A DNA stretch of 64,000 nt from a virus. The notes below the pieces were generated by a model, which had not been told where the DNA came from, searched no databases, and saw only the letters and a list, made by a program, of their open reading frames with translations. Within the stretch, counting starts at the first letter, position 1, and the number at the start of each line of letters is the position of its first letter. The stretch lies in UHGV virus genome UHGV-0214148; one strand, 5' to 3'. Position numbers and translations under genes: made by a program. Below, piece after piece: positions 1-64,000 of the stretch.

Positions 1-1
1 G

Positions 2-499
2 AACGGTGAGAAAGCGGCGTGGTTATTTCAGTTTGATAATGCAAATGGCACGTGGCAGTGTGTTGACCACAAAGGGAATAAGTATTACATTAACTCGGTG
101 GAAGATGATCTCGGGTTTGAGAATGCGATGCTCTCAAAAGTGAACATCAACAAAGAAGATGCGTTCATTTATTCAAAGCGTTCTATTAACCTGGAAACGA
201 AAACAATTAATGAAAAATGCGAAGTTCGCAATACGGAAGCAGCGAAATCCGTTACGTTTAAAACGCAAACCTGGTTAACGGAAGCAGGGAGTTCGACAAC
301 ATTTAAAACGCCGAACTTTAAACAAGAAGGGAATGAAGCGATGTTCACCGGTAATCTGGAAATCGCTAAGAACTTCAAATACGGCGGTACGGGTGAAGGC
401 GTGGGTGTCTTTACGGTTAAAGATGCCGTTATTTCTGGTATTACCTTTAGCGTTCACATTCACCAAGGTAAACATGGCCCGACATCACCTCCGCAATAA
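2..499 (+). CDS. hypothetical protein, C-terminal part (5' end lies outside the window)
   Basis: The frame is open from the window edge to the stop at 497-499; track ORF 98..499 is the internal-GTG version. No recognisable motif. Confidence 0.45.
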   Translation, partial: NGEKAAWLFQFDNANGTWQCVDHKGNKYYINSVEDDLGFENAMLSKVNINKEDAFIYSKRSINLETKTINEKCEVRNTEAAKSVTFKTQTWLTEAGSSTTFKTPNFKQEGNEAMFTGNLEIAKNFKYGGTGEGVGVFTVKDAVISGITFSVHIHQGKHGPTSPPQ

Positions 500-616
500 T
501 TCCCCTTTTTCTTACGTTGTTTTTATATATTGTGACCTGACGTTGGTAAAACTTTTTATCAACACTTTTCTTAAACCCATCGTTTAGTTAAGCAGGCCAC
601 TTTTTCGCGCACTCTA

Positions 617-636
617 CTCCTCCCTACGGGGAGGAG
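617..636 (+). terminator. GC-rich stem-loop (CTCCTCCC-TACG-GGGAGGAG), possible terminator or RNA structure
   Basis: Perfect 8-bp inverted repeat with a 4-nt loop; no clear U-tract follows. Confidence 0.3.
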
Positions 637-704
637 CTATCTTATGCTTCGGTTGTAACACACGTCGGTCTTAGACCACTAACCTTTTGAAATGGAGAGC
701 TGTT

Positions 705-914
705 ATGTCTATTAAAGAGTTCTCTTCTGCTGAGCATATTCCAGAAGAGTTTAAGAAAATCGGTAACGTCAGCGCTTTCGGCGATACCGTTGATCATGTA
801 ACTGGTAAACTGGCTGCTGAAGCCGAAAAAATTGGCGGCGACGCATTCAAAGTTATCGGTATTTCCGGCAACAACAAACTGCACGGTAACGCGATTGTCT
901 ACAAAAAAGACTAA
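705..914 (+). CDS. BhsA/YcfR-like (DUF1471-type) small protein without signal peptide
   Basis: 69 aa from ATG 705 with GGAGAG 5 nt upstream. The C-terminus ISGNNKLHGNAIVYKK resembles the conserved TGPNTLHGTAVIYK end of enterobacterial BhsA-family proteins (recalled from memory). Track ORF 687..914 starts at an upstream ATG lacking an SD. Confidence 0.55.
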   Translation: MSIKEFSSAEHIPEEFKKIGNVSAFGDTVDHVTGKLAAEAEKIGGDAFKVIGISGNNKLHGNAIVYKKD

Positions 915-934
915 GCGAAAAAAAAAACGTGCTA

Positions 935-975
935 CTCCTACCCTCTAAGAGGGTAGGAGGTTACTTTATTTTTTT
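935..975. terminator. bidirectional intrinsic terminator between convergent genes
   Basis: 11-bp perfect stem CTCCTACCCTC/GAGGGTAGGAG (935-945/949-959), A9 run upstream and T-rich run downstream. Confidence 0.7.
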
Positions 976-2228
976 CGTGCTTTAAAGCGATGCATTTCTA
1001 AATACACTTTTTCCCAGGGACCGAATGGACCAACGATTGCTTGAGCATCGTTAATCTTCTTCTGATTATACCACCGGGCTTCACGAAAGACGTAGTTTTG
1101 ACTGTCGAATTCGGTAGTGTTAAATACCCACTCACCTTCCTCCCACGTAGGCCAATAACCTACCGTCTTACCAAATCGATTATTTAAGTACCCTAATGGT
1201 TTTTCAGAATCAGGATCGTTGGGGTCCTTGAGGTAACAGCGTCCCCAAACGGCGTTATGCGAAACACCCACGACTTCTTCTTCTAAATACGGATTATCTA
1301 CCGTAAAGATAAAAGAGGATTCGTGGAGTAAAAGTGCCTTTAATGTTTCGGGGTTGCGAATACGTTGGACATTAGTAGGTGTTGATAAATCCCCCACACC
1401 GATGGCGTCCCAGTCGTAATAGCGACGGGTTTCCAGAACGGTCCGTGCAAGATCAAAATTCGGTAAAGAAATCATGATCGCACGGTCGGAGAAATAACCC
1501 CCCGGAGGCAACCAACGTAACAGTCCACCGATGACGAAACCCACCGTTTTTCCCGTGATAGATTCGGGCAGCGAAATCATTAACGTGGAGTAATAGTCAC
1601 GTGTAGTGTCGAGCTTGTTTAGGGTAAGGTTGGCAATGGGGTAAGTTTTAACATTCCCTAACTGACCAAAAACCATACAGCCGATATCTGGCGTACAGGC
1701 TCTCCGTACGATTTTACCGGCCCCGGGTAATCGGACACCTACGGTATCTGTCTGGTGCGGTACCCATTGACCGTTAATGTTGTACAGTACACTATTACGG
1801 TATTTGTCCTTCCACTTGTCCTCACAAACGATGACAACGTCATCAGCATCATCTAAGCTGAAATCTTGACTGTGGTGGTACCCAGGCGGACACAGGTACG
1901 TTTCAACGGGTACGTCGGCATTAATCGATTGGTAATGTGCCCAACCGAATTCGAGTTTCGGCAATCCGGCTTTTAGAGTGGGGATGACGTTTCCGGCTTT
2001 TTCATTTAACCAATCTTGTAAAGTGTCTGTTCGGTTTTGTAGTTCGGCAAGATGATATTGGCTGACTAACGTATAGTCTTTACCAAGTGCACTTAAACCG
2101 ATCTCAAAGGTGTGGTAGTCTGAACACAACGTAGTTAAGGGTTGCGTGACATCGATGGCTCCCCAGGTACGGGACTCTCGAGAGAAGCCAAAAGCGCTGT
2201 CGGGCCGCACTTGATAAGCAGTAGTCAC
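966..2228 (-). CDS. hypothetical protein (420 aa)
   Basis: Long ORF; GAGGA SD-like sequence about 8 nt upstream of ATG 2228; no motif recognised. Confidence 0.6.
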   Translation of the reverse strand: MTTAYQVRPDSAFGFSRESRTWGAIDVTQPLTTLCSDYHTFEIGLSALGKDYTLVSQYHLAELQNRTDTLQDWLNEKAGNVIPTLKAGLPKLEFGWAHYQSINADVPVETYLCPPGYHHSQDFSLDDADDVVIVCEDKWKDKYRNSVLYNINGQWVPHQTDTVGVRLPGAGKIVRRACTPDIGCMVFGQLGNVKTYPIANLTLNKLDTTRDYYSTLMISLPESITGKTVGFVIGGLLRWLPPGGYFSDRAIMISLPNFDLARTVLETRRYYDWDAIGVGDLSTPTNVQRIRNPETLKALLLHESSFIFTVDNPYLEEEVVGVSHNAVWGRCYLKDPNDPDSEKPLGYLNNRFGKTVGYWPTWEEGEWVFNTTEFDSQNYVFREARWYNQKKINDAQAIVGPFGPWEKVYLEMHRFKARKK

Positions 2229-2296
2229 AGCTCTTTTCCTCTATAGATTCAAGTCATAGTATGAACTTCGACGCCCACGGATTATAGGAGTAGAGA

Positions 2297-5200
2297 ATGG
2301 CTGTCGTCTTAGACCCACACTTCAAAAAACCGGGGAATAAAATAACCGGTGAAGCGGTCGCCGTCATTGGTACGAAATACCGAATGTTGGTACCTGCCCA
2401 CGCCCCTTTTTTCACCACATCCCTGGTGGTCAAGAGCGGCGGCAAAACACTGACCTTAGGCGACGATTACATTATTACACACCCGTACGAGACCGGTATG
2501 TTGCGCACAGCCTATCTCATTCACGGGATGATTTGGATTGTTAATGACAAATACAAATCGAATTTTACGGTAGATTACCACGCCGTTGGTTGTGGTCAGG
2601 CTACCCAACAACAGATTACCGCAGAACGCGAACTCAATAAAGATAAATACCCGACTACGTGTCAGTGGGACACCGTCATCGGGGACGTTTACTTTCCGCC
2701 GGTCGATATCCAGTTCGATTGGGAGAATTGGAAAGGTGAACTGGAATTAATGCAGGCTATTGCTGGATTAGGCGATTCGTTAGGGGAAGTCGTGAGTCGA
2801 CTTAACCCCATCGCACGCAATACCCTGGATTTAGAATACCGTGCTAACAGCAAGGTTATCACTTCCGAGCAGTATGCCGCATACGACAATAAAGGTGGGT
2901 TCACCTACAACACTACCCGTCATCGTTATAGCTTGAGTTATAAAACTGCAACCTTTAACAACTACGCCCTGTCAGTGAAACATAGAATTCCTGCTATTCT
3001 GCCAGACATGACGAAATTGAATCCAAACGAACAGATCGATTGGATGCTCTGTTATGCTAACGGCGGGGCAAGTATTCTACGGCTGCAGCTAAAACAGCGC
3101 AAAATCTCACTGGTCTTAACGGTCGCTATTGGTAGCGGTTCAACAAACTACGATTATACGTTAATCAACGGTTTAACTGACGATGAGTTAAAAAACGATA
3201 TCGATTTTAGTGTAACCCGTCAACCCGGAAACGGTGTTTACGTCATCGTAGTAAAAACAAATAAACAGACCATGGATTATACATTCAATGTCGATACGCC
3301 ACCTGATGAGTTCTCGGCAGGGTATTCGAAAACGGATGTTGCTAAATGGTTGAAGTCTAAAACGAACATTAACCTGAACTGGTATGCTGGACAAAAAGAT
3401 TATGTTCAAATTCGTTCTTTACCCGGTGCACCAGAACCTGACGTCGATAACGATGTTTACCAGTTAATAGTTAAATACCATCAATTAGTTGAGCAGCTGT
3501 ATCGTAACGCGCCTGCACACGAACACGTTACACGTAAGGACAACCCGCACACCGATACGTGGGGCCCGATCCGTGCGTTACAGCTGAATGGTATTGCGTC
3601 GGATGCCGCGTTAGCTTACGGGAAAACGAAACAACAGTTAACGGATTATGTTAATGCTAAGTACCCAACACAAGCAACGTTAACCGCACAGAAAAAACTG
3701 CTTCGTGAATCGGCGAACAAGAACGTTAACGGCACGATTACCACACTTCCGGGTTTTACTTCGTTCACGACGGAAGTTGATCCGGTTTCGATGTCGAAAT
3801 ACGTGAGTCCTCGTTTTAGCGAAAGCTACGTTAGTAATGGTCACAGGTATCACGGTGCGCTTCGTTACACAGGAACGAAGAGTGGATTCGCCACTTCTTT
3901 TAATGCGGTACCTGCCAACCTGCAAGATATTGACTTTATTGTTACCGGACGTAAAACAGCGTCTGGTAATGAAGCTGTCGGTACGGTTAGCCTACGTTTC
4001 TATCAGAAACCTGGTACTAACTCTGGAAAATTTATCCAGCTTACAGGTGAAATTTCTGCGGGTAAAGTCGGCGTTAAGTTGGAACTGAACGGTTTTTCGA
4101 ATACCACACCGGAAGTTCAGTATCTTTCCCAAGCCCCTAATCCAGCAATACCGGATGGGGATTTTACTCTGCGTTTTCAACTGAAACGCACAGGGAACGT
4201 GTTTGATGTCGTTATTACCATAAACGGCAAGACATACAGTGCACGTGTTAACTTCACTAACATGGACGCTGCACTAGAAGCATTGGAGAATAGCCACCAC
4301 TTTAAATCATTGATCAGTAATGTTGCTGACAACGTCACTATTAGCTCGGGGAATAAAGGTAACACGGTTACCATTAAGAAAGCGCCCGACGTCGTTGACG
4401 GGACCCGTTTAGGTGCCCAGTTTGTCGTTGACCCGAAATCCATTAAGTTTATTGGACAAGGTTCAACCGAGGTTAATGCGGGGAATAACCCTGTAACGTT
4501 TCAAGCAGGTACTAACCAACTTATATTGTATCCTGATGATCGTGGGTTACAGTGGCGTGGTAAGAAACTCTTAGACCCCACTACCGTGGCTCCGTATCTG
4601 CCAGGCAATACCGCGGGCGGTACGGGATTATTCTACGGTACATCTACAACCACGGTAGAGCTTACCGGTAGCGGGATAAAAGCATCGCCGTTCGTAGCGA
4701 CTTTTATTCTCCCTACCGCGACCGATACAACAGCCCTGGCAGCTTGGCAGTTGACCGATGAGTTTGGTACCGCTGAAAACCTTGCAGCAACGCCAGCACT
4801 GATTGAAAAACTCGATGCGGAGTTCACCGGTAAATTAGTTGCGGTTAAATCGTACATTAACGACATGCAACTTACCAGCTCGGTCACTATCGACAAAATT
4901 ACCTTTGGTTTAGGTAACGTTGCGAATACACCCGATGTCAATTTACCGATTTCTACAGCACAACGTGCGGAGTTAGATAAATACTCGCCTAAAGTTCACC
5001 AACACCCGTTTACCGCTTTTGGTACTGGGAACGCAACCACAGCGAAACGTGGTCTGATTAAATTTGGTCTGGATGTGGATGATGCGACTTTAGCACTCGA
5101 TGGGAGTGTGGTAATGGCGCAGACTACCCAGATTGAAAAATTGGAAAGTGCTGTCGGGGGTGTTGACTCGGAGGCACGTCTCGACATTATACGTTTTGGT

Positions 5201-6619
5201 AAGTCTGGTAACGACTTAATTGATGTTACGGTCAAAGACAAAATACTGGTTACACTTCCAGCATCAACGTATTTTATCGGTGGCGAAACATACACCGTGC
5301 CGTTGACGACGATTAACGTCAGTGAACGTTTTCCGAAGTTGAATACAGAAATCTACGCGGGGATTTTTGTTGATATTGTTGACAACAAAGCGAAGTACAT
5401 TATTCACGACAGCTACAGTCAAGCTGAAACGGATACCATGACGCGTGTGGGATTAATCGGCGTCAATGACCTTTCTGAAGTGTTCGTTACAGAGATGCGT
5501 AACGTCACACGGCTGGACGATTTCCGTGAACTGAAAGATCACGCTGCTGACGATAACGCGCATATTCACCGCTCCACGACACGTGCAGTGCTTGGGTTAG
5601 CTAACTTAACGGTAGGTGCGCCCTGCTGGGCTTCGGGACTCCAGGCAGTAGTACGTGGTGAAGCAGATTGGCGTTATGTCGTCGGTGGACAGTATAGAGC
5701 CTTAGACGGGGTGAAATACGACCAGCTCGCATCAAAGTGGGTTTTCGATGCGAAAGGGGTAAGTGATAACCTTCATGGTTTTATTCACAACTTATTCCCG
5801 ACTTTCAAAAACGCAGGAATGCGGGTAAGTTGGGAAACAGAAAGCAACGCAAAAACCGGAACAGTGTTAGAAACTGTTTTAGGTTGTTGGAAGAACACCG
5901 ACGGCGAGTTTATGCGGTTGTCATTACTCATCACTCGCGGTTATCGTTTAACTGACAGTAACGGTGAATATTGTTACGCAGGGTTCGGTTTGAACTTCGG
6001 TAGCGGGAAATCGGTAGTGGTAGGTTTCACACCAACGAAGCGTGTTACAGCTGCACCGTGGAGTTCATTACAACCTGACGTAACGTTTACCCACACCCGT
6101 GGTGCAAACAACGCAATAACGTTTAATGCATCGCTGACTTTAGCTGGCACTGTGTATACTATCGTGGTGTTTTTATCCGCGACAGATAAATACGTAAGCT
6201 GTACGGCAGCAGGGGGAACTACGCAGAAAATCCCATTAGCCGACCGTTTAACCGGGTTCAATATCGAACCTATCGTTAACGATCCGTATACCCCTATTTA
6301 CTACGGTTTAGGGGGACTTTATGAGGATGAGGTTCGTGCCAACATCCGCTCTACAGCAGACAGCGCAACTGCGAACAAAGTCTACGGTACGTTGTTGGAC
6401 TATGTTAGCAACTATTCCTCATTAAATCGAGTACGCGTCATGGAATTGGCCGGTGTCAGCTCAGACCCCGAAACGCTTAATGCGTTAGTGGCAACTGAAT
6501 TTAATAACAGCCTGGCGGATTACGCTGCGTTACCGATACCTCCTTATCTTAACAAGGAGCGCGTAATGTCGTTTATCGACACCAACAATAAAGTGCAGGC
6601 GGTAATCATTCGCGATTAA
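2297..6619 (+). CDS. tail fibre protein (1440 aa)
   Basis: GGAG SD; N-terminal PFF...G.DY anchor motif shared with the next three genes; contains the T4/lambda-type fibre motif FGLGNVANTPD..LPISTAQ....KVHQH. Confidence 0.7.
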   Translation: MAVVLDPHFKKPGNKITGEAVAVIGTKYRMLVPAHAPFFTTSLVVKSGGKTLTLGDDYIITHPYETGMLRTAYLIHGMIWIVNDKYKSNFTVDYHAVGCGQATQQQITAERELNKDKYPTTCQWDTVIGDVYFPPVDIQFDWENWKGELELMQAIAGLGDSLGEVVSRLNPIARNTLDLEYRANSKVITSEQYAAYDNKGGFTYNTTRHRYSLSYKTATFNNYALSVKHRIPAILPDMTKLNPNEQIDWMLCYANGGASILRLQLKQRKISLVLTVAIGSGSTNYDYTLINGLTDDELKNDIDFSVTRQPGNGVYVIVVKTNKQTMDYTFNVDTPPDEFSAGYSKTDVAKWLKSKTNINLNWYAGQKDYVQIRSLPGAPEPDVDNDVYQLIVKYHQLVEQLYRNAPAHEHVTRKDNPHTDTWGPIRALQLNGIASDAALAYGKTKQQLTDYVNAKYPTQATLTAQKKLLRESANKNVNGTITTLPGFTSFTTEVDPVSMSKYVSPRFSESYVSNGHRYHGALRYTGTKSGFATSFNAVPANLQDIDFIVTGRKTASGNEAVGTVSLRFYQKPGTNSGKFIQLTGEISAGKVGVKLELNGFSNTTPEVQYLSQAPNPAIPDGDFTLRFQLKRTGNVFDVVITINGKTYSARVNFTNMDAALEALENSHHFKSLISNVADNVTISSGNKGNTVTIKKAPDVVDGTRLGAQFVVDPKSIKFIGQGSTEVNAGNNPVTFQAGTNQLILYPDDRGLQWRGKKLLDPTTVAPYLPGNTAGGTGLFYGTSTTTVELTGSGIKASPFVATFILPTATDTTALAAWQLTDEFGTAENLAATPALIEKLDAEFTGKLVAVKSYINDMQLTSSVTIDKITFGLGNVANTPDVNLPISTAQRAELDKYSPKVHQHPFTAFGTGNATTAKRGLIKFGLDVDDATLALDGSVVMAQTTQIEKLESAVGGVDSEARLDIIRFGKSGNDLIDVTVKDKILVTLPASTYFIGGETYTVPLTTINVSERFPKLNTEIYAGIFVDIVDNKAKYIIHDSYSQAETDTMTRVGLIGVNDLSEVFVTEMRNVTRLDDFRELKDHAADDNAHIHRSTTRAVLGLANLTVGAPCWASGLQAVVRGEADWRYVVGGQYRALDGVKYDQLASKWVFDAKGVSDNLHGFIHNLFPTFKNAGMRVSWETESNAKTGTVLETVLGCWKNTDGEFMRLSLLITRGYRLTDSNGEYCYAGFGLNFGSGKSVVVGFTPTKRVTAAPWSSLQPDVTFTHTRGANNAITFNASLTLAGTVYTIVVFLSATDKYVSCTAAGGTTQKIPLADRLTGFNIEPIVNDPYTPIYYGLGGLYEDEVRANIRSTADSATANKVYGTLLDYVSNYSSLNRVRVMELAGVSSDPETLNALVATEFNNSLADYAALPIPPYLNKERVMSFIDTNNKVQAVIIRD

Positions 6620-6632
6620 GGAGAATTTTTTG

Positions 6633-9600
6633 ATGAAAGCGTATCCTTACGATCCTCGGGGGACGAAAACCGAGAATCACTTCTTAGAGGAGCGTATCAT
6701 CGGGTCAGAAAACAACAACGATCGGGTGGTGATTCTAGACCATCGCCCGTTTTTTGAAGATTTAGTCGTCAGACAACCAGGTTCAACCACCCCACTGAGT
6801 CGTGGGGTGGACTACGAACTGCAATATCAGCTGACGGAACTGGATGACTCGGTAGCAGCCAACGTGTATTGTGGGGTACACCTTATCAACCCTTCCATCA
6901 AAGGCATCGTAACCTTTGAAGGACAAATGCTCGGCGGTACGTTCTACGACCCGTTTGTTGATATTCTCGATGAACTGGTGAAATATTTGAATAACCCAGT
7001 CAGTGCTGACTGGTTGTTATTAGAAGGCAGACCGTCGTTATACCCGGCTACGCCTGCGGCAACGTCCTGGGCGGATTTGCTGAACAAAAAATATTTAGCG
7101 TCGGCAGTTCACGATATTGAATTGAAAACCGACGACGCTAACCAGTTAATTAAAGACAAATTAGCTGAAGTTAAAGCGTTAGTCGCCGCGCTGGGTAAAG
7201 AAATCGAGGCATTTAACTACCCGGCACACATCGCGGAAACCAACCCGCACCAAACTACTTCTGCACAGATTAGCGCACATCCTGTTAACTTGAAAACACC
7301 CGACACCTTTATGGCGTACGGGTTAAAGTTGAAAGCACTGACGGATGAACTGAAAGCGTTTCGTTTACCACAGTCAGTTATTGACACGTATATCTCCCAC
7401 TGGATTTCTTCAGAAGTACGGGGTGTGTTTAACTGTACGGTGTCAGGAAACCGTGCACAATTCCGCTCAAAAAACGGTGAGTCAGAAATCATTTTTGCGA
7501 ATGATGGCTTTACGTTAAAATCCAACGGTTCTGTGGTGTTGGCGGTAGGGCATCTGGAGGGAACGGGTGCAGGACGTTACATTAACTGGCGTGCTGGTAA
7601 AAACACCTTACGTATCGAGTCAACAGGCGATGCTTTAGGGATGAACAAACTCACCCTAAACGGTAACCCGTTACTGACTACCACGGCGTTGATGGAATAC
7701 CAACAAGATCCTGATGCTGGCGGGAGCGGCGGCGGTGACCCTGATGACTCGAAGGTGTACATCGAAGGCCGTAATGGGATTAGCTTCACCGGTAAAGGCT
7801 CTCGGACCGATCCTATCGTGGGTACTATCGACCCGACGAAAGCGACAACCGCTGAAAAAGGTGTTGTTAAGCTTAAAACTGGTAAAGGTACAGAAACGGT
7901 TGGGGTTGCAGCAACGCCAGCGTCATTAACACCTTATTCGACCGACCTATCAGGGTATGTGGCTAAAACGACCATGATTAACGGTAAGCCAATGAATGAC
8001 GGCTCCAGGACAATCACGAAAGCTGACCTGGGGTTAGGGCAAGCGGATAACACCGCAGACCTTGACAAACCGTTGTCAACCGAGTTAACTAAGGCGGTTA
8101 GCGGTCTAGCAGATGTAGGCCATCATCACGATTGGTCGGAGTTAGGCATTTATAAAGCTTCTCAATCTGTTTACGGTATTGGACGTTATGCAACTAACCA
8201 GAACGGTTTGGTTGAAAACCGTGCAGTGGTACCGAACATCTTAAAAGAGCTTTCGGCACGTTTAAGTGTGGTCGCTGCGGCAATTGCAAATGCGAAAGAA
8301 GGAACAGTAACGGATTTCGCTGCTGTAAAAGGCGCAGACTGGCGATTTAATAGCCAGGGTACGGCAATCTCCGTTCAGGATTTGAAATATTTCTATTTGC
8401 TGGACGGCACGAAAGGTGACAGTACCGTTACCGGTGCGATTGACCTGCAAACCACCCCGATGTTTAACTGGTTCTCACCGAATAACCAACTTGAGCTGAC
8501 TTGGGCTACGGGTAAGGTGAGTAACGGTACGGGAATCAACTGGACGGGTATTGAAGAACCGCCATTGATGGGGTTCCAGTCTGTCCCGGTAGGTAAAACC
8601 GCTACGCAGATGGGTGACCAGTCAGTTGTTACTGTATTGGCAAAAACGCGTGTAAAAGCATACCAACCGAAGCTCTGGGTTTATGCTGCTGGGGGTGGTC
8701 CGGTTACGGTTTACATTAACGGTATCCAGGCCGCTTCAGGCGAGTCCCCACTCGTTGCGGTGTACGAAACGTCGTCAGACGTTGAAAATTACACAGTGGC
8801 GGTTAAAGCCGAGTGCAGCGACACGACTAAATCCGCAGCGGTACAGTTCGAAGTTTACGATGGTGACTACCCCGTTTATTTCAGTGGTCCTGAAACGCGC
8901 GTAGAGCTTCTCCAGGAGTTTGTTACAACGCACGTAGGGGTTCGTCACTATTTGTACGTTAACATGCTCACAGGCTCTTTGTATTCGCGTGCTGAACCGA
9001 TTCAGAGTATTGCCGTTGACCCAGAGCGCGGTTATATCGGATATGTTGATATCGTTCCTGGTCAGTCTTACGCGAATAAAACTGTGGGGTTTGAAACCAC
9101 GTTTGATTTCGGGAAAAGTGCGGAAGTTAGCGAGCACATCAGCACTCGTAAGGCACACGGACTCAGCGCTGTTGACTGGGCGTTAACGGATAACCCACGG
9201 CTGCCGTTATTAAACCGTGCTATTGCTGAACCAAGAGCGTGTATCTTTAGGAAACCGTTAGCAACCGCTACAGGGGATGTTTTCCATCTTGTCAGTCGCG
9301 GCCTTTATACCTACGCACACAACCAAAACGTGAAGTCGAGTCTTCAATACGTTGTGATACCTGAAGGTGCTACGCCGTATTGTTGGTTTACACCATTTAA
9401 CCCGAAAGAAAACAACGCACCGACATTCGAAGGCTCGTTTGCGTTCGATGTTGACGATGTTGGTGGAACGCAAGCCCTTGCTGCTGCGCCGGATTTGGTT
9501 CTATGCACGTCAACGCAAGGTAGCAGCGTTAAACGTCGCTATCTGCGCATTGACCTAACTACCAAAACCTGTAAGTTGGGGATTGGTTCCCGTTCAGATT

Positions 9601-10814
9601 CTGCTGTTACGGATATTCCGTTAGTGATGGAGGAGTCTGGGGAAACGGCAGTGGCCGCAACGTTTAAGGATGTGTTGTTCAACGGTGAGGAAACCAACCC
9701 CGCGACGCTCGACTTGATAGGTTGGGGTGCCAGCCGAGATAAAATTTCTGCAAACCATGCACCTCGTGGCATGATTCGGTATCGTTACAACGTAAACACA
9801 CGGGTATTACGTTTAGCACTGACGTTCTCACAGTTCGGAACGACAACAGTTAAACATCGACAGCTGGAGATTCAATTCCCGTTCGATTTAGTGGATTATT
9901 TCACTGGCGACGGTGTGGGATTGTCGTTTAAAGAACTGTCTGCGAAATGTCGTGTAACGATTAGTCACGCGCTGATTGATCCGGCTACGAGTAACGTCGA
10001 CATTGATAAGTACCATTACTTACGTTCGTTGTTCGAATCGTATCTGGATTCTTCCGTTGGGTATTTGGCTGATACCAAAGACGTTGATTTTAGTCAGTCT
10101 GTGATTGACCCTGCGACTTACGAGGTTAGTCAAAAATACCGCGTTACAGAAAGCATCGCGCTGCCAACCGGCCAGGGAAGTGTTGCTGTTTCCCATGACG
10201 GCCAGTTGCCTGCGCAGTTCTTTGACCGTAAGCTGTCTCGTGGTGCCTTGATGGCCAAGAAAGGTGAACTCAACGCTTCCTGGAATAATGAGTGGAGCAC
10301 GACTAAAGCTGCTGCGAGTCGTTATCGCCATAAACTCATTCTACGCTTTGCACAAGGTGCTGATAAACAGCAGTATCGCGTTGCAAAAGTGGCCGGGACG
10401 GTGAAGTCTAACTGGCCGGGTAAAGTGATTATTGGTGATGCCGGGAAGGACCCGTATGTATCGGCTATTGATAGCGTATCTTTTGCGCTTTCGACCGCCT
10501 CTGATACAGGTAAAGCGATTACTCTTACGCCAAAGGACTTACGTGTAGGTCAGGACATTTATATTGTCTTAGAACCACCCGGCAATAATCCAGAAGGTTA
10601 TGAACTTAACTTCACTTGTTCGTTAGATGTCACTGACGAGAAAAGTGTCCGTCAAGATCAACTCAATGCACAGAGTTTCGAACTCCGTAGCGGCGAAAGT
10701 CAGTTCTTAATGGAGAAACGCAACCCGTACCACATCACGAGTAAAGCGTGGAAGTGGATTTTGGCTGTACTGAAACGTGAACTTAACGGGAAGCAGTTAG
10801 GGGATCGTACTTAG
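6633..10814 (+). CDS. tail fibre protein (1393 aa)
   Basis: AAGGAG SD 9 nt upstream of ATG 6633 (track start 6630 is TTG); N-terminal PFF...GVDY motif; fibre motif ADLGLGQADNTADLDKPLSTELTKAV..GHHH; Gly-rich linker. Confidence 0.7.
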   Translation: MKAYPYDPRGTKTENHFLEERIIGSENNNDRVVILDHRPFFEDLVVRQPGSTTPLSRGVDYELQYQLTELDDSVAANVYCGVHLINPSIKGIVTFEGQMLGGTFYDPFVDILDELVKYLNNPVSADWLLLEGRPSLYPATPAATSWADLLNKKYLASAVHDIELKTDDANQLIKDKLAEVKALVAALGKEIEAFNYPAHIAETNPHQTTSAQISAHPVNLKTPDTFMAYGLKLKALTDELKAFRLPQSVIDTYISHWISSEVRGVFNCTVSGNRAQFRSKNGESEIIFANDGFTLKSNGSVVLAVGHLEGTGAGRYINWRAGKNTLRIESTGDALGMNKLTLNGNPLLTTTALMEYQQDPDAGGSGGGDPDDSKVYIEGRNGISFTGKGSRTDPIVGTIDPTKATTAEKGVVKLKTGKGTETVGVAATPASLTPYSTDLSGYVAKTTMINGKPMNDGSRTITKADLGLGQADNTADLDKPLSTELTKAVSGLADVGHHHDWSELGIYKASQSVYGIGRYATNQNGLVENRAVVPNILKELSARLSVVAAAIANAKEGTVTDFAAVKGADWRFNSQGTAISVQDLKYFYLLDGTKGDSTVTGAIDLQTTPMFNWFSPNNQLELTWATGKVSNGTGINWTGIEEPPLMGFQSVPVGKTATQMGDQSVVTVLAKTRVKAYQPKLWVYAAGGGPVTVYINGIQAASGESPLVAVYETSSDVENYTVAVKAECSDTTKSAAVQFEVYDGDYPVYFSGPETRVELLQEFVTTHVGVRHYLYVNMLTGSLYSRAEPIQSIAVDPERGYIGYVDIVPGQSYANKTVGFETTFDFGKSAEVSEHISTRKAHGLSAVDWALTDNPRLPLLNRAIAEPRACIFRKPLATATGDVFHLVSRGLYTYAHNQNVKSSLQYVVIPEGATPYCWFTPFNPKENNAPTFEGSFAFDVDDVGGTQALAAAPDLVLCTSTQGSSVKRRYLRIDLTTKTCKLGIGSRSDSAVTDIPLVMEESGETAVAATFKDVLFNGEETNPATLDLIGWGASRDKISANHAPRGMIRYRYNVNTRVLRLALTFSQFGTTTVKHRQLEIQFPFDLVDYFTGDGVGLSFKELSAKCRVTISHALIDPATSNVDIDKYHYLRSLFESYLDSSVGYLADTKDVDFSQSVIDPATYEVSQKYRVTESIALPTGQGSVAVSHDGQLPAQFFDRKLSRGALMAKKGELNASWNNEWSTTKAAASRYRHKLILRFAQGADKQQYRVAKVAGTVKSNWPGKVIIGDAGKDPYVSAIDSVSFALSTASDTGKAITLTPKDLRVGQDIYIVLEPPGNNPEGYELNFTCSLDVTDEKSVRQDQLNAQSFELRSGESQFLMEKRNPYHITSKAWKWILAVLKRELNGKQLGDRT

Positions 10815-10852
10815 GACAGACTGCCTGCGGGCAGTTGTGTGTCCGTAGGTAA

Positions 10853-10889
10853 CCCCTCCCTGTAATGGGGAGGGGTATCCATTTTATTT
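10853..10889 (+). terminator. intrinsic terminator
   Basis: Stem CCCCTCCC/GGGAGGGG (10853-10860/10868-10875) followed by a T-rich tract; a second short hairpin sits at 10820-10835. Confidence 0.6.
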
Positions 10890-10908
10890 AAAAGTAGGAG
10901 TCTTTACG

Positions 10909-13900
10909 ATGCCGAGAGAAGACGCGGCGCAGTTTAACGGTACGCTAAGCACAGCGACGTACCCTAACCGATTTAACGTGGTCATTCCGCCTGAAGGACC
11001 TTTTTATCGTATCGGATTAAAACTCACAGTAGCCGACGATACCGCGCCTAACGGACGTCGTACTCTGATTGAGGGGCTGGACTACTATTTAGGCTATTAC
11101 TTTAAAGAACTCGCCGAAGCTGAACAAGATCAGATTTATGGCGGGTTTATGTTGCTTACTGCAACAGAAATCGAATATGAGATTTTAGGGGTAGCACGGC
11201 AGTATCGTGTACCGCAATCTGAAATCGGGAAGTTCTTAGTTCGTACTGACCTGAAAGACCCACGTAACGTGGACTGGTCGGAGTTAATGGCGTACGCGCC
11301 GGTTATTCAACCAATCGACCCCCCTGCTAACTTAGAAGAAGCTATTCTGAGGGACGAGGTCGTTAAAGCGTTGAACGATATCCGCAAGAAAATCATTCAG
11401 CGTTCAACAGAGTTAGATGCGGCCTTCACCGAAGTCACTAACCTTATTTACGAGAACGGTAAAAAGATTTTCGATGAAGAACTATACCAACACCACCTTA
11501 ATCCTAACGCTCACCAGTATACGACCAATGACGTTGGGGCCCTTCCGGTTTTAGGACGTGCTGTTGACGCTACAAAAGCGTTTGGGTTGACAATTGACCA
11601 ACTGGCTACGCTGATGGGTTCGGCGGGCATTGAGCAATCAGACGTTGAACAGCTAATGGGTGAAGCCCTCGGTACCGTTTACGGTCGTTGGGGCACCACG
11701 AACGGTAACGAACTAACGTTTAAAACACCGGGTGGACACATCATCAGCATCCGTGGTGATAAGTGGTTAATTACCTCCCCGCAACCGTTAGTGATTAAAG
11801 CAGACCAAGACAACAACGAATCCGGTTTGGCGGTTGAGTTTAGTGCGGGACTGAATACGCTTTGGGTACACTCTGGGTCAGAACAGGATGTATTAGCACC
11901 GGTCTATAACTCTGTGTATCTCGTTACACCAGAAATGGTGAACATGTACCTGACGTCTGTAACGTTACTTGAAGCGAATGCCTATTTCAAACCGTCAGAC
12001 ACCGTAAAACCGTACGGTACAGCGAAGCAGTCTAACCCACTAACGTTGAACGCGAATATTCCCACAGCAACCGAGTCGGTTTATGGGGTGTTTTCGATTA
12101 CGAATATCGCAACCTCTGTAGCGCTAGGCACTGCTATTTCCCAAAAGGCTGTGACCGAGTTAAAAAACCGGTTGGACTTGTACGTTGACGACGACTACAC
12201 GGTTAACGGTAGAGGGTTTGTTAAGACAGGCGACAACATGGTGTTAACCTTAACGAAGGCCGATTTCGGTATCGATAAGATGAATAACACCACACCCATC
12301 GCTAAACCGGTAACAAAAGCATTAGCGAACGTGCTGAAAAATAAAAGTTTGAAGGTACACACGCACACTACCGCTGATTTGGATAATGTCCCGATTGGTA
12401 GCGCAACAGTGGACGGTATCTTACAGCTGTGGGATGCGATTGATACCACGAATGATAAAGCCGTCACATCACGCCAAGGGTGGCTGTTCGCAAAAGAGAT
12501 TAAGAAGGTCTCTGATAAACTGAATACCCTCTTGCCCGCATGGACAACGGCCGGGAGCAAATATACCAACAATTCGATATTGCCGATCTTGTCGATGGGT
12601 AATTACGAAGGTTATGGTAAAAACATGGATGCGCTCCAGATGGTTATAGGGGTACAACAAGGTAAGCTTTATGCTTTAATTAGCTCTAAATCCGCCCTTC
12701 CGGGAACCGAGGGTATTTATTACGCCGTTGCCGGGTTAAAAAACGACAAAAGTCTTGGTGAAATTTACAAAACAACGTTCCGTTATAAGCCGAAAGGGTT
12801 AGAGACGAATTATCCTGGGGTGGAACTAAAAGAAATTACCGTTACGGGTACCGAAGCATTTATAGCGAAAGGCAGCGACGATAATTACTATTTAGTTAAA
12901 CTGAACGGTTCAATGGATTACACCAAACATACCGATGTCAGGTTGGTAACTTTCTCAGAATTTGTTTCAGAAACAACATGGGAATTTGTGCCGAATATGT
13001 TCATGGATCGTGTGGTCATAGCCGATAACGGCGTCTATGTTTTGCGTACGATGCTAATGGCCGATCTGAAAAACAATAGTCTGGTGGACTACATTAAGGA
13101 TACTCCGCAACCTATGTTCCGTGTTGGGTTATTGCGACTTAATAAAACCGATCGGTTTGAACAGGTTGATTTAAGCTCTACACGAAAAATCGGTAAGTGT
13201 GCCGATTTGGTTGAACCTGGCGCGTTCGATGTAGATAATCCGAATACGAAGCGTCTTGCCTACTTCACTGCGGAAGGCAAAGCGTTGTGGACAGTGAATT
13301 TACAATTAACTAGAGGGGTGTCAAGATGGATAACGCCCGTTGTTAAGGACGGTAATCTGTTAACCGTCGGCGTGTCTGGCGTTTGTCTTGGTTTTTCTTC
13401 AACGAAAGGTACCACATTCGGGCCATGGAATGGTGCTTATCGTCTCGACCTATTAACCGGGGAGGTTGGGTTAGAGACAACTAACATCTTCCCAATCAAA
13501 ATCGATACTACAGGTTGCTACTTAAAAGACGGAACAAAAATAGAGCTGAAATGGAAATGGGCTACTCGAAGTTCTGGCTATATGGCCGACAATAGAATCT
13601 GTGTCGGTGATATGGTTTATTCTTGCTGCTGTTCGACAGAAAAACAACTTGCACCGTCTCTCCATTACCAGAAACTCCCAGAAGGAGTTAGTTATCTGGA
13701 CTATGTTAAGTTGAGTGCGGGGTATGAGGGGCAATCTACGTTTGAAAATCGGATAAACCCTGTGGTGGGTTCGGTGTGGAAACCGTCTATGACTCTACCA
13801 TTGTTCTTCCCAGGAACAAACAAAGTATGGCTTAAACATCAAAAAACGGCTTATTTCATTGAAGCCGAATATGATAAAGATACGACTTATGGTTATCCTG

Positions 13901-16095
13901 GATACGGCGGGTTTGGACCAACATCCCGCCGTGTTGAAAAAAAAGCGAACGAATACGGCGTATTGACAAATATACCGCTGGTTGTTACGCCAGACATACC
14001 GAAAGGTCTACTAGATGGGGCTTACTTTATCGGTGCTGAAAGTAAACCATGTAAAGTTGTTTACGGTACCACTACGGTGGCTAGTGATCGGTTGTCTATC
14101 GATGCGGCAGAATGGGCGAAGTTGACTAATATTGTTCAGTCCAGCCAGTTCTCTGGGGCTTCTAACGGCAACGCCTATGAGCGGATTAGCGTAGCTAAGA
14201 CCAAAAAGAACAACTACAGTTTGTCCTTTTGGGTGCTTGGTCAAACGATGTCTGGTGGTCCGCTTTGTATCGCGATAGTGAGTCTTATCTATAAAGACAC
14301 TGACGGGGTAAATAAGTTTGCTTTTTACTTCTTTCAGGTAAAACCGACTATAACCAACGGGGTCATAAGGTTCGTTAGTTCGGAAGCGAGAATGATGACG
14401 TTCAGGGAAAAAATGGCCAGTAACGCCATTAATCTCTCACCCACAGCTTTTAATGGTGAACTTAAACAACGCTCCGGTCAAGTTTTCCTTTATTCGCAAG
14501 ACGGACAAAAGTTCAGATTCTCAATACATAACCTGGTTGGCGGGAATCTTGTAGGATCAGAGATTTCTTTTGCTTTTGGGATAAACTTGACTAAAAAAGG
14601 AGAATGGTTTACCGGCGAAATTCATCGGGCGTGGGGCTATACGTATACGCTGAATAATACATCTGAAGTCTATATACCCGATCTCTCGGGCATCGCGCTA
14701 TTGACTTGTAACTCGGAAGATTTAAACGAGTTGTATCTCGGTGGCGAACAGTATAGAATCTCTGATTTGTTTAACAAAAAATATACTGTTATCGATAAGA
14801 TTATTATTGGCGGCGTACAAACACAGAGCGGTTGGAATTTCTATCTGACGGAGGAAACCGAGTTAAGTTTTGGAAATAAAAGATATACCGTTCCAAGATG
14901 GTCCGTTGATTTAAGCGATGAATTCCCGACTAATCACGCTAACCAGACATTCTACGTTTATGCTGAAGTGGTCGGTTCTACTGCCCAATACCGCATCGGT
15001 TTAGAGCAGTTAGCTGATACCTCGTCGAGACTGTTTGTTGGGACAGTAACCACTGATTCGAACCGTATTACGGATATCAGTATCGATAAAGTAAAACGGT
15101 TAGGTCGTGTAAAAGAGCTGGAAAATCATGCCTCGGTTGTTGATCAGCACGATGTGGCGCAGGCGTTCGACAGGAAAACTGGTCCACTATTAACAGTGGT
15201 TAATAAACCCGTTAAAGCCATTACAGCATCTGCGAGCAAGGGTGCTGGGTATGTCGATGGCCAGAAATGGAATACGTTGTCCGGGATTGCAACGCGGCCC
15301 AGGTTGCCGGTACAGGAAACCTATTCAGGTTATAAAAGTATCAGCAGGGTGGCGTATGAGAACTGCGCTGACCAGTTCTGGCAGAAAGCGGTTGCTGCGA
15401 ACGTTGCAGCGGCTACTGCTTCTGAGAACAAACAAGCAGCAACCGCGAACATGAAGTGGCTGGGCGCGTATACGAGACCGACTACCGGTGCGAGTGTGTG
15501 TCTGGTACTAAGTCTACGTGTTAAAGTACCTGGTAATCCCGGCACCGCTAATCGTAGACTGAAAATCAGGCTTGCGGCTCCGACAGGTATAACTGAAGTT
15601 CGTTACGGGTTAAATCAGTCTGGCGGTACGATGGCTGAACAGACAGTAACGTTGACTGCCAACAGTTATCTGGAAAAAGAGCACGCCGGATTTAAGCCAG
15701 CCGAAGAAGTTCGTGTTCATGCTACCTTTGTCATTCCAAAAAATGAATACGAGAGTTACCGTACGAAGTTCGGTGCGGTTCAGTTGATTGACGTTGAATC
15801 GAACACTGTCATTAAACAGACAGATATCGACACACCGTTTTTCGTGTACACCGCCACGGAGCAAGCGGCACAATCTGGTTTGGTGTATAAAGCGGTTAAG
15901 AGTCAGTTTCGTCAACTCCCGGCTCAACCTGTCGTCATTGTAACTGATGGACAGACAGGGACTACGCCACCGGTGAAAACCTCGTTTGCTGACGGGACAT
16001 TAACGGTCTACGTGGCAACCACGTACGACGCGGTTAACCCAGCACAAACACGCGATATCGACAAGCTCCAGTTCAATCTTATGTTTACATCTTAA
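10909..16095 (+). CDS. tail fibre protein (1728 aa)
   Basis: AGGAG SD; N-terminal PPEGPFY...GLDY motif; fibre motif GIDKMNNTTPIAKPVTKAL...KVHTH. Confidence 0.7.
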   Translation: MPREDAAQFNGTLSTATYPNRFNVVIPPEGPFYRIGLKLTVADDTAPNGRRTLIEGLDYYLGYYFKELAEAEQDQIYGGFMLLTATEIEYEILGVARQYRVPQSEIGKFLVRTDLKDPRNVDWSELMAYAPVIQPIDPPANLEEAILRDEVVKALNDIRKKIIQRSTELDAAFTEVTNLIYENGKKIFDEELYQHHLNPNAHQYTTNDVGALPVLGRAVDATKAFGLTIDQLATLMGSAGIEQSDVEQLMGEALGTVYGRWGTTNGNELTFKTPGGHIISIRGDKWLITSPQPLVIKADQDNNESGLAVEFSAGLNTLWVHSGSEQDVLAPVYNSVYLVTPEMVNMYLTSVTLLEANAYFKPSDTVKPYGTAKQSNPLTLNANIPTATESVYGVFSITNIATSVALGTAISQKAVTELKNRLDLYVDDDYTVNGRGFVKTGDNMVLTLTKADFGIDKMNNTTPIAKPVTKALANVLKNKSLKVHTHTTADLDNVPIGSATVDGILQLWDAIDTTNDKAVTSRQGWLFAKEIKKVSDKLNTLLPAWTTAGSKYTNNSILPILSMGNYEGYGKNMDALQMVIGVQQGKLYALISSKSALPGTEGIYYAVAGLKNDKSLGEIYKTTFRYKPKGLETNYPGVELKEITVTGTEAFIAKGSDDNYYLVKLNGSMDYTKHTDVRLVTFSEFVSETTWEFVPNMFMDRVVIADNGVYVLRTMLMADLKNNSLVDYIKDTPQPMFRVGLLRLNKTDRFEQVDLSSTRKIGKCADLVEPGAFDVDNPNTKRLAYFTAEGKALWTVNLQLTRGVSRWITPVVKDGNLLTVGVSGVCLGFSSTKGTTFGPWNGAYRLDLLTGEVGLETTNIFPIKIDTTGCYLKDGTKIELKWKWATRSSGYMADNRICVGDMVYSCCCSTEKQLAPSLHYQKLPEGVSYLDYVKLSAGYEGQSTFENRINPVVGSVWKPSMTLPLFFPGTNKVWLKHQKTAYFIEAEYDKDTTYGYPGYGGFGPTSRRVEKKANEYGVLTNIPLVVTPDIPKGLLDGAYFIGAESKPCKVVYGTTTVASDRLSIDAAEWAKLTNIVQSSQFSGASNGNAYERISVAKTKKNNYSLSFWVLGQTMSGGPLCIAIVSLIYKDTDGVNKFAFYFFQVKPTITNGVIRFVSSEARMMTFREKMASNAINLSPTAFNGELKQRSGQVFLYSQDGQKFRFSIHNLVGGNLVGSEISFAFGINLTKKGEWFTGEIHRAWGYTYTLNNTSEVYIPDLSGIALLTCNSEDLNELYLGGEQYRISDLFNKKYTVIDKIIIGGVQTQSGWNFYLTEETELSFGNKRYTVPRWSVDLSDEFPTNHANQTFYVYAEVVGSTAQYRIGLEQLADTSSRLFVGTVTTDSNRITDISIDKVKRLGRVKELENHASVVDQHDVAQAFDRKTGPLLTVVNKPVKAITASASKGAGYVDGQKWNTLSGIATRPRLPVQETYSGYKSISRVAYENCADQFWQKAVAANVAAATASENKQAATANMKWLGAYTRPTTGASVCLVLSLRVKVPGNPGTANRRLKIRLAAPTGITEVRYGLNQSGGTMAEQTVTLTANSYLEKEHAGFKPAEEVRVHATFVIPKNEYESYRTKFGAVQLIDVESNTVIKQTDIDTPFFVYTATEQAAQSGLVYKAVKSQFRQLPAQPVVIVTDGQTGTTPPVKTSFADGTLTVYVATTYDAVNPAQTRDIDKLQFNLMFTS

Positions 16096-16135
16096 CGCCA
16101 CGGGACAAGGACGTCTCGGATTAAGGAGAGTGGCC

Positions 16136-17335
16136 ATGGCCTCCATTGTATACCAATACCCTTTAGATTTAACGGGAAGCCTAACCTCTAACGCCGTGGA
16201 GCGTCAGGTTACGTTAGGTACAGGTAAAGTTAACCGTGCGTTTGCTTTTCCTGATGGACCGTTTTATGCTGATACGTTCCGCTTGCGGGTTGCTAACCGA
16301 CCCGATGCGACGTATGAGCGCGGAACGGACTATGAGTTGATTTTTGCACACCCGGCTTACGAGAAATTGACGAAGAACCGGGAAGTGGTAATGGCGGTTG
16401 TTGTAACGAACACCGCGATTCCGACCGATATCACGGTATCGGCGCAAGTAGTCGGGGGCCCGCAGTCGGCAAACGTGACTGCGATAGAACAGGCGATTGC
16501 TGAGTTGAATCTCGATAATCGAACTGTTGGCTTTAAAGACTTGCGAAATGTTCCTGATACATTTCCGTCGGCACCGACGTATAAAGACGTCGGCGATATT
16601 TACGGCTTCGAATATATCATTACAGTGCTCGCTGGCATTAAAGATGCGATAACGGCGGGCGATGCTGTACAGCTTGAGAACATCAAAGCGATTCTCGAAA
16701 GCCTGAAAAACGATTTCCTGGACGCACTGAACGCGCACATTAACGCCACGGGTAACGTCCACCATCTGGACATTCATCAGGTTAACGGGTTAACGGAAAC
16801 GGAGATCCGTGCACTGATTCGTGACGTACAGTCTGCCATCGATGCAACGATTGCCGATATCAATGCATTGAAGAAAGCGGACGAAGCGTTAGGAAAACGT
16901 ATTGATGCTGTTGTCAAATCTTTGGAAGCGTGGAACGACCAACTTAACGTCGTTGCACAAAACTACCAGAAAATGGCACTGGCAATGGCGAACCTAAACT
17001 CGTTAGTGTTACAGTTACAGAAAAATATCAACGATCTGAGCACCAAACTCAACCAAGCGATTCAACGTATTGCTGCGTTAGAACAGCGGGGTAATGAGTC
17101 CGATCAGAAAATTGATAAACTGCAACAAAACCTGGATGCGCTTAAACAGCAGGTTAATAATAACACGAACGCAATCAGTCAGGCGAACCAGAACCTGCAA
17201 AACCATATTGCGGCAGATAACCCACACACAGGCTATCTCCACAAGAAATACGGTGGTGTGGTTCAGGCTCCAGTACACGTTAACGCTAACTTGACGTCCC
17301 GTGATGACGTTCAGGCAGAAGCGGGTACGAAATAA
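16136..17335 (+). CDS. short coiled-coil tail-fibre-like protein (399 aa)
   Basis: AAGGAG 7 nt upstream of ATG 16136 (track GTG 16130 is too close to the SD); N-terminal FPDGPFY...GTDY motif; long heptad-like Q/L/N-rich segment. Confidence 0.6.
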   Translation: MASIVYQYPLDLTGSLTSNAVERQVTLGTGKVNRAFAFPDGPFYADTFRLRVANRPDATYERGTDYELIFAHPAYEKLTKNREVVMAVVVTNTAIPTDITVSAQVVGGPQSANVTAIEQAIAELNLDNRTVGFKDLRNVPDTFPSAPTYKDVGDIYGFEYIITVLAGIKDAITAGDAVQLENIKAILESLKNDFLDALNAHINATGNVHHLDIHQVNGLTETEIRALIRDVQSAIDATIADINALKKADEALGKRIDAVVKSLEAWNDQLNVVAQNYQKMALAMANLNSLVLQLQKNINDLSTKLNQAIQRIAALEQRGNESDQKIDKLQQNLDALKQQVNNNTNAISQANQNLQNHIAADNPHTGYLHKKYGGVVQAPVHVNANLTSRDDVQAEAGTK

Positions 17336-17345
17336 CTTTATTACA

Positions 17346-17390
17346 GGAGGAACTATGCTTATGGGCGTAGTCCTCCATTCTTTTTTATTT
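17346..17390 (+). terminator. weak hairpin plus T-tract, possible attenuator
   Basis: GGAGGA...TCCTCC inverted repeat with a large loop followed by CTTTTTTATTTT. Confidence 0.3.
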
Positions 17391-17402
17391 TAAGGATACG
17401 TG

Positions 17403-17798
17403 ATGGCGATCAGTGTTAAAAATGTACGTGACCGAATCACCAACGTAGAGAACCAAATGGCAACTGGCCCACGTGTTGATCCGCAAGTTGCGTCGAAAGC
17501 ACATAATGCCGCCGACACTTTTTCGGGTTGGACGCCAAGTCGGTTAGACTGCGGGGGAAGTTGCAGCTGGACGTGCTCAAACGGCTGTACGCACGGCTGT
17601 ACGAGTTGTTCGGGCACCTGTACGTCAGTATGTGTAGGTAGCTGCTCCTCTGCGTGCGGTAACCAGTGTACTGGATGTAGTTCAACATGTTCCGGCGGCT
17701 GTTCAGGTTGCAGTGGGACCTGTGGGGGTGCTTGCTCGGGCCGTTGTTCTACGGGTTGTTCTGGTGCTTGCTCTGGTGGCTGTTCTGGCCCAACCTAA
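17403..17798 (+). CDS. Cys/Gly/Ser-rich precursor-like protein 1 (131 aa; about 50-aa leader plus 21-Cys core)
   Basis: AGGA 6 nt upstream of ATG 17403; leader ISVKNVRDRI...; core starts DCGGSCSWTCS and continues with Cys every 3-4 residues. Confidence 0.6.
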   Translation: MAISVKNVRDRITNVENQMATGPRVDPQVASKAHNAADTFSGWTPSRLDCGGSCSWTCSNGCTHGCTSCSGTCTSVCVGSCSSACGNQCTGCSSTCSGGCSGCSGTCGGACSGRCSTGCSGACSGGCSGPT

Positions 17799-17808
17799 GA
17801 GGTGAAAA

Positions 17809-18207
17809 ATGGCAATTGGATTACCTGCGCTACAAGCGCGGCTAAATAACATTGACAACACTGCATTGAAGAATACGGGTGCAGTGCAAAACTATATTCG
17901 TGGGAAAGCGACGAACAACGCAGACTTATTCGGTGGACAAGCTCGCAACCATTACGACTGTGGTGGGAGCTGTAGCTGGACCTGTTCGAGCTGTTCTGGT
18001 GGTTGTACAGGGAACGCATCAGGCGGCTGTGGTTCTTCGTGTTCTGCAAACTGTGTATCAGGTTGCAGCGCAGGCTGTAGCGGATGTTCGAATACATGTT
18101 CTGGTGGCTGCTCAGGAAGCTGTACGGGGAGTTGTTCTAACTCGTGTGTGGGAAACTGTTCTTCAGGCTGTTCGGGCAGTTGTTCTGGTGGGTGTTCTGG
18201 GAGGTAA
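17809..18207 (+). CDS. Cys/Gly/Ser-rich precursor-like protein 2 (132 aa; 20-Cys core)
   Basis: GAGGTG SD; same core start HYDCGGSCSWTCS; paralogue of the previous gene. Confidence 0.6.
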   Translation: MAIGLPALQARLNNIDNTALKNTGAVQNYIRGKATNNADLFGGQARNHYDCGGSCSWTCSSCSGGCTGNASGGCGSSCSANCVSGCSAGCSGCSNTCSGGCSGSCTGSCSNSCVGNCSSGCSGSCSGGCSGR

Positions 18208-18209
18208 TT

Positions 18210-18416
18210 GTGATTAGCCTTAAGAACCTTCGTGATCGATTAGTAACAGCGGAAGGGTATATTACGACCGCTAACGCAAACAACTATATTGCAAACCAGG
18301 GCACCGTGTCTTCAACCAATAACCTTGCCGGTTTACCTTTAAGCCATTATAACTGTAACGGCGGATGTAGCTGGTCGTGTAGCGGTAGCTGTAGTAAAGG
18401 TGCGGGGGGAAGGTAA
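18210..18416 (+). CDS. Cys-rich precursor-like protein 3 (68 aa, short core with 5 Cys)
   Basis: GTG 18210 with GGGAGG 5 nt upstream, directly after the previous stop; leader ISLKNLRDRL resembles the leader of peptide 1; core HYNCNGGCSWSCSGSCS. Confidence 0.5.
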   Translation: MISLKNLRDRLVTAEGYITTANANNYIANQGTVSSTNNLAGLPLSHYNCNGGCSWSCSGSCSKGAGGR

Positions 18417-18565
18417 CTAAGCCCTCCAGTGGTAGTATGTCTATTACGCAATAACCGAGTTAATCGTACGGGTTTACTGCTGAGTTTCAAGTTACCGGTA
18501 GGCAATGGCGCGGTGGGTTCTATACCCTGAATGTCCGTTTGACCGTGAAATAATTGGAGCAATCA

Positions 18566-19453
18566 ATGAAGAATGATTTACATTTAGCGTACAAAACAAT
18601 TTTCAATCATCCACTTCACATTTCTTCCCCTGATTCCGTACGTGCACACTTAGCAGATGAAGTTCGTCTGCTGACTCAGTTGCCGGGCGAATGGCCTAAA
18701 GTGCGCGGACGTTTCTTTACCGATCGTAAAAACTATCGTGTAGAAAATACGTTTAAGATTCGTGATCTGACGGCAGAAAGTGTGGTGGTCTTTACCGGTG
18801 ACTCCGAGTTGCGTGGTAAACTGGTTGCGGGTAAATATTTCTTTAGTGACGGGATTTTGAATAACTCCGTAGATATGGAATTGTTCTTTACCCCATTTGA
18901 AGAAATGGGCGCAAAACCGGTTGCCCGTCGTTGGTGGTCACCGGATTACTTAGGCTCGTTCCCGTATTTCTTTACCCTGGTAACACCAGAAACGAAGAAC
19001 TATTTCGATACGGAATCGTATATCGAAATTGAAGGGTACGAAGCGTTAGGGATTAATTGCTTAGCGGATTTAATGGCGTATAGCTATAAGTTCGTGTGGG
19101 ATCGTGAACGTTCCGTGTGGGTTGCCCTGACAGATGAACACGAAATCACAAAACGCATCCGTAAGCCTTGGATGCAGCATTTGATTCAAACACGTGTTGG
19201 CGAGCATCCGTCAACAGAAGCGGATCTGGCAAAACTCGTTAGTTTCTTAATGACGAAAGTCACGTTAACTAACGAAGAGAAAGCAGCAGTGTCGGCGGTG
19301 TTGGACCGTAACGTAACGTTGGCGGATTTAGAACGTTTAAATGTCCGTTATAAAGACCTTAACCGTATTTTGGAAGCGTATAACTCTCCATTCTTGTTAA
19401 CCCCTGGTGCTAACGTAGACGACGATCCTTTGTTCGCCATTGATTATATTTAA
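18566..19453 (+). CDS. hypothetical protein (295 aa) in the radical-SAM cassette
   Basis: GGAG SD upstream of ATG 18566; no recognisable motif; sits between the precursor-like genes and the radical-SAM genes. Confidence 0.55.
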   Translation: MKNDLHLAYKTIFNHPLHISSPDSVRAHLADEVRLLTQLPGEWPKVRGRFFTDRKNYRVENTFKIRDLTAESVVVFTGDSELRGKLVAGKYFFSDGILNNSVDMELFFTPFEEMGAKPVARRWWSPDYLGSFPYFFTLVTPETKNYFDTESYIEIEGYEALGINCLADLMAYSYKFVWDRERSVWVALTDEHEITKRIRKPWMQHLIQTRVGEHPSTEADLAKLVSFLMTKVTLTNEEKAAVSAVLDRNVTLADLERLNVRYKDLNRILEAYNSPFLLTPGANVDDDPLFAIDYI

Positions 19454-19474
19454 AAACGACCGGAGTCACCTGCA

Positions 19475-20398
19475 ATGACAACCAATGCAGAACCAAGGTT
19501 ATCGAATCGTTTATACGATAAACCCACCGTATTGTCCGTAGTCGCTACGTCCAAGTGCAACCTGGATTGTAGCTTCTGCGGTGGAGCCTATTACATGAAT
19601 CGTGAAGATTCTCCGCGAGAGTTTCAACGTGAGCGAATTTTGGAAGCGCTGGAAGCTAATCCAACCATTACCGAAATTCAGTGGACGGGTGGTGAGCCAT
19701 TACTGGCAACCCGTAAAATTGAGGCGTTTGTTGACGAATTAAAAGTGATTCGTCCAGAACTCAAACACCAGTTGTATACCAATGGCTTAAAGATGCGTAA
19801 ATCGCATCTCCCGTTGCTAAAACAGTTTGACAATGTCTACGTTAGCATCGATGGGTTTAAGTCGTCTGAGCGCCCGTTTATGCGCTTTATTGACGAAGGC
19901 TGTTACGAAGCACTGGAAACGATCTACGAGCTGGATAATGTCCAGACTTGGGGTGTCCTGACACGGGACCGTTTAGGGGACAAACGCTGGCACGAAGATA
20001 TTATTCAGCTGCACAGCGCGATTTACCATTACGGTTTCCGTGCAATGACGTTACTCTTAGATGCGAAAATGCCAAAACCTTTATCGCCCGACCACGTCAT
20101 GAACTTTATTTACGGCTACTATCAGGTTCAGGATAACATTGAACGACTGAATGTAGTAAATAGTCGTGAATGCGGCTTTACGGTAAGTAAAGTGTTTGAA
20201 GAAGGGTGTAACGTTTGCAGCGAAAGTCTTTGGATTAATGCAGACGGTGGTGAGCACCAACTCCAGAATGCACCTAACGTTCTGGAATCGGGATGTAACC
20301 AACTGGCCTTCTCTATCGGTGTAGAGGCGTACGAATATATTCGTCGCGTAGTGATGGCAGGGCGTAATAGAGGGGCGGCAAATGAGTCAAGTAAATGA
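19475..20398 (+). CDS. radical SAM enzyme (307 aa)
   Basis: N-terminal CNLDCSFC (CxxxCxxC) cluster and TGGEPLL SAM-binding motif; extra C-terminal cysteines (CNVC...C). Confidence 0.8.
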   Translation: MTTNAEPRLSNRLYDKPTVLSVVATSKCNLDCSFCGGAYYMNREDSPREFQRERILEALEANPTITEIQWTGGEPLLATRKIEAFVDELKVIRPELKHQLYTNGLKMRKSHLPLLKQFDNVYVSIDGFKSSERPFMRFIDEGCYEALETIYELDNVQTWGVLTRDRLGDKRWHEDIIQLHSAIYHYGFRAMTLLLDAKMPKPLSPDHVMNFIYGYYQVQDNIERLNVVNSRECGFTVSKVFEEGCNVCSESLWINADGGEHQLQNAPNVLESGCNQLAFSIGVEAYEYIRRVVMAGRNRGAANESSK

Positions 20399-21704
20399 AT
20401 TCCCTAAGCAGTTAACGTATCAGATCGTAACCAACCTTTCGTGTAACCTGGACTGCGAATATTGTTACGAACGTAAGTACCCGCGTAACAACAAAGCGGC
20501 GGATATTGTTGATTTCTTACACGCCTGTTTTGAACGTGATAAAAACGAACCGAATGTTGAAGTTATTATCGACATTATCGGTGGTGAGCCGTTCATGCAG
20601 CCTAAACTGCTGCTGGCTGCGTTTGAAACCGCTGAGCAGTTGTGTAAAGAACACAACCGACCGTTTATGTTTAGTATCTCCACGAACGGAACGCTGTTAG
20701 ATCGTCCGTTGAACCGTGAGATTGTAGAACGTTGGAAAGACAAACTTTCGGTTGGGGTTTCGATTGACGGCTTACCTGAGTCCCATGACCGTTATCGTAT
20801 CTTCACAACAACACGCCAGGGTTCTTACGAAGCCGCAGTACGTGGCTATAACTACTTAAAAGAGGTTGGCATTGCAGAGCTCGGCGTAAAAGCAACCTTT
20901 ACGTTAGAAACGCTGCCGTTCTATGCTGCGGGGATGAAGTCATTAATTGACATTACTGGCGGTGGGACAATTTCTGGAAACGTAACTTTCGAAGACGTTA
21001 TGCCACGTAGCATGGCGACGTCAATCGCTTTACAGATGATGGATGTGATAGATTACTGGGTTGAGAAAGGATTACACACCAACCCACGTAATATCTTATC
21101 GCACATCATTCCAGAAGGGTTGGATTTCGATACGATTTGGGAACCGAACTGGCGTGACCAGTTACTGTATAATGACACCGTACGGTTGAACCCAGAACGT
21201 TTACGTCCGTTCTGTGGGACGTTAACGCACATGACGTGCTTAGGGTTTGACCGTAAGATCTTTGGCTGTAACCGCTTTATGTCAACGGTAACGTCGCGTT
21301 CTGCGGTGTTTGAGTTGGTAGGTCGGGAATTCGTCAGTCTGGACAACGGTAAATTGTTAGAAGAGATTCAAACGCAATATACCAACTACCCAGAGACCTG
21401 TTTAGGTTGTCCGATGAAACACGCTTGTGGTAGCTGCGCGGCTGCTTCTTACGAGAACGGGGAAGGAACGTTAGAAGACCGTAAAGCGTATCACGCTGAA
21501 CGACGTCAGTGCGGCTGGACGACAGCGAAACTGATGGTGGCGGAATACTGGAAACAGAAGATGGGTACGACGTCAGCAAAAGCGTTCCATGACACGAGCA
21601 TGTGTTATTGCCCACGCTGTGTTCGTGAACGTGCCCAAAAGGAAAAATTATTAAGAGAAGCCAAAGATGAAACCAATTCTGATCAACAATATTACGAAGC
21701 GTAG
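20382..21704 (+). CDS. radical SAM enzyme with SPASM-type C-terminal domain (440 aa)
   Basis: N-terminal CNLDCEYC and GGEPF motifs; C-terminal CLGCPMKHACGSC plus further Cys pairs; start overlaps the upstream gene by 17 nt. Confidence 0.8.
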   Translation: MSQVNEFPKQLTYQIVTNLSCNLDCEYCYERKYPRNNKAADIVDFLHACFERDKNEPNVEVIIDIIGGEPFMQPKLLLAAFETAEQLCKEHNRPFMFSISTNGTLLDRPLNREIVERWKDKLSVGVSIDGLPESHDRYRIFTTTRQGSYEAAVRGYNYLKEVGIAELGVKATFTLETLPFYAAGMKSLIDITGGGTISGNVTFEDVMPRSMATSIALQMMDVIDYWVEKGLHTNPRNILSHIIPEGLDFDTIWEPNWRDQLLYNDTVRLNPERLRPFCGTLTHMTCLGFDRKIFGCNRFMSTVTSRSAVFELVGREFVSLDNGKLLEEIQTQYTNYPETCLGCPMKHACGSCAAASYENGEGTLEDRKAYHAERRQCGWTTAKLMVAEYWKQKMGTTSAKAFHDTSMCYCPRCVRERAQKEKLLREAKDETNSDQQYYEA

Positions 21705-22239
21705 AATTCGACTTCTGGATAAGTTTCTGGAAAACAGTAAGCTATTCGGTTGTTATGTGGTGATTAACGGTGAAGATTTTACCGATGACGTAAAACGCTT
21801 ACTGATTCGTCACGGCGTGACTGTAATCATCCCAATGTACTGCACCGAACTTACTGACCTGTCGGTCGCGGAAATTGAAAAACGTAACCCAGGGTTTGAA
21901 GAACGGGTATTGGATTTCCCACGTCACAAAATTGCGTTTCTACGCCGCTCTTTAAGCGAACCCAGCGCAGAATCTATCACTGTGTTGGCATTGTCCTTCC
22001 CCGGCATTACTATCTTCGCAACACGTAACCCGAACTCACCGATTGATGGGTTTTACGATGAGCGGGAGAAATTTAATAGCGTGATTTTTCCTGAGCTAAC
22101 GCCAGAAGAATGCCAGGGTATCCGTATCGATTGGGAATCTGACTTCGACACAAGATTCCGTCATATCGATTTTGAACTGTTAATCGAATTAGGGTTGATT
22201 AAAGGAGACGATGAATGTCTGCTACTGGTGAAGGCTTAA
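21667..22239 (+). CDS. hypothetical protein (190 aa), translationally coupled to the radical-SAM genes
   Basis: ORF overlaps the upstream gene by 38 nt; no motif recognised. Confidence 0.5.
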   Translation: MKPILINNITKRRIRLLDKFLENSKLFGCYVVINGEDFTDDVKRLLIRHGVTVIIPMYCTELTDLSVAEIEKRNPGFEERVLDFPRHKIAFLRRSLSEPSAESITVLALSFPGITIFATRNPNSPIDGFYDEREKFNSVIFPELTPEECQGIRIDWESDFDTRFRHIDFELLIELGLIKGDDECLLLVKA

Positions 22240-22886
22240 CGAAAGAAGAAATCCGTCGCCGTTATTTTGCGCACGATTTACCGATCGACCGTCATGGTAA
22301 CTACATGGAGAAAATCGGTAGCGAAGATCACGGCCGTACAGGGTTTTGTGCGTTACTGCACTATAAGCTGATTGATGGGATGTCTGATCGCGAAGCATTG
22401 GAACAAATGCGTAACTACGACATGTCTGAAATCGAAGCACGGTTTACGCTACAGAAAGCGAAAGACTTTGTTAACGACACGTTGGGGATTGACCTGGAAG
22501 AAATTCGTGCAGGTTTACGTTCCACGGTGCGGTACATCTTTACCGATGTTCAGAAAATTCTAAGCGCTTTGGAATTCCGTTATCAGGATGCACGCTATGC
22601 TGAGATTCAGGTAGGTGATTTCACTTTCCAGGCAGATGAGAAGTCACAGGTAGCACTGAGTCGTTATATCCAGTCAGAAACTGCGCCAGCGTATTGGTTA
22701 ACGGCTAACAACACCCGTATCGAACCGTTTACGTTAGAACAGTGCAAGACGTTGCTGGCAGCAATCGTTGAGCGTGATCAAAGACTACACCACGCAATGT
22801 CTGAGCAGAAAAGAGAAGTCAGGGCTTGGGCTGAAGCACGTGATTACGATTCGATAAAAGCGTTTGCGTTAGAGCAAGGGCTGTAA
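22215..22886 (+). CDS. hypothetical protein (223 aa)
   Basis: AAAGGAG 7 nt upstream of ATG 22215; overlaps the previous gene by 25 nt; last gene before the bidirectional terminator. Confidence 0.55.
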   Translation: MSATGEGLTKEEIRRRYFAHDLPIDRHGNYMEKIGSEDHGRTGFCALLHYKLIDGMSDREALEQMRNYDMSEIEARFTLQKAKDFVNDTLGIDLEEIRAGLRSTVRYIFTDVQKILSALEFRYQDARYAEIQVGDFTFQADEKSQVALSRYIQSETAPAYWLTANNTRIEPFTLEQCKTLLAAIVERDQRLHHAMSEQKREVRAWAEARDYDSIKAFALEQGL

Positions 22887-22911
22887 TCGACAGCGAAAAA
22901 AAAAAACAGTA

Positions 22912-22951
22912 TACCTACCTCCCGTAATAGGAGGTAGGTATTTTTATTTTT
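22912..22951. terminator. bidirectional intrinsic terminator at the strand switch
   Basis: 11-bp stem TACCTACCTCC/GGAGGTAGGTA, A11 run upstream, T-rich run downstream. Confidence 0.7.
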
Positions 22952-22953
22952 TC

Positions 22954-23484
22954 TTAGGACGTAAAACCGTCCAGCTCACCGTTGGTGGTGGCCAGGTCAA
23001 TACGATTATCAACAACCTTCGGCGTAATTACGAAAGTTGCCATTACACCTGGCTTATAACGGAGGTTCTTTTCAGTAACGGTACACGTTACCGTACGCAG
23101 AGTGACGCTATCGTGTTCGTCTTTCTGGTCTTCGGTGGTGTACTCAACGTCACCAGGTGCGATAGAGTCGTCAGGTTTTACTTTATTGATGTAAAACTGT
23201 AATCGGTCGCGTAGTTCGTTTTCTCCAGTCCAGAGAGCCAAATCGTCCGTTACCTCAATGCGTCCGACAACGCCAGGTTCCAGACGATCGTAATGCAGTT
23301 CGATTGCGCCTTTAAAATTTTCAGACTCTGTACGTGCGGTCATGGTAACTTTGGTATTTTTATCGCCCTTTTCAAGAGCGACAGGTTGACCAAAAGTTAC
23401 CTCTTTATCAGTGACCTGATGCGGTAGCTCTGTGTTAGCAGCATTATAAAGCGCAACTAACATCATCTGGTTAGTAGCTGCCAT
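22954..23484 (-). CDS. hypothetical protein, paralogue family A (176 aa)
   Basis: Shares NFKG..E.HY.RL and TNGELDGFT blocks with 23552..24082. Confidence 0.6.
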   Translation of the reverse strand: MAATNQMMLVALYNAANTELPHQVTDKEVTFGQPVALEKGDKNTKVTMTARTESENFKGAIELHYDRLEPGVVGRIEVTDDLALWTGENELRDRLQFYINKVKPDDSIAPGDVEYTTEDQKDEHDSVTLRTVTCTVTEKNLRYKPGVMATFVITPKVVDNRIDLATTNGELDGFTS

Positions 23485-23535
23485 TATCTTAAATCCTTAA
23501 AATGAAAGTTAAAGAAATATCGGGGGAGGTTACCA

Positions 23536-23544
23536 CCCCCCCCC
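23536..23544. repeat. C9/G9 homopolymeric tract inside a GC hairpin
   Basis: Nine consecutive C on the plus strand in the intergenic region about 50 nt upstream of the 23484 start. Confidence 0.6.
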
Positions 23545-23551
23545 GAATCAA

Positions 23552-24082
23552 TTACTCTTTAGGCGCTGGTGCGGTGAAGCCATCCAGTTCACCTTCCAAA
23601 CCGTTCAGTGCTACTTTCTCAATAGCTGGAGGGGTAACTTTATACGTCGCAACAGTACCTGGCAGGAACTTCAAGTGGCCAGCCACAACCGTTACCACGT
23701 AAATGGTTTTGCCTTCTTCTTCACGAGAGATAGTTTGCAGGTCGTTTTCACCGAACTCGTCATCGGTGTACCCTTTCTCAGCCATGGCTGCGTTAACTTT
23801 CGCCAGGATTTTCGTCGGTGAATCGAAATCGGTAGTAGGTGCAGTTACTTCAACTTCACCAACGATGTCGCAGGAAAGACGAGTATAGTGGAATTCTTTC
23901 TCGCCTTTGAAGTTCTGGCTTTCTGCCTTGGCGGTCAGAGTAATTTTAGTGTTGCGGCCAGCTTCTCCGGTGAACTCAGCGACAGCACTAAAATTAACAT
24001 CATTTACAGTCAGCTTAGAAGCAGTTTGGTTGTTTTTAGCAATTACAATCTCGATAAGCTGCTGTTGAAAAGTTTTAGCCAT
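23552..24082 (-). CDS. hypothetical protein, paralogue family A (176 aa)
   Basis: Start moved to ATG 24082 (MAKTF...), which has a GAGGT SD and gives the same length as its paralogue; the track start is 24118. Confidence 0.55.
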   Translation of the reverse strand: MAKTFQQQLIEIVIAKNNQTASKLTVNDVNFSAVAEFTGEAGRNTKITLTAKAESQNFKGEKEFHYTRLSCDIVGEVEVTAPTTDFDSPTKILAKVNAAMAEKGYTDDEFGENDLQTISREEEGKTIYVVTVVAGHLKFLPGTVATYKVTPPAIEKVALNGLEGELDGFTAPAPKE

Positions 24083-24222
24083 TGTTTTTACCTCGTAAGT
24101 AGTATGGGTGGTTTGCATAGTATTGTTCGGATTATAGAAGTGTTGTTAATAGTTATGACAGACAGCAGTAAGGGTTGTCTGTAAAATTATTATTTTTTAA
24201 CTTTTTATAGAAGGGTGAAAAC

Positions 24223-24705
24223 ATGCTAAAACGTTTTCTATTTGTTGTAACTGCAGCACTTTCGTTGGCAAGCTGTGCCCTACAACCCACCGCTAACGGT
24301 CAATTCTCGACTGTACCCGTAGAGCCACACGACATGGTTATTTACACCTGTATGGGTGTAGAGCAAGATTTTGTAAATTATAAACCTGTCGTCAATTCGA
24401 CTAACCTAATGTTAGGCTCAGTAACTGTAATCGATACTGGTGCTAACTGGGTAGCCACCTGGCCAAATGGTAAGATTGAGTCACCCCAACTTTATAAAGA
24501 TCTATTAGGTAAAGTTAATGGAAATATCGATCCTATCACGGGACAACGTTACTACCGTGTAAATGGGTTACTTTCAAAAACACCAACATTTGCGTATTCT
24601 ACTTTAGAATATAAAACGGGTGATGGTAAAGGCATTACTTTCTTCCACTGTAAAGAAGGTGTAGCGTCTGACACTGGAACAATGCTCCATCCTGCGGAAC
24701 AATAA
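24223..24705 (+). CDS. lipoprotein (160 aa)
   Basis: Signal peptide ending in lipobox LASC; lone plus-strand gene with its own terminator among minus-strand genes. Confidence 0.65.
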   Translation: MLKRFLFVVTAALSLASCALQPTANGQFSTVPVEPHDMVIYTCMGVEQDFVNYKPVVNSTNLMLGSVTVIDTGANWVATWPNGKIESPQLYKDLLGKVNGNIDPITGQRYYRVNGLLSKTPTFAYSTLEYKTGDGKGITFFHCKEGVASDTGTMLHPAEQ

Positions 24706-24711
24706 AAACTA

Positions 24712-24735
24712 CCCTACTCCTTAACGGGAGTAGGG
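24712..24735 (+). terminator. intrinsic terminator
   Basis: 9-bp stem CCCTACTCC/GGAGTAGGG with a 6-nt loop. Confidence 0.6.
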
Positions 24736-24820
24736 TATAGTCATTTTAACCGCCAAATCGTGCGTAGAACGCATTCTAAGCGCCTTTATACAAAATAAGG
24801 TATAAACGCCTTAGAAATAA

Positions 24821-25336
24821 TTAAATCTCGACTAAGGCGCTCCAATCGATTGGTTTTTGCTTAACAACCTTCACAGTACCTCGATTTGGTGACCAGAAAG
24901 TAATGTTAGGCTGGTTACGAACGTCGATGTGTAACCAACTGATGTCACATTCAATAAAGTGAATGAACGGAAACTCGTCAGGGTTAGCAGCGATATAGTC
25001 GTGGACCTGTTTTACGGTGCTATCCAGCAACGTTGCATCAATGGCGTTACCGAATTTGTGTTGACTTCCTGAATCGGCGTAAAGCTGCAACGCACGTTGT
25101 TTATAACTACCGCCCTTAGGCTTTTCTTGATTAATAAAGAAGTCTAAGGTTCTTAGTCCGCGTTGTTGTGCAGCGGTTGAGTTAATGACCATTCTACCGA
25201 AACGATTACGAATCTGCTGTAGCGAAATCATTAACAACGGATTCATAAACCGAATTGCAGAATCGCCGTATTTGGCAATATAAGACTGTGGTACTAACTC
25301 TTTGAGTTTAAAGTTACTCGGATTTGGATGAAACAT
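24821..25336 (-). CDS. L-alanyl-D-glutamate peptidase-type endolysin (peptidase M15/LAS family)
   Basis: SQHKFGNAIDA (H-x6-D) and WLHID zinc-ligand motifs, as in T5-type endolysins. Confidence 0.6.
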   Translation of the reverse strand: MFHPNPSNFKLKELVPQSYIAKYGDSAIRFMNPLLMISLQQIRNRFGRMVINSTAAQQRGLRTLDFFINQEKPKGGSYKQRALQLYADSGSQHKFGNAIDATLLDSTVKQVHDYIAANPDEFPFIHFIECDISWLHIDVRNQPNITFWSPNRGTVKVVKQKPIDWSALVEI

Positions 25337-25988
25337 CTTCCCTCCCAGACAGAAAAGCCCGTTTGATGTTCAGGTATTTGACATTAACGGGACATTCTGT
25401 GGTGATATCAATACGTTCGTGGTCAGGGATTGCAGGTTCCTTAAACTCGCGAACGAATAAATAGTTTCGATTGTAATCTAACGTACGAAACGCGTTAGTG
25501 CTGTAGGATGGCTTTGCATTAGGATCTGCGTAGGCATCCCAGCCGAATTCAACAACGGCCTTATAAAATGTTTGGCAGATATAAGGCGAGATTTCCAACG
25601 ACTGCATAATACGCAGGAAAGTTAAGTCAGAGAACTCTTTATCGATGAAACGCGAAACGTTACCACCCGGTGTCATGGGATAGCTACGCTCCGTGTTGCA
25701 TTTTTGATAGAGTAAGTCGTGAATACAGGCCGCAGGTGCCCACGGTCCGTCAGGATGGAAAATTCCCTGGAGGTGTTCAGGAATTGACGCTAAATCAGTA
25801 ACGAACCCTTTCGGTGCTGTTAACCACAGTTGTGTGTCAGGCAATACACCCGTTAAATAAACCGCACGGTCTAAGTGTACGTGGTCGTGATATATCTCAC
25901 GTAACGTAAACGGATAATGGTAATCCTCCGTTAATACAAACCACTTATTGTCTAAACGTTTATATTGAAGCTTCTCCATTACCCACAC
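25314..25988 (-). CDS. DUF1353-like protein
   Basis: FVTDLASIP...HD..Y block resembles the DUF1353 signature (recalled from memory). Confidence 0.45.
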   Translation of the reverse strand: MWVMEKLQYKRLDNKWFVLTEDYHYPFTLREIYHDHVHLDRAVYLTGVLPDTQLWLTAPKGFVTDLASIPEHLQGIFHPDGPWAPAACIHDLLYQKCNTERSYPMTPGGNVSRFIDKEFSDLTFLRIMQSLEISPYICQTFYKAVVEFGWDAYADPNAKPSYSTNAFRTLDYNRNYLFVREFKEPAIPDHERIDITTECPVNVKYLNIKRAFLSGREDVSSKSE

Positions 25989-25994
25989 CTTCCC

Positions 25995-26099
25995 TTATAG
26001 AAACCAGAAAAATTCGTATCCACGCTTTTCGTCTTTACGTTTCCGCCCAGACGTTAACGCTTTCCACAATAGTGCTAAGAGTTTAGCAAACCAGTTCAT
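25995..26099 (-). CDS. possible 34-aa membrane peptide (MNWFAKLLALLWKALTSGRKRKDEKRGYEFFWFL)
   Basis: ATG overlaps the stop of the muramidase gene (ATGA); hydrophobic N-terminus then a basic tail; too short for the ORF track. Confidence 0.3.
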   Translation of the reverse strand: MNWFAKLLALLWKALTSGRKRKDEKRGYEFFWFL

Positions 26100-26686
26100 T
26101 TTACTAACCCCGCCTTCACTACATAATCCGGCATTTCCCTGAACACACGTGCATACCAACCGTAAGCGAATTTTTCATTCTTCTTACGCTTTTCGGAGAT
26201 TTCTGTGTAGTAAGTTACCTGGTGTGAGATTAACGCAAAGATTAAAATGCCTAATCCCTCGCCTTTACGGTAATTCAGATAAGCATTCAGAGCACCTAGC
26301 GTTTTAGGCCCCATACCGCCGTCGGTGTCAATATCTGCGTAAAGTTTCCCTTCGTTATTTAAAACGTTGAGAATACGTTGTAACGATTTCACACAATTAA
26401 CGCGGCCAGAGTTAATAGCAAAATCAAACATCCGGTCGGCGAGTATCGGCGAGATAGCGAAAATCTCATCGAGTTTAAGTTTCTTCCACCAACCACGATC
26501 GTAAATGTCAAACGCTTGCGCACGGGTCAGATCTTTCATTCTTCCTTTGTACCCGTATTCGCGTGCAGTTGTCAGTGTTACCCCGTGACAGGTTTCCCCA
26601 CCTTTATCGTCAGGGTCGTTCACGTACCCGCCTTCTAAATCTGTTTTCGAAGCAATAATACCTTCTTTAGTCCAACGTTCGGCCAT
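26096..26686 (-). CDS. GH108-family muramidase with C-terminal peptidoglycan-binding domain
   Basis: N-terminal EGGYVNDPDDKGGETCHGVT signature of GH108 lysozymes. Confidence 0.7.
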   Translation of the reverse strand: MAERWTKEGIIASKTDLEGGYVNDPDDKGGETCHGVTLTTAREYGYKGRMKDLTRAQAFDIYDRGWWKKLKLDEIFAISPILADRMFDFAINSGRVNCVKSLQRILNVLNNEGKLYADIDTDGGMGPKTLGALNAYLNYRKGEGLGILIFALISHQVTYYTEISEKRKKNEKFAYGWYARVFREMPDYVVKAGLVK

Positions 26687-26722
26687 TTTGTTTAACTCCT
26701 CTTTTACACAAAAAAAGAAAAG

Positions 26723-26743
26723 AGGGTGGGATTACCCCACCCT
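26723..26743 (-). terminator. intrinsic terminator
   Basis: Stem AGGGTGGG/CCCACCCT; U-run on the minus-strand transcript. Confidence 0.55.
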
Positions 26744-26757
26744 GTAGTTATTTCTTC

Positions 26758-27222
26758 TTAGCGAGATGGCTTGGCTGGCGCTGCGGCGACAGCCGGTTTA
26801 CGCGCAACGCGTACTGTAAAACCACCGACCCAGGTTAGGCACTCAGGACGGAAGAAAATACCGTGCTCGATTGCACTGCCGTCTAGCGGTAACGCACCAA
26901 CCTGCTCTACCCATACATCGTCTTCTGTAAGGGTTAAGCCATACTGCTCGTTAATTACAGGCAGCAAGTCCGCAGTCGTGGTTGCTGCCTCAACTAACAG
27001 TTTCGGCAATACGTTGAGGAAATACAAACCTGCATCAATGCGGTTATACTGGAACGTTTGCTTATTAACATAACCGAGATTCTTAACCGGCACAACCGTA
27101 ATTTCGGTGTTGTACGTACCGGTACTTACGACGGGCTCACCCAATGTGACTTTGGCGGTGTCGAGCTCGGCGTCTGGGTTAGCCTTTTTAATAAGGTCGA
27201 AGATAGTTTCTTGACTGGTCAT
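26758..27222 (-). CDS. hypothetical protein, distant A-type paralogue (154 aa)
   Basis: ORF length; N-terminal pattern resembles family A. Confidence 0.5.
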   Translation of the reverse strand: MTSQETIFDLIKKANPDAELDTAKVTLGEPVVSTGTYNTEITVVPVKNLGYVNKQTFQYNRIDAGLYFLNVLPKLLVEAATTTADLLPVINEQYGLTLTEDDVWVEQVGALPLDGSAIEHGIFFRPECLTWVGGFTVRVARKPAVAAAPAKPSR

Positions 27223-27235
27223 TACTGTAATCCTC

Positions 27236-28084
27236 TTAATCTAAGAATCCCGGTAAGACCGAATTAGTCTTGGCTAATTCAATCTTCGACTTCGGACGAT
27301 CGGTTCCGTTAAAGTGAATTAACAGTTTACCGGTCAGGTTAGAACACATACCGCTTAGGGCGAGTACCAGCACACGCGTGTACTTCGCATTTGCGCCTTC
27401 GAAACCTGCGGTAGGGCCATCGTAGATAACCTTAGCACCGAACAAGTTATTAGCAGCGTTCTTAGGTACGCTTACCCATTTCTCATCAACAACGTTAGTC
27501 AGTTTAGTAGCTAACTCTACTAAGTCTACGGTGCCGTTGATGGTAATTGGATCAAGGTAATCTTTTTCTGCGGTGAAGTCAATTGGGTAAGAATAAACCG
27601 CAGCGTTACCTTTCTTAGTGGACGGATACTCTACCAGGTTTTCTAATTGAGTAACAGGTAACAGTTTAGCCAGATCAATAGGGTCGCGTAGCGTGAGTGT
27701 CACCTCGCCACACCACTCGTAGGATTTCTCGTTAGCGGTAAGCTGATGGGTTTCACCTTCAACTTTCGCATCAACGATATCCGACGGTAGAATATTTAAA
27801 TCGTATTTTGCGTTGATTGCATTAAGCAAATCTGCAGCGGTTACAACACCGTCGTTACCGAATACCAACTCACCTGTTAGGTATTCGGGCAAATTACGAC
27901 GATGGTAAGTCACGGTTAAAGTAGTAGACTCATCGCCTTTGAGTTTAGAAGTCAGAACCACCTGGGTATCAACCCCAGTACCAGTAGGTTCGCCGATATC
28001 AACATCACTGAAAGTCAATGGCGGAACAATATTGTTTTCAGTGTTGATGAGTTTTAGCAGTTTCTGTTTTGACGTAAGAGACAT
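27236..28084 (-). CDS. hypothetical protein, distant A-type paralogue (282 aa)
   Basis: ORF length; N-terminal pattern resembles family A. Confidence 0.55.
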   Translation of the reverse strand: MSLTSKQKLLKLINTENNIVPPLTFSDVDIGEPTGTGVDTQVVLTSKLKGDESTTLTVTYHRRNLPEYLTGELVFGNDGVVTAADLLNAINAKYDLNILPSDIVDAKVEGETHQLTANEKSYEWCGEVTLTLRDPIDLAKLLPVTQLENLVEYPSTKKGNAAVYSYPIDFTAEKDYLDPITINGTVDLVELATKLTNVVDEKWVSVPKNAANNLFGAKVIYDGPTAGFEGANAKYTRVLVLALSGMCSNLTGKLLIHFNGTDRPKSKIELAKTNSVLPGFLD

Positions 28085-28216
28085 CGCGTTAACTCACAAT
28101 AAGTAAAAAGGTTTAAGAGGTCGTTTTACATCCCTCAGCCAGCATAGGAATAGTCGAGTAGAGGGTAAGCAAAGTAGTGTCAAAATAACAAAAAAAGAAA
28201 AGGGAAAGAAAATTAA

Positions 28217-28244
28217 TTCCGCTATAGACCGAAGCCTATAGCGG
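28217..28244 (-). terminator. intrinsic terminator
   Basis: 10-bp stem TCCGCTATAG/CTATAGCGGA with an A-rich flank (U-run on the minus transcript). Confidence 0.5.
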
Positions 28245-28251
28245 AGTGAGA

Positions 28252-28683
28252 TTAACGAACGTTGTGTGCTAAGTACATCAGGGTACGGGTGTCGATATCA
28301 CGAGAAGTTTGTGACATCTGACTCAGTAGAGCGCTGGCAGTAGGGTCATTGTAAACGCGACTTAACCACTCGTCAACCATTTCTGGTACAGTGTCGACCA
28401 GAAGCGGATAGTTAAGATTTTCCAGCGTGTATTCAACGAATTCGTGCATCAGATTCTGGTCACGATGCATAGTGTCACCTAACTCACCTACAGGGTACTC
28501 TTCGCGAGGACGTTTGCCCCAGCTACAGATGTGCATGTAGTTAGTATTCACAATTTCCTGATATTCTTCTAACTTAACTAAATCGAAATCAGTATTTGGA
28601 CGACAGAAACCTGCTAAAACGCCCAGAGCAATAGGGTTGTTACGAATGTAGTTACGGATATCATCTTTTAATACGAAAAACAT
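28252..28683 (-). CDS. hypothetical protein (143 aa), paralogue of 29550..29978
   Basis: Shared D.R.YIR..P N-terminus and overall pattern. Confidence 0.55.
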   Translation of the reverse strand: MFFVLKDDIRNYIRNNPIALGVLAGFCRPNTDFDLVKLEEYQEIVNTNYMHICSWGKRPREEYPVGELGDTMHRDQNLMHEFVEYTLENLNYPLLVDTVPEMVDEWLSRVYNDPTASALLSQMSQTSRDIDTRTLMYLAHNVR

Positions 28684-28715
28684 TTTAATACTCCTTTAGG
28701 TAAATACAATAATAG

Positions 28716-28735
28716 AGGGGTGGTTTACCACCCCT
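28716..28735 (-). terminator. intrinsic terminator
   Basis: Stem AGGGGTGG/CCACCCCT. Confidence 0.45.
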
Positions 28736-28759
28736 TAGATGAATCTAGAACGTCGTTAA

Positions 28760-29527
28760 TTAACGACGTTTTTGACAATTAGGACAATCGCAATCTTTGT
28801 TGTAAATATCAAAAATCTTTTCGAGAACCATGGCACGTGCTTTTTCGATATAAGAATCCGTTGAAACTATTCGCATAAAGTTCGTTAATGATTTGAAAAC
28901 CTCAACATCGTTGTCGATCAAAACGGTGAGCGTTTCACCTTTGTAAACGGATTGATGAATTTTCTCCTTGTGTTCGTGAACAGCCACACGCATGAGTTCA
29001 TCAGCGGTATCTTTTCCGATACCATGAATCGAAATAAGTCGAACAGCGTCGTTATCGATCAGCTTAACGATAGAACGAATATCTTCCATGAGGTTACGAT
29101 CGTCTTTCTTCAATCGAACGAGGAGCTTGCTGTTATCCCAGTAAATGCCTAAATCGTCGTGATAGAGGGTCTCTAACGCTTCTTTAATTTCCTTAATCTT
29201 CTTACCTTCGTACCAGAGGACGTGCGGTTCGTCTTTCTGCTGTTTTTCGGCCTCGGCTTTCGGTTGTTCAGTCTCGGTCGTTTCTACCCAGGCGTTCGTG
29301 GTACCTTCTGCTGGGTTGAGTAACTCACCGATTTCTTTCGCAATAGTGTCACAAAGATAATCGTTGCTGTGAGTCCAGTAGAACACGATGCTTTCATCAT
29401 TGAGTTGTTCTACACGGAAATGCACACCTTTATCCAGGAATATGCGATAAAGTTGATCGAGTAACTGTGCTTCAGGAACCGGACGGATTTCAGTTTTAAC
29501 GAGCGGGGTAATTTCGATACTAAACAT
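28760..29527 (-). CDS. hypothetical protein (255 aa)
   Basis: ORF length; first gene of the second copy of a duplicated two-gene module. Confidence 0.55.
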   Translation of the reverse strand: MFSIEITPLVKTEIRPVPEAQLLDQLYRIFLDKGVHFRVEQLNDESIVFYWTHSNDYLCDTIAKEIGELLNPAEGTTNAWVETTETEQPKAEAEKQQKDEPHVLWYEGKKIKEIKEALETLYHDDLGIYWDNSKLLVRLKKDDRNLMEDIRSIVKLIDNDAVRLISIHGIGKDTADELMRVAVHEHKEKIHQSVYKGETLTVLIDNDVEVFKSLTNFMRIVSTDSYIEKARAMVLEKIFDIYNKDCDCPNCQKRR

Positions 29528-29549
29528 GTCATTTTTTCCTTTTGGTAAA

Positions 29550-29978
29550 TTAACTGTAATTGTGCTTAAAGAACTCTAAAGCACGCTGGTCGTTTGTAAT
29601 CGCCGTTGTGGACATTCGTTTTAACGCCTGGCGACAGTAAGGGTCATTAAGAATACGTTGCTGCCAAGCATTGACTATTTCCGTCACTGTTTCCCCTTCT
29701 ACAGCAGTGTTAAGTTTATCGAGGCAGTGTCGGCCTAACAGAAACGCAACCGCATAATCTGTAAACATCTCTGTGCCGAAAGGACCATCAGGATAATCGC
29801 AACGTTTACGTACTGAGGTTGCGGTAATGGAGTTATATGCGGTTTTTATTATCTCGTGAAATTGTTCCACAGTTAAGACGTTAACGTCAGTACCTGAAAG
29901 CGTAAGTGATGCCAGTACAGGAATACTGGCTGGGTACTTACGGATATAATCACGCAAATCTGAATTGAGCGTCTTCAT
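29550..29978 (-). CDS. hypothetical protein (142 aa), paralogue of 28252..28683
   Basis: Paralogy; overlaps the upstream gene by 29 nt. Confidence 0.55.
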   Translation of the reverse strand: MKTLNSDLRDYIRKYPASIPVLASLTLSGTDVNVLTVEQFHEIIKTAYNSITATSVRKRCDYPDGPFGTEMFTDYAVAFLLGRHCLDKLNTAVEGETVTEIVNAWQQRILNDPYCRQALKRMSTTAITNDQRALEFFKHNYS

Positions 29979-30726
29979 TCTTGAACCCCTTTGTTTTTAT
30001 CCAATATAAGCAATTTGTACCAACCTGAACTGGTTCGATCCTATCGAGTTCTTCCATCAAAGCCAGATAAGTCTGCCAAACGATTTGACGTTCGAGGAAA
30101 AATGATGTTGTGCCATTAGACCTAACACAAGCACGTACCAGGTGCTCGGTTTGTGAAAACTGTATATTAACGTTGTTCAGGACACGTTGAATAGTATCAG
30201 AATCGTAATGCGCGAAACGATCTTTGTGTACCAGAACCAACTCTATAGGCGTGGAATCGTCATTGACTGAAAAAGGTTCGTCAATACGAATAAGGTTATT
30301 CCGGTGAGGTACCCCATCATAACCGAGCGTATAAACATCCATACCTTCCCCTGGGTTACAGTCGAAATACTCCAGAAGTTTATCAGCGTTTTTCTCCGCC
30401 GAACGTTTAAAGTAAACAATATAAACGCCATGACTAACCTTCTCAACTTCGTATACTTTTTCGGAGAGTGCCCTGAAGATTGCCATGACGTTTAATCTTC
30501 CTTTGTCTTTAGCAACGTAACTTGCAACTAAACACGTTGCTTCACCACGAAGAACATCGTCAATGAACTCTTTTGCTCGTTTTAATTCATCCTCGTTAAA
30601 ACCACCGATAGTGAGCTCATTCCCACAAATCTGATAAGCAAGATGTGGAGTAACGTTTTTCAGGAAACTCGTAATGATGTGCGTGTATGCCCAAAGACTA
30701 CTATTCTTAAACTCGATAGTTTTCAT
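29950..30726 (-). CDS. hypothetical protein (258 aa)
   Basis: ORF length. Confidence 0.55.
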   Translation of the reverse strand: MKTIEFKNSSLWAYTHIITSFLKNVTPHLAYQICGNELTIGGFNEDELKRAKEFIDDVLRGEATCLVASYVAKDKGRLNVMAIFRALSEKVYEVEKVSHGVYIVYFKRSAEKNADKLLEYFDCNPGEGMDVYTLGYDGVPHRNNLIRIDEPFSVNDDSTPIELVLVHKDRFAHYDSDTIQRVLNNVNIQFSQTEHLVRACVRSNGTTSFFLERQIVWQTYLALMEELDRIEPVQVGTNCLYWIKTKGFKNEDAQFRFA

Positions 30727-30759
30727 TTTATTTTCCTTTTGGTTTTACAAGTCGAAATA

Positions 30760-30786
30760 ATAGGGTAAGGGAATCCCTTACCCTAT
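30760..30786 (-). terminator. intrinsic terminator
   Basis: 12-bp stem ATAGGGTAAGGG/CCCTTACCCTAT. Confidence 0.6.
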
Positions 30787-30793
30787 AGCGTAA

Positions 30794-31300
30794 TTAAACG
30801 TTGAAGTTAAAACGTACGTCTAAGATATTGGATATAAGATTGAAAAGTTCAACTTTGGTAGCTAAACCGGCTCTTAAGTAAACGTCAAAGCTATCCTTAC
30901 GGAAACTAAATTTAACCGAACTACCTAGCTCCTTTCTGAATTCGTCATAAAGTTCGTACTTATCGACATCCGTTAAGTCTTTATCGAATTCTACCGTGAA
31001 GCGATATTTTTCTTTGGCTTCCATTCCTTTAGTGTAAACCGCACATTTAGCGGTGGTGGTACCGACGATTTCGCACACCATATTGAACATTTCCTCATCG
31101 GTACGTACTGCGGCGGTGTAACCAATATCGATGGAGTCTTTACGGAAACCCATAAAGAACAACGCACCGAAGTGTTTGCGGAAAGCTTTATACAGCGCAT
31201 CTTTTTCATCTTCGGTTAATACGTAGTCCAGTTCAACAGTAAACTTGTAATCTTCTTTAGAAACGAATTCTTTAGCATAATCAACTTTAGTGAAGTTCAT
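30794..31300 (-). CDS. hypothetical protein with internal tandem duplication (168 aa)
   Basis: Two roughly 80-aa halves share K..Y.FTVE.D..LT...K..LY..FRK..G.....FRKDS.D. Confidence 0.55.
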   Translation of the reverse strand: MNFTKVDYAKEFVSKEDYKFTVELDYVLTEDEKDALYKAFRKHFGALFFMGFRKDSIDIGYTAAVRTDEEMFNMVCEIVGTTTAKCAVYTKGMEAKEKYRFTVEFDKDLTDVDKYELYDEFRKELGSSVKFSFRKDSFDVYLRAGLATKVELFNLISNILDVRFNFNV

Positions 31301-31346
31301 GGTATATTCTCCTAAAATGGTTTTTCGTTAAGTGAGAGCTTTTGTA

Positions 31347-31372
31347 CCCTCACCTAAGTAATATATATCTGA
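31347..31372 (-). promoter_or_regulatory. conserved 26-bp promoter-like element, copy A
   Basis: CCTCACCTAAGTAATATATATCTGA, nearly identical to copies at 35726 and 55204, each 47-76 nt upstream of a minus-strand start codon. Confidence 0.45.
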
Positions 31373-31383
31373 AATTATTTTTA

Positions 31384-31686
31384 TTAAAACCCCGCAATAA
31401 AACTACCTAGCGAGACACGCTGTAGGTATTTTGGTTTGCGTGCCAGGTAACAGTTCTTAGGATTACCTATTGCCATCTGCGCAACTGCACGTTCTAAACG
31501 CGGTGCTTCTAAGATGGCGCGATAGTTCCCTTCGTAATGCATTAACCACGCACACTCTTCAACGAAACGTTTTGCTTCGCGATAATCTAACGTACGAATT
31601 AACTTCTTGCCCCGGTATTGTTTTACATCACCGTTTTGACAAAATACAATAGTTTCACGATTCATTGATAATCTCCCAGAATTCAC
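31384..31686 (-). CDS. hypothetical protein (100 aa)
   Basis: ORF length. Confidence 0.5.
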   Translation of the reverse strand: MNSGRLSMNRETIVFCQNGDVKQYRGKKLIRTLDYREAKRFVEECAWLMHYEGNYRAILEAPRLERAVAQMAIGNPKNCYLARKPKYLQRVSLGSFIAGF

Positions 31687-31792
31687 GTACTAAATTACTT
31701 TTATATCCTTCAACCTCGGCACGACAACCTTTTGAGATTTTCTCAAGCACTGTCAGCCCACCCTCTTTAGATAGCTTACCTTCGCAGATCAA

Positions 31793-31951
31793 TTAAGATA
31801 TTGCACAGAGCTTGTAATAAAGTTCCCATTGTTCGGTGATTGATTTCGACTGTACCTTGATCAGTTCATCTTGCGTAGCAATAAGTTTTTCGCTGATCTC
31901 ACAGACATCGCATTTCTTACGTTTAAAGAATTCGATTAGTTTAAAAACCAC
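31793..31951 (-). CDS. small CxxC protein (52 aa)
   Basis: GTG 31951 with AGAGGAGGT SD 5-6 nt upstream; overlaps the upstream stop by 11 nt; the track gives a longer ATG version 31793..31984. Confidence 0.4.
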   Translation of the reverse strand: MVFKLIEFFKRKKCDVCEISEKLIATQDELIKVQSKSITEQWELYYKLCAIS

Positions 31952-32252
31952 TGTTACCTCCTCTGGCAATCCAGGTCGCCACACGCATATGGGCGTCTTG
32001 AAAAGATGAGATCAGTAAGATCACACCGCCTAACGTACGAGGTACGCGTAAGGCTTCGAAACGTCGGCAGTAAGAGCGTACACAATACTCGGAACCTAAG
32101 ATAACGATTTCGCAGTATTCTGAACGAATCGGTAGTAATTGAGAAACGAGTTTATCGCACGTTTCTTTGTTGTCTTCTAATAACCCGCCACTGAGAATAT
32201 AATTGACAATGTTCTCAGGTGCCGATGTGTTCGCGATTTTATTTTCCATCAT
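31941..32252 (-). CDS. hypothetical protein (103 aa)
   Basis: ORF length. Confidence 0.5.
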   Translation of the reverse strand: MMENKIANTSAPENIVNYILSGGLLEDNKETCDKLVSQLLPIRSEYCEIVILGSEYCVRSYCRRFEALRVPRTLGGVILLISSFQDAHMRVATWIARGGNSGF

Positions 32253-32650
32253 TAAACTCCTATTGTGATCTCCGTAATGTGCATTCTTCGCATCTCACGG
32301 GTCATTCTCTCCATTGCTCGTTGACACTCGAATAAATTGTCGTAGTATTTCTGGGCGGTAACATTGAATAAAACTCGACCATCTTTCAATTGTTTAGCAG
32401 CGACTCTTATAGTTTCCGATTCAAACAACCGACCGCCTCCCCTGCCAACCTTAACCATAACGTCACGAATAGTAACGTTTATAAGTTCACCGTTAGGGGA
32501 AGTCACAACCTCCGTATACCAGTCACCTTCTTTAACGACATATTGTACTCTTTTACCACACAGCCAGTTTTTAACTTTCCCGTTAACAAACAGTTGGGCT
32601 TTTAATGACAAACGCCTTTTTAAGTAAAATAAACGCATCATGTAAATCAC
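32252..32650 (-). CDS. hypothetical protein (132 aa)
   Basis: ORF length. Confidence 0.5.
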   Translation of the reverse strand: MIYMMRLFYLKRRLSLKAQLFVNGKVKNWLCGKRVQYVVKEGDWYTEVVTSPNGELINVTIRDVMVKVGRGGGRLFESETIRVAAKQLKDGRVLFNVTAQKYYDNLFECQRAMERMTREMRRMHITEITIGV

Positions 32651-32654
32651 CTTA

Positions 32655-32679
32655 TCTCCCTCGGCGTTCCCGAGGGAGA
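32655..32679 (-). terminator. intrinsic terminator
   Basis: Stem TCTCCCTCGG/CCGAGGGAGA. Confidence 0.5.
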
Positions 32680-32684
32680 GCTAA

Positions 32685-32966
32685 TCACAGTTTCTCTTCT
32701 ATTGTATCTAATCGAACTAACGCATCGTGACTGACTTTACGTGCATGTCCAATCGTACTGCCTAAAGCTTTTGTTGTTGGGTCTAAGGTATTCAGACGGT
32801 GATACTGATAATCGATATCCCGTATACAACGCGCCTGTTGTTTTACCATCCGAATTAATTGTCGTTTGGTTTGACGATTGTTACTAAGTTCCTGCCGTAA
32901 CCGTGCGTTTTCTTTATAAAGCTCCTGTTGACGTGAGTTAATTAATCCCAACAACCAATCTAACAT
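32685..32966 (-). CDS. hypothetical coiled-coil protein (93 aa)
   Basis: ORF length; charged helical pattern. Confidence 0.5.
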   Translation of the reverse strand: MLDWLLGLINSRQQELYKENARLRQELSNNRQTKRQLIRMVKQQARCIRDIDYQYHRLNTLDPTTKALGSTIGHARKVSHDALVRLDTIEEKL

Positions 32967-32968
32967 TT

Positions 32969-33484
32969 TTACCCCCGGTGCAAGAAAATACGGTTAGTGT
33001 TTTCGAATTTCGGTTCCGTCCACTCTAGTTCCCAGTAAGCCTGGTTAATATCGCGAGACGTAAGTTTCAAATTCGAAACGCCGGGGATATCGATCTGTTG
33101 CAGTAAATTAATAATCGTCATCAGCTCTTTACGAGGACGGTTCCAGATAACTTCAAGATATTCCTTTAGGCGTTCTGGGTAAGCGACAGGACGAATATAA
33201 ACTAACCCAGAAGGATACTCAATTGCTGAGGGCGTTCTTGGCACTAACCAAACCCAGTCTTTTAATAGCGGTCCTGGGTGATAGTTGGAGAGTTGGGTAA
33301 GCGCGTTTGCGACCGAACAGCAACGGAAGTAGGTGATATCCCAATCGCGTTCATGACAATTTCGCGCAACGATAACTTTTAAACGGTCAATAGGTTTACC
33401 GTCGATGGTCGTAACACCAGGTTGATTCGCCAGAATCTGACGTTCACGTTTAGTGTAAAGATTCATGTTAATATTTACTGACAT
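32969..33484 (-). CDS. hypothetical protein (171 aa)
   Basis: ORF length; AAAGGAG SD. Confidence 0.5.
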   Translation of the reverse strand: MSVNINMNLYTKRERQILANQPGVTTIDGKPIDRLKVIVARNCHERDWDITYFRCCSVANALTQLSNYHPGPLLKDWVWLVPRTPSAIEYPSGLVYIRPVAYPERLKEYLEVIWNRPRKELMTIINLLQQIDIPGVSNLKLTSRDINQAYWELEWTEPKFENTNRIFLHRG

Positions 33485-33510
33485 TTAATGCTCCTTTAGG
33501 TAAATGGTGT

Positions 33511-33519
33511 GGGGGGGGG
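33511..33519. repeat. G9/C9 homopolymeric tract, intergenic
   Basis: Nine consecutive G on the plus strand between the stop at 33534 and the start at 33484. Confidence 0.6.
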
Positions 33520-33533
33520 TAGTTAATGCTTCG

Positions 33534-34376
33534 TTATTTAAGATTCTGAATTTCTCTCATCTCGTTACAAAACTTATCAAACAACTGGGCGTATTTGTCA
33601 ATGTGATTTTCGAACTCCCCAAAAAGGTGGCGTGAAAGGCGTTCGCTGACTTCCTTTTCGTATTTCTCGAGAAGTTGTTTAAAATATTCACTGTCTCTCT
33701 TAATTTTCTTCACATGGGATTCCAAAACTTTAAGAATCCATGATTCGTTTCTGATCAAGAGATTCAAATTACCTTCAAGATATTTGCTTTGATAAATCAT
33801 AAATTCGCGGCCTTCGAGTTCATCTTTCACGCGTCGGATAAACTCGCCAGCATTGGCTTCGCTAATATCTTCAACTGTAAATACCAGAACATTTTCTCCC
33901 TCTATGTCTTCCAATAGTTGATTTAAAAGAACACGATAGCTAGTATATTCATAGTTCACCCTAAGTACGTTGTTTTCAACCAGATAAGTGAATTTGTCGC
34001 TGTAAAAAAGGTATAATATCGATCCAATTTTACCTGCTTGTTTGGGGGTAAGCGGAATCTCGTCTGTGAAGTAAGCGACGTCTTTTGCGGTGGGCTTGTC
34101 TTTTAGCCTACAAGTCATTTGATCGGGTATTTCTTGCCCTTTAGGCATCTCAACAGGCCGTACCAAAATATCCATAACTGCACTAATGAGCTTGTTAGAG
34201 AAATCGACCTCGCCTTCTACCCAGAAAATATTAAATGTTTCCGATTTAACTTTATAGTAAAAGGTGTACGTTTTTTGTAACTCAGCGATTTCCTTAATTT
34301 GTTCTTCTGTGGGGATAGGGGAGATCTTAAACCTGCTGATGACTTTTTCTTCTTCGGTGAGTTCGAACTGTAACAT
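33534..34376 (-). CDS. hypothetical protein (280 aa)
   Basis: ORF length. Confidence 0.55.
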   Translation of the reverse strand: MLQFELTEEEKVISRFKISPIPTEEQIKEIAELQKTYTFYYKVKSETFNIFWVEGEVDFSNKLISAVMDILVRPVEMPKGQEIPDQMTCRLKDKPTAKDVAYFTDEIPLTPKQAGKIGSILYLFYSDKFTYLVENNVLRVNYEYTSYRVLLNQLLEDIEGENVLVFTVEDISEANAGEFIRRVKDELEGREFMIYQSKYLEGNLNLLIRNESWILKVLESHVKKIKRDSEYFKQLLEKYEKEVSERLSRHLFGEFENHIDKYAQLFDKFCNEMREIQNLK

Positions 34377-34387
34377 GTTATAGTTCC

Positions 34388-34831
34388 TTAAATCATACCT
34401 GGGAATTCGAAATCGATTTTATCTAAAAGTTTGTAGTCGTCTTTTAGTTGAAGCATTAGTGTATTCTTAAACAGTTCAAGTGAACCGATAAAGTAAGCCG
34501 TATAGCAGCTACCACGAACAGAAGAGGAAAGACCCAAGTCTCTTAAACACTGTTTCAAGATTTCATGTTCTTCAGCGGTACCGAAAAGTTGGAAATTGAT
34601 AACGGTAATCTGTTTATTAATGATTGCCGATAACCATTCTTTAATTCTTCTCGTGGTTATACGTTCTTTGAAATCACTAGCTTCTGGCAACCAGGTAATG
34701 TGAACGAACGGTGCATCGTAATCCACGAGAACTTTTTGCTGCCAACGTACTTGCATCAAACCACGAATACGGTTTGCTAACGTTTCAGAATCACAAAGTA
34801 ACATAATGCCGTTAGTAGTATTTGGTTTCAT
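34388..34831 (-). CDS. hypothetical protein (147 aa)
   Basis: ORF length. Confidence 0.5.
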   Translation of the reverse strand: MKPNTTNGIMLLCDSETLANRIRGLMQVRWQQKVLVDYDAPFVHITWLPEASDFKERITTRRIKEWLSAIINKQITVINFQLFGTAEEHEILKQCLRDLGLSSSVRGSCYTAYFIGSLELFKNTLMLQLKDDYKLLDKIDFEFPGMI

Positions 34832-35679
34832 AATTGCCCTTCCTTCTTAATGTAATCTTCAACCAACTTATCAAACACGATTTTTATTTTCTCGCGTTCA
34901 TCTTCATTCAATTCACCAGAACAGGTTAGCCCATTTATCTTTCCGTACCGTAATTCCAACACATATTTCAACCGATGACGTAAGGCTTGTTCAAAATGCG
35001 TCGGGATATAGATCGGTTCGAAGTTGTGTAATAAAGTAAAATTGTCTTCGGTGTGTTTAGGGGGTTCGAATTTTACTTTATCTAAGATAGTAAGCCAACG
35101 GTGTCTGTCGACTAACCGATCGTCCCAATAAACCGGTTTTGTCTTAGAGGGAGTAAGTGTGTTGTAGTTACTGGAATCAGAGACACGGAAATTTGCCGTG
35201 ACATAAGTCTTCGAGAGTAACGAGAGAAGACAAATCGTACCTTCTTCAGAGAAACTTAAACCCTCGTCGAGTACGTCTTTAGCTTTCTTGAAGTAGTCCT
35301 CAATATAGTCTTCAGCAATTGGTTGAATTTCTACCTCCATACAGCTAATTTGGGGCCCGTCTATCCGTAAAGGAATTTTTAGTTCAGCAATATATTGCCT
35401 ATCCGATGTATAAGCTCGCGTAATAATAGGGTACGTAACAGGCTTAGCTAAATGACGATATTCGCCATCGCTAATGACTGAGAGACGTCCAAAGCCATCT
35501 TTATTCGATTTTGAAAAACTGTAAAGGTCTTTTAGATACTCCAGATACTGGTCATCCGTCATTTCATCGGTATCAAATTCACGAATGTAAAGTTGATTAA
35601 AAGATCCCTTTGTTTGTTCGTAGTAATAACCAGGGTCCCTATTTGCTAGAATGTGCGGGAGATAATACGGGTGATACAT
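34828..35679 (-). CDS. hypothetical protein (283 aa)
   Basis: ORF length; sits downstream of promoter-like element B. Confidence 0.55.
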   Translation of the reverse strand: MYHPYYLPHILANRDPGYYYEQTKGSFNQLYIREFDTDEMTDDQYLEYLKDLYSFSKSNKDGFGRLSVISDGEYRHLAKPVTYPIITRAYTSDRQYIAELKIPLRIDGPQISCMEVEIQPIAEDYIEDYFKKAKDVLDEGLSFSEEGTICLLSLLSKTYVTANFRVSDSSNYNTLTPSKTKPVYWDDRLVDRHRWLTILDKVKFEPPKHTEDNFTLLHNFEPIYIPTHFEQALRHRLKYVLELRYGKINGLTCSGELNEDEREKIKIVFDKLVEDYIKKEGQL

Positions 35680-35725
35680 CTAATCCTCCTTTAGGCTATA
35701 ACTAATGGAGTGAACGTAAATTTCA

Positions 35726-35752
35726 CTCTCTCCTAGGTAATATATATCTGAG
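35726..35752 (-). promoter_or_regulatory. conserved 26-bp promoter-like element, copy B
   Basis: CTCTCTCCTAGGTAATATATATCTGAG, 47-73 nt upstream of the 35679 start and just downstream of terminator 35766-35796. Confidence 0.45.
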
Positions 35753-35765
35753 AAAAAATATAAAA

Positions 35766-35796
35766 ACCGTAGGATGGACTAAGTCCATCCTACGGT
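35766..35796 (-). terminator. intrinsic terminator
   Basis: 14-bp perfect stem ACCGTAGGATGGAC/GTCCATCCTACGGT with a 3-nt loop. Confidence 0.65.
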
Positions 35797-35801
35797 TTAA
35801 A

Positions 35802-37922
35802 TTAAATAACTACCCAGCTTTTGCCATCGGAACCAATCTGCATTAGCGTAATACTTTCATTGGTCTCAATGGGTTTGGCAAGACCTTCCGTCCCACTCTT
35901 TGGAGTGATGAGAACGTTTGAGTTTTCCGGTTTAACGATGATCTTACCAGCCTTATTTGCCACGATCTGTATATTTCTACCCACACTATATTCTAGATCA
36001 GGAATAGTAAGTTGGCCGCCACGGTTGGTGGCTGGGAAATACACATAAGACGACACATCTTCCTCAGATAACACTATACCACCAGAATCACGATTGACCG
36101 AGATCTCAAACTTAGAAATATCGATATCGTAGGCAGTAACTTTCGTAATATCTGTCAGAACCAATTCGTTCAAATCGGTATTAGCTGGACTGTTCGCCAG
36201 ATCAAACGGAGTGCCATTCTTGCCGTCAAGCACAGGTGTGACTTTGATTTTATTGTCACCCGGATAAATGATTTCAAGCGTATGCCAGTTATTATCGTAT
36301 GCACCAAAAGTTCCTAATTGCGCATTCTGCTTTTTATGATGCATCAGATAAAGATTCGTAGCGTCGGTCTGTAAGAAAAAAGACATTAGGTACGGGTTCG
36401 TCTTAGCCACACCAGCGTCAGCAAGTGTAGTACCAGAAGGTAGGTCGGACGCGGAAATACGCCAATAAAGTCCTAATCCGAAACGATCTGCTGCTAAATC
36501 ACCTTTTAGTCTAAAAGTAACGGTCAGACGTCCACCGTAACGTATCATGTCCGCAGCAGTCGCCATTGACTTAGTTACATTCCAAGGTTTCATCGTTACA
36601 GCCTTTCTTAATTCGACGAAATGCCCGTTTCCATCCTCAGTTTTTTGCACGGTTACGTTACAATCAACGATATTGTTCCAACCTTGCCCTTTCAGGGAAC
36701 CATCTCCACGACGACCGTTATAACCAACAGACTCTACTAATGGGGTATAGCTTCTTACCACATTCATATTGTCTTTGGAGCTCTTAGTGTCGTTCTTCGT
36801 CAGGAACATTGCACCAATCGCTGTTCTTGATAATATCTCGGCAGCTATTCTCTCTGAGATAATACCGCGTCGTGCCCAAGAACTGAAATGACTATTCCTT
36901 TCTGCAGACGTCCAGTTATCAGAACTACGGGAGGCAGCACCGTAATAGGCAGCACCAGTGATATTAGGATCGTCAGTGGGATCATTAGTCGGAACATGTT
37001 GGCCATTATCGTCGTACATGAATGGAACAAAAAAGATATTTTTTTGTTCGTTGTTACGATAATTACCGTATATGGTTTCATATTGAGCAGGATATTTTTC
37101 CTTCCAATAATAGGTAGTGTCCCCACAGATCCATGGTACTTCGGCGGTGGCGTACTCGGGCATCTGAGAGAGATGGTCAGAGAGATCAGTTCGGAAACGC
37201 TCTACCATTGCGTTAAATAACGCTGGTTGTTGTGCGTATTGTACTTTAGTCAGATCATACTCTCCCTGCATCCACACTACAGCCAAGAGTTTATTTTTAG
37301 GATTAACTTCCAGGGCTTTTTTGGTCCGGCTAACTAAATCTTTATAAAGCGGTTTGTCCACCCCCCATACCGATGACGCCGCAGAGGCTCCTGTGGCTTC
37401 ATCGAAGGTACCTTCTGCACCACCCGTGAAAGCAGAACCGCCGCGTGCGCAGGGTACTAGTAAGATACCGGCGTTCTTAGGAATATACGGGAGAAGACGC
37501 TTCGCGATATGAAGACCTTGACCCACACATCCGTATTCACCTTTGTCTAAATTGGCATTGGGATGCGAGTATTTGGACATATCTTGCACGTCGTGCAGAC
37601 AGTGATCCGCTGGAATGACGTCGTTATATTTACAATCAGCCCCATTAGGCGTTACCTTCGCACGGCGCGCCATCTGTTTAATTCGCGGATCGGGAGCGTC
37701 CAACGTCGCCGGTAGAGGCAACCCTTCACCATAACTCATCGCATTAGATTGCCCGGCTATAGGAATCACGAAGTAATACTCCGGCTCCGTCGTGCCCTGA
37801 AGTTTTGCAATATCAATTTTATATTCTTTTTCTTCCTTAGAAAGAAGAACTAACGCACCTTTGAGATCGCCAGAGAAATTGTCGAGTTCATGGATACGTT
37901 TCTTTCCAATTGGCTGACTCAT
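35802..37922 (-). CDS. tailspike-like protein with sialate-O-acetylesterase (SASA/SGNH) domain (706 aa)
   Basis: GQSNAMSYG and WMQGEYD blocks typical of the SASA esterase family; N-terminal roughly 35 aa resemble the N-terminus of the 1479-aa fibre. Confidence 0.7.
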   Translation of the reverse strand: MSQPIGKKRIHELDNFSGDLKGALVLLSKEEKEYKIDIAKLQGTTEPEYYFVIPIAGQSNAMSYGEGLPLPATLDAPDPRIKQMARRAKVTPNGADCKYNDVIPADHCLHDVQDMSKYSHPNANLDKGEYGCVGQGLHIAKRLLPYIPKNAGILLVPCARGGSAFTGGAEGTFDEATGASAASSVWGVDKPLYKDLVSRTKKALEVNPKNKLLAVVWMQGEYDLTKVQYAQQPALFNAMVERFRTDLSDHLSQMPEYATAEVPWICGDTTYYWKEKYPAQYETIYGNYRNNEQKNIFFVPFMYDDNGQHVPTNDPTDDPNITGAAYYGAASRSSDNWTSAERNSHFSSWARRGIISERIAAEILSRTAIGAMFLTKNDTKSSKDNMNVVRSYTPLVESVGYNGRRGDGSLKGQGWNNIVDCNVTVQKTEDGNGHFVELRKAVTMKPWNVTKSMATAADMIRYGGRLTVTFRLKGDLAADRFGLGLYWRISASDLPSGTTLADAGVAKTNPYLMSFFLQTDATNLYLMHHKKQNAQLGTFGAYDNNWHTLEIIYPGDNKIKVTPVLDGKNGTPFDLANSPANTDLNELVLTDITKVTAYDIDISKFEISVNRDSGGIVLSEEDVSSYVYFPATNRGGQLTIPDLEYSVGRNIQIVANKAGKIIVKPENSNVLITPKSGTEGLAKPIETNESITLMQIGSDGKSWVVI

Positions 37923-37925
37923 CTA

Positions 37926-38438
37926 CTACTCTCCAAAAGTTAAGATTTTATTGTCAAACGTCAACACGACAGAATCATCACCGATGCCACACGGTGTTTC
38001 ATCTGGGCCGAAAACCACCACGGAGAACTGTCCTTTATAAGCGATGGAATTTGGAGCGATGCTAAGCGTTACCGCGTCTTTACCTACCGTGAACGACTGG
38101 TCGGTTAAATCGTCGGTTTGTAAGTTAGCACCACAAACGGCATTGACGGATTCGATAAGATCGTGTGCATTAAACCCTTCACCTATTACTTTTACCAGAA
38201 TAGGTTGTTGGTTTAACCACCGCTCTGCGGTTAAACGGTTGTAGTAGATTTGCAACGTTCTGTTTCCAGGACGTTTAATCTTTACAATGGCAGTGGAGTC
38301 ACGATCCATTTCATCACTGGTTTTTACGTCACTGACTTCAACCTCGTTCTCTTGCAAGTCAAGTTGGAGGTCATGGTTAACCAGTGAAATAACCATGTTA
38401 AGTGAAGTTAGTGATAAATCTGGTGTGAATTTTTCCAC
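37926..38438 (-). CDS. hypothetical protein, paralogue family B (170 aa)
   Basis: GTG start with TAGGAGGT SD; shares PDLSL...NHD...YY.RL...CG.NLQ..DL and C-terminal CGIGDD.VLTF blocks with 44527..45087. Confidence 0.55.
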   Translation of the reverse strand: MEKFTPDLSLTSLNMVISLVNHDLQLDLQENEVEVSDVKTSDEMDRDSTAIVKIKRPGNRTLQIYYNRLTAERWLNQQPILVKVIGEGFNAHDLIESVNAVCGANLQTDDLTDQSFTVGKDAVTLSIAPNSIAYKGQFSVVVFGPDETPCGIGDDSVVLTFDNKILTFGE

Positions 38439-38492
38439 GTATGTTTACCTCCTAAGGTTGGGGGTCATAAAATATTGACTAAAAAACATTCA

Positions 38493-38501
38493 CCCCCCCC
38501 C
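38493..38501. repeat. C9/G9 homopolymeric tract, intergenic
   Basis: Nine consecutive C on the plus strand about 55 nt upstream of the family-B gene start at 38438. Confidence 0.6.
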
Positions 38502-38535
38502 ACGATTATTTTCAACCGCTTTCAGTTGAAAATAA

Positions 38536-38979
38536 TTAGCTAATTCTCAAATCACGCAGTGCGCCTGTCGATTTCATCGCGTTTTGGAACGCGCCACTGA
38601 TGTTATTAGTCCAGTAATAATGCTGTCCGTTAATAACCTGCTGATAGGTCAGTGCGCAGGTGTTACCACCTAAATTTACGGTAATGTTAGAGGCTCTGCC
38701 TCCTTGTAAGTAAACCGCTAAAGTAGGCTTTGCGTTGGCAACTATCGTCGTTAACTGTAACTCAATACCTACTAAAGTTCCCACCCCGCAGTTACCCGCG
38801 TTTTGAATGGTTCCCTGATTTTTCTGGTTTAACGGCCAGCTTGGTCCTACCGCGCCCCATTTCTTACCTAAAGAATCGCTATATGCAGCGGTTGCAATTT
38901 TACAGCCCATAGATCTTCCCACCATTTGACTCATCATAAAAGGTCTACCCAATCCTAATTTACTACCAGCAGCGCTCAT
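38536..38979 (-). CDS. adhesin-like Gly-rich protein, paralogue family C (147 aa as an intact ORF)
   Basis: Paralogue of 39298..39843; the conserved N-terminal extension and its SD/ATG lie upstream in another frame (see 38980..39044). Confidence 0.55.
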   Translation of the reverse strand: MSAAGSKLGLGRPFMMSQMVGRSMGCKIATAAYSDSLGKKWGAVGPSWPLNQKNQGTIQNAGNCGVGTLVGIELQLTTIVANAKPTLAVYLQGGRASNITVNLGGNTCALTYQQVINGQHYYWTNNISGAFQNAMKSTGALRDLRIS

Positions 38980-39044
38980 CCATTGTTCGCCCGTTTCGTT
39001 CTTAGCCGAAGAACCGACCCACGAACCGGTTACCCCCCCCCCAT
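38980..39044 (-). other. out-of-frame N-terminal extension of the family-C gene with its own SD and ATG, interrupted at a G-tract
   Basis: AGGAG 7 nt upstream of ATG 39044..39042. As sequenced the frame reads M-G-G-G-stop; one extra G, or two fewer, gives MGGGVTGSWVGSSAKNETGEQWMSAAG, which matches the paralogue's MGVASGWVGSSAKAVTGQEWMSVAG. Confidence 0.55.
39033..39042. repeat. C10/G10 homopolymeric tract at the start codon of the family-C gene
   Basis: Ten consecutive C on the plus strand; the last C is part of the minus-strand ATG. Confidence 0.7.
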
Positions 39045-39056
39045 CGCGATCTCCTG

Positions 39057-39287
39057 TTAAGATTTTCTACATGTTATTGAATCGAAAGCACCACGCCCAA
39101 CCCAACGCCAATTATAATGATGATCAGCTTTATAAAGTGTGTATCTGCCCTGCTTTTTTACGTCGAAAATATTGATCGTAGTCTCTTCATTACCCAGCTT
39201 AGCTGTGCCGTAACATACAGGTTCGGGTAGTTGTTGACATCCACTTACTGTAAGCAATGCGAAACCCAGTAAAACTTTTCTTAACAT
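39057..39287 (-). CDS. small lipoprotein (76 aa)
   Basis: Signal peptide with lipobox TVSGC; mature part about 58 aa; lies between the two family-C genes. Confidence 0.6.
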   Translation of the reverse strand: MLRKVLLGFALLTVSGCQQLPEPVCYGTAKLGNEETTINIFDVKKQGRYTLYKADHHYNWRWVGRGAFDSITCRKS

Positions 39288-39297
39288 CTTTCTGTCC

Positions 39298-39843
39298 TTA
39301 GACTACACTTATTGAAATTGTTGCACCGTTCTGATTAAATAACCAGTTGGTTGCCGTCTTAGCCTCATAGCGCCGGACGCCGTTACTGTAAGAGTACGGT
39401 AGAAAAGTAATCTTCGTTCCGTTAAACGAAAGCGTAATATTCTGATTTGGTCCATTAGTTAGGGCCATGTAGATAATACCAGTATTTTGTACTTGGCTAA
39501 GATGTGTGACGCTACAACCCAAGATCGAACCTGACACCGAACCGGCCGCATTTTGTGTTTGCACACGATTCGATACTGTAGAACCAGCACCCGTTGTTGT
39601 AGAGTTGTTCGAATACCCCCCATACGTATTTGTAATAGGAACCCACTGCGTGTTCGTAGCCTGCACCAAAACAACATAGGTTGATCGGCCTACAACGAGT
39701 TTAAGATCCTCTACGCTACGCCCGACCATCTGCGACATGTTAAATGGTGTGCTCAGTTTAAGCTTATTACCTGCCACACTCATCCACTCCTGACCGGTTA
39801 CTGCCTTTGCTGAGCTTCCAACCCAGCCGGATGCTACCCCCAT
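39298..39843 (-). CDS. adhesin-like Gly/Ser/Thr-rich protein, paralogue family C (181 aa)
   Basis: ORF length; paralogy with 38536..38979 including the N-terminal extension. Confidence 0.6.
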   Translation of the reverse strand: MGVASGWVGSSAKAVTGQEWMSVAGNKLKLSTPFNMSQMVGRSVEDLKLVVGRSTYVVLVQATNTQWVPITNTYGGYSNNSTTTGAGSTVSNRVQTQNAAGSVSGSILGCSVTHLSQVQNTGIIYMALTNGPNQNITLSFNGTKITFLPYSYSNGVRRYEAKTATNWLFNQNGATISISVV

Positions 39844-39861
39844 AAATCCTCCAAACTAAAA

Positions 39862-39881
39862 TAGGGGGATTACTCCCCCTA
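39862..39881 (-). terminator. intrinsic terminator
   Basis: Stem TAGGGGGA/TCCCCCTA. Confidence 0.5.
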
Positions 39882-39884
39882 TCT

Positions 39885-42800
39885 TTAATTCCCCTTGAGT
39901 TCTTTAAGCTCTTGGCGAAGAGTTTTCATGCCTTCTACTAACAACGCAATAACACCATTGTAATTTAGACGTAAACGTTTTTCGCCTGAAATGGCATCAT
40001 CATCCTCAGACACAAGCTCAGGTAACGCTTCTAGAGCGTCCTGAGCAATTAGACCTACAGAAGTCTGCCAGCCGTCGTCAGGATGCTGAATTTCGTACAA
40101 ATAACCGGTTAGTAACTCTAACCGATCCAAAGCCTTATCCAGCTTCACCAGATTACGTTTGTTACGACGGTCAGAACGAATCTGTACGTCGTTAAACGAA
40201 CCGTTACCGTTGCCAGTAACGTTATGTCCAAAGTTTACTTGGCCGTTAGAATTATTAAAAGACAACGGGCGTAATCCGTTCCAGGAACCCGCTGCGGCTT
40301 GTCCGGCGTCGGTTACTAAGAAATAGGTATTGGCACCGTCGTTACGTAAAATAAAACCGTAGGTACCGTAAGCGATTCGAAAATCAGGGTATTTAGTGGC
40401 CAATTTACCATTAACGGTTAAATCACCGCCTACAGTACCGCCCCCTGACGGTAACGCGCCCACTTCCGCAGCAGTTGGCTTGTTTCTCGTATTGTAAGCA
40501 CGACGCCAGCCTGGTGAGTATCCATCGCCGTTAAATACGTAGATAAACTCCGCATTAGTGAGTGCTCCGCCGACGCTCGTCGTTGTGGCGGTCGTTATAC
40601 GGATCGTGTAGTTGTTTGTGCTGTTGCCGTTACTAATGACTTCTATAACGGCCCCAGCTAACGGAATGACACCACAACCCGTCTCGCTGTGAGGTATGGA
40701 CGCACTGGCGGCATAAGCCCACGCACAGCGAGCAACCCACGATCTTGTGGTAAATGCGCCGTTATTTTTCAATAACGTCACTAGCTGTGCTGTAGTTATT
40801 GCACCGCCATTAGCGCCAGTTTCTAACCAACCACTAGGTGATGCCGGACAACCTATTTCGGCTGGCCCTAACGATATATTTCTAGTGCCATCAAACGCAA
40901 TACCATTGATGGTTCTTGCGGTTTGCAACTTTGTTGCCGTGGCTGCGTTTCCGGTGGTCGACTGATTCCCTGTTTGGTTTACTCCAGGTAAGTTGATGTC
41001 TTTAGTACCATCAAAAGCTACGCCACCTATATTTCGCGCAGTCTGGAGCTTAGTCGCAGTCGCAGCATTCCCCGTCGTCGATTGGTTACCGGTTTGGTTC
41101 ACACCGGGCAGACTAATGTCTTGCGAACCATCAAAGTTAATACCACCGATCTTACGTGGCGTTTGTAACTTAGTAGCGGTCGCTGCATTACCTGTCGTAT
41201 TCTGGTTACCTTGCTGGTTAACCCCCGGTAAATTGATATCCCCAGTACCGTCAAAGGTAACGCCCCCGATTCTGCGAGCAGTTTTCAGTTTCGTCGCGGT
41301 AGCAGCGTTACCAGTAGTATCTTGATTACCGGTGGTATTTACACCAGGAATACTATCACGGGCAGTATAAACTTGTGCCCAATCTGACCACGGCGCATCC
41401 GCTGTATCGCGTCGACTACGAATATAAACGGGTGCGTGCGCACCACTCGTGCCCGACCAACCGATTAACAGTTCACCTTCACCTAGCGCAGTAGAACCGC
41501 CCAAATGCAGCAAGTTACCATAAGCGGTCGGATAACCGTTATTGTAAACTTCGTACATCTGAATACCGGGTGTACCTTTGTTTGAACCGGTTAGTGCAGT
41601 AACCCGACCACGACCTACCAGGGTGTTGATATTGATGTCAGCAGAACCATCGAATCTCACACCGTTAATATTTCTGGCAGTTTGAAGTTTAGTGGCTGTC
41701 CCGGCATTACCCGTGGTGTTTTGATTACCCTGTTGGTTAACACCTGGGAGGTTAATATCAGCACTACCGTCGAAAGCGACTCCACCAATTCTACGTGCCG
41801 TCTTTAATTTCGTTGCGGTTGAAGCATTGCCTGTTAACTCGCCTGCTAACCCTTTTGCAAAGGTCTGTTTTTCTGCCCAGGTGTGTGCTGCATTCAATAC
41901 AGGCATCTGTCGTGGTGTAATCGTACGACTACCTTTCTCACCAGCGATACGTACTGCAAAGAATCGATAGTTGGCAGTAGACACCGTACTACGCCAAACC
42001 AACATACTCCGGCCTGATGTAGCGCCATCTGATGGACCAACCAGAATGCTAACTAAGTTACCGTCAATAACACCCCAATCCATTCCCGTAGGAATGTTTT
42101 TCATGGTGTTAAGCGGCGTACAGATTAACTCACCCGGTTTAAAGTCATAGGTTTGCCAGTCTAAAGGATCAACATTCGCACGTTCACCGCCGATACCTAA
42201 TACCAGCGGAAGCGAATACGATGTGAAAACCTCACGCCAATCGCTCCAAGCGTTACCCGTACGGATACGTTGGAATTTACGACCTTTAGTTTCTGTACCC
42301 GTACCGTATGTAGTATAATTCTGTTCGACCCCTGTACCGTCTAAGCGTAAGGTAACTTCACAAACGCCTAATATGGTTTCACCAGAAGAACCGGTAAGTG
42401 GACCGTTAGTTGCTTCACCAGTGACACTGAAACGTCCCGGTTTAACGAGATCGTTAAAATTGGCTTTAAAGAAAGCACCGTCAGTCTGATAACCAACCTG
42501 AATCCAATCTTCCCATTGCGGGTTTGATGAATCCCACGTTGCGGTCAAACCACGAACATACATCGTACCACGACGTGTGGTGTATCGCTGCAACCGTCCG
42601 AAAAGACCACCTTCCATTACTTCTAGTACGCCTTGCGCACCGCCACCTTCTTCAGGGTAATGTCTGCTAAAAACAGCCAGCGAACTGCTTGAGTTTCGCC
42701 AGTTACCCATATGCTCAGCGCCACCCAAACTGTTCAAGTCTATAGCGGTAGATAATGGACGTACACCAGTAGTTACCATTCTCCACGGCGACCAGGGTCC

Positions 42801-44324
42801 ATTGGCACCATTCCACTCGCCACTCAGCATACGGTTGTACACGTTACCATTACGACAGGTAAAACGCTGTGCACCACTGTAATTACCGGCTTTATACACT
42901 TCCAGATAACCGACTGCACCGTCTTCTGGGAAATGTTTTGCCATCGACGCATTGGTTGACGTCGACTTAGCCCACGTTCCTGTGTAATTGGCATCAGGAG
43001 CAAATGTGTTAATATCAGCATCTACAGGCATTTCGCCACGGAAACGTAGATAGGTGTCAGGAGACAGACCGATATTGCGAGCAAACGTTTCTTTATCTGG
43101 GATATCAGCGCCGTTAGAGTTTTTCTGTAACGCGCCATTCGCTTTATCTACAGTGGCTTTTAATCCCAAGAAATTGATGATATCCGCAGTTGACCCTTTC
43201 GCTAACAAGGATCTGGCCGTTTCTGTAAAATCCGTTAATCCGACTTTATTACTGCCAGTGAAATACATGAGTTTATTTGCCGCTGTGGTGACTGCGGCAA
43301 TGGCGGTGAGCAACGGACTGAGAGGTTGTTTCTGCGCAAGTTCCCCAGTAATCGTTGTTGCGAAGTTAGGGTCATTACCTAACGCCTCAGCTAATTCCGC
43401 TAAGGTATTTAACGTCTCGGGTGAAGAACCAACCAGTTCCGCAATCGCGTCACGCACCCAGGCCGTTGTGGAGATGCTCGTGTCGTTCGAGTCCTTCGGG
43501 GGTGTTGGGGATGACGGTTTACCCGTAAAATTCGGCGAATGTTTATTGGCTTTTAACTGTAATTCGTCATTCAGCTGTTTAACCGTGGACGGTGTGGCGG
43601 CCTCAGTCACGGATTCGCTAGTCAGTGTATCGTTAAGTTTAACGATACCTTTACCGGTCGTACTAGCGTCGATTAAGCCCTGCGCAGCGATTTTCTCCGC
43701 ACGTAAGGCAGCTGACTCCGAGCGTGTTGCTGCGCCTTCTGAACTTTCTTTATCTTTCGCGACCTGTGCAGCAATCTTCTCCACTGCGCCCTTACTGGCC
43801 TCAACTGAAGCCGCAGTATTCTCGACACCGGTAGCCGTCTGTTGGACTTGTCCGGCCTGTTGCGTAACCGTTTCTGCTTTCTTAGTTACATCAGCCGCTG
43901 CAGCCGTCACCGATTGTTCGCTTGTAGCGACAGCTTGAGCTTTCTCATTTACCGACTGTAATACAGTATCTACGGCAGTTTTCGCGGCTAAAACTTCAGC
44001 GTGTTTTTTGTTAACCTCAGCAGTTTTAGTGGCAACGGTTCCCGCTTGCTCGCTAACGGTGGAAGCTAACGTGTCAGTTTGTTGCTTCGCGGTTTCTGCT
44101 AAGTCTTTTGCTTGTGTGGCTTCTGTTGCAGACTGTTGTGATTTGGCCGCAGCCGTTTGTGCGTCAGCAACCGCGTTTCTGACGGTGTCAATATCCGCAA
44201 CAATCTCGCGGACAGGTAACTGATAATCCCTTTCGTCTTTCGAAAAAAGTAAAACGCCTTCACCGATATCCCCGGTGTATGGACGTAAATCGTGTAAACG
44301 AATTTTCTTTACCGCTTTAGCCAT
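39885..44324 (-). CDS. long tail fibre with coiled-coil shaft, tandem fibre repeats and C-terminal intramolecular chaperone domain (1479 aa)
   Basis: Ala/Gln/Thr-rich coiled coil; about six copies of a roughly 40-aa repeat (NTTGNAATATKLQTAR.IGGV.FDG..DINLPGVNQ.GNQ); C-terminal SDRRNKRNL...LTGYLYE resembles peptidase-S74 chaperone domains. Confidence 0.85.
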   Translation of the reverse strand: MAKAVKKIRLHDLRPYTGDIGEGVLLFSKDERDYQLPVREIVADIDTVRNAVADAQTAAAKSQQSATEATQAKDLAETAKQQTDTLASTVSEQAGTVATKTAEVNKKHAEVLAAKTAVDTVLQSVNEKAQAVATSEQSVTAAAADVTKKAETVTQQAGQVQQTATGVENTAASVEASKGAVEKIAAQVAKDKESSEGAATRSESAALRAEKIAAQGLIDASTTGKGIVKLNDTLTSESVTEAATPSTVKQLNDELQLKANKHSPNFTGKPSSPTPPKDSNDTSISTTAWVRDAIAELVGSSPETLNTLAELAEALGNDPNFATTITGELAQKQPLSPLLTAIAAVTTAANKLMYFTGSNKVGLTDFTETARSLLAKGSTADIINFLGLKATVDKANGALQKNSNGADIPDKETFARNIGLSPDTYLRFRGEMPVDADINTFAPDANYTGTWAKSTSTNASMAKHFPEDGAVGYLEVYKAGNYSGAQRFTCRNGNVYNRMLSGEWNGANGPWSPWRMVTTGVRPLSTAIDLNSLGGAEHMGNWRNSSSSLAVFSRHYPEEGGGAQGVLEVMEGGLFGRLQRYTTRRGTMYVRGLTATWDSSNPQWEDWIQVGYQTDGAFFKANFNDLVKPGRFSVTGEATNGPLTGSSGETILGVCEVTLRLDGTGVEQNYTTYGTGTETKGRKFQRIRTGNAWSDWREVFTSYSLPLVLGIGGERANVDPLDWQTYDFKPGELICTPLNTMKNIPTGMDWGVIDGNLVSILVGPSDGATSGRSMLVWRSTVSTANYRFFAVRIAGEKGSRTITPRQMPVLNAAHTWAEKQTFAKGLAGELTGNASTATKLKTARRIGGVAFDGSADINLPGVNQQGNQNTTGNAGTATKLQTARNINGVRFDGSADININTLVGRGRVTALTGSNKGTPGIQMYEVYNNGYPTAYGNLLHLGGSTALGEGELLIGWSGTSGAHAPVYIRSRRDTADAPWSDWAQVYTARDSIPGVNTTGNQDTTGNAATATKLKTARRIGGVTFDGTGDINLPGVNQQGNQNTTGNAATATKLQTPRKIGGINFDGSQDISLPGVNQTGNQSTTGNAATATKLQTARNIGGVAFDGTKDINLPGVNQTGNQSTTGNAATATKLQTARTINGIAFDGTRNISLGPAEIGCPASPSGWLETGANGGAITTAQLVTLLKNNGAFTTRSWVARCAWAYAASASIPHSETGCGVIPLAGAVIEVISNGNSTNNYTIRITTATTTSVGGALTNAEFIYVFNGDGYSPGWRRAYNTRNKPTAAEVGALPSGGGTVGGDLTVNGKLATKYPDFRIAYGTYGFILRNDGANTYFLVTDAGQAAAGSWNGLRPLSFNNSNGQVNFGHNVTGNGNGSFNDVQIRSDRRNKRNLVKLDKALDRLELLTGYLYEIQHPDDGWQTSVGLIAQDALEALPELVSEDDDAISGEKRLRLNYNGVIALLVEGMKTLRQELKELKGN
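40850..41340 (-). repeat. tandem roughly 120-nt coding repeats (fibre repeat units)
   Basis: Near-identical DNA units seen directly; further copies lie around 41640-41830. Confidence 0.6.
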
Positions 44325-44526
44325 GATATTTAATTCTCTATCGGGAGCTAAAAGATCTGAGGAAGTGTTTTACCCCTCAACATTTTTATAAGCGGATTAT
44401 TATACTGGTTTTAATCCATCATCTTCTAACGTGAAAGTGATGCCCAACTCCGCGCTTCATGATTTGGGATTGTTAAGTTTTGATAAAAGTTTGCTTTGAC
44501 CTCCATTACCGGTAAAACGGTCAAGT

Positions 44527-45087
44527 TCATGTAGCCGGGTTTTCTTCAGCTGTGTCGTCATCTGGAACCTCAAAGGTAAGAACGGCATCATCACCAATAC
44601 AGAAGATCGCATCATCTTCGTTTGCTAATGCTCGTTCGGTTGTATCGAATAACGTTACCATAAACGCATTCATCCACGCAGGAGAATCGTCAGCAACGTT
44701 AACAGCAATGGGTTCGTTACCTAAGGTGATATCTGCAGCACGTAAATCTTCGGGTTGTAAGTTCGTTCCGCAGAATTCATTTACAACACCTAAAATGTCA
44801 CGAAGGTTGTCTTCAGTACCGTCTAACGAAATCAAAATAGGTTCAGACGCTAACACTTCGTCCGCATCCAAACGGTCGTAATAAACAACCACAGAAGCAC
44901 CATCAGGTTTCCTGATTTTTGTAATCTCTGTCAGTGTGTTACGACGCGAAGTGGTCGGGGACGGGTTTGCCATAGTGTTGCTAATACGGATTTCGTTTAG
45001 AGACAACCGTGAACCGTTATCGTGGTTGATTAAAGCGACCACTAATTCGGCTGAGGCCAGACTTAAATCAGGTACGTAAGTAGTCAC
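44527..45087 (-). CDS. hypothetical protein, paralogue family B (186 aa)
   Basis: Start reassigned to GTG 45087 (GGGAGG 5 nt upstream); the track ATG 45153 lies upstream of terminator 45121-45144, and homology to 37926..38438 begins right after the GTG. Confidence 0.55.
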   Translation of the reverse strand: MTTYVPDLSLASAELVVALINHDNGSRLSLNEIRISNTMANPSPTTSRRNTLTEITKIRKPDGASVVVYYDRLDADEVLASEPILISLDGTEDNLRDILGVVNEFCGTNLQPEDLRAADITLGNEPIAVNVADDSPAWMNAFMVTLFDTTERALANEDDAIFCIGDDAVLTFEVPDDDTAEENPAT

Positions 45088-45120
45088 TAAAACCTCCCAG
45101 ATCAAAAAAATAAAAACACC

Positions 45121-45144
45121 TACCGCCCATAGAATCGGGCGGTA
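45121..45144 (-). terminator. intrinsic terminator
   Basis: Stem TACCGCCC/GGGCGGTA followed on the minus transcript by a U-rich run. Confidence 0.55.
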
Positions 45145-45173
45145 GACAGTCATTTTACAGCTAAAAAATCAAA

Positions 45174-45548
45174 TCAGTCCGTTAATTCTCCACACAACTC
45201 GACGTCAATACCGAACATCAATCCCACCTCTTGAAGCTTGTTCGCCAATAAGTGGCGATGACAAAACTTACCTGGCGGACAATAACACATCAAAACCAAA
45301 TCTTCGTGTCTAAGTAATGACACTAAAGTTTCGGCGTCGGTATCTAACAGTCGTTCGAGTTTGTACAAATACTTTATCGTGTACTCGCGTTCAGCAGCTG
45401 CATCCTTTGCAGAGTTTTTATACGCCATTAAGAAATCCCAGTCGGGGGCGAGTTCCTTTCGCCCCGACTTCACAGTGATATCCACTACGTGAAACCCTTT
45501 CTGCTTAGCTAACCGCCACTTAGCGAGTTGTAACGTCCAGATACGCAT
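45174..45548 (-). CDS. DUF488-like protein (124 aa)
   Basis: LMCYCPPGKFCHRHLLANKL resembles the DUF488 C.C...CHR signature (recalled from memory). Confidence 0.45.
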   Translation of the reverse strand: MRIWTLQLAKWRLAKQKGFHVVDITVKSGRKELAPDWDFLMAYKNSAKDAAAEREYTIKYLYKLERLLDTDAETLVSLLRHEDLVLMCYCPPGKFCHRHLLANKLQEVGLMFGIDVELCGELTD

Positions 45549-45745
45549 TAGGAACGAGTCTGCGATTCAGCCATCAACGCACAACTTTTCACAGCCTGTG
45601 CATGAAGCTCTGTACCAGGTGTGTAATCCTTTATACAATCCTGATACAATTCGCTTTTCTTTTCTAAAACACGATTGTCGCACTCGGCACTTGCTAGTGC
45701 CCCAGCGATAAGGATAAAAGCTACAATCGGTAACCAAATCTTCAT
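45548..45745 (-). CDS. small secreted protein (65 aa)
   Basis: Cleavable signal peptide (ALASA/E); two conserved Cys shared with the next gene. Confidence 0.45.
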   Translation of the reverse strand: MKIWLPIVAFILIAGALASAECDNRVLEKKSELYQDCIKDYTPGTELHAQAVKSCALMAESQTRS

Positions 45746-45969
45746 CGGCCATCTCCCATTAGTTTAGCATGTTCTGTGCACGCCTTTACCAATTCGCTGT
45801 AACGCGGATCGTCTACGGTCTTTCCTGACATACACTCACGATAAAGGCTTTCTTTGCGCGAGTCATCTGACACACGGACATAAAACATCAGCATCGTCAC
45901 AACCAGCACGGTTGAAACAATCGCTGAGATGATGTATCCATTAGCTCTTTTCATCGTATAAAACACCAT
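45742..45969 (-). CDS. small single-pass membrane protein (75 aa)
   Basis: N-terminal hydrophobic helix; the C-terminal ELY.EC...VKAC pattern is paralogous to 45548..45745. Confidence 0.45.
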   Translation of the reverse strand: MVFYTMKRANGYIISAIVSTVLVVTMLMFYVRVSDDSRKESLYRECMSGKTVDDPRYSELVKACTEHAKLMGDGR

Positions 45970-46472
45970 GGTTCTGGATAAAACCCTGTAAGTAAATCAA
46001 CGTAAAAACTATGTAAATTTGTTAGTGTTATAACGCACCCTAACAAATCATGCTCAGTATGGTGATAAATCACTACAGATGTTTCTGATACTCGTTTAAC
46101 ATGTATATGGCCCACGTCTTTAATGCTCTGATACAATCGTCCGAAATCGACCGTACCGACAGCATCAGATGAATCCGTAACCGAGTACCGTATACGTGGA
46201 GTCTCATTATTTACTAACGAAAGAAATTTCTCCACACTTTCAGCATGGATTTGTTCCATAAAGGATAAGTGTGGGAACACTTCTTTACGTAACGCGCTGC
46301 TTGAAATCTTAGCAAAAACCTGACGTTCCGTTAAGCGCATTAACTCGCCTAATCTTTTCAAGTCTTTGTTATAGTTCAGAAAAGCAACCACCTTTTCATC
46401 GTGCGTAATAGGCGGCCATTCGACCGCCTTTGCCCGACGTTGCTTAAACCAACTCGCGAGTCGCGCTATCAC
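45951..46472 (-). CDS. hypothetical protein (173 aa)
   Basis: ORF length. Confidence 0.5.
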   Translation of the reverse strand: MIARLASWFKQRRAKAVEWPPITHDEKVVAFLNYNKDLKRLGELMRLTERQVFAKISSSALRKEVFPHLSFMEQIHAESVEKFLSLVNNETPRIRYSVTDSSDAVGTVDFGRLYQSIKDVGHIHVKRVSETSVVIYHHTEHDLLGCVITLTNLHSFYVDLLTGFYPEPWCFIR

Positions 46473-46474
46473 GC

Positions 46475-47167
46475 TTAGTAATCCTCTTCCTGATTCACTA
46501 CCGATTGGATACGGGATGCGACTTCGTTAGTGTCCAGGTCAGTTTCGTCTACCTTATCCACAAGTTTCTGTACTTTACGTACATGTGATTCGGTAATATC
46601 AAAACGACCACGATCGGCTAACAACAACGTTACCATGTCCTTACGTGTAACCATCAGTTCTTCTTCAGGTAAGTGTAAGGATTTGTCTAACAGACCCGAA
46701 TGCATGAAGTTTTCCAGTAAGCGTTCTTCCCCCTGGTCGAAATCATAACGTTCGTTAGGTGCAGCAACGAAAGCATAACCGAAGTAGTTTTCTTCCGTCT
46801 CACGTAGCGACTTGATGATTTTGTCACCGTGTTGACAGAAATCACTTAACGTGTAGTCGTCAAGCGTTGCCACGACGGTTTCTGCTTGCACACCATTATC
46901 TGTTTCGTACAGATGCGCAACCCACAGTTTCCAGTTACGTGGCTCGTCAAACAAACCACCGATTAACATATCGGTAGCCGCCATGCGCATACGCGGTGAC
47001 GTTGTAAACTGGAAACCACGACCTGCGTACGGACCGATAGGACGAATAGAGCTACCGACGAAAGTAATGCGGTTTAGCGCATTTTCAGCAATGGTGTGCG
47101 CAGTACGGTTAGCAGCGGCTTTCGGATTATACTTTTTGTTACGCGGTTTCTTTTGTTTGGTAGCCAT
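46475..47167 (-). CDS. hypothetical protein with basic N-terminus (230 aa)
   Basis: ORF length. Confidence 0.55.
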   Translation of the reverse strand: MATKQKKPRNKKYNPKAAANRTAHTIAENALNRITFVGSSIRPIGPYAGRGFQFTTSPRMRMAATDMLIGGLFDEPRNWKLWVAHLYETDNGVQAETVVATLDDYTLSDFCQHGDKIIKSLRETEENYFGYAFVAAPNERYDFDQGEERLLENFMHSGLLDKSLHLPEEELMVTRKDMVTLLLADRGRFDITESHVRKVQKLVDKVDETDLDTNEVASRIQSVVNQEEDY

Positions 47168-47649
47168 TATTTATTCTCAACTAATACTGTGTGAAATGCT
47201 TTGTAAAGAGCTTGACGTGTCTCAATTAACGCGGGACGATTAATCAAGCACATGTATCCAATTTTCCAAGACCAGTAAGAAGTGTCGTCGGTATTTAACC
47301 CGTAATCAGGTTCAAGATATACCAAATCCGTGTATGCATCTGGTATATAAAGACGACACAAACTAAGATTCCAGAAATTCGGTAAATCCGATTTTGCAAG
47401 TTCAGTCATAACCTGCATTGGAATCTGACTTCCAATAGCGTCTGTTGCAAAAACGATATGCAGATTTCCAGGTGACTTAGAATACATACCGTGACCTTCA
47501 CAACTCCACATTGTCGCCAAGTGTGGATGGTCGTTGATTAGCTTGCAGGTGTCACGAACACCTTTTTCAATATAGCCGTTTTTAACTGCAAACTGACTAC
47601 GCTCTTTAAATGATGCTAGTCTTTCTGCATCAACAGAAAATTGATTCAT
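47167..47649 (-). CDS. hypothetical protein (160 aa)
   Basis: ORF length. Confidence 0.5.
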   Translation of the reverse strand: MNQFSVDAERLASFKERSQFAVKNGYIEKGVRDTCKLINDHPHLATMWSCEGHGMYSKSPGNLHIVFATDAIGSQIPMQVMTELAKSDLPNFWNLSLCRLYIPDAYTDLVYLEPDYGLNTDDTSYWSWKIGYMCLINRPALIETRQALYKAFHTVLVENK

Positions 47650-48152
47650 GTTGGGTTCTTCCCTAAAATTATCTCACGCATTTCCAGGTAGGTGTCAAAC
47701 GGCACCACGGTGTCTTTATAACGTAGCGTTACGTAGGTTACAAAATGTTGGGGTGCCAGGAAAGGACGTTTTGGTGACCCGTCGTGATTGTAATACTGCT
47801 TCGGACGATATTTGTTGAAAATGTCTTCCCGTGGGAATAATGATTTCTGAATAACCACTTCCCAACGGTGCGGCGTTTCCAAGAGCCCAATACGGATCAG
47901 CATACCATCTACCCACCGGCTCATGTTTTCGGTTAATACGAAACTGACGTGGTGATGTTGTACCTCTGCTAACGCGACTTCGGGTTCTTTATCCAGTCGC
48001 ATTAATACCGCAAACAGTGGGCGATAATCAGAATCGTACAAGTCACGGAAAGCAGTTTTCTCACGCTGTTTAAACAACTCAACAATTTCTTTAGATTCGA
48101 AGTAATTCATTTTGAAATCCCCAATTCGTAAGTAACTAAATCGAACAAACAC
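47646..48152 (-). CDS. hypothetical protein (168 aa)
   Basis: ORF length. Confidence 0.5.
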   Translation of the reverse strand: MFVRFSYLRIGDFKMNYFESKEIVELFKQREKTAFRDLYDSDYRPLFAVLMRLDKEPEVALAEVQHHHVSFVLTENMSRWVDGMLIRIGLLETPHRWEVVIQKSLFPREDIFNKYRPKQYYNHDGSPKRPFLAPQHFVTYVTLRYKDTVVPFDTYLEMREIILGKNPT

Positions 48153-48502
48153 ATTTCCAGCATCGCTTGATACAATGTGTGTTCCCCATTACCCACAAAA
48201 CCATTGTTCAACATTTTATACGTATCTACCCCAAACATCGTCTTTACGTCTATAGGACGTTTTTCGAGAATACGTAATAGCGATATTTCCATTACAATCC
48301 AATAAGCAGGCTCAACCTTAATTCTGAATAACGGATTGATTTTACTTATTGTTTTATCCCAAATATTAAACCAGCGAACCCATTCTGTGCTATTCTGGGG
48401 TTTACGCAATCTAAGACGCGTATACGGTGAGTTGTTATATTGGTCGATAAATGTCTTAATGACATCAGCTTTTCTTGACATTATACCTATTATTGCGGTC
48501 AT
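48107..48502 (-). CDS. hypothetical protein (131 aa)
   Basis: ORF length; overlaps the downstream gene. Confidence 0.45.
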   Translation of the reverse strand: MTAIIGIMSRKADVIKTFIDQYNNSPYTRLRLRKPQNSTEWVRWFNIWDKTISKINPLFRIKVEPAYWIVMEISLLRILEKRPIDVKTMFGVDTYKMLNNGFVGNGEHTLYQAMLEMCLFDLVTYELGISK

Positions 48503-48548
48503 CTCTATATTCTCCTAATCATTAAAATAGCCGCAGTTGTAAAAAAGA

Positions 48549-49070
48549 CTACGGGTTAAAAGGTAGCGGCTTGCAATCCCGCTTTTTCATCTCCTCTACT
48601 AACTCAGGTAATGTACACCAGCGTTTAAATTGGTTGTTAGCTTTAAAGTGGCTGAGAATCTCCTCAATGCGCTCAATAGACCACTTCCCTTTCCCTACGT
48701 TGTCTAGATCCTTACGTACCGATAGCGTCTCAATGGTAAACGCTAACTCTGAACTATCCGAGTGGTCGTACAACAATCTTACTGGTGTTGGTTGGTGTAG
48801 CGTAACACGCCACCCTGCCTCTTTAGCCCAATAGACGTCTTTAATTCGACCGCTGACGTCAATTACGGAACTGATATAAGTCCAATCGCTATCCAATTTG
48901 TTCTTTTCGGCGGTTAATGCATCTTCTAATCGTAAGGAGTTAGGGGACGGAATCCACCAACCGTACTTACCGTAATAATCGTCTATTACAGTAATACCTT
49001 CGTAATACAAATATTGTGTTTTTGTATTAACGAATATTTCATCGCCAATTAAAACCACGTTTATCTTCAT
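48549..49070 (-). CDS. hypothetical protein (173 aa)
   Basis: ORF length. Confidence 0.5.
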   Translation of the reverse strand: MKINVVLIGDEIFVNTKTQYLYYEGITVIDDYYGKYGWWIPSPNSLRLEDALTAEKNKLDSDWTYISSVIDVSGRIKDVYWAKEAGWRVTLHQPTPVRLLYDHSDSSELAFTIETLSVRKDLDNVGKGKWSIERIEEILSHFKANNQFKRWCTLPELVEEMKKRDCKPLPFNP

Positions 49071-49558
49071 CGTAAGTGCTTCCTGTAAAACAAGTCATAG
49101 GTGGTCGAGCTAGATGGATCAATAGAACCTACCAATGGCATAATTTTCTTTTCTGATATTCCAGTTGCCCAAGCAGCTCGCGCAAAACCTCCGCCAGAAC
49201 CCGTTGTCCAAACCGCATTTTTATTTATTACAAACGTTTTAAACTTATCTGCTACTAATGTCAGCCAATGTGTTTCTTTAGCCGTAAAAATGACGATTTG
49301 ATCGTATATTCGCTCTTTTTCGATAAGATCCGCAAGCAAGGGCTCAACCTTCTTACGTTTATCCTCGTCTAAATATTCTTCTATAGCAGCGGTAATCGAC
49401 ATTTTCCAAAACTCGGTGTCCAGTACACGTTCGCCCGTGTAGAAAACAAACTTGTTTTTGTGTTTATGCAGTTTGGGCAATTCTTTAACCGTACCAGCAT
49501 AATCCACAAGTCGGTCAGCTAAAATGTAATCCTTTGTTACCAATACCGTTGTCATCAC
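49067..49558 (-). CDS. hypothetical protein (163 aa)
   Basis: ORF length. Confidence 0.5.
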   Translation of the reverse strand: MMTTVLVTKDYILADRLVDYAGTVKELPKLHKHKNKFVFYTGERVLDTEFWKMSITAAIEEYLDEDKRKKVEPLLADLIEKERIYDQIVIFTAKETHWLTLVADKFKTFVINKNAVWTTGSGGGFARAAWATGISEKKIMPLVGSIDPSSSTTYDLFYRKHLR

Positions 49559-49582
49559 ACACCTCGAAGAAAAATAAAAGTA

Positions 49583-49606
49583 CCCTCTCTCCTAACGGAG
49601 AGAGGG
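49583..49606 (-). terminator. intrinsic terminator
   Basis: 10-bp stem CCCTCTCTCC/GGAGAGAGGG with loop TAAC. Confidence 0.6.
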
Positions 49607-49613
49607 GCACTGC

Positions 49614-49883
49614 TTAAATCTTACGGCTGCTACCGTAGCAGCCACGACCGGCTGTCGTTTTCGCAGCACTGACAGGCGCTAACGCAACCATCGTACCATC
49701 GTCCTTAACAATCTGTAAGTTACCTGCGCGAACCAGACCTTTAAAGGTAATCTTCACGCCCTTACGTAAACTCTTCACATTGAAACCGTCGAGTTTGAGT
49801 GTTTTGATTTTCTCAGGTTTACCTTCTTCGTAATAAGAAAGTACATTACCTGCACGTTTTTCAACAATATAGATCTTAGCCAT
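49614..49883 (-). CDS. hypothetical protein (89 aa)
   Basis: ORF length. Confidence 0.5.
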   Translation of the reverse strand: MAKIYIVEKRAGNVLSYYEEGKPEKIKTLKLDGFNVKSLRKGVKITFKGLVRAGNLQIVKDDGTMVALAPVSAAKTTAGRGCYGSSRKI

Positions 49884-49956
49884 TTTAGATTACTCCATTT
49901 AGTTAAGTGAGAATTCTCACATAGATGAAATATATCTTAAATTTTTTAGACAGCCA

Positions 49957-50265
49957 TTAACATAGCGCAATATTAACCGACTTACCAGGCAGCGGGAAAT
50001 GCTGAAGTTCTATCGATAGAAGTTTCCTGTCAATAGTCAGTATTTCATCAACGTTGGGTGTAAGGCGGAACACAGTGCGCGGTAACGTGAAAGGCACGTT
50101 CGTTGAACAGTTTTTTAACAGTAACTGATCCTGAGGATAGTCAATTTCTACCACCCTCCCAATTACCCAACGTTCGTGAACCTCACCACCTAGCGGTGCA
50201 GTTAGTGCCCGTTGCAAGCGCTGTAAATTCGTTTCGTCGGTATTAGTGTGGTTTTGGTTCGACAT
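49957..50265 (-). CDS. hypothetical protein (about 102 aa)
   Basis: Start moved to ATG 50265 (GGGGAA SD), cutting the 134-nt overlap with the upstream gene to 23 nt; the track start is 50376. Confidence 0.4.
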   Translation of the reverse strand: MSNQNHTNTDETNLQRLQRALTAPLGGEVHERWVIGRVVEIDYPQDQLLLKNCSTNVPFTLPRTVFRLTPNVDEILTIDRKLLSIELQHFPLPGKSVNIALC

Positions 50266-50560
50266 AGATTTCCCCAAACACGTATGCGGTTCCGGCTTCA
50301 TTTGTCGGTTTAGCAACGCACCACTTCCATTCTTTAGTTTCAGGGTTTTGCCAGGACAACAAAAGAGAACCCTCACAGATTTCAGAGGTATCGACCTCAG
50401 GGTGGAACAGCATGAATTCGTTTTCGTTGTCGTCCACTACGACGAATTGACCTTCTTCTACCCTTTCGAACTTAGCAACACCTACTACAGTTGCTGGCTC
50501 GCCAACAGTAAATACCATTTCTTGTTTTGGTAAATCACGGTGAATCGCACTTAACCACAT
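50243..50560 (-). CDS. hypothetical protein (105 aa)
   Basis: ORF length. Confidence 0.5.
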   Translation of the reverse strand: MWLSAIHRDLPKQEMVFTVGEPATVVGVAKFERVEEGQFVVVDDNENEFMLFHPEVDTSEICEGSLLLSWQNPETKEWKWCVAKPTNEAGTAYVFGEIYVEPKPH

Positions 50561-50628
50561 TTAGCTGTTCCTCAATTAATTTTGTTTACGTGTGCATAAT
50601 TAGACACGAAACCGTAAAAATAAATACT

Positions 50629-50652
50629 CCCTCTCTCCAAACGGAGAGAGGG
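50629..50652 (-). terminator. intrinsic terminator
   Basis: 10-bp stem CCCTCTCTCC/GGAGAGAGGG with loop AAAC; same stem sequence as terminator 49583. Confidence 0.6.
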
Positions 50653-50657
50653 TAAGT

Positions 50658-51164
50658 TTACAGTACGTTTTCTTCGCGATCGTCTACTAAAATCGAAGTA
50701 ATCACATAACGCGCTAAGCGACTGCGTGCTTCTTCCGTTTCTTCTTCAGAAGGTAACTGTTCGCCCGCAGGTGCACACAACGTTAGCCCAGATTCACGAA
50801 GCTGCTCGGTATAGTCTTCCACAGCGCTGTCGAACGTACCACGAATACCTGCTACCGCATCCATAATTTCGTCGTTCGGAATAATGGATTCTTTTAGCAC
50901 GGCGTGAGCATCCGTAGGCTCCACCATTTGCAGGTTCTGTTCTACCAGCAACGCCTGTTTCGCTAAGCTGTCGGTGATAAAGCAAGATAGAATCTTTTCG
51001 AAATCGTCTAACGAGAATTCGGAGTCTTCAGATGCCCCGGTAATCAATTGCCCGTAGCGATTAAAGAATTCTTTACAACGCGTTTCGTAGTCAGCTTCTA
51101 AGTCGCGAACACCGAGATCAAAATCGTGCTGCTCAAGCTGATTAAAATCCAGAGTCTCTTTCAT
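50658..51164 (-). CDS. hypothetical acidic protein (168 aa)
   Basis: ORF length. Confidence 0.5.
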   Translation of the reverse strand: MKETLDFNQLEQHDFDLGVRDLEADYETRCKEFFNRYGQLITGASEDSEFSLDDFEKILSCFITDSLAKQALLVEQNLQMVEPTDAHAVLKESIIPNDEIMDAVAGIRGTFDSAVEDYTEQLRESGLTLCAPAGEQLPSEEETEEARSRLARYVITSILVDDREENVL

Positions 51165-51202
51165 CTCTAAGTCTCCAGTTAAGAGGTCATATTACCTGCT
51201 GG

Positions 51203-51430
51203 TTAGAGTGCCAACGTTAACCCGGTATGGGTTTCTACTGAACCAACACCGTCACGCGCTTTTGCTTTGGCGATGAGTTTGTCAATTACACGTTGATGAC
51301 TGCGAGTAATATCTTTACCTGGATAACCGATAATCAGCACGTTCTCAGCATTAATAACCGCCGAGAACTCGTTATCACCTGCAACATAAGCAATCTTTTT
51401 GTCTTTGGTTACAATACGTTTGATTTCCAT
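51203..51430 (-). CDS. hypothetical protein (75 aa)
   Basis: ORF length. Confidence 0.45.
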   Translation of the reverse strand: MEIKRIVTKDKKIAYVAGDNEFSAVINAENVLIIGYPGKDITRSHQRVIDKLIAKAKARDGVGSVETHTGLTLAL

Positions 51431-51439
51431 TCAATGTCC

Positions 51440-52213
51440 TTAAAAGATAAAATGACCAGTTAATGCTTCTGCTTCAACACCAGGCATCGATGGAGGTGCT
51501 GAATATGGAAAAGTAAGACGCACGGTTGCGCCCTTTAAATACGCAATACGGTAGTACGTGGTCAAGAGCGCATTCCCGTAAGTACAATCGTTATAGAAGA
51601 AACCTTCGGTGGCAAACGTCTTTTCGTTGATTTTCGAATAGACTAAGATACCTTCAACTTTACCATCTTTACGGCAGCACAAACCTTCTGCTGCACCAAT
51701 CGCTAACAATTCCAGGCAGCGCGTATCCAAATTGACATTAACCACCTTAGTGATCGTAATCGTTTCTTCTAACGTTAGAGATTCAATATCATCTACATCA
51801 GGCAAATCGGTGCGAACTTCAGGTTTTTCAGTAAACGTCAGCTCATAATCGATGAACGACGGCTGCATACGCAAGAACGCCATTAACTGATCGCGACGTT
51901 TTAGGTCATTGGCAGGGTATGTGACATCAAACACCTCTACATTTAACAAACGTTTGAGTTGTGCGAAATTAATTTTCTTCTTCGCAAACACAACGATTGC
52001 CGACATGTAGAAAATCTTACCATCGGCGCGACCGGAGAAGACACATTGCAGCTGATTCGTGTTCGAAAGAATGATAAAGGTCGGATCTTCAGATTCGCGA
52101 ATGATGTCTTTTTCTATCAACCCTTTTCGTAGACGGGTTAGCGAAACTATTCTACCGCCCACACCAATTGCTAAATGGTCATTACGATAATCGTCAATAT
52201 CCACTATACGCAT
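51440..52213 (-). CDS. hypothetical protein (257 aa)
   Basis: ORF length. Confidence 0.55.
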   Translation of the reverse strand: MRIVDIDDYRNDHLAIGVGGRIVSLTRLRKGLIEKDIIRESEDPTFIILSNTNQLQCVFSGRADGKIFYMSAIVVFAKKKINFAQLKRLLNVEVFDVTYPANDLKRRDQLMAFLRMQPSFIDYELTFTEKPEVRTDLPDVDDIESLTLEETITITKVVNVNLDTRCLELLAIGAAEGLCCRKDGKVEGILVYSKINEKTFATEGFFYNDCTYGNALLTTYYRIAYLKGATVRLTFPYSAPPSMPGVEAEALTGHFIF

Positions 52214-53028
52214 TAGAGCACTCCCAGTAATTCAGTCACTGTTTTCCGAGCGGCACCAGACGCACCCATATAGCGACCGACCTCAATACTGCGCCACTCA
52301 AAACCGTAATAAATTTCTCGGGTGAGTAGGGTGTCTGCATTTGACAGCACGACGCTGTTGCCACGTCCCACCTGCTGCTGTAGTAACTTGGCTAATTCAC
52401 GATGATCCGTTTGTGAGAATTCTTTACGGTGGTATTGCGCGTGTTTCGCGGTATCCGATAACGGAATATAAGGAGGATCAGCATAAATCACGGCATCTTC
52501 AGGTGTCCGTGCTAATACAGAACGAAAGTCCTCACAAACAATTTCTAGATACTCAACTTCTGCGCAACGTTTAGCCCAATCCCGAATTTCTTCTAATGGA
52601 TAATAAACGCCATTCGGGTAACGTCCAAACGGAACATTGAACCCACCACTACTGTTATAGCGACACATCCCGTTATAACCGTGACGCATTAAGTATAAAA
52701 ACATTGCAGCACGTTCAACTTCGGTCATCGTTTTACCGCTATTAAACAGTTCACGACGTTCCATATACTTTACAGTGGTATTGCCGTCTAAGAACAACGG
52801 TTGCGATGCAGCGATCAGTTCTTCAGGCTGTTCACGCGCAACACAAAGTAAGCGTATCAAATCGGGGTTAGAATCCGATAGAATATACCGGCTGTAATTC
52901 GTATTTAGGAAAACAGACCCTGCGCCCACAAACGGTTCTACAAAGGTTGAACGTTTAGGTAAGACCTTTTGTAATTCACCCAAAACGCGTGTTTTCCCAC
53001 CCATCCATTTAATTATCGGTTTCCGCAT
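52213..53028 (-). CDS. dam: DNA adenine (GATC-type) methyltransferase, Dam family
   Basis: VEPFVGAGSVFLNTNYSRYILSD, LYLMRHGYNGMCRYN..GGFNVPFGRY and DPPY motifs closely parallel E. coli Dam (recalled from memory). Confidence 0.9.
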   Translation of the reverse strand: MRKPIIKWMGGKTRVLGELQKVLPKRSTFVEPFVGAGSVFLNTNYSRYILSDSNPDLIRLLCVAREQPEELIAASQPLFLDGNTTVKYMERRELFNSGKTMTEVERAAMFLYLMRHGYNGMCRYNSSGGFNVPFGRYPNGVYYPLEEIRDWAKRCAEVEYLEIVCEDFRSVLARTPEDAVIYADPPYIPLSDTAKHAQYHRKEFSQTDHRELAKLLQQQVGRGNSVVLSNADTLLTREIYYGFEWRSIEVGRYMGASGAARKTVTELLGVL

Positions 53029-54007
53029 TATATCCGCCTTGTAACGATGACACTTCGTCGACTAACACCAATTTGACATGATTTTTCTGACGCTCCCAAC
53101 TGACGACGTTTTCGTCACGCACTAAAACAAATTCGTATTCGTAGGGGCGAAATTTAAATAATTCGACGGCCAGGTGCCTGAATGCAGGGTTGTTATTGAA
53201 ACACCCTATTTCTAATGGTGCCGCTGTTGTCGATGCAATTTGTAGAGCACGATACAATAAAGTCCGTCCGATACCACGACCCCGATGTGTCTCACTTACC
53301 GCAATGGCTTTTAATTCACACTCGTTAAGATTACGCAATTTAACTTGCACCGCGCCCACAATATCGTTGCCGTCCATCCAAACGTAGGTGTGGTGGTTGA
53401 CGTGGCGTACTAACTCCACCAACGTTTCGACTTGTGGCATGATTTGACGTGAGCGACTCACAGGGTCAGCGTTGATGTTTTCAACGACACTCGTACCCAA
53501 AAGCAACATAAGCTGTTCACGTTGTGCGGCAGTTAACTCTTTATAAAAATCGCCGGAAATGTTCTTCACGTTTGTTGGTAGAGCGATATCCAACAACGAG
53601 CGTGTACCTAAGCGATACGTAGTGTGGGTGTGTCTAAATCCTAAGTCATTAAGCTCAGCGATTTCTTCTACACCACTGGCGATTCGATTAAGGTACGTAA
53701 AACCGGTATAGTCGAGTACCAGTAGCAGGTTCAGTTTGTTCAAACAACCCGGTACAATTTCATGCATATACAAGCAGTGTAACGTTGGGTCGCCGTAAAT
53801 GTGTTTTGTGATGATAAACCCTTGGATTGTTTTTCCTTTTTGTAAAGAGAACGTATTCAGTTCACTATTGCACAACGCCTCACGAATCACAGCACCGTTA
53901 GGGCCCGATAAACATGCCTGAAGTTGAGGGTTGCGAATATCTCTACGTGCTAACCGACCTACTGTTAAATCCGTGGCGGTATGTTTTATAATCTTCATAA
54001 AAGCCAT
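53009..54007 (-). CDS. protein with C-terminal GNAT acetyltransferase domain (332 aa)
   Basis: ETHRGRGIGRTLL acetyl-CoA-binding motif in the C-terminal part. Confidence 0.55.
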   Translation of the reverse strand: MAFMKIIKHTATDLTVGRLARRDIRNPQLQACLSGPNGAVIREALCNSELNTFSLQKGKTIQGFIITKHIYGDPTLHCLYMHEIVPGCLNKLNLLLVLDYTGFTYLNRIASGVEEIAELNDLGFRHTHTTYRLGTRSLLDIALPTNVKNISGDFYKELTAAQREQLMLLLGTSVVENINADPVSRSRQIMPQVETLVELVRHVNHHTYVWMDGNDIVGAVQVKLRNLNECELKAIAVSETHRGRGIGRTLLYRALQIASTTAAPLEIGCFNNNPAFRHLAVELFKFRPYEYEFVLVRDENVVSWERQKNHVKLVLVDEVSSLQGGYNAETDN

Positions 54008-54071
54008 GTTAATTACTCCTTAAAAGGTCGTCTCAAAACAATACGCTAAAGTTGTAAAAACAAAAAAGAAA

Positions 54072-54089
54072 GGGGAACCGAAGTTCCCC
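54072..54089 (-). terminator. intrinsic terminator
   Basis: Stem GGGGAAC/GTTCCCC with loop CGAA; A-rich flank. Confidence 0.5.
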
Positions 54090-54101
54090 AATTATTAAAC
54101 A

Positions 54102-54773
54102 TCATGCAGAAGGGGCAGAGTTTGTAAAAGCAAGATTGGGTGTCAAGCCAGCTTTCCCTAATTTTTCATACAGGTAATTGAAAAATCTGAGATGGGCGTC
54201 GTAGTGGCCAGCCGCTACTCGCTGGCCGTAAACTTCTACCAAGTCAGGCGAAAACTTAATATGGCAGTTTTGTCTAGAGAACAAAGGTTGTTGCACCCCA
54301 CCCTTAATTAAGATGCGATACTTTTTACCGTCGTCTGTTACGGCGTGAAGAATATTTGTACTGAAATGGAAATAGATAGAAGGGTTAAAACACAACCAGG
54401 TGGCGGCATTGATTAGTAAGTCAGCTAACTTAACAGCGATTTTGTCAAGTTCAGGCCCTTCAAACTTATGCATTAACCGCAGAAGAATTTCAGTAATAAC
54501 CGTGCCTGTAAGTAATTTGTCTCTATTAAGACCAGGTGCAACCGCCAAAACATCACCATTATAAGTGCAGACAAGTGTGAATAAGTTGAAAGGCTGGTCT
54601 TGATAAAGTTCGAAAACCAGGTCAGTATACGGGCTAAAAGTTAAGAATTTCACCCCGAGTATTTCATTAACGCAGGGTAAAAGCTCAACTTTCACAGGCG
54701 GTTGAGCTTCGTTAACTTTAGTCTCGTTCTTTACAGCTTCTTCAATTACGGTTTTACCAATTTTCGGTGGCAT
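54102..54773 (-). CDS. hypothetical protein (223 aa)
   Basis: ORF length. Confidence 0.5.
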   Translation of the reverse strand: MPPKIGKTVIEEAVKNETKVNEAQPPVKVELLPCVNEILGVKFLTFSPYTDLVFELYQDQPFNLFTLVCTYNGDVLAVAPGLNRDKLLTGTVITEILLRLMHKFEGPELDKIAVKLADLLINAATWLCFNPSIYFHFSTNILHAVTDDGKKYRILIKGGVQQPLFSRQNCHIKFSPDLVEVYGQRVAAGHYDAHLRFFNYLYEKLGKAGLTPNLAFTNSAPSA

Positions 54774-54794
54774 GATAATACTCCTTCAGGTTGA

Positions 54795-55154
54795 TTAGTG
54801 TGTTGCGGCGTTAGTGATAAAACGCACATTCTTCGTGGTGCGTTTAATGGACGTGTTTGCAACGTAGTCCAACGCGGACTCTACGTGAACGGTTACTGAG
54901 CAACGACCCTTAACGGAATTAAAACTAATCTGGTATTTCAGACGAATCGCATCAGCAACTTTCATCATAATCGGCAAACTTAAACGTTCTGAGTGATCGT
55001 TCTTAATAGACGAGATAACGGGTTGTGAAACTTTCGCAAGCTGGGCAAGTTCACGCTGAGTAATGTCTTTTGTGGTCAAATGACGAATTACGTAAGACAA
55101 GTGAAGACCGAATTTACGCTTTGCCAGAATGATGGAATTGTGATTGTAAGCCAT
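54795..55154 (-). CDS. helix-turn-helix transcriptional regulator (XRE-like)
   Basis: ITQRELAQLAKVSQPVISSIKN helix-turn-helix signature; sits downstream of promoter-like element C. Confidence 0.6.
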   Translation of the reverse strand: MAYNHNSIILAKRKFGLHLSYVIRHLTTKDITQRELAQLAKVSQPVISSIKNDHSERLSLPIMMKVADAIRLKYQISFNSVKGRCSVTVHVESALDYVANTSIKRTTKNVRFITNAATH

Positions 55155-55203
55155 TGTAAATACTCCTTTAGGTTAACAAGTCGGTGTAAAGAGTTAATCA
55201 TAA

Positions 55204-55230
55204 CTCTCACCTAGGTAATATATATCTGAG
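55204..55230 (-). promoter_or_regulatory. conserved 26-bp promoter-like element, copy C
   Basis: CTCTCACCTAGGTAATATATATCTGAG, 50-76 nt upstream of the 55154 start; terminator 55246-55267 lies immediately upstream. Confidence 0.45.
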
Positions 55231-55245
55231 AAAAAATAAAATATA

Positions 55246-55267
55246 GGTACCACCGTTGGGTGGTACC
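55246..55267 (-). terminator. intrinsic terminator
   Basis: 9-bp stem GGTACCACC/GGTGGTACC with loop GTTG. Confidence 0.6.
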
Positions 55268-55274
55268 TAAGCGG

Positions 55275-55898
55275 TTAGTTTGCTAAAATGTGCGTAACAA
55301 TCTCAGCGGCTTTCAAACGGTAATCGTCATTCTGCGTTACTGGTAATAATGCGTGAAGACAACCACCTTCTGTTAAGATGTGATGCGCGAAACGATAATG
55401 GTCGCGTAAGCCATCCCAAGATTGGTTGTCCTTTAGGTACTTAACCGTAAGTACCTCATCGTCCCAATTCTTACCTTGTTCTTCTACACGTTTCTTAAAT
55501 CGCGCTAACGCTGTTGGGTAATCAACATCTGTCCAAATATAAAGGTCTGGCGTGTGGAAATGACGAGTTAGCTTACGTTGGAAAACTACGTCCTTGCCAT
55601 CTGTCCCCTGATAAACAATCGTTGAAGGGCAAAAACGATCGAAAATAACGACATCGTACTCGTCAACAACATGGTCTAACGTGTGAAGGAAGTCATCACA
55701 CATTGCTTCAGCAATTTTTGTTTTCGAAGCAGACTGTACAACCAAGCTACGTGCACGAATACCCGCCTCGGTTTCAGACGTCGGATGGTTCCGAATACAC
55801 ACTTTTAATCCTGCGGACTCCAACATCGCTTTTACCATTTTACACAATGTTGATTTCCCAGAAAAATCAGGACCATCAATAGACACTGTCTTAAGCAT
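55275..55898 (-). CDS. thymidylate-kinase-like (d)NMP kinase
   Basis: P-loop IDGPDFSGKST and DRF.PS.IVYQG block resembling the TMPK DR..S..YQG motif. Confidence 0.7.
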   Translation of the reverse strand: MLKTVSIDGPDFSGKSTLCKMVKAMLESAGLKVCIRNHPTSETEAGIRARSLVVQSASKTKIAEAMCDDFLHTLDHVVDEYDVVIFDRFCPSTIVYQGTDGKDVVFQRKLTRHFHTPDLYIWTDVDYPTALARFKKRVEEQGKNWDDEVLTVKYLKDNQSWDGLRDHYRFAHHILTEGGCLHALLPVTQNDDYRLKAAEIVTHILAN

Positions 55899-55986
55899 TA
55901 TTGTTTTACCTTTTTACGCACGTTAAGTGAAACCTCTCACAATGAGAGTAACAGTTGTAATAATTTACAATAAAAAAAGAAACCCG

Positions 55987-56006
55987 CCCCTACCGTTAAG
56001 TAGGGG
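55987..56006 (-). terminator. intrinsic terminator
   Basis: Stem CCCCTAC/GTAGGGG; A-rich flank. Confidence 0.5.
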
Positions 56007-56013
56007 TAAGGTT

Positions 56014-56619
56014 TTATTGGTGATCAACAATCGGATCACTCCACACTTCTGACGTTTGTGGTGCGGTGAGGTTAGCAGCCTGTGCAGATGTTACGCACAG
56101 CAAGACTAACCCTTGTTTAGCAAGATAATGTTGCATTCTTGCAGCCTGCACAGCGGTGTCCACAATAACGAGCTCAGCGCCACGTAGAAGCGTTAGAGCC
56201 GCTTGACCCTCTTGCGGTGTGGTTAAGGCATCACTGTCGTCCAGAATGCGTTTAAGGCGGTTATACGCCAGCCCAGTTACATTACTTCGACCTGCACGAA
56301 GATCGACAACCATATCGTTGTATTCCCCCACCACTTGTTGCGTCGAATTGGGATAAAATCGAAACGCGGCACGGCGGCGTTTACGACGCACCTCAGAAAT
56401 CGCGCGTTGTAAAACCAGTAAAACGTATTTCGGTGCCGCTTCGCTATTCGGACGACGCATCTTAGCTAAACGTGCAGCTAAATCCAAAATTTTCGTTAAG
56501 GGATAGCGGTGTTTAAACCCGTCACGTTCGATAGTAACGCCACGCTTAGGCAACTTGCCCGTTTTGTTGATATACGATACTGTAATCAATAGTAATGAAT
56601 CGAGAATCATCTCTGACAT
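56014..56619 (-). CDS. hypothetical protein (201 aa)
   Basis: ORF length. Confidence 0.5.
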   Translation of the reverse strand: MSEMILDSLLLITVSYINKTGKLPKRGVTIERDGFKHRYPLTKILDLAARLAKMRRPNSEAAPKYVLLVLQRAISEVRRKRRRAAFRFYPNSTQQVVGEYNDMVVDLRAGRSNVTGLAYNRLKRILDDSDALTTPQEGQAALTLLRGAELVIVDTAVQAARMQHYLAKQGLVLLCVTSAQAANLTAPQTSEVWSDPIVDHQ

Positions 56620-56633
56620 TACAAGGCCCTCTC

Positions 56634-57005
56634 TTAGAACCCCTCAAGAACAGCTTTCACAAATTCATAAACCGTGCGTCGGTGTTCTTCAAGCGGATAA
56701 ACAAACTTAGAATAATCGTTGTTCCAGACAACCGGATAGAGGTCGCCGTCACAACTTAAATAGCTCTTACGAACCATGTAATAATCTAAACCTACACGGA
56801 AGTTTAACGACAGGCTCCCGTGTTTACTACAAACGTGTAGCTGGAGCGATTTCACACCGTCATGGGTCGGCGATTCAATCGTTTCCGCATACAATACATC
56901 CGAACACTGTTCTATAGTGCTAACGACATCTCTGAGGTTGTTGTCCGCATCGATGGTCGCTTTTCGGAGAGCGTCGGTGTATTGCTGAAGTTCTCGATAG
57001 AACAT
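56634..57005 (-). CDS. hypothetical protein (123 aa)
   Basis: ORF length; overlaps the 3' end of the upstream ORF by 94 nt. Confidence 0.45.
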   Translation of the reverse strand: MFYRELQQYTDALRKATIDADNNLRDVVSTIEQCSDVLYAETIESPTHDGVKSLQLHVCSKHGSLSLNFRVGLDYYMVRKSYLSCDGDLYPVVWNNDYSKFVYPLEEHRRTVYEFVKAVLEGF

Positions 57006-57544
57006 CCTGCTAATCTCCTGTCTCTACCGTATGGCAGAGGAAATGCTTTGTGTTCAAATTCTGCAACGACATACGCAGGATAGAACAAAAGGTATTTATA
57101 GAACGTAGCTAACGTAACGTCTTTCGGGGTGGCTAAGAAGTAATTAAGATCGGGGTTGTCTGGAAAAGCAAAATGCAACCCTGTGTATACCTGACCTTTG
57201 TACTCCCCATTAAAGGGCGTCACTGCACATCGTGGACGTGTTGGTTCGACGTGTAACCAACGACTCCCTACGTGATAAACACCACGTACCGCCGCGTTTC
57301 GTGTTTTACCCAAATAACGGCAACGGATATTCTTTTCCCACGCAGCACGTTGGGTGGGTGAACCCAGAGAAACAAACCGCGTTAAAGCTTCAGGTGTAAA
57401 GTAATCAAAAATGCCCGTCGGTAAATACCAGCACGCCTTATCGATTCGTACCACTCTCCAACCAGGACGAAAACCCACAGCGTAACGCTCTACACCAAAA
57501 GTATATCTAGACCCGTCGTGAAACGGTACGAATCTTGCAGCCAT
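56912..57544 (-). CDS. hypothetical protein (210 aa)
   Basis: ORF length; low-complexity C-terminal tail within the overlap. Confidence 0.45.
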   Translation of the reverse strand: MAARFVPFHDGSRYTFGVERYAVGFRPGWRVVRIDKACWYLPTGIFDYFTPEALTRFVSLGSPTQRAAWEKNIRCRYLGKTRNAAVRGVYHVGSRWLHVEPTRPRCAVTPFNGEYKGQVYTGLHFAFPDNPDLNYFLATPKDVTLATFYKYLLFYPAYVVAEFEHKAFPLPYGRDRRLAGCSIENFSNTPTLSEKRPSMRTTTSEMSLAL

Positions 57545-57545
57545 T

Positions 57546-58013
57546 TTAGATTTCCTTTATCATTTCCCTGCATTCAGTACGGAATCCCATTTTCTCATAC
57601 AAGGAGATAGCTTTAACGTTGTTGTCTAACACATCCAAACTCATCCAACCACAACCTTTGGACTTTCCATATTCACGGACTTTGTCCATAAGTGCACGAC
57701 CCACCCCTTGAGAACGCGCTTCGGGAATCACGTAGTAGTTCCCAATATAAACAAATGTGTCCTTCGAGCAAGAACCCATTGAAAAGGTCATAATTCCCAG
57801 AAGTTGTTCGTTGTCATCCACGGCACACGCACAGAGATAATCTTGGGGCCAGATCTCTTCTAAGTGTTCAATTGGGTTGAACGTGTCGCGTCCGGTTAAC
57901 TGACTAATACGCACTTTCTCTTCTGCGAACAACATGTTGTGCAGTTTGAGTACCTGGTCGCCGTATAACTTTCCGTATTTACTGTCGGGTTTGAGAATAA
58001 TAGTGATACGCAT
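57546..58013 (-). CDS. GNAT-family N-acetyltransferase (155 aa)
   Basis: ARSQGVGRALM acetyl-CoA-binding motif. Confidence 0.7.
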   Translation of the reverse strand: MRITIILKPDSKYGKLYGDQVLKLHNMLFAEEKVRISQLTGRDTFNPIEHLEEIWPQDYLCACAVDDNEQLLGIMTFSMGSCSKDTFVYIGNYYVIPEARSQGVGRALMDKVREYGKSKGCGWMSLDVLDNNVKAISLYEKMGFRTECREMIKEI

Positions 58014-59146
58014 TATTTAACCTCAATCAGTGACAACCTGCACCACTCCAGTAACCCTTCCGCAACGCGCACTAACGAGGTAGTAAACGCATCTTCTAAA
58101 CGCAGTGCGTTTTTATAACGTACGGTAGCGTCGCGTAACTCCCGCCCTTCAAGCGACTTAAGTTCCTTACGCATACGCTGAATCTCATCATAAATTCCTG
58201 TATACCCAACACTACGTCGTTTCGCACCACGCTGACGTAACGCTCGGATAATGTTTCTAACGGCGTCGAGTGCTGAACCGATTTCGTGCAAGTTTAGAGA
58301 TTTGATTGTGTGGCCAAAATCACCATCGCGAGCAATCGCCCATTCAATCTTACCGCTGTCGTGTTCAACGACCACCACGTTACCTGGCCACGGATATGCC
58401 TTCACCGTTTTAAACGGATCGATAATACCGAACAGCCCTGCGCTTCGTTTAATCGCCCAGTTCGTTGACCGGCCCACTTTCTCCAAACCGCTCTCGGTAA
58501 CTTTCTTGCTCTTACCGATTAACGTACGTGTTTTAACGGTATACTCGTTGACCATCGCATCCATTGCACTCAGGTTCTTACTGAACTCAATACATGCTTT
58601 TACGTTAGGCTTGTCTTCTAAACAAACTTTGGTTGTCCAACTTCCCGTGTCACAGTCAACCGGTTCTAAAGTGTCCTTGATACCGAGTAAACTTAAACGT
58701 GCTTCTAACTTCTGTAGCTTGCGCTCTAACGACGATGCTTTGGACGTCGCTTCTTTCAGTTCATTAATAACTTCTTTACCGGCGGCTTCCGCGAAGTCGA
58801 TGAAACGTAAGGCCAGCTGCTTAGAATGTTTACCTGCGAATTTTCCAGACGCTTTGGCTCCTGCCACTGCTGCTTTTCCAGCAACGCGTCCAACTCCCTT
58901 AACCGCTCTGCCGGTCGCACGCGCGACCGCTTTACCTACCCCTGCGTAAGGCTCGGTGTCCGCAACAAATTGCGCGCGTTCCATCATCGCTGCGGACTCC
59001 AACGCAACGTGGACATCATCTAAAGCCCACCGTTTTCGGATAGCGACAACCGCTGGATAATTGTCTTTAACATTAAGCGATTCTAACGCGACCAATCGAT
59101 CGTAGTCATCGCAAAGGACTTCTAAATCGGAATCTAATGTTGACAT
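58013..59146 (-). CDS. hypothetical protein (377 aa)
   Basis: ORF length. Confidence 0.55.
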   Translation of the reverse strand: MSTLDSDLEVLCDDYDRLVALESLNVKDNYPAVVAIRKRWALDDVHVALESAAMMERAQFVADTEPYAGVGKAVARATGRAVKGVGRVAGKAAVAGAKASGKFAGKHSKQLALRFIDFAEAAGKEVINELKEATSKASSLERKLQKLEARLSLLGIKDTLEPVDCDTGSWTTKVCLEDKPNVKACIEFSKNLSAMDAMVNEYTVKTRTLIGKSKKVTESGLEKVGRSTNWAIKRSAGLFGIIDPFKTVKAYPWPGNVVVVEHDSGKIEWAIARDGDFGHTIKSLNLHEIGSALDAVRNIIRALRQRGAKRRSVGYTGIYDEIQRMRKELKSLEGRELRDATVRYKNALRLEDAFTTSLVRVAEGLLEWCRLSLIEVK

Positions 59147-59196
59147 CCTTTACCCCATTTTAAGCTAAAGCGGGGAGAAGCCCGCCCTGACTAACT

Positions 59197-59745
59197 TCAT
59201 AATAAGCGTAGGTCTTCTAACCACTTAGATGCATCCGTAACATGATAATAACAAGGGATGTTCAGTGACTGTGCGTAGCGAACACCCATCGCCGTACCCC
59301 CTTTTGGATTTCCCTTTTTATCATGCTCGGCGTAATAATAGACGGCGTCTACATGATCGTCCAAAGAATCACCGGATACAATATTTAAGTTTCGTCCATG
59401 CAACGCCCAAGCTATTTCCGATAGCTTATCAGGATTAGGGTGAAGCGATGCCACAATCCCACGATAACGGACGTCTTGTGGAATAACGCGAAAATCCACA
59501 TTCGGATGTAACTTACGTAACCACAACTTACGTTCGTCAGGCAAATAACAAATATGTGGACCTGGTTCAGTACGTGCTAACATAAACTGTAATTGGTCTG
59601 GTCCTTTGTAACAACCGCCTGACCGCGTTTCGATACTGTGCTGTTTATTACGAAGAATTTTGAACCCACGTTGCAACACATCCAACATTTCTTGCATCGT
59701 GTCTTCGGGCGTTTCTCGAGAACCAATAATAGCAATTTTATACAT
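59197..59745 (-). CDS. SLOG-type (DprA/Smf-like) Rossmann-fold protein
   Basis: N-terminal IAIIGSR, then SGG and a C-terminal GGTAMG block, as in DprA/LOG-like families (recalled from memory). Confidence 0.4.
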   Translation of the reverse strand: MYKIAIIGSRETPEDTMQEMLDVLQRGFKILRNKQHSIETRSGGCYKGPDQLQFMLARTEPGPHICYLPDERKLWLRKLHPNVDFRVIPQDVRYRGIVASLHPNPDKLSEIAWALHGRNLNIVSGDSLDDHVDAVYYYAEHDKKGNPKGGTAMGVRYAQSLNIPCYYHVTDASKWLEDLRLL

Positions 59746-59790
59746 TTGTCACCTCCATACTGAAGTTGTGAAGTGAAAAAAAAAGAAAGC

Positions 59791-59819
59791 AGGAGAGAAC
59801 CCTGAAAAGGTTCTCTCCT
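59791..59819 (-). terminator. intrinsic terminator
   Basis: 11-bp stem AGGAGAGAACC/GGTTCTCTCCT; A-run flank. Confidence 0.6.
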
Positions 59820-59832
59820 ATCGGTGATGTTA

Positions 59833-60495
59833 TCACGCTTCTAAACCACTTAAAACGACGGTCTCGAGTAACGCTTTGCCCATCCAGACGTCCAACTCAC
59901 CATCTAAGCCCCCTAAAGGACGTTTATTCAGTTCGTTGTTGTAATTAAGTCCGTCAAGGGTTTTATTCGTAATAATTTGCCCAATATGAAGCGGTAGAAT
60001 AAATCGATTTCGTGCGCTATAAATAAACGAATCACATTCGTAAATTACCACATAGCGTTCGAGATCCTCATCATACTCAACGTGACACTGCGAGCCCGTG
60101 TCCCATGCACGTGACAAAACCATACCACGGTCTTGACACATCTTCTCCACCGACACTTTCGCGGACTCTGCCCATTTATCGTAATTTTTAGGTTGGCCGT
60201 TTTCGAAATCGAACCAATCCAGATACTTACCGGGAATATCAAGAAAGTCGTTCAATTGAAGTTTCGTGTAAGATATCATCACCGCGTCGTTAATATCATT
60301 GCGGTTAGTTAACTTTACTCGATACCGACCTTCCGGTGTGGGTGCGCCTATTAAAGAAACATCCACTTTCTCAGCCGAAAGCTTTTTACGTACACTGCCG
60401 CTATTACAGTAACTAACGAGGTTGAGTAAGTTCTGTCTATGACCAACTTCAAAATCAATTACAAAAGACATACAAACTCCGCGGGGGTTAATCAC
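59833..60495 (-). CDS. hypothetical protein (220 aa)
   Basis: ORF length. Confidence 0.5.
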   Translation of the reverse strand: MINPRGVCMSFVIDFEVGHRQNLLNLVSYCNSGSVRKKLSAEKVDVSLIGAPTPEGRYRVKLTNRNDINDAVMISYTKLQLNDFLDIPGKYLDWFDFENGQPKNYDKWAESAKVSVEKMCQDRGMVLSRAWDTGSQCHVEYDEDLERYVVIYECDSFIYSARNRFILPLHIGQIITNKTLDGLNYNNELNKRPLGGLDGELDVWMGKALLETVVLSGLEA

Positions 60496-60887
60496 TAATA
60501 CCCGTATAATGGGTACCGTGCGGTGATCTCATCACCAACATAGAAAGTTAAACGTTGAACATTAATACTTTTATTTGCGTAGGGTACAGTTTCTAACGTT
60601 ACCTTTACACTGGCAGAACAACTACCCGGATCAACAAACTGATATGTACGCCGTTTGATGTTTACCAAATAGTAGCCGCCTGCCGGGCACAATTCGGTTT
60701 TACCGTAATTTACCGTGGCGAACTCATCGTTTTGAACTGCAACAACTGGCTGGTCGGTAGATTTAAAAACGACGGGTTTATCGCCCGGCACTGTAGGTTC
60801 AAAACGACTAATATCGTGCGGTTTAAATTCCGCGAACGCGGAAAATGAAAGTAACGTTAGAAATAGGGTAATGACAGTTCGTTTCAT
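60495..60887 (-). CDS. secreted or periplasmic protein (130 aa)
   Basis: Typical signal peptide with an AFA/EF cleavage site. Confidence 0.55.
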   Translation of the reverse strand: MKRTVITLFLTLLSFSAFAEFKPHDISRFEPTVPGDKPVVFKSTDQPVVAVQNDEFATVNYGKTELCPAGGYYLVNIKRRTYQFVDPGSCSASVKVTLETVPYANKSINVQRLTFYVGDEITARYPLYGY

Positions 60888-61363
60888 CGGTCTACCTCAT
60901 CAAGATGATCGCGTAGCCATGGCATCGACTCTAAGCGCGGAATCATATTCCGTGTGTTCGGCGAAAACCATAGCGCTTCACGATATTTCTTTTTGAAACG
61001 TTCCCAGTGATACGAGAAAGGTTTGGGTGTAAAACCGCGCTCTTTTAGCACCTCCTCCCAAACCAAGTCTTTAATAAAATCGTCCACTAAAATTAATACC
61101 AACACTTTCCATTTACTGCGTCGGTAGTGCCGTGTAAAAGATTTGCGGAGATCAGAAAAGTCCTCTCGACGACGAGAACGTACTGCTGGAGTTGCCTTCT
61201 CTTTAAATTGCGAACAAGGATTATGTTGTAGTATCGTTACAGGAACTCCCCGAACACGGCCTGTACGTAAATCAACCTCGTGTGCGGGGATAACTTCAAC
61301 GCAACGTAACACTTTTGCTTTATTGCCTTCCAAGCACCGCGTCTCATATTCGACACGAATCAT
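60884..61363 (-). CDS. hypothetical protein (159 aa)
   Basis: ORF length. Confidence 0.5.
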   Translation of the reverse strand: MIRVEYETRCLEGNKAKVLRCVEVIPAHEVDLRTGRVRGVPVTILQHNPCSQFKEKATPAVRSRRREDFSDLRKSFTRHYRRSKWKVLVLILVDDFIKDLVWEEVLKERGFTPKPFSYHWERFKKKYREALWFSPNTRNMIPRLESMPWLRDHLDEVDR

Positions 61364-61382
61364 TTTGGGCTCTCAACTGTTT

Positions 61383-61859
61383 CTAATAAATCTTATCCGC
61401 AACAGAGAGAAAGATGGGGGTGTTTTCAATAAAATCCACCAAATATCCTTCTTCCGGCGGGGCGTATGACGAATCAACGTTACTGTTCGTCATACGAAAA
61501 TACCGACGGGAGTCACTGGCAATAAACCATCGGTCTATTTGGAAGCCTTTTTTGGAAAAGAAACACAACCCGTCTATGTTTGAGGGATGGACACGACACA
61601 TCACCATTTGACGATCTGAATTAAGTTGAACGTATTTCAGTAAAAAGGAACCTACGCCGCTACGACGAGAACCTTCGGCCACTACCAGATAGATAAGATT
61701 CCCCGGTTCCCAGATTGCAACCCCATGTGTAATATCGTCTTCAACAGCCAACGTGATTCTAACTGGCGTTTCCCGAATCGAATTTAAGTCGTTGACGTAT
61801 TCACGTAATTCAGGAAATTTAGCGGAAATTTTGTCTTCGGTAATATCTAACTGCTGCAT
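61383..61859 (-). CDS. GNAT-family N-acetyltransferase (158 aa)
   Basis: EGSRRSGVGSFLL acetyl-CoA-binding motif. Confidence 0.6.
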   Translation of the reverse strand: MQQLDITEDKISAKFPELREYVNDLNSIRETPVRITLAVEDDITHGVAIWEPGNLIYLVVAEGSRRSGVGSFLLKYVQLNSDRQMVMCRVHPSNIDGLCFFSKKGFQIDRWFIASDSRRYFRMTNSNVDSSYAPPEEGYLVDFIENTPIFLSVADKIY

Positions 61860-62539
61860 TATTGTTCCCCTATCGATAAAACGTTTTTAACAAATTCATC
61901 CCACGTGGTGTTCCCACCAGAAGTAAATAAACTGCTAAGTGGAACGTTTCGATGCTGTGGAATAATCGCATCGAGTTTCGTTACTGGAACTTCGGCCCAT
62001 AAAGCCCAACCGTACAACCCCTCCACTGTTTTTCTCTCACCACGTAGGGATGGCACCCACCAGGTAAACTGTATGAATCTTTTACCGCGACAGATTTTAA
62101 GGCTGGTAGTAAAACCGTGGTCTAACATCCGAACGTCGTCAAACTTACAATTAATCGAGAAAAGACCATAACGGGCAAGTAATCTCCTTATCTGTAACAT
62201 TAGGTCGTTTTGGTATTTGTTCAGTGTGGCAATGTCTACAAAAACCTGTCCCTTCCCAACCCCAAACCCTTTCTTTTCTAAATGCTCCGCTATTAACGCA
62301 GACGTACTCCCCTCTACACCCGGACAATCTAGACTGCCGGATAAAGGTACTGCACGATAATAGCGATGGAGCGTCTCTTGAAAAGCCGCCGTAAGAATTT
62401 TTTCCTCTTTAACGAAATCAACAATTTCCCCATTAGAGGTGACCAGCGGTCCAACCTTCAGGTCCTGAATAGGTATCAGTAACGTTCTGGTCATTAAGCG
62501 TAATGGTTCCACAATAGCACTCCTTCTTTTAAGTCTCAC
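61859..62539 (-). CDS. hypothetical protein (226 aa)
   Basis: ORF length. Confidence 0.5.
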   Translation of the reverse strand: MRLKRRSAIVEPLRLMTRTLLIPIQDLKVGPLVTSNGEIVDFVKEEKILTAAFQETLHRYYRAVPLSGSLDCPGVEGSTSALIAEHLEKKGFGVGKGQVFVDIATLNKYQNDLMLQIRRLLARYGLFSINCKFDDVRMLDHGFTTSLKICRGKRFIQFTWWVPSLRGERKTVEGLYGWALWAEVPVTKLDAIIPQHRNVPLSSLFTSGGNTTWDEFVKNVLSIGEQ

Positions 62540-62573
62540 AGTATGTTTAAAAATTGTAAAAATAAAAAGAAGT

Positions 62574-62597
62574 AACCTCTACCCGAAGGTAGAGGTT
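62574..62597 (-). terminator. intrinsic terminator
   Basis: 10-bp stem AACCTCTACC/GGTAGAGGTT with loop CGAA. Confidence 0.6.
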
Positions 62598-62601
62598 AAT
62601 G

Positions 62602-63180
62602 TTATTTCGTTGTTGGGCTTTCCGTCTTCGACTTAAGCTGGCCTGATTTCTCAAGCTTCTTCTCAACAACTTTTGTGGCTATCTCAAGAGACTTATAAGC
62701 CAACGTTTTAATCGGCCAAGTCGCAAAAACAACCAACGCAAAGAACGGTACCAACGTCACAATCAGAACATCTAAACTGTCTTCTGGAAAATGTTGATGC
62801 GTGTCATAACCCAGGAAACCGGTTACAACAACCGTCGCTAACGTCAGGAGGGCAATAATGAACTTCTGGGGAGCGGATAATTTCGGCCATAAGGTTAGCA
62901 TGGTTTCTTTGCTAATCTCATCCCCTAGAGATTCCACAGCGTCAGTTGCCTGCTGATGGAATTGTTCTGACAGTTTGCCTAAGTTATCGATTAGCGTCGG
63001 GCGTAAGTCGGAAAGAATCTTTGTTCCAGAACGGGTGACGTCAACGTCGACGTCATCCCCATACGCCGCTTTCAAGAGTTTCGTTAACTGTTCAGACTGT
63101 TCTTTACTTAACTTTCTGTTTCCAGCTTGGATCAATAAGTCAAGTATTTCAGTGGGTAGTGCTTGTGTGCTCGGTTCCAT
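62602..63180 (-). CDS. membrane protein with two predicted transmembrane helices (192 aa)
   Basis: Two hydrophobic stretches (IIALLTLATVVVTGFLGY and VLIVTLVPFFALVVFATWPI). Confidence 0.5.
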   Translation of the reverse strand: MEPSTQALPTEILDLLIQAGNRKLSKEQSEQLTKLLKAAYGDDVDVDVTRSGTKILSDLRPTLIDNLGKLSEQFHQQATDAVESLGDEISKETMLTLWPKLSAPQKFIIALLTLATVVVTGFLGYDTHQHFPEDSLDVLIVTLVPFFALVVFATWPIKTLAYKSLEIATKVVEKKLEKSGQLKSKTESPTTK

Positions 63181-63824
63181 TATCGTTTTCTCCGACGCCT
63201 TCTCCGCCTGGAGGTCTTAGTCGACTTTTGTTTAGGCGGTAGCAGGCTGTTTAAGTTTAACAGATTTACCCTGACGAAAATATTTCCCACCGCCACAGCA
63301 TCAATACTGTGCTCATCTAACGTTGTAATATCAAACAAAGCATGTTCGCGGTAGAGCTTGGTCACGGCCCGAAACATATCGGTTTTATCCGTCCCCTTCG
63401 CTTCCACCCCAACGAATGATTTTACAATGATAGGATTGAAGCCGTGTAAAATTTTCTCCGGGTAAACGTCCCACAAAGTACGTCGCAACATTAATTGTAG
63501 TTCGACACCAGATTCATAAGCGGAGAGTTTTGCTCTCCGCATAAACGGTGTCTCTGTTGCAACGAAAGTTGGGCAGGCAATCCGAAGAAATTCACGGTAA
63601 CAAGCTTCGAGCTTAACTAAACGATCGTCACGCTTACCGACACACTCTGCAAACGCATTTGGATGCGTTGGGTCTAATACATGCATGGTATCAGCCCAAA
63701 CCACTTCGGCTTGATCGCTGCCGTATTCCCAATCCAATACTGCCATACCAAGATGGCTCGTACCGGGGTCTATTGCCGCGATTCTTACCATCTTATCTGG
63801 AAGTCTCGGCTCGGGTATCAACAT
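63180..63824 (-). CDS. RuvC-like Holliday junction resolvase with basic C-terminal tail
   Basis: IAAIDPGTSHLGMAV start block, ATETPFM and DEHSIDAVAVG acidic motifs as in RuvC-family nucleases; the true start may be the internal ATG at 63791. Confidence 0.6.
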   Translation of the reverse strand: MLIPEPRLPDKMVRIAAIDPGTSHLGMAVLDWEYGSDQAEVVWADTMHVLDPTHPNAFAECVGKRDDRLVKLEACYREFLRIACPTFVATETPFMRRAKLSAYESGVELQLMLRRTLWDVYPEKILHGFNPIIVKSFVGVEAKGTDKTDMFRAVTKLYREHALFDITTLDEHSIDAVAVGNIFVRVNLLNLNSLLPPKQKSTKTSRRRRRRRKR

Positions 63825-64000
63825 CAGTTAGCTGTCCCCAGGAAGAACGGTGCAGGTTGTCCGATACGAATGGTCAAAGACAATTTGTCATTCGTCTGTG
63901 CCAGGTTGGTAAACATCGAAATATAGTACAGCGCTTGAACACCGATCGCCTCGTTATAGCTGAATTTAGACCCAGTTGCAGAGTCCCCGGACGCGACCTG

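What the first reader, a model, noticed from the sequence alone, without database searches (positions are those of the whole stretch)
31347..31372. 26-bp element repeated three times at fixed distance upstream of start codons
CTC(A/T)C(C/T)CCTA(A/G)GTAATATATATCTGA(G) occurs at 31347-31372, 35726-35752 and 55204-55230, each 47-76 nt upstream of a minus-strand start codon and, in two cases, immediately after an intrinsic terminator. On the coding strand it reads TCAGATATATATTACCTAGG..., an AT-rich -10-like core next to a CCTAGG palindrome. It is likely a phage-specific promoter or regulator-binding site marking a temporal class.
Basis: seen in the sequence. Interest (0 to 1): 0.6.

Follow-up and report, generated by a model that had tools for sequence, protein, structure and literature searches.

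The report
Jumbo-phage early (virion RNA polymerase) promoters
The repeated 26-bp element is the early-gene promoter of an SPN3US/phiKZ-type giant phage, most likely read by the RNA polymerase the phage carries in its own particle; this kind of signal is already known, and here it comes with a possibly unreported hairpin at the start of each early transcript.

Summary
The 20-nt core CCTARGTAATATATATCTGA occurs exactly three times (0.01 expected), always on the minus (coding) strand, 47-50 nt before an SD+ATG, twice directly after an intrinsic terminator. A fourth, degenerate copy lies at 49913-49953.

The window comes from an uncultivated SPN3US-like jumbo phage. On the coding strand the element reads TTTCAGATA-TATATTAC-CTAGGTG. 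This is the same architecture as the phiKZ early promoters (TTTRAGATN-TATATTAC-NNNNTTG), which the literature assigns to the virion-packaged multisubunit RNA polymerase.

- It is the only DNA in an 8-kb stretch shared with GenBank relatives at megablast level, although their proteins are only about 40-65% identical.
- Among 50,697 phage records it matches 70, all enterobacterial jumbo phages, at 279 places. All 40 listed matches lie in unannotated DNA.
- In SPN3US, 23 of 23 sites are co-oriented with genes, including RNA polymerase genes.

So the promoter reading is supported. The regulator-binding alternative (the HTH protein) is not supported.

One addition: the predicted transcripts start GAGAG and fold into a covarying 5'-terminal hairpin that most phiKZ early promoters examined lack.

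Verdict: a new member of a known kind, of modest interest.

The parts
55203..55243 (-). It reads TATTTTATTTTTTCTCAGATATATATTACCTAGGTGAGAGT. The predicted TSS is G at 55208.
   Evidence: PWM 51 vs shuffle max 15; TSS inferred by homology
55244..55269 (-). Intrinsic terminator that closes the upstream thymidylate-kinase unit and abuts promoter C.
   Evidence: 11-bp stem, T-rich tail; tmk identity
55189..55208 (-). Predicted 5'-terminal RNA hairpin of transcript C (GAGAGUUA-UGAU-UAACUCUU, -7.5 kcal/mol).
54795..55154 (-). First gene of unit C: a 119-aa Cro/C1-type HTH protein. It is the ortholog of the SPN3US HTH gene at 94310-94675, which also sits behind an early-type promoter.
54072..54089 (-). 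Terminator that probably ends unit C, after the 223-aa ORF at 54102-54773.
49913..49953 (-). Fourth, degenerate promoter copy D: CTAAAAAATTTAAGATATATTTCATCTATGTGAGAAT. The predicted TSS is at 49918. It is followed by the GTGAGAATTCTCAC palindrome (49920-49907) and by an 89-aa ORF at 49614-49883.
49583..49606 (-). Terminator that ends the single-gene unit D.
35725..35765 (-). It reads TTTTATATTTTTTCTCAGATATATATTACCTAGGAGAGAGT. The predicted TSS is G at 35730.
35764..35798 (-). Strong intrinsic terminator (16-bp stem) immediately upstream of promoter B. It follows the 706-aa ORF at 35802-37922.
35707..35730 (-). Predicted 5'-terminal RNA hairpin of transcript B (GAGUGAA...UUCACUC, -7.6 kcal/mol).
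31384..35679 (-). Unit B: nine tightly packed ORFs (34828-35679 down to 31384-31686). All have no known function, and no strong terminator occurs before promoter A.
31346..31386 (-). It reads TAATAAAAATAATTTCAGATATATATTACTTAGGTGAGGGT. The predicted TSS is G at 31351. The stop codon of the upstream ORF (31384-31386) lies inside its A/T-rich arm.
31334..31351 (-). Predicted 5'-terminal RNA hairpin of transcript A (GAGGGU-ACAAAA-GCUCUC, -7.4 kcal/mol).
28716..31300 (-). Unit A: ORFs 30794-31300, 29950-30726, 29550-29978 and 28760-29527, all uncharacterised, ending at the terminator at 28735-28716.

Best explanation
The element is the early-class promoter of an SPN3US-like (phiKZ-related, Chimalliviridae-type) jumbo phage. 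After genome ejection, the co-injected virion multisubunit RNA polymerase (orthologs of SPN3US gp241/gp218/gp240/gp42/gp244) would recognise three parts on the minus strand. These are an A/T-rich tract at about -35 to -20, the invariant block TTTCAGATA-TATATTAC (an extended -10-like core at about -14 to -7), and the start region CTAGG-T-G. Initiation would be at the G about 7 nt after TATATTAC (window 55208, 49918, 35730, 31351), without host sigma-70 polymerase. The transcripts begin GAGAG..., fold into a 5'-terminal stem-loop, and carry a 35-54-nt leader with an AGGAG ribosome-binding site. They express small early genes of mostly unknown function plus one HTH protein. Intrinsic terminators placed directly in front of the promoters insulate the units. 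What is shown here: the repeat, its statistics, its strand and position rules, its extreme conservation, its architectural identity with phiKZ early promoters, a vRNAP ortholog in sister genomes, and hairpin potential with covariation. What comes from the literature: this motif class marks experimentally mapped early TSSs in phiKZ, 201phi2-1 and AR9, and early transcription there is independent of host RNAP and of protein synthesis. What is inferred: the exact TSS, early timing and vRNAP dependence in this phage, and the hairpin's function. The most likely function is protection of the early mRNA 5' end from 5'-end-dependent decay.
For: (1) Three exact copies against 0.01 expected. A PWM finds four sites scoring 41-51 against a shuffle maximum of 15, all on the minus strand and all 35-54 nt before an SD+ATG.
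(2) The window's virion proteins are 41-50% identical to SPN3US and Erwinia jumbo phages. Sister UViGs that are 93-94% nt identical to the window encode a 76-77% identical ortholog of SPN3US gp241, which is the head-packaged vRNAP beta subunit (PMC5105663).
(3) Megablast of window 30000-38000 against 50,697 phage records hits only the element itself. A 46-nt query hits 70 records and 279 places, all 224-251 kb enterobacterial jumbo phages, and all 40 listed matches lie in unannotated DNA. In IMG/VR the exact 19-mer occurs in 37 loci from 13 contigs; 12 are 107-246 kb and one is a 7.4-kb fragment. Every copy is followed by an SD+ATG.
(4) Whole-genome scan of SPN3US: 23 sites above the shuffle maximum, 23 of 23 on the gene strand, and 21-22 in gaps between CDSs. 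They include sites before RNA polymerase subunit genes (29014; the gp76-gp77 nvRNAP-beta operon at 72738) and before the HTH ortholog.
(5) The order tmk-[terminator+promoter]-HTH is conserved with SPN3US. The promoter's 24-nt core (idx -1 to +22) differs at only one base, the variable Y position (CCTAGG here, CTTAGG in SPN3US), while the flanking proteins are 64% and 38% identical.
(6) Architecture matches phiKZ early promoters read directly from the phiKZ genome, for example TTTGAGATT-TATATTAC-TAAATTG before PHIKZ054. It also matches the published consensus strings for phiKZ, 201phi2-1, OBP and N1M2 (PMC7058600).
(7) Literature: the motif class lies about 10 nt upstream of mapped early TSSs, with conserved -10/-20/-30 regions (PMC7598289; PMC11512511; PMC8244752; PMC10914365; PMC13282480).
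(8) Sigma-70-like sites are not enriched in the region: 33 against 36 expected, and 29 against 34.
(9) Downstream genes are small proteins with no family assignment, as reported for early genes of these phages.
Against: There are no transcript data for this phage or, as far as I could find, for any SPN3US-clade phage, so the TSS and the timing rest on homology. The 64-kb window itself contains no RNA polymerase gene, so vRNAP presence is inferred from sister contigs. vRNAP-promoter binding has not been shown biochemically even for phiKZ. The AR9 paper stated in 2017 that no vRNAP had been purified, and I found no later report. The core contains a TATATT hexamer, so weak recognition by host sigma-70 polymerase cannot be formally excluded. 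In SPN3US the sites before the polymerase genes belong to the weaker AGATAGATATTATCT subclass, whose equivalence to the strong class is assumed.
Confidence: 0.88

Rival explanations
1. Operator for a phage regulator, for example the Cro/C1-type HTH protein encoded at 54795-55154. The repeats would be protein-binding sites that switch a gene class on or off rather than the promoter itself.
For: CCTAGG is a 6-bp palindrome in two of the three copies. An HTH gene lies directly behind one copy, and this pairing is conserved in SPN3US, which could suggest autoregulation.
Against: The conserved block of about 40 nt is asymmetric with no dyad. The CCTAGG dyad is broken (CTTAGG) in copy A and in about half of 42 related copies. 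Orientation is strictly tied to the downstream gene: 4 of 4 here, 23 of 23 in SPN3US, and all IMG/VR copies. The same core (TATATTAC with the same flanks) marks mapped early TSSs in phiKZ, which has no reported requirement for a regulator. A regulator acting on top of the promoter is not excluded.
Confidence: 0.05
2. Strong host sigma-70 early promoters, as in T4 or T5, in which TATATT serves as the -10 hexamer.
For: The core is AT-rich and contains TATATT. One copy scored 9 of 12 in the sigma-70 consensus scan, as TTAATA-16-TATATT at 31387-31360.
Against: There is no conserved TTGACA-like -35 hexamer at 16-18 nt spacing. The upstream conservation is an A/T tract with different invariant positions. 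Invariance extends over 24 nt, including +1 to +5, which sigma-70 recognition does not explain. Only one of the four copies passes the lenient scan, and sigma-70-like sites are not enriched. Development of relatives is independent of host RNAP.
Confidence: 0.04
3. A signal unrelated to transcription that happens to sit in intergenic DNA, such as a site-specific nick or modification motif, a recombination or homing target, or a packaging or replication signal.
For: It is a short, highly conserved, multi-copy motif. Motif-associated nicks exist in some phages (the abstract of PMC11780129, seen).
Against: Such signals have no reason to lie 35-110 nt upstream of, and co-oriented with, an SD+ATG in every case, nor to follow terminators. 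The motif is homologous to mapped promoters.
Confidence: 0.02

Closest known systems
phiKZ / 201phi2-1 early promoters (virion RNAP class)
   Same: Both have the identical TATATTAC core, an upstream TTTNAGAT block and an A/T-rich tract at -20/-30, and a conserved TG 6-7 nt downstream. Both are intergenic, co-oriented with early operons, present in dozens of copies per genome, and precede nvRNAP genes.
   Different: The conserved block here is longer and nearly invariant across genera: 24 nt, CAGATATATATTACYTAGGTGAG. The start region is GGTGAGAG instead of NTTG. The transcript start forms a covarying hairpin that 6 of the 8 phiKZ sites examined lack. There is no experimental TSS for this clade.
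OBP / N1M2 predicted early promoter (TTTCARRYAKATATTATYWAAGTG)
   Same: The alignment is near base-for-base, 21 of 24 positions (my own alignment to the string quoted). The weaker SPN3US subclass CAGATAGATATTATCTAAGTG fits it even better.
   Different: That motif comes from a different host range and genus, and is itself only predicted bioinformatically.
AR9 early promoter (uracil-DNA Bacillus jumbo phage)
   Same: The logic is the same: an AT-rich motif of about 10 nt centred near -10, read by an injected multisubunit vRNAP and validated by dRNA-seq and primer extension.
   Different: The sequence is different, the genome contains uracil, and the phage forms no phage nucleus.
Coliphage N4 vRNAP promoters
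   Same: Both are early promoters read by a virion-injected polymerase, with a hairpin associated with the promoter (background knowledge; the N4 papers were only listed).
   Different: N4 vRNAP is a single-subunit enzyme, and its DNA hairpin lies upstream of the start site and is itself the recognition element. Here the hairpin is downstream of the predicted +1 and looks like an RNA feature (sense more stable than antisense, G-U pairs).
5'-terminal stem-loops that stabilise E. coli mRNAs (ompA type)
   Same: The hairpin starts at or within 2 nt of the 5' end in 25 of 27 non-redundant copies. This is the geometry known to block 5'-end-dependent RNase E/RppH decay (established knowledge, not tested here).
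   Different: The function is purely inferred. No half-life data exist.

Membership tests
phiKZ-family (RNAP-encoding jumbo phage) early promoter | A highly conserved AT-rich core of about 10 nt (TATATTAC in phiKZ). | tested here: met
   TATATTAC is present in all three strong copies. It matches the published consensus strings and phiKZ sites read from the genome.
phiKZ-family (RNAP-encoding jumbo phage) early promoter | Conserved upstream T/A-rich elements at about -20 and -30, plus a conserved base just before the start. | tested here: met
   The information profile of 42 copies shows invariant A, T, A, T and T at -14, -12, -9, -3 and -1 relative to CAGA, and TGAGAG downstream. The phiKZ comparison is, and the literature description.
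phiKZ-family (RNAP-encoding jumbo phage) early promoter | Many copies per genome, intergenic, and co-oriented with operons of mostly uncharacterised early genes and nvRNAP genes. | tested here: met
   The window has 4 of 4 such copies. SPN3US has 23 of 23 on the gene strand, 21-22 in inter-CDS gaps, and sites before RNAP subunit genes. Downstream genes have no family assignment.
phiKZ-family (RNAP-encoding jumbo phage) early promoter | The genome encodes a virion-packaged multisubunit RNA polymerase. | tested here: met
   This is not visible in the 64-kb window itself. Sister contigs 93-94% identical to the window encode a gp241 (vRNAP beta) ortholog at 76-77% aa identity.
phiKZ-family (RNAP-encoding jumbo phage) early promoter | A primary 5' end about 10 nt downstream of the core centre, appearing within minutes of infection and independent of host RNAP and of protein synthesis. 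| not testable with these tools
   This needs dRNA-seq or 5' RACE with and without rifampicin or chloramphenicol. The TSS positions 31351, 35730, 49918 and 55208 are predictions by homology.
Bacterial sigma-70 promoter | A TTGACA-like -35 hexamer 16-18 nt upstream of a TATAAT-like -10 hexamer. | tested here: not met
   There is no conserved -35 hexamer. Only one copy reaches 9 of 12 in a lenient scan, and such sites are not enriched.
Dimeric HTH operator | Conserved dyad symmetry and function independent of orientation. | tested here: not met
   The element is asymmetric. The CCTAGG dyad is not conserved (C/T at one position). Orientation is strictly gene-linked.
Rfam RNA families (5' UTR elements) | A match to a curated covariance model. 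| tested here: not met
   No family reaches the gathering score anywhere in the window.

The most novel reading that the evidence does not exclude
In the enterobacterial SPN3US clade the early promoter has acquired a second, coupled module: an invariant initial transcribed sequence (GAGAG) whose complement co-evolves a few nucleotides downstream. Every early mRNA would therefore be born with a 5'-terminal stem-loop. This hairpin could be a dedicated device, absent from most phiKZ early promoters examined, that is needed for early-mRNA survival, for exit from the early-infection vesicle, or for vRNAP promoter escape. How early transcripts are handled before the phage nucleus exists is an open question, and this would make it testable.
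Probability: 0.3. Interest if true: 0.5.

Novelty: new member of a known kind. Interest (0 to 1): 0.3.

Why it matters
The finding gives a precise, portable signature (TTTCAGATATATATTACYTAGGTGAG) for annotating early transcription units in SPN3US-like giant phages of Salmonella, Erwinia, Escherichia, Cronobacter and Proteus, and in metagenomic relatives. The genes behind it are a ready list of candidate host-takeover and anti-defence proteins. The core is nearly invariant while proteins have diverged to 40-50% identity. This implies a tightly constrained polymerase-DNA interface, which is useful for structural and in vitro work on a virion RNA polymerase for which I found no report of purification with its promoter. 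The 5' hairpin, if functional, adds a post-transcriptional layer to early gene expression.

Tried and rejected
- An ungapped MAFFT/RNAalifold run on the transcript starts gave no consensus structure, because loop and stem lengths differ. I replaced it with a native-versus-chimera folding test and per-position pair tallies.
- The exact string TATATTACCTAGG appears in no searchable paper.
- Ceyssens 2014 and Cornelissen 2012 are not held. The supplementary TSS tables of two phiKZ transcriptome papers are not held either. The TSS therefore had to be inferred from consensus strings and the phiKZ genome.
- A literature search for SPN3US temporal proteomics returned nothing useful.
- The Joad/RisingSun Erwinia phage paper describes an unrelated motif.
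- An exact-protein look-up of the HTH protein found no source contig.
- Rfam and tRNA scans of the window were empty.
- I considered and rejected a sigma-70 promoter, a palindromic operator, and an N4-type DNA-hairpin promoter.

Full report

Yes. The + strand reads CCCTCACCTAAGTAATATATATCTGA at 31347-31372, CTCTCTCCTAGGTAATATATATCTGAG at 35726-35752 and CTCTCACCTAGGTAATATATATCTGAG at 55204-55230. The 20-nt core CCTARGTAATATATATCTGA has three matches and no further ones even with 3 mismatches allowed. Dinucleotide shuffles give 0.01 expected. All three copies are on the coding (minus) strand of the long leftward gene block. Their near edge is 47, 47 and 50 nt from ATGs at 31300, 35679 and 55154, each preceded by an AGGAG-type ribosome-binding site.

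Strong terminator-like hairpins with T-rich tails abut two copies: 35798-35764 with a 16-bp stem, and 55269-55244 with an 11-bp stem. At the third copy the upstream ORF's stop codon (31384-31386) lies inside the element's A/T-rich arm.

- The degenerate consensus is loose at its weakly conserved end.
- CCTAGG is CTTAGG in one copy.
- The 'fixed distance' is only approximate.

**2. What genome is this?**

The three giant + strand ORFs (1440, 1394 and 1728 aa) match virion-structural PHROGs. The 1394-aa protein finds only jumbo phages of Erwinia, Salmonella, Escherichia, Cronobacter and similar hosts, at 41-50% identity. These include SPN3US and phiEaH2.

The window is 93-94% nt identical to two uncultivated 221-225 kb IMG/VR genomes. 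[quoted passage not shown] The window is therefore part of a new SPN3US-like, phiKZ-related jumbo phage. It contains no RNAP gene, tRNA or Rfam family itself.

**3. The element is the most conserved DNA in the region.**

- Megablast of window 30000-38000 against 50,697 GenBank phage records returns a single kind of hit: the 35-nt element itself, 97-100% identical, in 32 SPN3US-like or phiEaH2-like genomes, always in unannotated DNA.
- A 46-nt query in sensitive mode finds 70 records and 279 places. All are 224-251 kb enterobacterial jumbo phages, with one to seven places each in the listed records. All 40 listed matches lie outside annotated features.
- In IMG/VR (2.9 million contigs) the exact 19-mer CAGATATATATTACYTAGG occurs in 37 loci belonging to 13 contigs. 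Twelve are 107-246 kb and one is a 7.4-kb fragment.
- Every one of the 44 copies is followed, 30-110 nt later, by an SD+ATG on the same strand.
- Aligned copies show conservation well beyond the selected 19-mer. Invariant A/T positions extend back to about -14, and TGAGAG follows downstream, giving a block of about 40 nt.

**4. Genome-wide test in a complete relative.**

I fetched all of SPN3US and scanned it with a position weight matrix (PWM). Twenty-three sites exceed the best score of any shuffled genome, and all 23 are on the strand of the downstream gene. Of these, 21-22 lie in gaps between CDSs.

The sites form two classes. The strong class is CAGATATATATTACYTAGGTGAG. The weaker class is CAGATAGATATTATCTannGnGA, which resembles the OBP/N1M2 motif.

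Sites precede the following:
- two adjacent RNA-polymerase subunit genes (start 29014);
- the gp76-gp77-gp78 operon, where gp77 is the nvRNAP beta N-terminal fragment;
- the HTH gene at 94310.

The HTH gene is the ortholog (38% aa identity) of window ORF 54795-55154. Its upstream neighbour, thymidylate kinase, is 64% identical. The arrangement tmk-[terminator+promoter]-HTH is thus conserved, and the promoter core differs only at the variable Y position (CCTAGG here, CTTAGG in SPN3US).

The same PWM finds a fourth, degenerate site in the window at 49913-49953. It scores 41 against a shuffle maximum of 15 and lies in the gap before the 89-aa ORF 49614-49883. No site occurs on the + strand or in the virion-protein block at 2.3-24.7 kb.

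**5. Identity with a known signal.**

On the coding strand the element reads (A/T-rich)-TTTCAGATA-TATATTAC-CTAGGTG-AGAG. Published consensus strings for predicted or validated early promoters of phiKZ-related phages are (PMC7058600):
- phiKZ: TATATTAC
- 201phi2-1: WTTTRARR-BTATATTAC-DWHDGTG
- OBP/N1M2: TTTCARRYAKATATTATYWAAGTG

Reading the first 50 kb of phiKZ directly gives eight sites. Examples are TTTAAGATC-TATATTAC-TAATTTG and TTTGAGATT-TATATTAC-TAAATTG, the latter in front of PHIKZ054. The blocks and spacings are the same as here.

The literature states the following:
- Such a motif can be found upstream of early operons in every RNAP-encoding jumbo phage.
- Wherever transcripts were mapped, the motif proved to be the early promoter.
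- The motif is centred near -10.
- Early transcription needs neither host RNAP nor new protein synthesis, and is therefore attributed to the injected vRNAP (PMC7598289; PMC8244752; PMC11512511; PMC10914365; PMC13282480).

Sigma-70-type sites are not enriched in the region, and the element has no conserved -35 hexamer.

**6. Mechanism (best explanation, confidence about 0.88).**

The injected vRNAP binds the element and starts at the G about 7 nt after TATATTAC. I infer this from the 201phi2-1 consensus ending in GTG, together with the statement that positions -2 and -9 are conserved there, and from the conserved TG in phiKZ. The predicted starts are 55208, 49918, 35730 and 31351, giving leaders of 54, 35, 51 and 51 nt.

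| Unit | Promoter site | Genes | End of unit |
|---|---|---|---|
| C | 55203-55243 | HTH + 223-aa ORF | terminator 54089-54072 |
| D | 49913-49953 | one 89-aa ORF | terminator 49606-49583 |
| B | 35725-35765 | nine small ORFs | runs into promoter A |
| A | 31346-31386 | four ORFs | terminator 28735-28716 |

Apart from the HTH protein, none of the downstream proteins examined has an assigned function; a few match only function-unknown PHROGs. This is typical of early genes.

**7. An additional feature: a 5'-terminal hairpin.**

The sequence from GGTGAG onward folds into a hairpin in almost every copy.
- Mean MFE is -8.3 kcal/mol, against -1.5 for a control segment 26 nt further downstream. The mean z-score against shuffles is -2.5.
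- In 27 non-redundant copies, swapping 3' halves between promoters weakens the fold: native -7.99 against chimeras -5.7 to -5.8, with 0 of 2000 permutations as good as native.
- Stem positions +3 to +8 show several Watson-Crick pair types. For example, +8 has A-T 6, C-G 4, G-C 4 and T-A 1.
- The sense strand folds better than the antisense strand (p = 0.008), and about 10% of pairs are G-U.
- In 20 of 27 copies the predicted +1 nucleotide itself is paired.
- Six of the eight phiKZ sites lack such a hairpin.

This points to a selected RNA structure at the very 5' end of early mRNAs in this clade. The most economical function is protection from 5'-end-dependent decay. This is an inference from the known behaviour of 5' stem-loops in E. 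coli and is untested here. A role in promoter escape or transcript handling cannot be excluded.

**8. Rivals.**

- A regulator operator (0.05) is disfavoured by the asymmetry, the non-conserved dyad and the strict orientation.
- A host sigma-70 promoter (0.04) is disfavoured by the missing -35 hexamer, by invariance through +5, and by the host-independent biology of the family.
- A non-transcriptional signal (0.02) does not explain the positional rules.

**9. Novelty and verdict.**

The class of element is well known. I could not find the SPN3US-clade consensus or the hairpin in searchable text, but logos in papers that are not held may show the consensus. I rate it a new member of a known kind with interest of about 0.3. 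The hairpin is the only part that might be new.

Noticed in passing
It drives a single 89-aa ORF bounded by a terminator.
   Followed up: yes
window 55189-55208, 35707-35730, 31334-31351, 49907-49920 (-); loci L002-L038: The predicted early transcripts begin with a covarying 5'-terminal stem-loop. It is largely absent from the eight phiKZ early-promoter sites examined in L057.
   Followed up: yes
L039-L043 (SPN3US), e.g. 28953-28993, 72470-72510, 184028-184068: SPN3US carries a second, weaker promoter subclass, CAGATAGATATTATCT, that resembles the OBP/N1M2 consensus. It sits before polymerase genes. It is unknown whether it differs in strength or timing from the strong class.
   Followed up: partly
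window 50629-50652 and 49583-49606 (-): Two nearly identical terminator hairpins (CCCTCTCTCCGTTTGGAGAGAGGG and CCCTCTCTCCGTTAGGAGAGAGGG) lie about 1 kb apart. This suggests a reused terminator module, as reported for phiKZ and 201phi2-1 terminator motifs.
   Followed up: no
window 24710-24737 (both strands): A perfect 12-bp-stem hairpin scores as a terminator on both strands. It sits exactly where the rightward virion-gene block meets the leftward block, so it is probably a bidirectional terminator.
   Followed up: no
window 2297-16095 (+): Three consecutive giant ORFs (1440, 1394 and 1728 aa) share domains with one another (phrog_7557, 8078, 7449 and 2163). They form a paralogous family of virion proteins, as in SPN3US at 145536-158671.
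   Followed up: partly
window 39885-44324 (-): A 1479-aa tail-fibre protein whose C-terminus matches distal long-tail-fibre (T4 gp37-like) families. It is probably a mosaic receptor-binding protein acquired from T-even-like phages.
   Followed up: no
window 30794-31300 (-): The first gene behind promoter A has a sub-threshold Pfam hit to the NTF2-fold immunity protein family (Imm-NTF2, 23.8 bits against a cut-off of 25). This is a possible anti-defence or immunity function for an early gene.
   Followed up: no
window 20382-21704 (+): A radical-SAM protein (phrog_1802) is syntenic with the two radical-SAM genes of SPN3US (140024-142139). Its function in these phages is unknown.
   Followed up: no

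Follow-up and report, generated by a model that had tools for sequence, protein, structure and literature searches.

The 706-aa protein encoded at 35802..37922 of the window, as we call the whole 64-kb stretch of viral DNA analysed here, is predicted to be a sialate O-acetylesterase of the NanS/NanS-p family, and begins with an attachment-type peptide that it shares with the neighbouring giant tail fibre. On balance we consider it probable that the protein is displayed on the tail as a NanS-p-type sialate esterase with a lectin, and that the O-acetyl-sialoglycans of gut mucus are its likelier target than bacterial polysaccharide. The parts are known and do not constitute a new kind of system; it is their arrangement, a NanS-p cassette on a jumbo-phage fibre peptide, that is new. 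Domain identities, the conserved anchor, synteny and the variability of the slot are established here, whereas tail location, enzymatic activity and target we infer.

Gene context and domain organisation

Large structural proteins of the window are 41–50 % identical to proteins of the SPN3US group and, together with a phiKZ_IP match, mark it as belonging to a jumbo phage of the SPN3US/phiKZ type. When 50,697 phage genomes were searched by megablast with the gene and with 20 kb of its surroundings, no meaningful match was returned; this is a phage without a close sequenced relative. Versions of the 706-aa protein that are 90–95 % identical, with synteny maintained, are found on further contigs, one of which measures 226 kb. 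Relative to the copy on the 226-kb contig, the gene displays a dN/dS of 0.38, whilst omega values of 0.31–0.42 for the cargo domains indicate purifying selection. The gene and its parts are as follows.

35802..37922 (-), anchor–NanS-p fusion gene, whole; 706 aa, ATG start; anchor, predicted esterase, lectin and gp10-like domain
37794..37922 (-), fibre-anchor motif, residues 1–43 (MSQPIGKKRIHELDNFSGDLKGALVLLSKEEKEYKIDIAKLQG); BLASTP, tblastn and motif HMM
36819..37790 (-), predicted SGNH/SASA sialate O-acetylesterase domain, residues 45–368; phmmer, Foldseek and invariant catalytic blocks
36759..36818 (-), disordered interdomain linker, residues 369–388; pLDDT <50
36093..36758 (-), lectin-like jelly-roll domain (DUF6645), residues 389–610; Pfam, phmmer and Foldseek
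35805..36092 (-), C-terminal beta domain, residues 611–706; gp10-like phage appendage fold (AF2 and Foldseek)
35764..35798 (-), strong intrinsic terminator, 16-bp stem and T run, directly 3′ of the 706-aa gene

The initial annotation had placed the reading frame exactly, and its two esterase blocks, GQSN and W.QGE.D, are found at residues 57–60 and, as WMQGEYD, at 217–223. The start codon is preceded by a ribosome-binding site (GGAGAG, 7 nt 5′ of the ATG) and is separated by a gap of 3 nt from the stop of an upstream DUF7941 gene. At the other end, the terminator closes a transcription unit that starts past a further terminator at 45117–45148, the gene thereby lying in one operon with the fibre genes.

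From the two blocks a SASA/SGNH esterase had been proposed, and this assignment holds both in sequence and in the fold predicted. By phmmer, residues 45–364 match E. coli NanS (3PT5) with an E-value of 3e-122, and the AF2 model matches the same structure in Foldseek (E 2.1e-35, TM 0.87, 58 % identity). Pfam recognises SASA (E 4.4e-12) and DUF6645 (E 5.8e-31), phrog_143 is matched at E 2e-248, and the NanS-p proteins of Stx phages are ~50 % identical across residues 18–610. G57, Q58, S59, N60, W217, G220, E221 and H345 are invariant in an alignment of 52 homologues. Ser59 of GQSN (codon 37746–37748) and His345 of an SHF block (codon 36888–36890) each have their counterpart in 3PT5 at the aligned position, and we take such a Ser (GQSN) and His (SHF) to be the catalytic dyad of NanS (Rangarajan 2011). 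Whilst both are thus kept from E. coli NanS (YjhS), the latter is a single-domain cellular enzyme of ~326 aa that, unlike the 706-aa protein, has no lectin, anchor or appendage domain.

Beyond the esterase, the disordered linker is the counterpart of the stretch between catalytic and lectin domains at which phi24B gp84 undergoes proteolytic processing. The lectin-like domain that follows resembles the corresponding structure from phi24B NanS-p, 6YP6 (phmmer E 5.5e-38; Foldseek E 2.3e-24, TM 0.90), and also the sialic-acid-binding lectin of the V. cholerae sialidase (2W68, TM 0.73). For the C-terminal domain, a model of residues 605–706 (pLDDT 84) adopts what is predicted to be a phage-appendage fold of the gp10/XD-like type. 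Its Foldseek matches in the PDB include the KP1/Lilla1 baseplate chain 9f4a_LS (E 8e-4), the N-terminal domains of CBA120 TSP4 (7rfv, E 4.6e-3), the Pa223 capsid spike and T4 gp10, and in BFVD there are 68 matches at E ≤ 1e-3, amongst them 'Baseplate structural protein Gp9/Gp10' and tail fibre proteins. This domain is common only to the Salmonella prophage homologues, being absent from Stx-phage NanS-p, and tblastn of residues 605–706 against deposited phage genomes gave no match.

The term tailspike, which had been applied to the protein, does not suit this architecture. In the model, an alpha/beta SGNH domain is followed by a jelly roll and then by a small beta domain; there is neither a beta-helix nor a trimerising neck. 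A beta-helix tailspike of the P22/CBA120 type was rejected because the model has no such fold and the best Foldseek matches are NanS and lectins.

The N-terminal peptide, its other carriers and the DUF7941 genes

A resemblance between the first roughly 35 residues and the N-terminus of the giant fibre had also been noted; it is borne out, and extends over some 43 residues. In a single BLASTP comparison, residues 1–41 of both proteins align without gaps at 29 % identity and 73 % positives (E 8e-9). Using tblastn against the 50,697 phage genomes, the 43 residues matched only the N-termini of small 'tail fiber protein' sequences from SPN3US, Asesino, SPAsTU and SNUABM_29 (E 1e-7 to 8e-6). Within a six-frame translation of the window, an HMM of the anchor finds three places only, namely two N-termini and one relic, with scores of 76.9 bits (E 2e-22) for the 706-aa protein and 75.8 bits for the fibre. 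Chance resemblance was rejected on the strength of this BLASTP value, the specificity of tblastn and the three HMM places. The motif, read from residue 1 as M..x.KKxRLHEL..(F/Y).GD....(V/A).L.SK.EKEY.I....L, is matched by the 706-aa protein, in which the most conserved positions (KKxRxHEL..G and L.SK.EKEY) are intact. Its modelled pLDDT of ~30 denotes a peptide that is unstructured when alone, and its omega of 1.35, resting on about five substitutions only, is uninformative. When 5.8 billion proteins were searched with a profile of the 45-aa anchor, short ORFs alone came back; these did not display the full range of cargos but led to the split-gene variants considered below.

The joint, in frame and at a domain boundary, falls precisely where the esterase core (TEPEYYF) begins. 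The esterase sets in one or two residues past the anchor with no intervening coiled coil or trimerising neck, unlike in the fibre. As to the suggestion that both proteins are mounted through the same anchor, residues 1–43 do constitute a real and conserved attachment-type module, which the giant fibre and SPN3US gp123 also possess; the two copies in the window are paralogous rather than the same, however, with anchors 28–29 % identical and each accompanied by its own DUF7941 gene. The relevant neighbours are listed here.

37926..38438 (-), DUF7941 paralogue b, 170 aa; Pfam DUF7941 E 1e-13, phrog_2935; directly 5′ of the 706-aa gene and translationally coupled to it
39885..44324 (-), giant tail fibre, 1479 aa; anchor residues 1–43 at 44196–44324
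44457..44561 (-), relic ORF of 34 codons (MTTQLKKTRLHELDRFTGNGG...); anchor HMM positions 1–25, E 2e-6
44527..45087 (-), DUF7941 paralogue a, ~186 aa from a GTG (listed ORF to 45153); orthologue of SPN3US gp122

By its sequence, the 1479-aa carrier of the anchor is an unambiguous tail fibre, harbouring Phage_fiber_2, Gp34_trimer and Peptidase_S74 domains (Pfam) and segments that are 45–75 % identical to fibre proteins of P1, P2 and T6. Adhesins of the gp38 type are encoded 3′ of it, with one adhesin 69 % identical to those of Stx and Shigella phages. This identity, and the fibre segments shared with P1, P2 and T6, point to E. coli or Shigella as the probable host.

The DUF7941 paralogues a and b are 34–35 % identical to each other (E 2e-32), and the counterparts of b in sister phages share 78 % identity with it. 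Copies from SPN3US, Asesino, SPAsTU and SNUABM_29 are 43–46 % identical to a and 31–38 % to b. In these four phages, as well as in sister contigs, paralogue a is followed directly 3′ by a short gp123-like anchor gene, whilst in the window and in one related contig, L001, that gene is deleted and the giant fibre comes after paralogue a. The relic is, as its sequence indicates, the scar left by the deletion of two genes, one for a gp123-like anchor protein and one for a tail protein of ~1000 aa; an intact gp123/gp124-type pair occupies the same position in sister contigs L017 and L018 and in SPN3US. SPN3US gp123, Asesino gp140 and their counterparts in SPAsTU and pEa_SNUABM_29 have the same 43-aa motif (40–51 % identity) at the same site directly after DUF7941. 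In this type the motif heads a protein of ~157 aa, before the 1005-aa tail protein gp124, for which it presumably serves as adapter; in the window, by contrast, it is joined directly to an enzyme, whilst a neighbouring gene joins it to a 1479-aa fibre, and gp123 and gp124 themselves have been lost.

Mass spectrometry of wild-type and tailless SPN3US particles classed gp123 and gp124 as 'Tail' and the DUF7941 protein gp122 as 'Non-virion', so that the N-terminal motif of the 706-aa protein is one common to tail proteins proven elsewhere. As gp122 is 'Non-virion', a structural docking site was rejected for DUF7941 and a role as assembly factor is favoured. A strict rule of one DUF7941 gene per anchor was also rejected, there being sister phages with three anchor-bearing proteins and two DUF7941 genes. 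Sequence searches of the PDB with DUF7941 and with SPN3US gp123 gave nothing usable, so that no solved baseplate reveals the docking site; nor did the 'Phi92_gp140' annotation of gp123 homologues provide a functional lead.

Proposed mechanism and target

We propose that a mobile cassette of esterase, lectin and gp10-like domain, common to E. coli and Salmonella prophages, was joined to the ~43-residue jumbo-phage fibre peptide. Following synthesis from the late fibre operon, the peptide would dock the enzyme on the tail or baseplate, probably with the help of the dedicated upstream DUF7941 paralogue b as assembly factor. The enzyme would then sit beside the giant fibre, in which the same peptide occurs in diverged form. 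Once displayed on the virion, the lectin would bind sialoglycans whilst the esterase would take 7/8/9-O-acetyl groups off sialic acid, the likeliest substrate being the O-acetylated sialic acids of intestinal mucus and a less likely one the sialylated capsule or O-antigen of the host. Action on mucus could result in bind-and-release movement or in retention, functionally like that of animal-virus haemagglutinin-esterases. In influenza C, coronaviruses and toroviruses, such proteins present a sialic-acid lectin and a sialate O-acetylesterase together on the virion, and both bind and destroy the receptor. The likeness is a functional analogy only: no specific homology was found, none of them is among the 50 Foldseek matches listed, and the presumed ligand of the phage protein is mucus or capsule, not an entry receptor. 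Were mucus indeed the target, the protein would be a bacterial-virus counterpart of these enzymes and would add an enzyme to the 'phage adherence to mucus' idea.

Tail display is favoured by the anchor held in common with gp123 and the fibre, the appendage-type fold of the C-terminal domain, the purifying selection on the cargo and the operon shared with the fibre genes. Weighing against it are the globular enzyme that comes at once after the anchor, the modelled disorder of the anchor, the 'Non-virion' class of gp122, the split state of the gene in sister phages and the cleavage seen in phi24B, the last two taken up below. Phages of the SPN3US-like/phiKZ-type jumbo group are known as virulent, which makes a lysogen-fitness 'moron' role hard to invoke and indicates a function for the particle itself. 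That this function is directed at mucus rather than at the bacterium is suggested by the wide range of unrelated serotypes among the hosts whose phages carry this cargo, and by a scan of the large window proteins in which neither a sialidase nor an endosialidase turned up. On these comparisons, mucus sialate is proposed as the more likely substrate. The initial annotation had envisaged a generic surface polysaccharide or LPS as the target, which is not the default expectation, since characterised NanS and NanS-p members remove the 9-O-acetyl group from sialic acid, free or on mucin (Neu5,9Ac2; PMC8065619). Among bacterial surfaces, only sialylated capsules or O-antigens would fit an esterase of the NanS-p type.

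It is on such surfaces that a bacterial target would have to be sought. The protein would then be a second receptor-binding or receptor-modifying tail protein, stripping O-acetyl groups from a sialylated capsule or O-antigen (e.g. E. coli K1 OAc+, K92, O104/K9, O24 or O56), after which the giant fibre and the gp38-like adhesins reach the outer membrane. We regard this as rather unlikely. There are established examples of SGNH/SASA deacetylases that phages carry on the tail and direct at host polysaccharide, namely gp41 of Acinetobacter phage Aristophanes, gp63.1 of E. coli phage G7C and that of Pectobacterium phage Possum, and a review raises such a possibility for NanS-p (PMC8065619). The gene lies in the fibre operon and has the fibre's anchor type; its slot varies among sister phages, as is the case for host-range cassettes; and some capsules of E. 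coli, a probable host along with Shigella, bear O-acetylated sialic acid. Like the 706-aa protein, the three established enzymes are SGNH-superfamily esterases, and they are carried, as is proposed for it, on the adsorption apparatus by an N-terminal module; but they are trimeric fibres or spikes directed at host O-antigen or capsule, whereas the 706-aa protein is closely homologous to a sialic-acid esterase and has a lectin and no trimeric shaft; none of the three is among the 50 Foldseek matches listed. Against this explanation, moreover, the catalytic domain is 58 % identical to the sialic-acid enzyme NanS, whilst sialylated surfaces are rare in E. coli and Salmonella, and the cargo is found in phages of many serotypes devoid of sialic acid, O157 (Stx phages) and numerous Salmonella serovars being among them. 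An endosialidase partner is likewise absent from the window proteins scanned, and the model displays no beta-helix or trimeric architecture.

Mounting of the cassette in other phages and the poly-G slot

The joining of a NanS-p cassette to a foreign N-terminal module is not confined to the window. NanS-p homologues are collinear from PEYYF on, with N-termini that are unrelated to one another; these include DUF1737 and, in one homologue (P0006), the phage_tail_N domain of a lambdoid side fibre. In Mu-like and lambda-like Salmonella prophages, the NanS-p gene closes the tail-fibre module. The best described case is phi24B, for which a 2026 preprint reports that DUF1737 binds the capsid hexons, making NanS-p (gp84) a capsid decoration protein, and that proteolysis separates the catalytic part from the domain bound to the capsid; display can thus be transient. 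The NanS-p of Stx phages (933W Z1466; phi24B vb_24B_21/gp84) has the same order of SASA/SGNH and DUF6645 domains as the 706-aa protein, and in both the cargo stands on an N-terminal module, which is virion-binding in phi24B and a candidate for this in the 706-aa protein. The two differ in that the 43-aa anchor replaces DUF1737 and a gp10-like domain is added at the C-terminus, and also in setting, as NanS-p lies in the late region of temperate lambdoid phages, between the stx and lysis genes, whilst the 706-aa gene lies in the tail-fibre operon of a jumbo phage. By Pfam, DUF1737 is absent from the 706-aa protein, with the jumbo-phage anchor in its place; many Salmonella homologues lack it too, and it is therefore not universal in the family.

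Amongst sister phages, the slot holding the esterase is variable. Some have a 206-aa protein there or nothing at all, and gene relics were also observed. In others, a tract of nine guanines (G9) splits a 45-aa ORF consisting of the anchor alone from a 663-aa esterase ORF. Junction states of G8, G9 and G≥10 occur, with G9 the commonest assembled state (eight contigs), whilst G10 would join the two ORFs; this variation in tract length is seen only between metagenome assemblies, and sequencing error may explain part of it. As the G9 state separates anchor and esterase, the enzyme may often be unanchored in sister phages, and display under poly-G control is conceivable in them. In the window and in L001 (90 % aa identity), the tract is gone, so that the fusion is locked in the former and has been kept in at least two diverged lineages.

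The split state bears on whether the protein is structural at all. It could be a soluble sialate esterase, made late and released at lysis or shed, with the N-terminal motif as a leftover of recombination, an explanation that we judge improbable. NanS-p was first described as a soluble enzyme enabling growth of E. coli on Neu5,9Ac2 (PMC8065619), two separate ORFs are the usual condition in sister phages, and the relics in the slot, the uninformative dN/dS of the anchor and the proteolytic loss of the catalytic part of phi24B gp84 all accord with it. Set against this, the fusion is in frame at a domain boundary in both lineages, each with the poly-G removed, the most conserved anchor positions are intact, and a virulent phage has no gain from feeding a lysogen. 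The C-terminal domain is, furthermore, of appendage type, and the one family member examined structurally, that of phi24B, is virion-bound. Mounting on the head or neck instead of the baseplate, with the esterase decorating the capsid as in phi24B, is very improbable despite the tentative placing of gp122 in head paralogue family B by the SPN3US authors, the 'head and packaging' category of phrog_2935 in PHROGs and the likeness of the C-terminal domain to the Pa223 capsid spike, given that it is the anchor-bearing gp123, with gp124, that is 'Tail' by mass spectrometry, gp122 being 'Non-virion', and that the motif's second carrier in the window, the 1479-aa protein, is a fibre of P1/P2/T6 modules with gp38-type adhesins downstream.

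Returning to display on the tail, NanS-p has been read for a decade as a lysogen-fitness 'moron' of Shiga-toxin prophages, although PMC8065619 leaves explicitly open whether it serves the phage itself. The jumbo-phage anchor fusion, the tail-fibre modules of Mu- and lambda-like Salmonella prophages and the one side-fibre fusion together argue for a primary role on the particle, and a virulent jumbo phage would allow that role to be tested without the confounding effect of lysogeny. More tentatively, NanS-p may be a general cargo for virion display with interchangeable mounts, be it the capsid hexon via DUF1737, the lambdoid side fibre, the Mu-type tail or the jumbo-phage baseplate via a gp123-type peptide. 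Under this broader and more speculative proposal, the 706-aa protein would act as a phage haemagglutinin-esterase on the O-acetyl sialates of animal mucus and not on the bacterium, and poly-G tracts would switch tail attachment on and off in sister phages. The SPN3US-group peptide and its DUF7941 partner would, in addition, form a short and portable attachment unit that could display other cargo on jumbo-phage tails.

The second adhesin gene has a G tract at its start codon. This tract, and that at the anchor–esterase junction of sister phages, can be likened to those of Campylobacter phages, in which hypermutable poly-G tracts occur in receptor-binding genes. A term for such tracts appears in PMC10877375.

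Domain structure of the 706-aa protein

The 706-aa protein encoded at 35802..37922 (minus strand) is, to judge from its sequence, a sialate O-acetylesterase of the NanS-p family (prophage-encoded enzymes of Stx phages) that also has lectin and appendage domains and is joined to the anchor of SPN3US-group tail proteins. The initial annotation is thus borne out in what it observed and correct in part in how it read the protein. The esterase blocks that it named are present, with GQSN at residues 57–60 and WMQGEYD at residues 217–223. The ORF is separated by 3 nt from the stop codon of the gene before it, has the ribosome-binding site GGAGAG and is followed directly at its 3′ end by a terminator with a 16-bp stem. 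Pfam assigns SASA (E 4.4e-12) and DUF6645 (E 5.8e-31), and a PDB sequence search pairs residues 45–364 with 3PT5, the 9-O-acetyl-N-acetylneuraminate esterase NanS/YjhS of E. coli (E 3e-122), and residues 400–610 with 6YP6, the C-terminal lectin-like domain of NanS-p from Stx phage phi24B (E 5.5e-38). The AlphaFold2 model (mean pLDDT 77) resolves into five parts:

Residues 1–44: N-terminus, disordered
Residues 45–368: alpha/beta domain
Residues 369–388: linker, disordered
Residues 389–610: jelly roll, pLDDT >90
Residues 611–706: small beta domain

Foldseek comparison of the model with 3PT5 (E 2e-35, TM 0.87, 58% identity) bears out the SGNH fold expected of such an enzyme, and the jelly roll matches 6YP6 (E 2e-24, TM 0.90) as well as the sialic-acid-binding lectin of V. 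cholerae sialidase (2W68, TM 0.73). The model contains no beta-helix, and the earlier label of tailspike is therefore not appropriate in the structural sense. Across 52 homologues there is no variation at Ser59 (of GQSN), G161, G220-E221 or His345, and the cargo domains are under purifying selection (omega 0.31–0.42 versus a 90%-identical relative).

Structural matches to the last domain, modelled by itself (pLDDT 84), are a KP1/Lilla1 (Klebsiella phage) baseplate chain, the XD domains at the N-terminus of CBA120 TSP4, the capsid spike of Pa223, and T4 gp10. In addition, 68 viral models match at E ≤ 1e-3, some of them labelled 'Baseplate structural protein Gp9/Gp10' or tail fibre protein. This domain is also found in the Salmonella prophage homologues, is missing from Stx NanS-p in the tblastn alignments, and returns zero tblastn matches in deposited phage genomes (residues 605–706). 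Residues 18–610 are matched by tblastn at approximately 50% identity in 347 phage records, nearly all of them Stx-converting. Amongst 5.8 billion proteins there are 1558 matches to the esterase; Salmonella and E. coli form the majority of the 120 matches listed, whose names include sialate O-acetylesterase and DUF1737 or DUF6645 domain-containing protein.

The anchor and its DUF7941 partners

The proposed N-terminal likeness to the 1479-aa fibre (39885..44324) extends over residues 1–41, gapless from residue 1 in both proteins (E 8e-9; 29% identity, 73% positives). When 48 N-terminal residues are used in a tblastn search of all phages, matches below E 0.01 occur solely at the N-termini of a ~157-aa SPN3US-group protein (E 1e-7 to 8e-3), the gene for which is always located directly after a DUF7941 gene and before that of a ~1005-aa tail protein. 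The conserved motif in the alignment is M..x.KKxRLHEL..(F/Y).GD....L.SK.EKEY.I....L. In SPN3US the three genes correspond to gp122 (DUF7941), gp123 and gp124, of which gp123 (16–23 PSMs in wild type, 0 in tailless heads) and gp124 are classed as 'Tail' and gp122 as 'Non-virion' (supplementary proteomics table, PMC10052503). On this evidence the anchor motif is probably a mark of tail-borne proteins, and for DUF7941 a role in assembly is likelier than one as docking site. The motif defines a portable anchor peptide of SPN3US-group phages. A profile of the motif finds three sites only in the window, these being the N-termini of the esterase and the fibre and a short relic amongst the following features:

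45117–45148, minus: strong terminator, within the 5′ extension of DUF7941a as listed (208-aa ORF)
44527..45087, minus: DUF7941a gene
44457–44561, minus: relic ORF of 34 codons (MTTQLKKTRLHELDRFTGNGGQSKLLSKLNNPKS), overlapping the end of the first DUF7941 gene
37926..38438, minus: DUF7941b gene, directly upstream of the esterase gene

The position of the terminator indicates that DUF7941a truly starts with the GTG at 45087, the start also called in the relative L001. The relic is a remnant of a gp123-like anchor protein and the scar of a deleted gp123/gp124 pair; the window phage has lost by deletion the ~157-aa and ~1000-aa tail-protein pair that SPN3US-group phages and the sister contigs L017 and L018 retain.

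DUF7941a is the orthologue of SPN3US gp122 (43–46% identity), and DUF7941b is a divergent paralogue with 34% identity to DUF7941a (E 2e-32) and 31–38% to all others. The slot after DUF7941b holds the esterase in the window and L001–L003, an unrelated 206-aa anchor-bearing protein in four sister contigs (L013:8516–9136; also L012, L014 and L015), and is empty in L016. In L026 an 89-aa remnant of the C-terminus of the 206-aa protein lies upstream of the esterase gene (5696–5965). The anchors found after DUF7941b, of the esterase and of the 206-aa protein, are 51% identical to each other and 28–40% identical to that of the fibre. The earlier suggestion of a single shared anchor needs adjusting, as the two proteins belong to paralogous anchor systems. 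The sequence likenesses, between anchors that are short, are compatible with cognate DUF7941–anchor pairs.

Proposed interchangeable mounts and the probable target

The esterase is a mobile cargo, whose homologues are collinear from ...PEYYFVIP(V/I)AGQSN onwards and have unrelated N-termini, including DUF1737 (Pfam annotation), short leaders or other domains. In one homologue (P0006) this region is a lambdoid side-fibre domain, phage_tail_N, with a coiled coil, and a tail-fibre assembly gene adjoins. The esterase gene follows the tail fibre and fibre assembly protein in Mu-like Salmonella prophages, follows gpJ, a collagen-like protein and DUF4376 in lambda-like prophages, and resides in the lysis/terminase region of others. 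In a Salmonella lambdoid prophage (L022:7001–13143, also L023) a 684-aa homologue closes the tail module, in the order gpJ, collagen-like protein, DUF4376, esterase, DUF1353. About 1.9 kb from this esterase are three clustered genes with CDtoxinA and Exo_endo_phos domains; a review table lists typhoid toxin as a Neu5,9Ac2 binder, and the proximity may or may not be meaningful.

In phage phi24B, NanS-p (gp84) is a capsid decoration protein by cryo-EM and proteomics, held on the capsid by its DUF1737 domain and later processed (preprint 10.64898/2026.04.10.717836). The window protein has a tail-protein anchor where phi24B has DUF1737. It would fit as a NanS-p whose capsid-binding domain was swapped for a tail-protein anchor, and would widen the recent finding of capsid display to a set of interchangeable mounts on the virion. 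It also places a NanS-p enzyme in a phage of the SPN3US-like group, which we take to be virulent. A soluble, non-structural esterase is less likely given this presumed lifestyle, the precise, in-frame and conserved junction of anchor and esterase, the appendage-type fold of the C-terminal domain, and the virion-bound state of phi24B NanS-p, the sole family member studied structurally.

The NanS and NanS-p enzymes so far characterised take O-acetyl groups off Neu5,9Ac2 and off mucin-bound sialic acids that carry one to three of them (PMC8065619, amongst other sources). The same chemistry is expected of the window protein, because of its identity to NanS and its intact conserved blocks. Displayed on the virion, the esterase would act on O-acetyl sialoglycans of gut mucus, and this is the favoured target because the same cassette occurs in phages of hosts with many unrelated surface chemistries, because the esterase is paired with a sialic-acid-type lectin, and because no sialidase or endosialidase is found amongst the large window proteins scanned. 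A less likely target is the host's own capsule or O-antigen, if sialylated, for which tail-borne SGNH deacetylases provide a precedent and the position of the gene in a host-range locus is suggestive.

Poly-G tracts, adhesins and the host

In sister contigs L026 (224,967 bp), L027 and L028, anchor and esterase are joined by CAA-G9-TGA (L026:6001–8126, L027:6001–6135, L028:798–1537; window equivalent 37780–37800). In this G9 state a 45-aa ORF (P0122, in 8 contigs) encodes the anchor, and the esterase is read in a different frame as its own ORF of 663 aa; G10 would fuse the two in frame (ELQGGGVTEPDYYF). A variant with eight G (P0123) also occurs, as does a contig whose end is a run of at least 10 G; such length differences, amongst short-read assemblies, are possibly part artefact. 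The window (CAG GGC ACG ACG GAG) and L001 (CAG GGC GTG ACG GAA) have lost the tract, and the fusion is fixed in both. The tract in the sister phages may reflect phase-variable or slippage-controlled display, or homopolymer sequencing error, such that poly-G-controlled display is a lead rather than a finding.

G/C runs of at least 9 nt number four in the window versus 0.1 expected (Poisson P 5e-6), all of 9–10 nt and intergenic or at gene starts:

23536–23544: G/C homopolymer
33511–33519: G/C homopolymer
38493–38501: G/C homopolymer
39033–39042: C10 on the plus strand, ATG plus G9 on the gene strand, 5′ end of the second adhesin gene

Several G-runs pair with a downstream C-run to give hairpins ahead of T-rich sequence, and the intergenic tracts look like such G-run/C-run hairpins. 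Sister contigs have similar tracts ahead of the DUF7941b gene and the giant fibre gene; none are present at the SPN3US, Asesino, SPAsTU or SNUABM_29 loci. Two adhesin genes, with a small ORF inserted between them, follow the giant fibre:

39298–39843, minus: first Gp38_N-type adhesin gene
39057–39287, minus: 76-aa ORF with lipoprotein signal (MLRKVLLGFALLTVSGC...)
38536–38979, minus: second Gp38_N-type adhesin gene

The tract at the second adhesin gene takes in the G of the ATG and places the start out of frame (ATG GGG GGG GGG TAA). As a result, the ORF as listed starts 20 residues inside Gp38_N. The L013 copy, with a shorter G8 tract, is in frame (MGGVASGWVGSS...); the window copy looks like the OFF state of a phase-variable adhesin. 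The 76-aa ORF, missing from L001, could by its position encode a receptor-masking superinfection-exclusion lipoprotein, as is Llp of T5.

The first adhesin is completely unlike that of L001 at the equivalent position, and shares 69% identity with the tail-fibre adhesin found in phi24B-type Stx phages and in Shigella phage POCJ13. Together with the NanS-p likeness, this indicates that the jumbo phage exchanges both modules with temperate coliphages. As fibre segments are also 45–75% identical to P1, P2 and T6 fibres, the host is probably E. coli or Shigella.

No near-identical DNA is found amongst 50,697 deposited phage genomes, and metagenomes contain related contigs of 220–226 kb. Three large proteins at 2297–16095 belong to the SPN3US gp168–170 paralogue family, baseplate or fibre candidates according to the SPN3US authors; the 1394-aa member, the only one of the three compared directly, is 41–50% identical to proteins of SPN3US, SPAsTU, phiEaH2, Asesino and pEa_SNUABM_29. 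With a phiKZ-type internal head protein also encoded, the window therefore derives from a new SPN3US/phiKZ-type jumbo phage. Further genes are as follows:

19475–20398, plus: radical-SAM protein
20382–21704, plus: radical-SAM protein, adjacent to the first
53009–54007, minus: GNAT acetyltransferase-domain protein
45174–45548, minus: DUF488-N3a protein

The DUF488 gene, immediately upstream of the fibre locus, keeps synteny with SPN3US.

What the first reader, a model, noticed from the sequence alone, without database searches (positions are those of the whole stretch)
37926..45153. Family-B paralogues precede both the giant fibre and the esterase tailspike
Two paralogous proteins of 170-186 aa (conserved PDLSL...NHD...YY.RL...CG.NLQ..DL... 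and C-terminal CIGDD.VLTF) each sit immediately upstream of a different receptor-binding protein gene. They are candidates for fibre-specific adaptor or assembly proteins. The track start of the upstream copy (45153) is wrong: a terminator hairpin (45121-45144) and a GGGAGG SD place the true start at GTG 45087.
Basis: partly seen in the sequence, partly recalled or inferred. Interest (0 to 1): 0.45.

Follow-up and report, generated by a model that had tools for sequence, protein, structure and literature searches.

The report
Short DUF7941 proteins heading fibre cassettes
Two small paralogous genes of an uncultured ~225-kb SPN3US-like (nucleus-forming) jumbo phage belong to the known baseplate-associated family DUF7941 and sit at the head of exchangeable tail-fibre gene cassettes, so they are probably docking pieces for accessory receptor-binding proteins; this is a useful refinement of a known family, not a new kind of system.

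Summary
B1 (44527..45087, minus strand, 186 aa) and B2 (37926..38438, 170 aa) are paralogues (34% identity, E 2e-32). The GTG 45087 start is correct: the terminator, the Shine-Dalgarno site and the GTG are all conserved in relatives.

B1 and B2 form a short subtype: the N-terminal domain plus an acidic, strand-like tail ending in DDxVLTF. In four chimallivirus genera or lineages this subtype lies directly upstream of receptor-binding genes that share a 41-aa N-terminal anchor. SPN3US has one cassette, this lineage two, and Eowyn four.

"Fibre-specific" is not supported. B1's ancestral partners, the gp123/gp124 homologues, were deleted here, leaving a scar at 44400..44561. Counts of B genes and anchor-bearing genes are not 1:1. 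B2 persists intact where its downstream gene is lost.

The most likely role is a baseplate-side docking subunit for anchor-bearing receptor-binding proteins. This is inferred, not shown. SPN3US gp122 was not detected in wild-type virions, so an assembly role stays open.

The parts
44527..45087 (-). B1: short DUF7941 protein, 186 aa from the GTG start. It is the counterpart of SPN3US gp122.
45088..45153 (-). Spurious 5' extension of the B1 ORF (22 codons, from ATG 45153).
   Evidence: It contains the terminator hairpin and its T-run. No homologue has this extension.
45104..45148 (-). Intrinsic terminator (13-pair stem plus T-run) that closes the upstream DUF488 unit.
   Evidence: The sequence is conserved upstream of B1 in L003, L004 and L016.
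45093..45098 (-). Shine-Dalgarno site GGGAGG, 5 nt upstream of GTG 45087.
   Evidence: GGAGG is conserved in relatives.
44400..44561 (-). Deletion scar: about the first 20 codons of a gp123-like anchor gene joined to about the last 17 codons of a gp124-like tail-protein gene. It overlaps the 3' end of B1.
   Evidence: tblastn of the L003 153-aa protein, aa 1-39, hits 44561..44448 at 59% identity, E 9e-6. The anchor HMM hits it at E 6e-9. The alignment of relatives shows a different reading frame in each, and the C-terminal ..AELDITFTLEDDGLKPV* matches the end of SPN3US gp124.
39885..44324 (-). Giant tail fibre, 1479 aa. The N-terminal 41-aa anchor is encoded at 44202..44324.
   Evidence: Pfam Phage_fiber_2, Gp34_trimer and Peptidase_S74. 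Anchor HMM E 2e-22. The anchor is 85-100% conserved across relatives where aa 42-250 fall to 62-70%.
39298..39843 (-). gp38-like adhesin, 181 aa.
   Evidence: Pfam Gp38_N E 2e-20 and phrog_1121.
39057..39287 (-). Cor-like superinfection-exclusion lipoprotein. It was absent from the homologous position in all 15 relatives' loci that cover it.
   Evidence: phrog_1119 E 1e-25. Absent from the corresponding region of L003, L004/L005, L010, L011, L012, L014 and L020-L024.
38536..39044 (-). Second gp38-like adhesin gene. A poly-G tract directly after ATG 39044 puts it out of frame.
38439..38535 (-). Two hairpins upstream of B2, including a G9 tract. The element is conserved in relatives.
   Evidence: Folding z-score -4.2. 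The G tract is 9-12 long in relatives.
37926..38438 (-). B2: short DUF7941 protein, 170 aa, GTG start with AGGAGG upstream.
35802..37922 (-). Esterase tailspike, 706 aa. The N-terminal 41-aa anchor is encoded at 37800..37922.
   Evidence: Pfam SASA and DUF6645. Anchor HMM E 4e-22. The N-terminal 41 aa align to the fibre N-terminus, E 5e-6.
35764..35798 (-). Strong terminator that closes the cluster running from B1 to the esterase gene.
   Evidence: 16-pair stem followed by a T-run.
26758..28084 (-). Two further DUF7941 genes: 27236..28084 (282 aa, full length) and 26758..27222 (154 aa, N-terminal domain only).
   Evidence: Pfam E 2e-52 and 9e-30.
22954..24118 (-). Two further, divergent DUF7941 genes: 23552..24118 (188 aa) and 22954..23484 (176 aa).
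   Evidence: Pfam E 9e-10 and 5e-9.

Best explanation
B1 and B2 are short, stand-alone members of the chimallivirus family DUF7941, which is the same as SPN3US paralog family B. B1 is the counterpart of SPN3US gp122. Each consists of the ~150-aa N-terminal domain seen in phiKZ gp127 plus a 20-35-aa acidic, strand-like C-terminal tail with the pattern ..DDxhhxh.DDxVLTF. They are late genes inside one terminator-bounded tail-fibre cluster.

Most likely they are minor tail components that sit on or next to the DUF7941/gp139-type outer rim of the baseplate. There they would provide the docking site through which accessory receptor-binding proteins are mounted. All of those proteins carry the same ~41-aa N-terminal anchor (M..VKK.RLHEL..(F/Y).G....LL.SK...EY.LP...I). 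The receptor-binding parts behind the anchor are swapped freely, while the B gene and the anchor are kept.

Shown: family membership, fold, conserved gene order in four chimallivirus genera or lineages, purifying selection, and the start codon. Inferred: virion location and a physical contact between B and the anchor.
For: Family and fold.
- Pfam PF25613 scores are 68 and 52 bits against a cut-off of 27.
- A profile search hits PDB 9XQD chain 0, phiKZ gp127, at E 1e-13.
- In phiKZ, gp127 ends the band of gp139 dimers on the outer peripheral platform, which that paper calls the fibre attachment platform (PMC13250141).

Gene order.
- A B gene directly precedes an anchor-bearing gene in SPN3US, Asesino and Lh1B.
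- The same holds for both cassettes in this lineage.
- Eowyn has four B genes interleaved with five anchor-bearing receptor-binding genes.
- tblastn with the 41-aa anchor finds one place per SPN3US-like genome, always abutting the B gene.
- In the window the anchor occurs only at the fibre, the esterase and the scar.

Constraint and modularity.
- dN/dS is 0.08-0.20, including after loss of the downstream genes.
- The fibre anchor is more conserved than the sequence that follows it.
- Residues after about 47 of the anchor proteins match the C-terminal parts of unrelated fibre families.
- In other phages the same N-terminal module is fused directly to propeller-type (BNR/Asp-box-like) or Ig-like regions. 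This makes the split arrangement, B plus anchor-bearing protein, a plausible non-covalent equivalent.
Against: No direct evidence of a B-anchor contact exists. Co-folding could not be run.

SPN3US gp122 was not detected by mass spectrometry in wild-type virions, whereas gp123 (7 spectra) and gp124 (73 spectra) were. gp122 was seen only in particles of one mutant.

The other SPN3US family-B proteins were classed as head proteins because they appear in tailless particles.

The numbers of B genes and anchor-bearing genes are not 1:1, and orphan B2 genes persist.

Anchor types do not track the B type.

Profile comparison shows no similarity between the anchor and any part of DUF7941.
Confidence: 0.5

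Rival explanations
1. B1 and B2 are ordinary units or caps of the DUF7941 head-to-tail filament network (the 'fibre cloud' of the Goslar model). They do not contact the neighbouring receptor-binding proteins. They lie next to fibre genes only because late host-recognition genes cluster together.
For: Goslar gp23, which has the N-terminal domain and linker but no C-terminal domain, has a comparable layout and is predicted to oligomerise. Purified gp22 forms filaments. B genes persist after loss of the downstream gene. Counts of B genes and anchor-bearing genes are not 1:1. The window has four more DUF7941 genes that could be partners.
Against: The B subtype has its own conserved tail and is found only at the head of anchor-gene cassettes, often with overlapping or abutting start and stop codons. 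Full-length DUF7941 arrays lie elsewhere, for example beside the portal gene in SA002 and Proteus phage 10. SPN3US gp122 is at most very scarce in virions, unlike the abundant filament-type members gp141 and gp160.
Confidence: 0.22
2. B1 and B2 are non-structural assembly or attachment factors. They would hold or deliver the N-terminal anchors of the receptor-binding proteins during tail assembly and would not remain in the virion.
For: SPN3US gp122 was not detected in wild-type virions, although the small neighbour gp123 was. B genes are translationally coupled to the downstream gene.
Against: The fold and family are those of a protein modelled in a solved baseplate. There is no similarity to known fibre chaperone families. 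Fibre chaperones are usually encoded downstream of their fibre (established knowledge, not tested here). The giant fibre already carries its own Peptidase_S74 intramolecular chaperone domain and gp38-like partners. gp122 was seen in particles of one SPN3US mutant.
Confidence: 0.18
3. B1 and B2 are head or ejection proteins, like the other members of SPN3US paralog family B, and have nothing to do with fibres.
For: Twenty SPN3US family-B proteins were found in tailless particles and annotated as head proteins. Family B equals DUF7941.
Against: gp122 was not among the proteins detected. The B genes sit inside a terminator-bounded fibre cluster. The only solved relative is in the baseplate. The gene order with anchor-bearing fibre genes is conserved across genera.
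Confidence: 0.05

Closest known systems
phiKZ gp127 (and gp126), DUF7941, in the outer peripheral baseplate (PDB 9XQD; Nat Commun 2026, PMC13250141)
   Same: Same Pfam family and the same N-terminal fold. gp127 caps the band of gp139 dimers on the platform that carries the fibres.
   Different: gp127 is 290 aa, with a linker and a C-terminal domain. B1 and B2 stop after a short acidic tail. The phiKZ genes lie near the portal gene rather than at the head of fibre cassettes. The phiKZ fibres (the gp131 family) use a different N-terminal domain.
Goslar gp22/gp23 DUF7941 filament proteins (bioRxiv 10.64898/2026.04.21.720040)
   Same: gp23 also has the N-terminal domain and linker without a C-terminal domain. 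The family is proposed to sit on the peripheral baseplate and to serve host recognition. Some members are fused to carbohydrate-binding or hydrolase domains.
   Different: gp22 and gp23 are present at hundreds to thousands of copies per virion. The SPN3US counterpart of B was not detected in wild-type virions. No separate anchor-bearing receptor-binding partners are described there. Goslar gave no tblastn hit to B1 or B2.
SPN3US gp122-gp123-gp124 (Ali et al. 2017, PMC5694885)
   Same: Direct counterparts: gp122 is 45% identical to B1, and the gene order is DUF488, gp122, gp123 (anchor protein), gp124. gp122 was already suspected to belong to paralog family B.
   Different: SPN3US has one cassette. 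The window lineage has two, has lost gp123/gp124, and has added a T-even-like giant fibre with gp38-like adhesins and an esterase spike behind the same anchor.
Branched receptor-binding systems of other phages (G7C gp66/gp63.1, CBA120 tailspikes, phi92). This comparison is from my own knowledge and was not tested here.
   Same: Several receptor-binding proteins are mounted through short conserved N-terminal attachment modules, while the distal domains are exchanged. An SGNH/SASA-type esterase spike serves as an accessory receptor-binding protein.
   Different: There is no sequence or fold relation. Fold searches with the B models return only phiKZ gp127. In those systems the attachment site is on another receptor-binding protein, not on a separate small protein.

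Membership tests
Pfam DUF7941 (PF25613), equal to SPN3US paralog family B | Significant match to the family profile, above the curated cut-off. | tested here: met
   B1 scores 68.4 bits and B2 51.9 bits against a cut-off of 27. SPN3US gp138, gp141, gp143, gp145, gp154 and gp160 hit the same model.
Pfam DUF7941 (PF25613), equal to SPN3US paralog family B | N-terminal globular domain with the fold of phiKZ gp127 residues 1-150. | tested here: met
Pfam DUF7941 (PF25613), equal to SPN3US paralog family B | Full architecture: N-terminal domain, linker and C-terminal globular domain. | tested here: not met
   Only profile positions 3-153 of 276 are matched. B1 and B2 end after a 20-35-aa tail. This is the truncated layout also seen in Goslar gp23 and the window's 154-aa paralogue.
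Pfam DUF7941 (PF25613), equal to SPN3US paralog family B | Encoded by a member of the Chimalliviridae. | tested here: met
   The closest phages are Seoulvirus, Erskinevirus and Eowynvirus, and flanking gene order is shared with the first two. Seoulvirus and Eowynvirus are filed under Chimalliviridae; Erskinevirus was not looked up. Relatives lie on 221-226-kb contigs.
Pfam DUF7941 (PF25613), equal to SPN3US paralog family B | Head-to-tail oligomerisation or filament formation. | not testable with these tools
   No multimer prediction is available.
Pfam DUF7941 (PF25613), equal to SPN3US paralog family B | Presence in the virion at the peripheral baseplate. | not testable with these tools
   Literature only. 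phiKZ gp127 is modelled in the baseplate. SPN3US gp122 was not detected in wild-type virions.
Tail-fibre assembly chaperones (T4 gp38/gp57A type, Tfa type) | Sequence similarity to a known chaperone family. | tested here: not met
   Pfam and PHROG give only DUF7941 and 'virion structural protein' families. The gp38-like genes are separate ORFs downstream of the fibre.
Tail-fibre assembly chaperones (T4 gp38/gp57A type, Tfa type) | Gene located downstream of the fibre gene it serves. | tested here: not met
   B genes lie upstream of the anchor-bearing genes in every locus examined.
Receptor-binding-protein adaptor or docking proteins (a functional class, not a sequence family) | Physical bridge between the baseplate and a receptor-binding protein. 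| not testable with these tools
   Only indirect support is available: conserved adjacency to anchor-bearing genes and fold identity with a baseplate-rim protein.

The most novel reading that the evidence does not exclude
The gp122-type short DUF7941 proteins are dedicated sockets. Their C-terminal acidic tail would plug into the DUF7941/gp139 rim of the chimallivirus baseplate, and their N-terminal domain would hold the 41-aa anchor of a trimeric receptor-binding protein. Whole units of socket, anchor and receptor-binding domain could then be duplicated (one in SPN3US, two here, four in Eowyn), and the distal domains exchanged with fibres of unrelated phages. This would be the rule by which nucleus-forming jumbo phages widen or change host range.
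Probability: 0.35. Interest if true: 0.6.

Novelty: new member of a known kind. Interest (0 to 1): 0.4.

Why it matters
DUF7941 proteins were tied to the chimallivirus baseplate and to host recognition only in 2026. Their role is still argued: SPN3US proteomics places them in the head, while phiKZ and Goslar structural work places them at the baseplate rim.

This work picks out a distinct short subtype that always heads cassettes of receptor-binding genes sharing one N-terminal anchor. That gives a concrete, testable hypothesis for how accessory fibres and spikes are mounted on these large baseplates. It also gives an annotation rule for finding receptor-binding genes in jumbo phages: a short DUF7941 gene followed by a gene that starts with M..VKK.RLHEL....

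In addition, it corrects one start codon, and it shows that the 'pairing' of B1 with the giant fibre is a by-product of a deletion.

Tried and rejected
1. DNA search of the whole cluster against 50,697 phage records. It found only a 135-bp match, so no close isolate exists in that collection.
2. Single-sequence search of B1 against PDB sequences found nothing. A profile was needed.
3. Idea: the anchor mimics the DUF7941 linker or the C-terminal L..TNG.LDGF motif of other paralogues. hhalign probability was 0.1-0.2%, and no anchor-like segment occurs inside any DUF7941 protein. There is no support, so I dropped it.
4. Idea: each B type has its own anchor type. Pairwise identities do not separate the anchors after B2 from the gp123-type anchors. 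The esterase anchor is 43-53% identical to the gp123-type anchors and 46-53% identical to the other post-B2 anchors. Not supported.
5. Pseudo-complex prediction using the in-frame read-through from B2 into the esterase N-terminus.
6. Looking for a natural fusion of B, anchor and receptor-binding domain. Long proteins with the N-terminal module exist, but they lack the anchor.
7. DUF7941 hits in Salmonella phage SA002 and Proteus phage 10. These are full-length arrays beside the portal gene, not B-type cassettes.
8. The 34-codon ORF in the scar as a possible functional mini-protein. Its reading frame differs between relatives, so it is a pseudogene remnant.
Full report
**What is in the window.** All genes of the region lie on the minus strand. 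In order of transcription they are:
- a DUF488 gene (45174..45548);
- B1;
- a 202-nt spacer;
- a 1479-aa fibre (39885..44324) with Phage_fiber_2, Gp34_trimer and Peptidase_S74 domains;
- a gp38-like adhesin (39298..39843);
- a Cor-like lipoprotein (39057..39287);
- a second gp38-like gene;
- B2 (37926..38438);
- a 706-aa SASA/DUF6645 esterase (35802..37922), whose ATG directly follows the TAG TAG that ends B2.

Strong terminator-like hairpins bracket the cluster at 45148..45117 and 35798..35764.

**Check of the observation.** B1 and B2 are true paralogues: 34% identity over 169 aa, E 2e-32.

The start-codon claim is right.
- The hairpin CTACCGCCC-N8-GGGCGGTAG and its T-run lie inside the 208-aa ORF.
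- GGGAGG lies 5 nt upstream of GTG 45087.
- The same hairpin, GGAGG and GTG precede B1 in relatives, which carry a different upstream gene.
- In L003 the GTG is the first possible start.
- Homologous proteins are 186-188 aa long.

**What the proteins are.** Both match Pfam DUF7941 (PF25613; 68 and 52 bits against a cut-off of 27) and phrog_2935/1037 'virion structural protein'.

The closest isolated phages are SPN3US-like Seoulvirus, Erwinia phage Asesino (Erskinevirus) and, more distantly, Klebsiella phage Eowyn. Identity is about 45% to the first two and about 30% to Eowyn. Seoulvirus and Eowynvirus are Chimalliviridae.

The SPN3US counterpart is gp122. It lies after a DUF488 gene and before gp123 and gp124.

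I confirmed that the 'paralog family B' of Ali et al. 2017 is DUF7941: gp138, gp141, gp143, gp145, gp154 and gp160 all hit the model. That paper already suspected gp122 of being a member.

The window holds four more DUF7941 genes: 27236..28084, 26758..27222, 23552..24118 and 22954..23484. The family here is therefore six genes, not two.

A search of 1.84 billion representative proteins finds only 391 relatives at E <= 1e-3. They include stand-alone proteins of about 150-190 aa and forms of about 280-360 aa. They also include long proteins in which the module is fused to propeller-type (BNR/Asp-box-like) or Ig-like regions.

**The cassette.** The first 41 residues of the fibre and the esterase are homologous to each other and to the N-terminus of SPN3US gp123. 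An HMM of this anchor hits only N-termini of genes in this cluster. In the window it hits the fibre, the esterase and one remnant.

Among isolated phages, the anchor occurs once per SPN3US-like genome and always abuts the B gene. Lh1B carries a divergent version in the same place.

In Eowyn, four B-type genes (gp228, gp229, gp234, gp238) are interleaved with five receptor-binding genes (gp230, gp233, gp235, gp237, gp239). Each of the five starts with the same kind of anchor.

Behind the anchor, the proteins match C-terminal parts of unrelated fibre families. The fibre's anchor is better conserved (85-100%) than the 200 residues that follow it (62-70% in divergent relatives).

The recurring unit is therefore a short DUF7941 gene, then a gene with the anchor, then exchangeable distal domains.

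**Why 'fibre-specific' fails.** Relatives on 221-226-kb contigs from Salmonella, Shigella and E. coli read sets and from metagenomes show what this cluster looks like elsewhere.
- Where the region is intact, B1 is followed by a 153-aa anchor protein and a 1001-aa tail protein, as with gp123/gp124. The giant fibre comes only after those.
- In the window and several relatives the pair is deleted. What remains is about the first 20 codons of the gp123-like gene joined to about the last 17 codons of the gp124-like gene, at 44400..44561.
- The remnant's reading frame differs between relatives, so it is a scar and not a gene.
- B1 has nonetheless stayed under purifying selection. dN/dS is 0.08 and 0.20 against two relatives with the same deletion (L013, L014).
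- Downstream of B2 the partner varies: the esterase, a 206-aa anchor protein, a 133-aa anchor protein, another anchor gene, or nothing.
- In L003 and L012 the downstream gene is missing, and L012 retains fragments of the lost anchor gene. B2 is intact in both, with dN/dS about 0.1.
- Genomes have 1-2 B genes (four in Eowyn) but 1-5 anchor-bearing genes.
- Anchor sequences do not sort by the preceding B type.

**Mechanism.** Published structures place a DUF7941 protein, phiKZ gp127, at the outer end of the band of gp139 dimers on the fibre-attachment platform. The Goslar preprint proposes head-to-tail chains of DUF7941 modules in which the linker of one protomer docks on the N-terminal domain of the next.

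B1 and B2 have the acceptor domain plus a conserved acidic, strand-like tail that could act as the donor. I therefore think they most likely act as small docking subunits that couple anchor-bearing receptor-binding proteins to the baseplate rim. This last step is inference.

Three points argue against it.
- SPN3US gp122 was not detected in wild-type virions, while gp123 and gp124 were. Those two are not flagged as head proteins.
- SPN3US family-B proteins were classed as head proteins because they appear in tailless particles.
- I found no sequence relation between the anchor and any DUF7941 segment.

The rivals are a filament unit independent of the fibres, a non-structural assembly factor, and a head protein. 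They are listed with the results that would separate them.

**Novelty.** The proteins are new members of a known family and direct counterparts of SPN3US gp122. The papers I could search do not describe the short subtype, its tail motif, or its constant position ahead of anchor-bearing receptor-binding genes. That is a modest but testable addition.

Noticed in passing
window 44400..44561 (minus strand): A deletion scar lies between B1 and the fibre gene. It joins the start of a gp123-like anchor gene to the end of a gp124-like 1001-aa tail-protein gene. The same deletion occurs in several relatives, with a different reading frame in each.
   Followed up: yes
window 39033..39044 (minus strand): The second gp38-like adhesin gene starts ATG + G9 + TAACCGGTTCGTGGG... 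The tract length puts the ATG out of frame with the adhesin frame; 7 or 10 G after the ATG would be in frame. Relative L010 has G7 in frame. This could be phase variation by slippage or a homopolymer sequencing error.
   Followed up: partly
window 38493..38501, 23536..23544 and 33511..33519; loci L003-L022: G9 tracts followed by a C-rich partner form hairpins upstream of B2 and upstream of the 176-aa DUF7941 gene. The tract upstream of B2 is 9-12 G long in relatives. A similar 'atattG10taa' element precedes the fibre gene in relatives but is interrupted in the window. The function is unknown; it may be a late regulatory element.
   Followed up: partly
window 39057..39287: A Cor-like superinfection-exclusion lipoprotein gene is inserted between the two gp38-like adhesin genes. 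It was absent from the homologous position in all 15 relatives' loci that cover it.
   Followed up: partly
window 22954..28084: Four more DUF7941 genes are present (282, 154, 188 and 176 aa). The 282-, 188- and 176-aa proteins, and the unrelated 505-aa P0075, end in a shared motif L..(T)N(G).L(D/P)GF.
   Followed up: partly
window 38887..39021: The only near-identical DNA in 50,697 phage records is a 135-bp stretch, 96% identical, shared with the 109-kb Escherichia phage CMS-2020a. It covers the start of the second gp38-like gene, which suggests exchange of adhesin modules.
   Followed up: no
whole window; loci L010-L016 and L020-L024: The window comes from an un-isolated chimallivirus lineage with ~221-226-kb genomes that recurs in Shigella flexneri, Salmonella enterica and E. 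coli assemblies and in metagenomes. B2 is 100% identical to a protein on a 225,507-bp contig.
   Followed up: partly
literature: PMC5694885 versus bioRxiv 10.64898/2026.04.21.720040 and PMC13250141: The published views conflict. SPN3US family B, which I confirmed to be DUF7941, was assigned to the head because it is present in tailless particles. The phiKZ and Goslar work places DUF7941 at the baseplate rim.
   Followed up: partly
L019 (Klebsiella phage Eowyn, NC_070650, 206072..219594): Four B-type DUF7941 genes are interleaved with five receptor-binding or depolymerase genes, all of which carry the same N-terminal anchor. This is the clearest independent copy of the cassette.
   Followed up: yes
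window 10909..16095 (plus strand): A 1728-aa ORF matches phrog_7449 end to end. Its size and its position next to the paired radical-SAM genes mirror SPN3US gp168, a phiKZ gp131-like baseplate/fibre candidate. The phage may therefore also carry the standard chimallivirus fibres alongside the accessory cluster. No direct comparison with gp168 was run.
   Followed up: no
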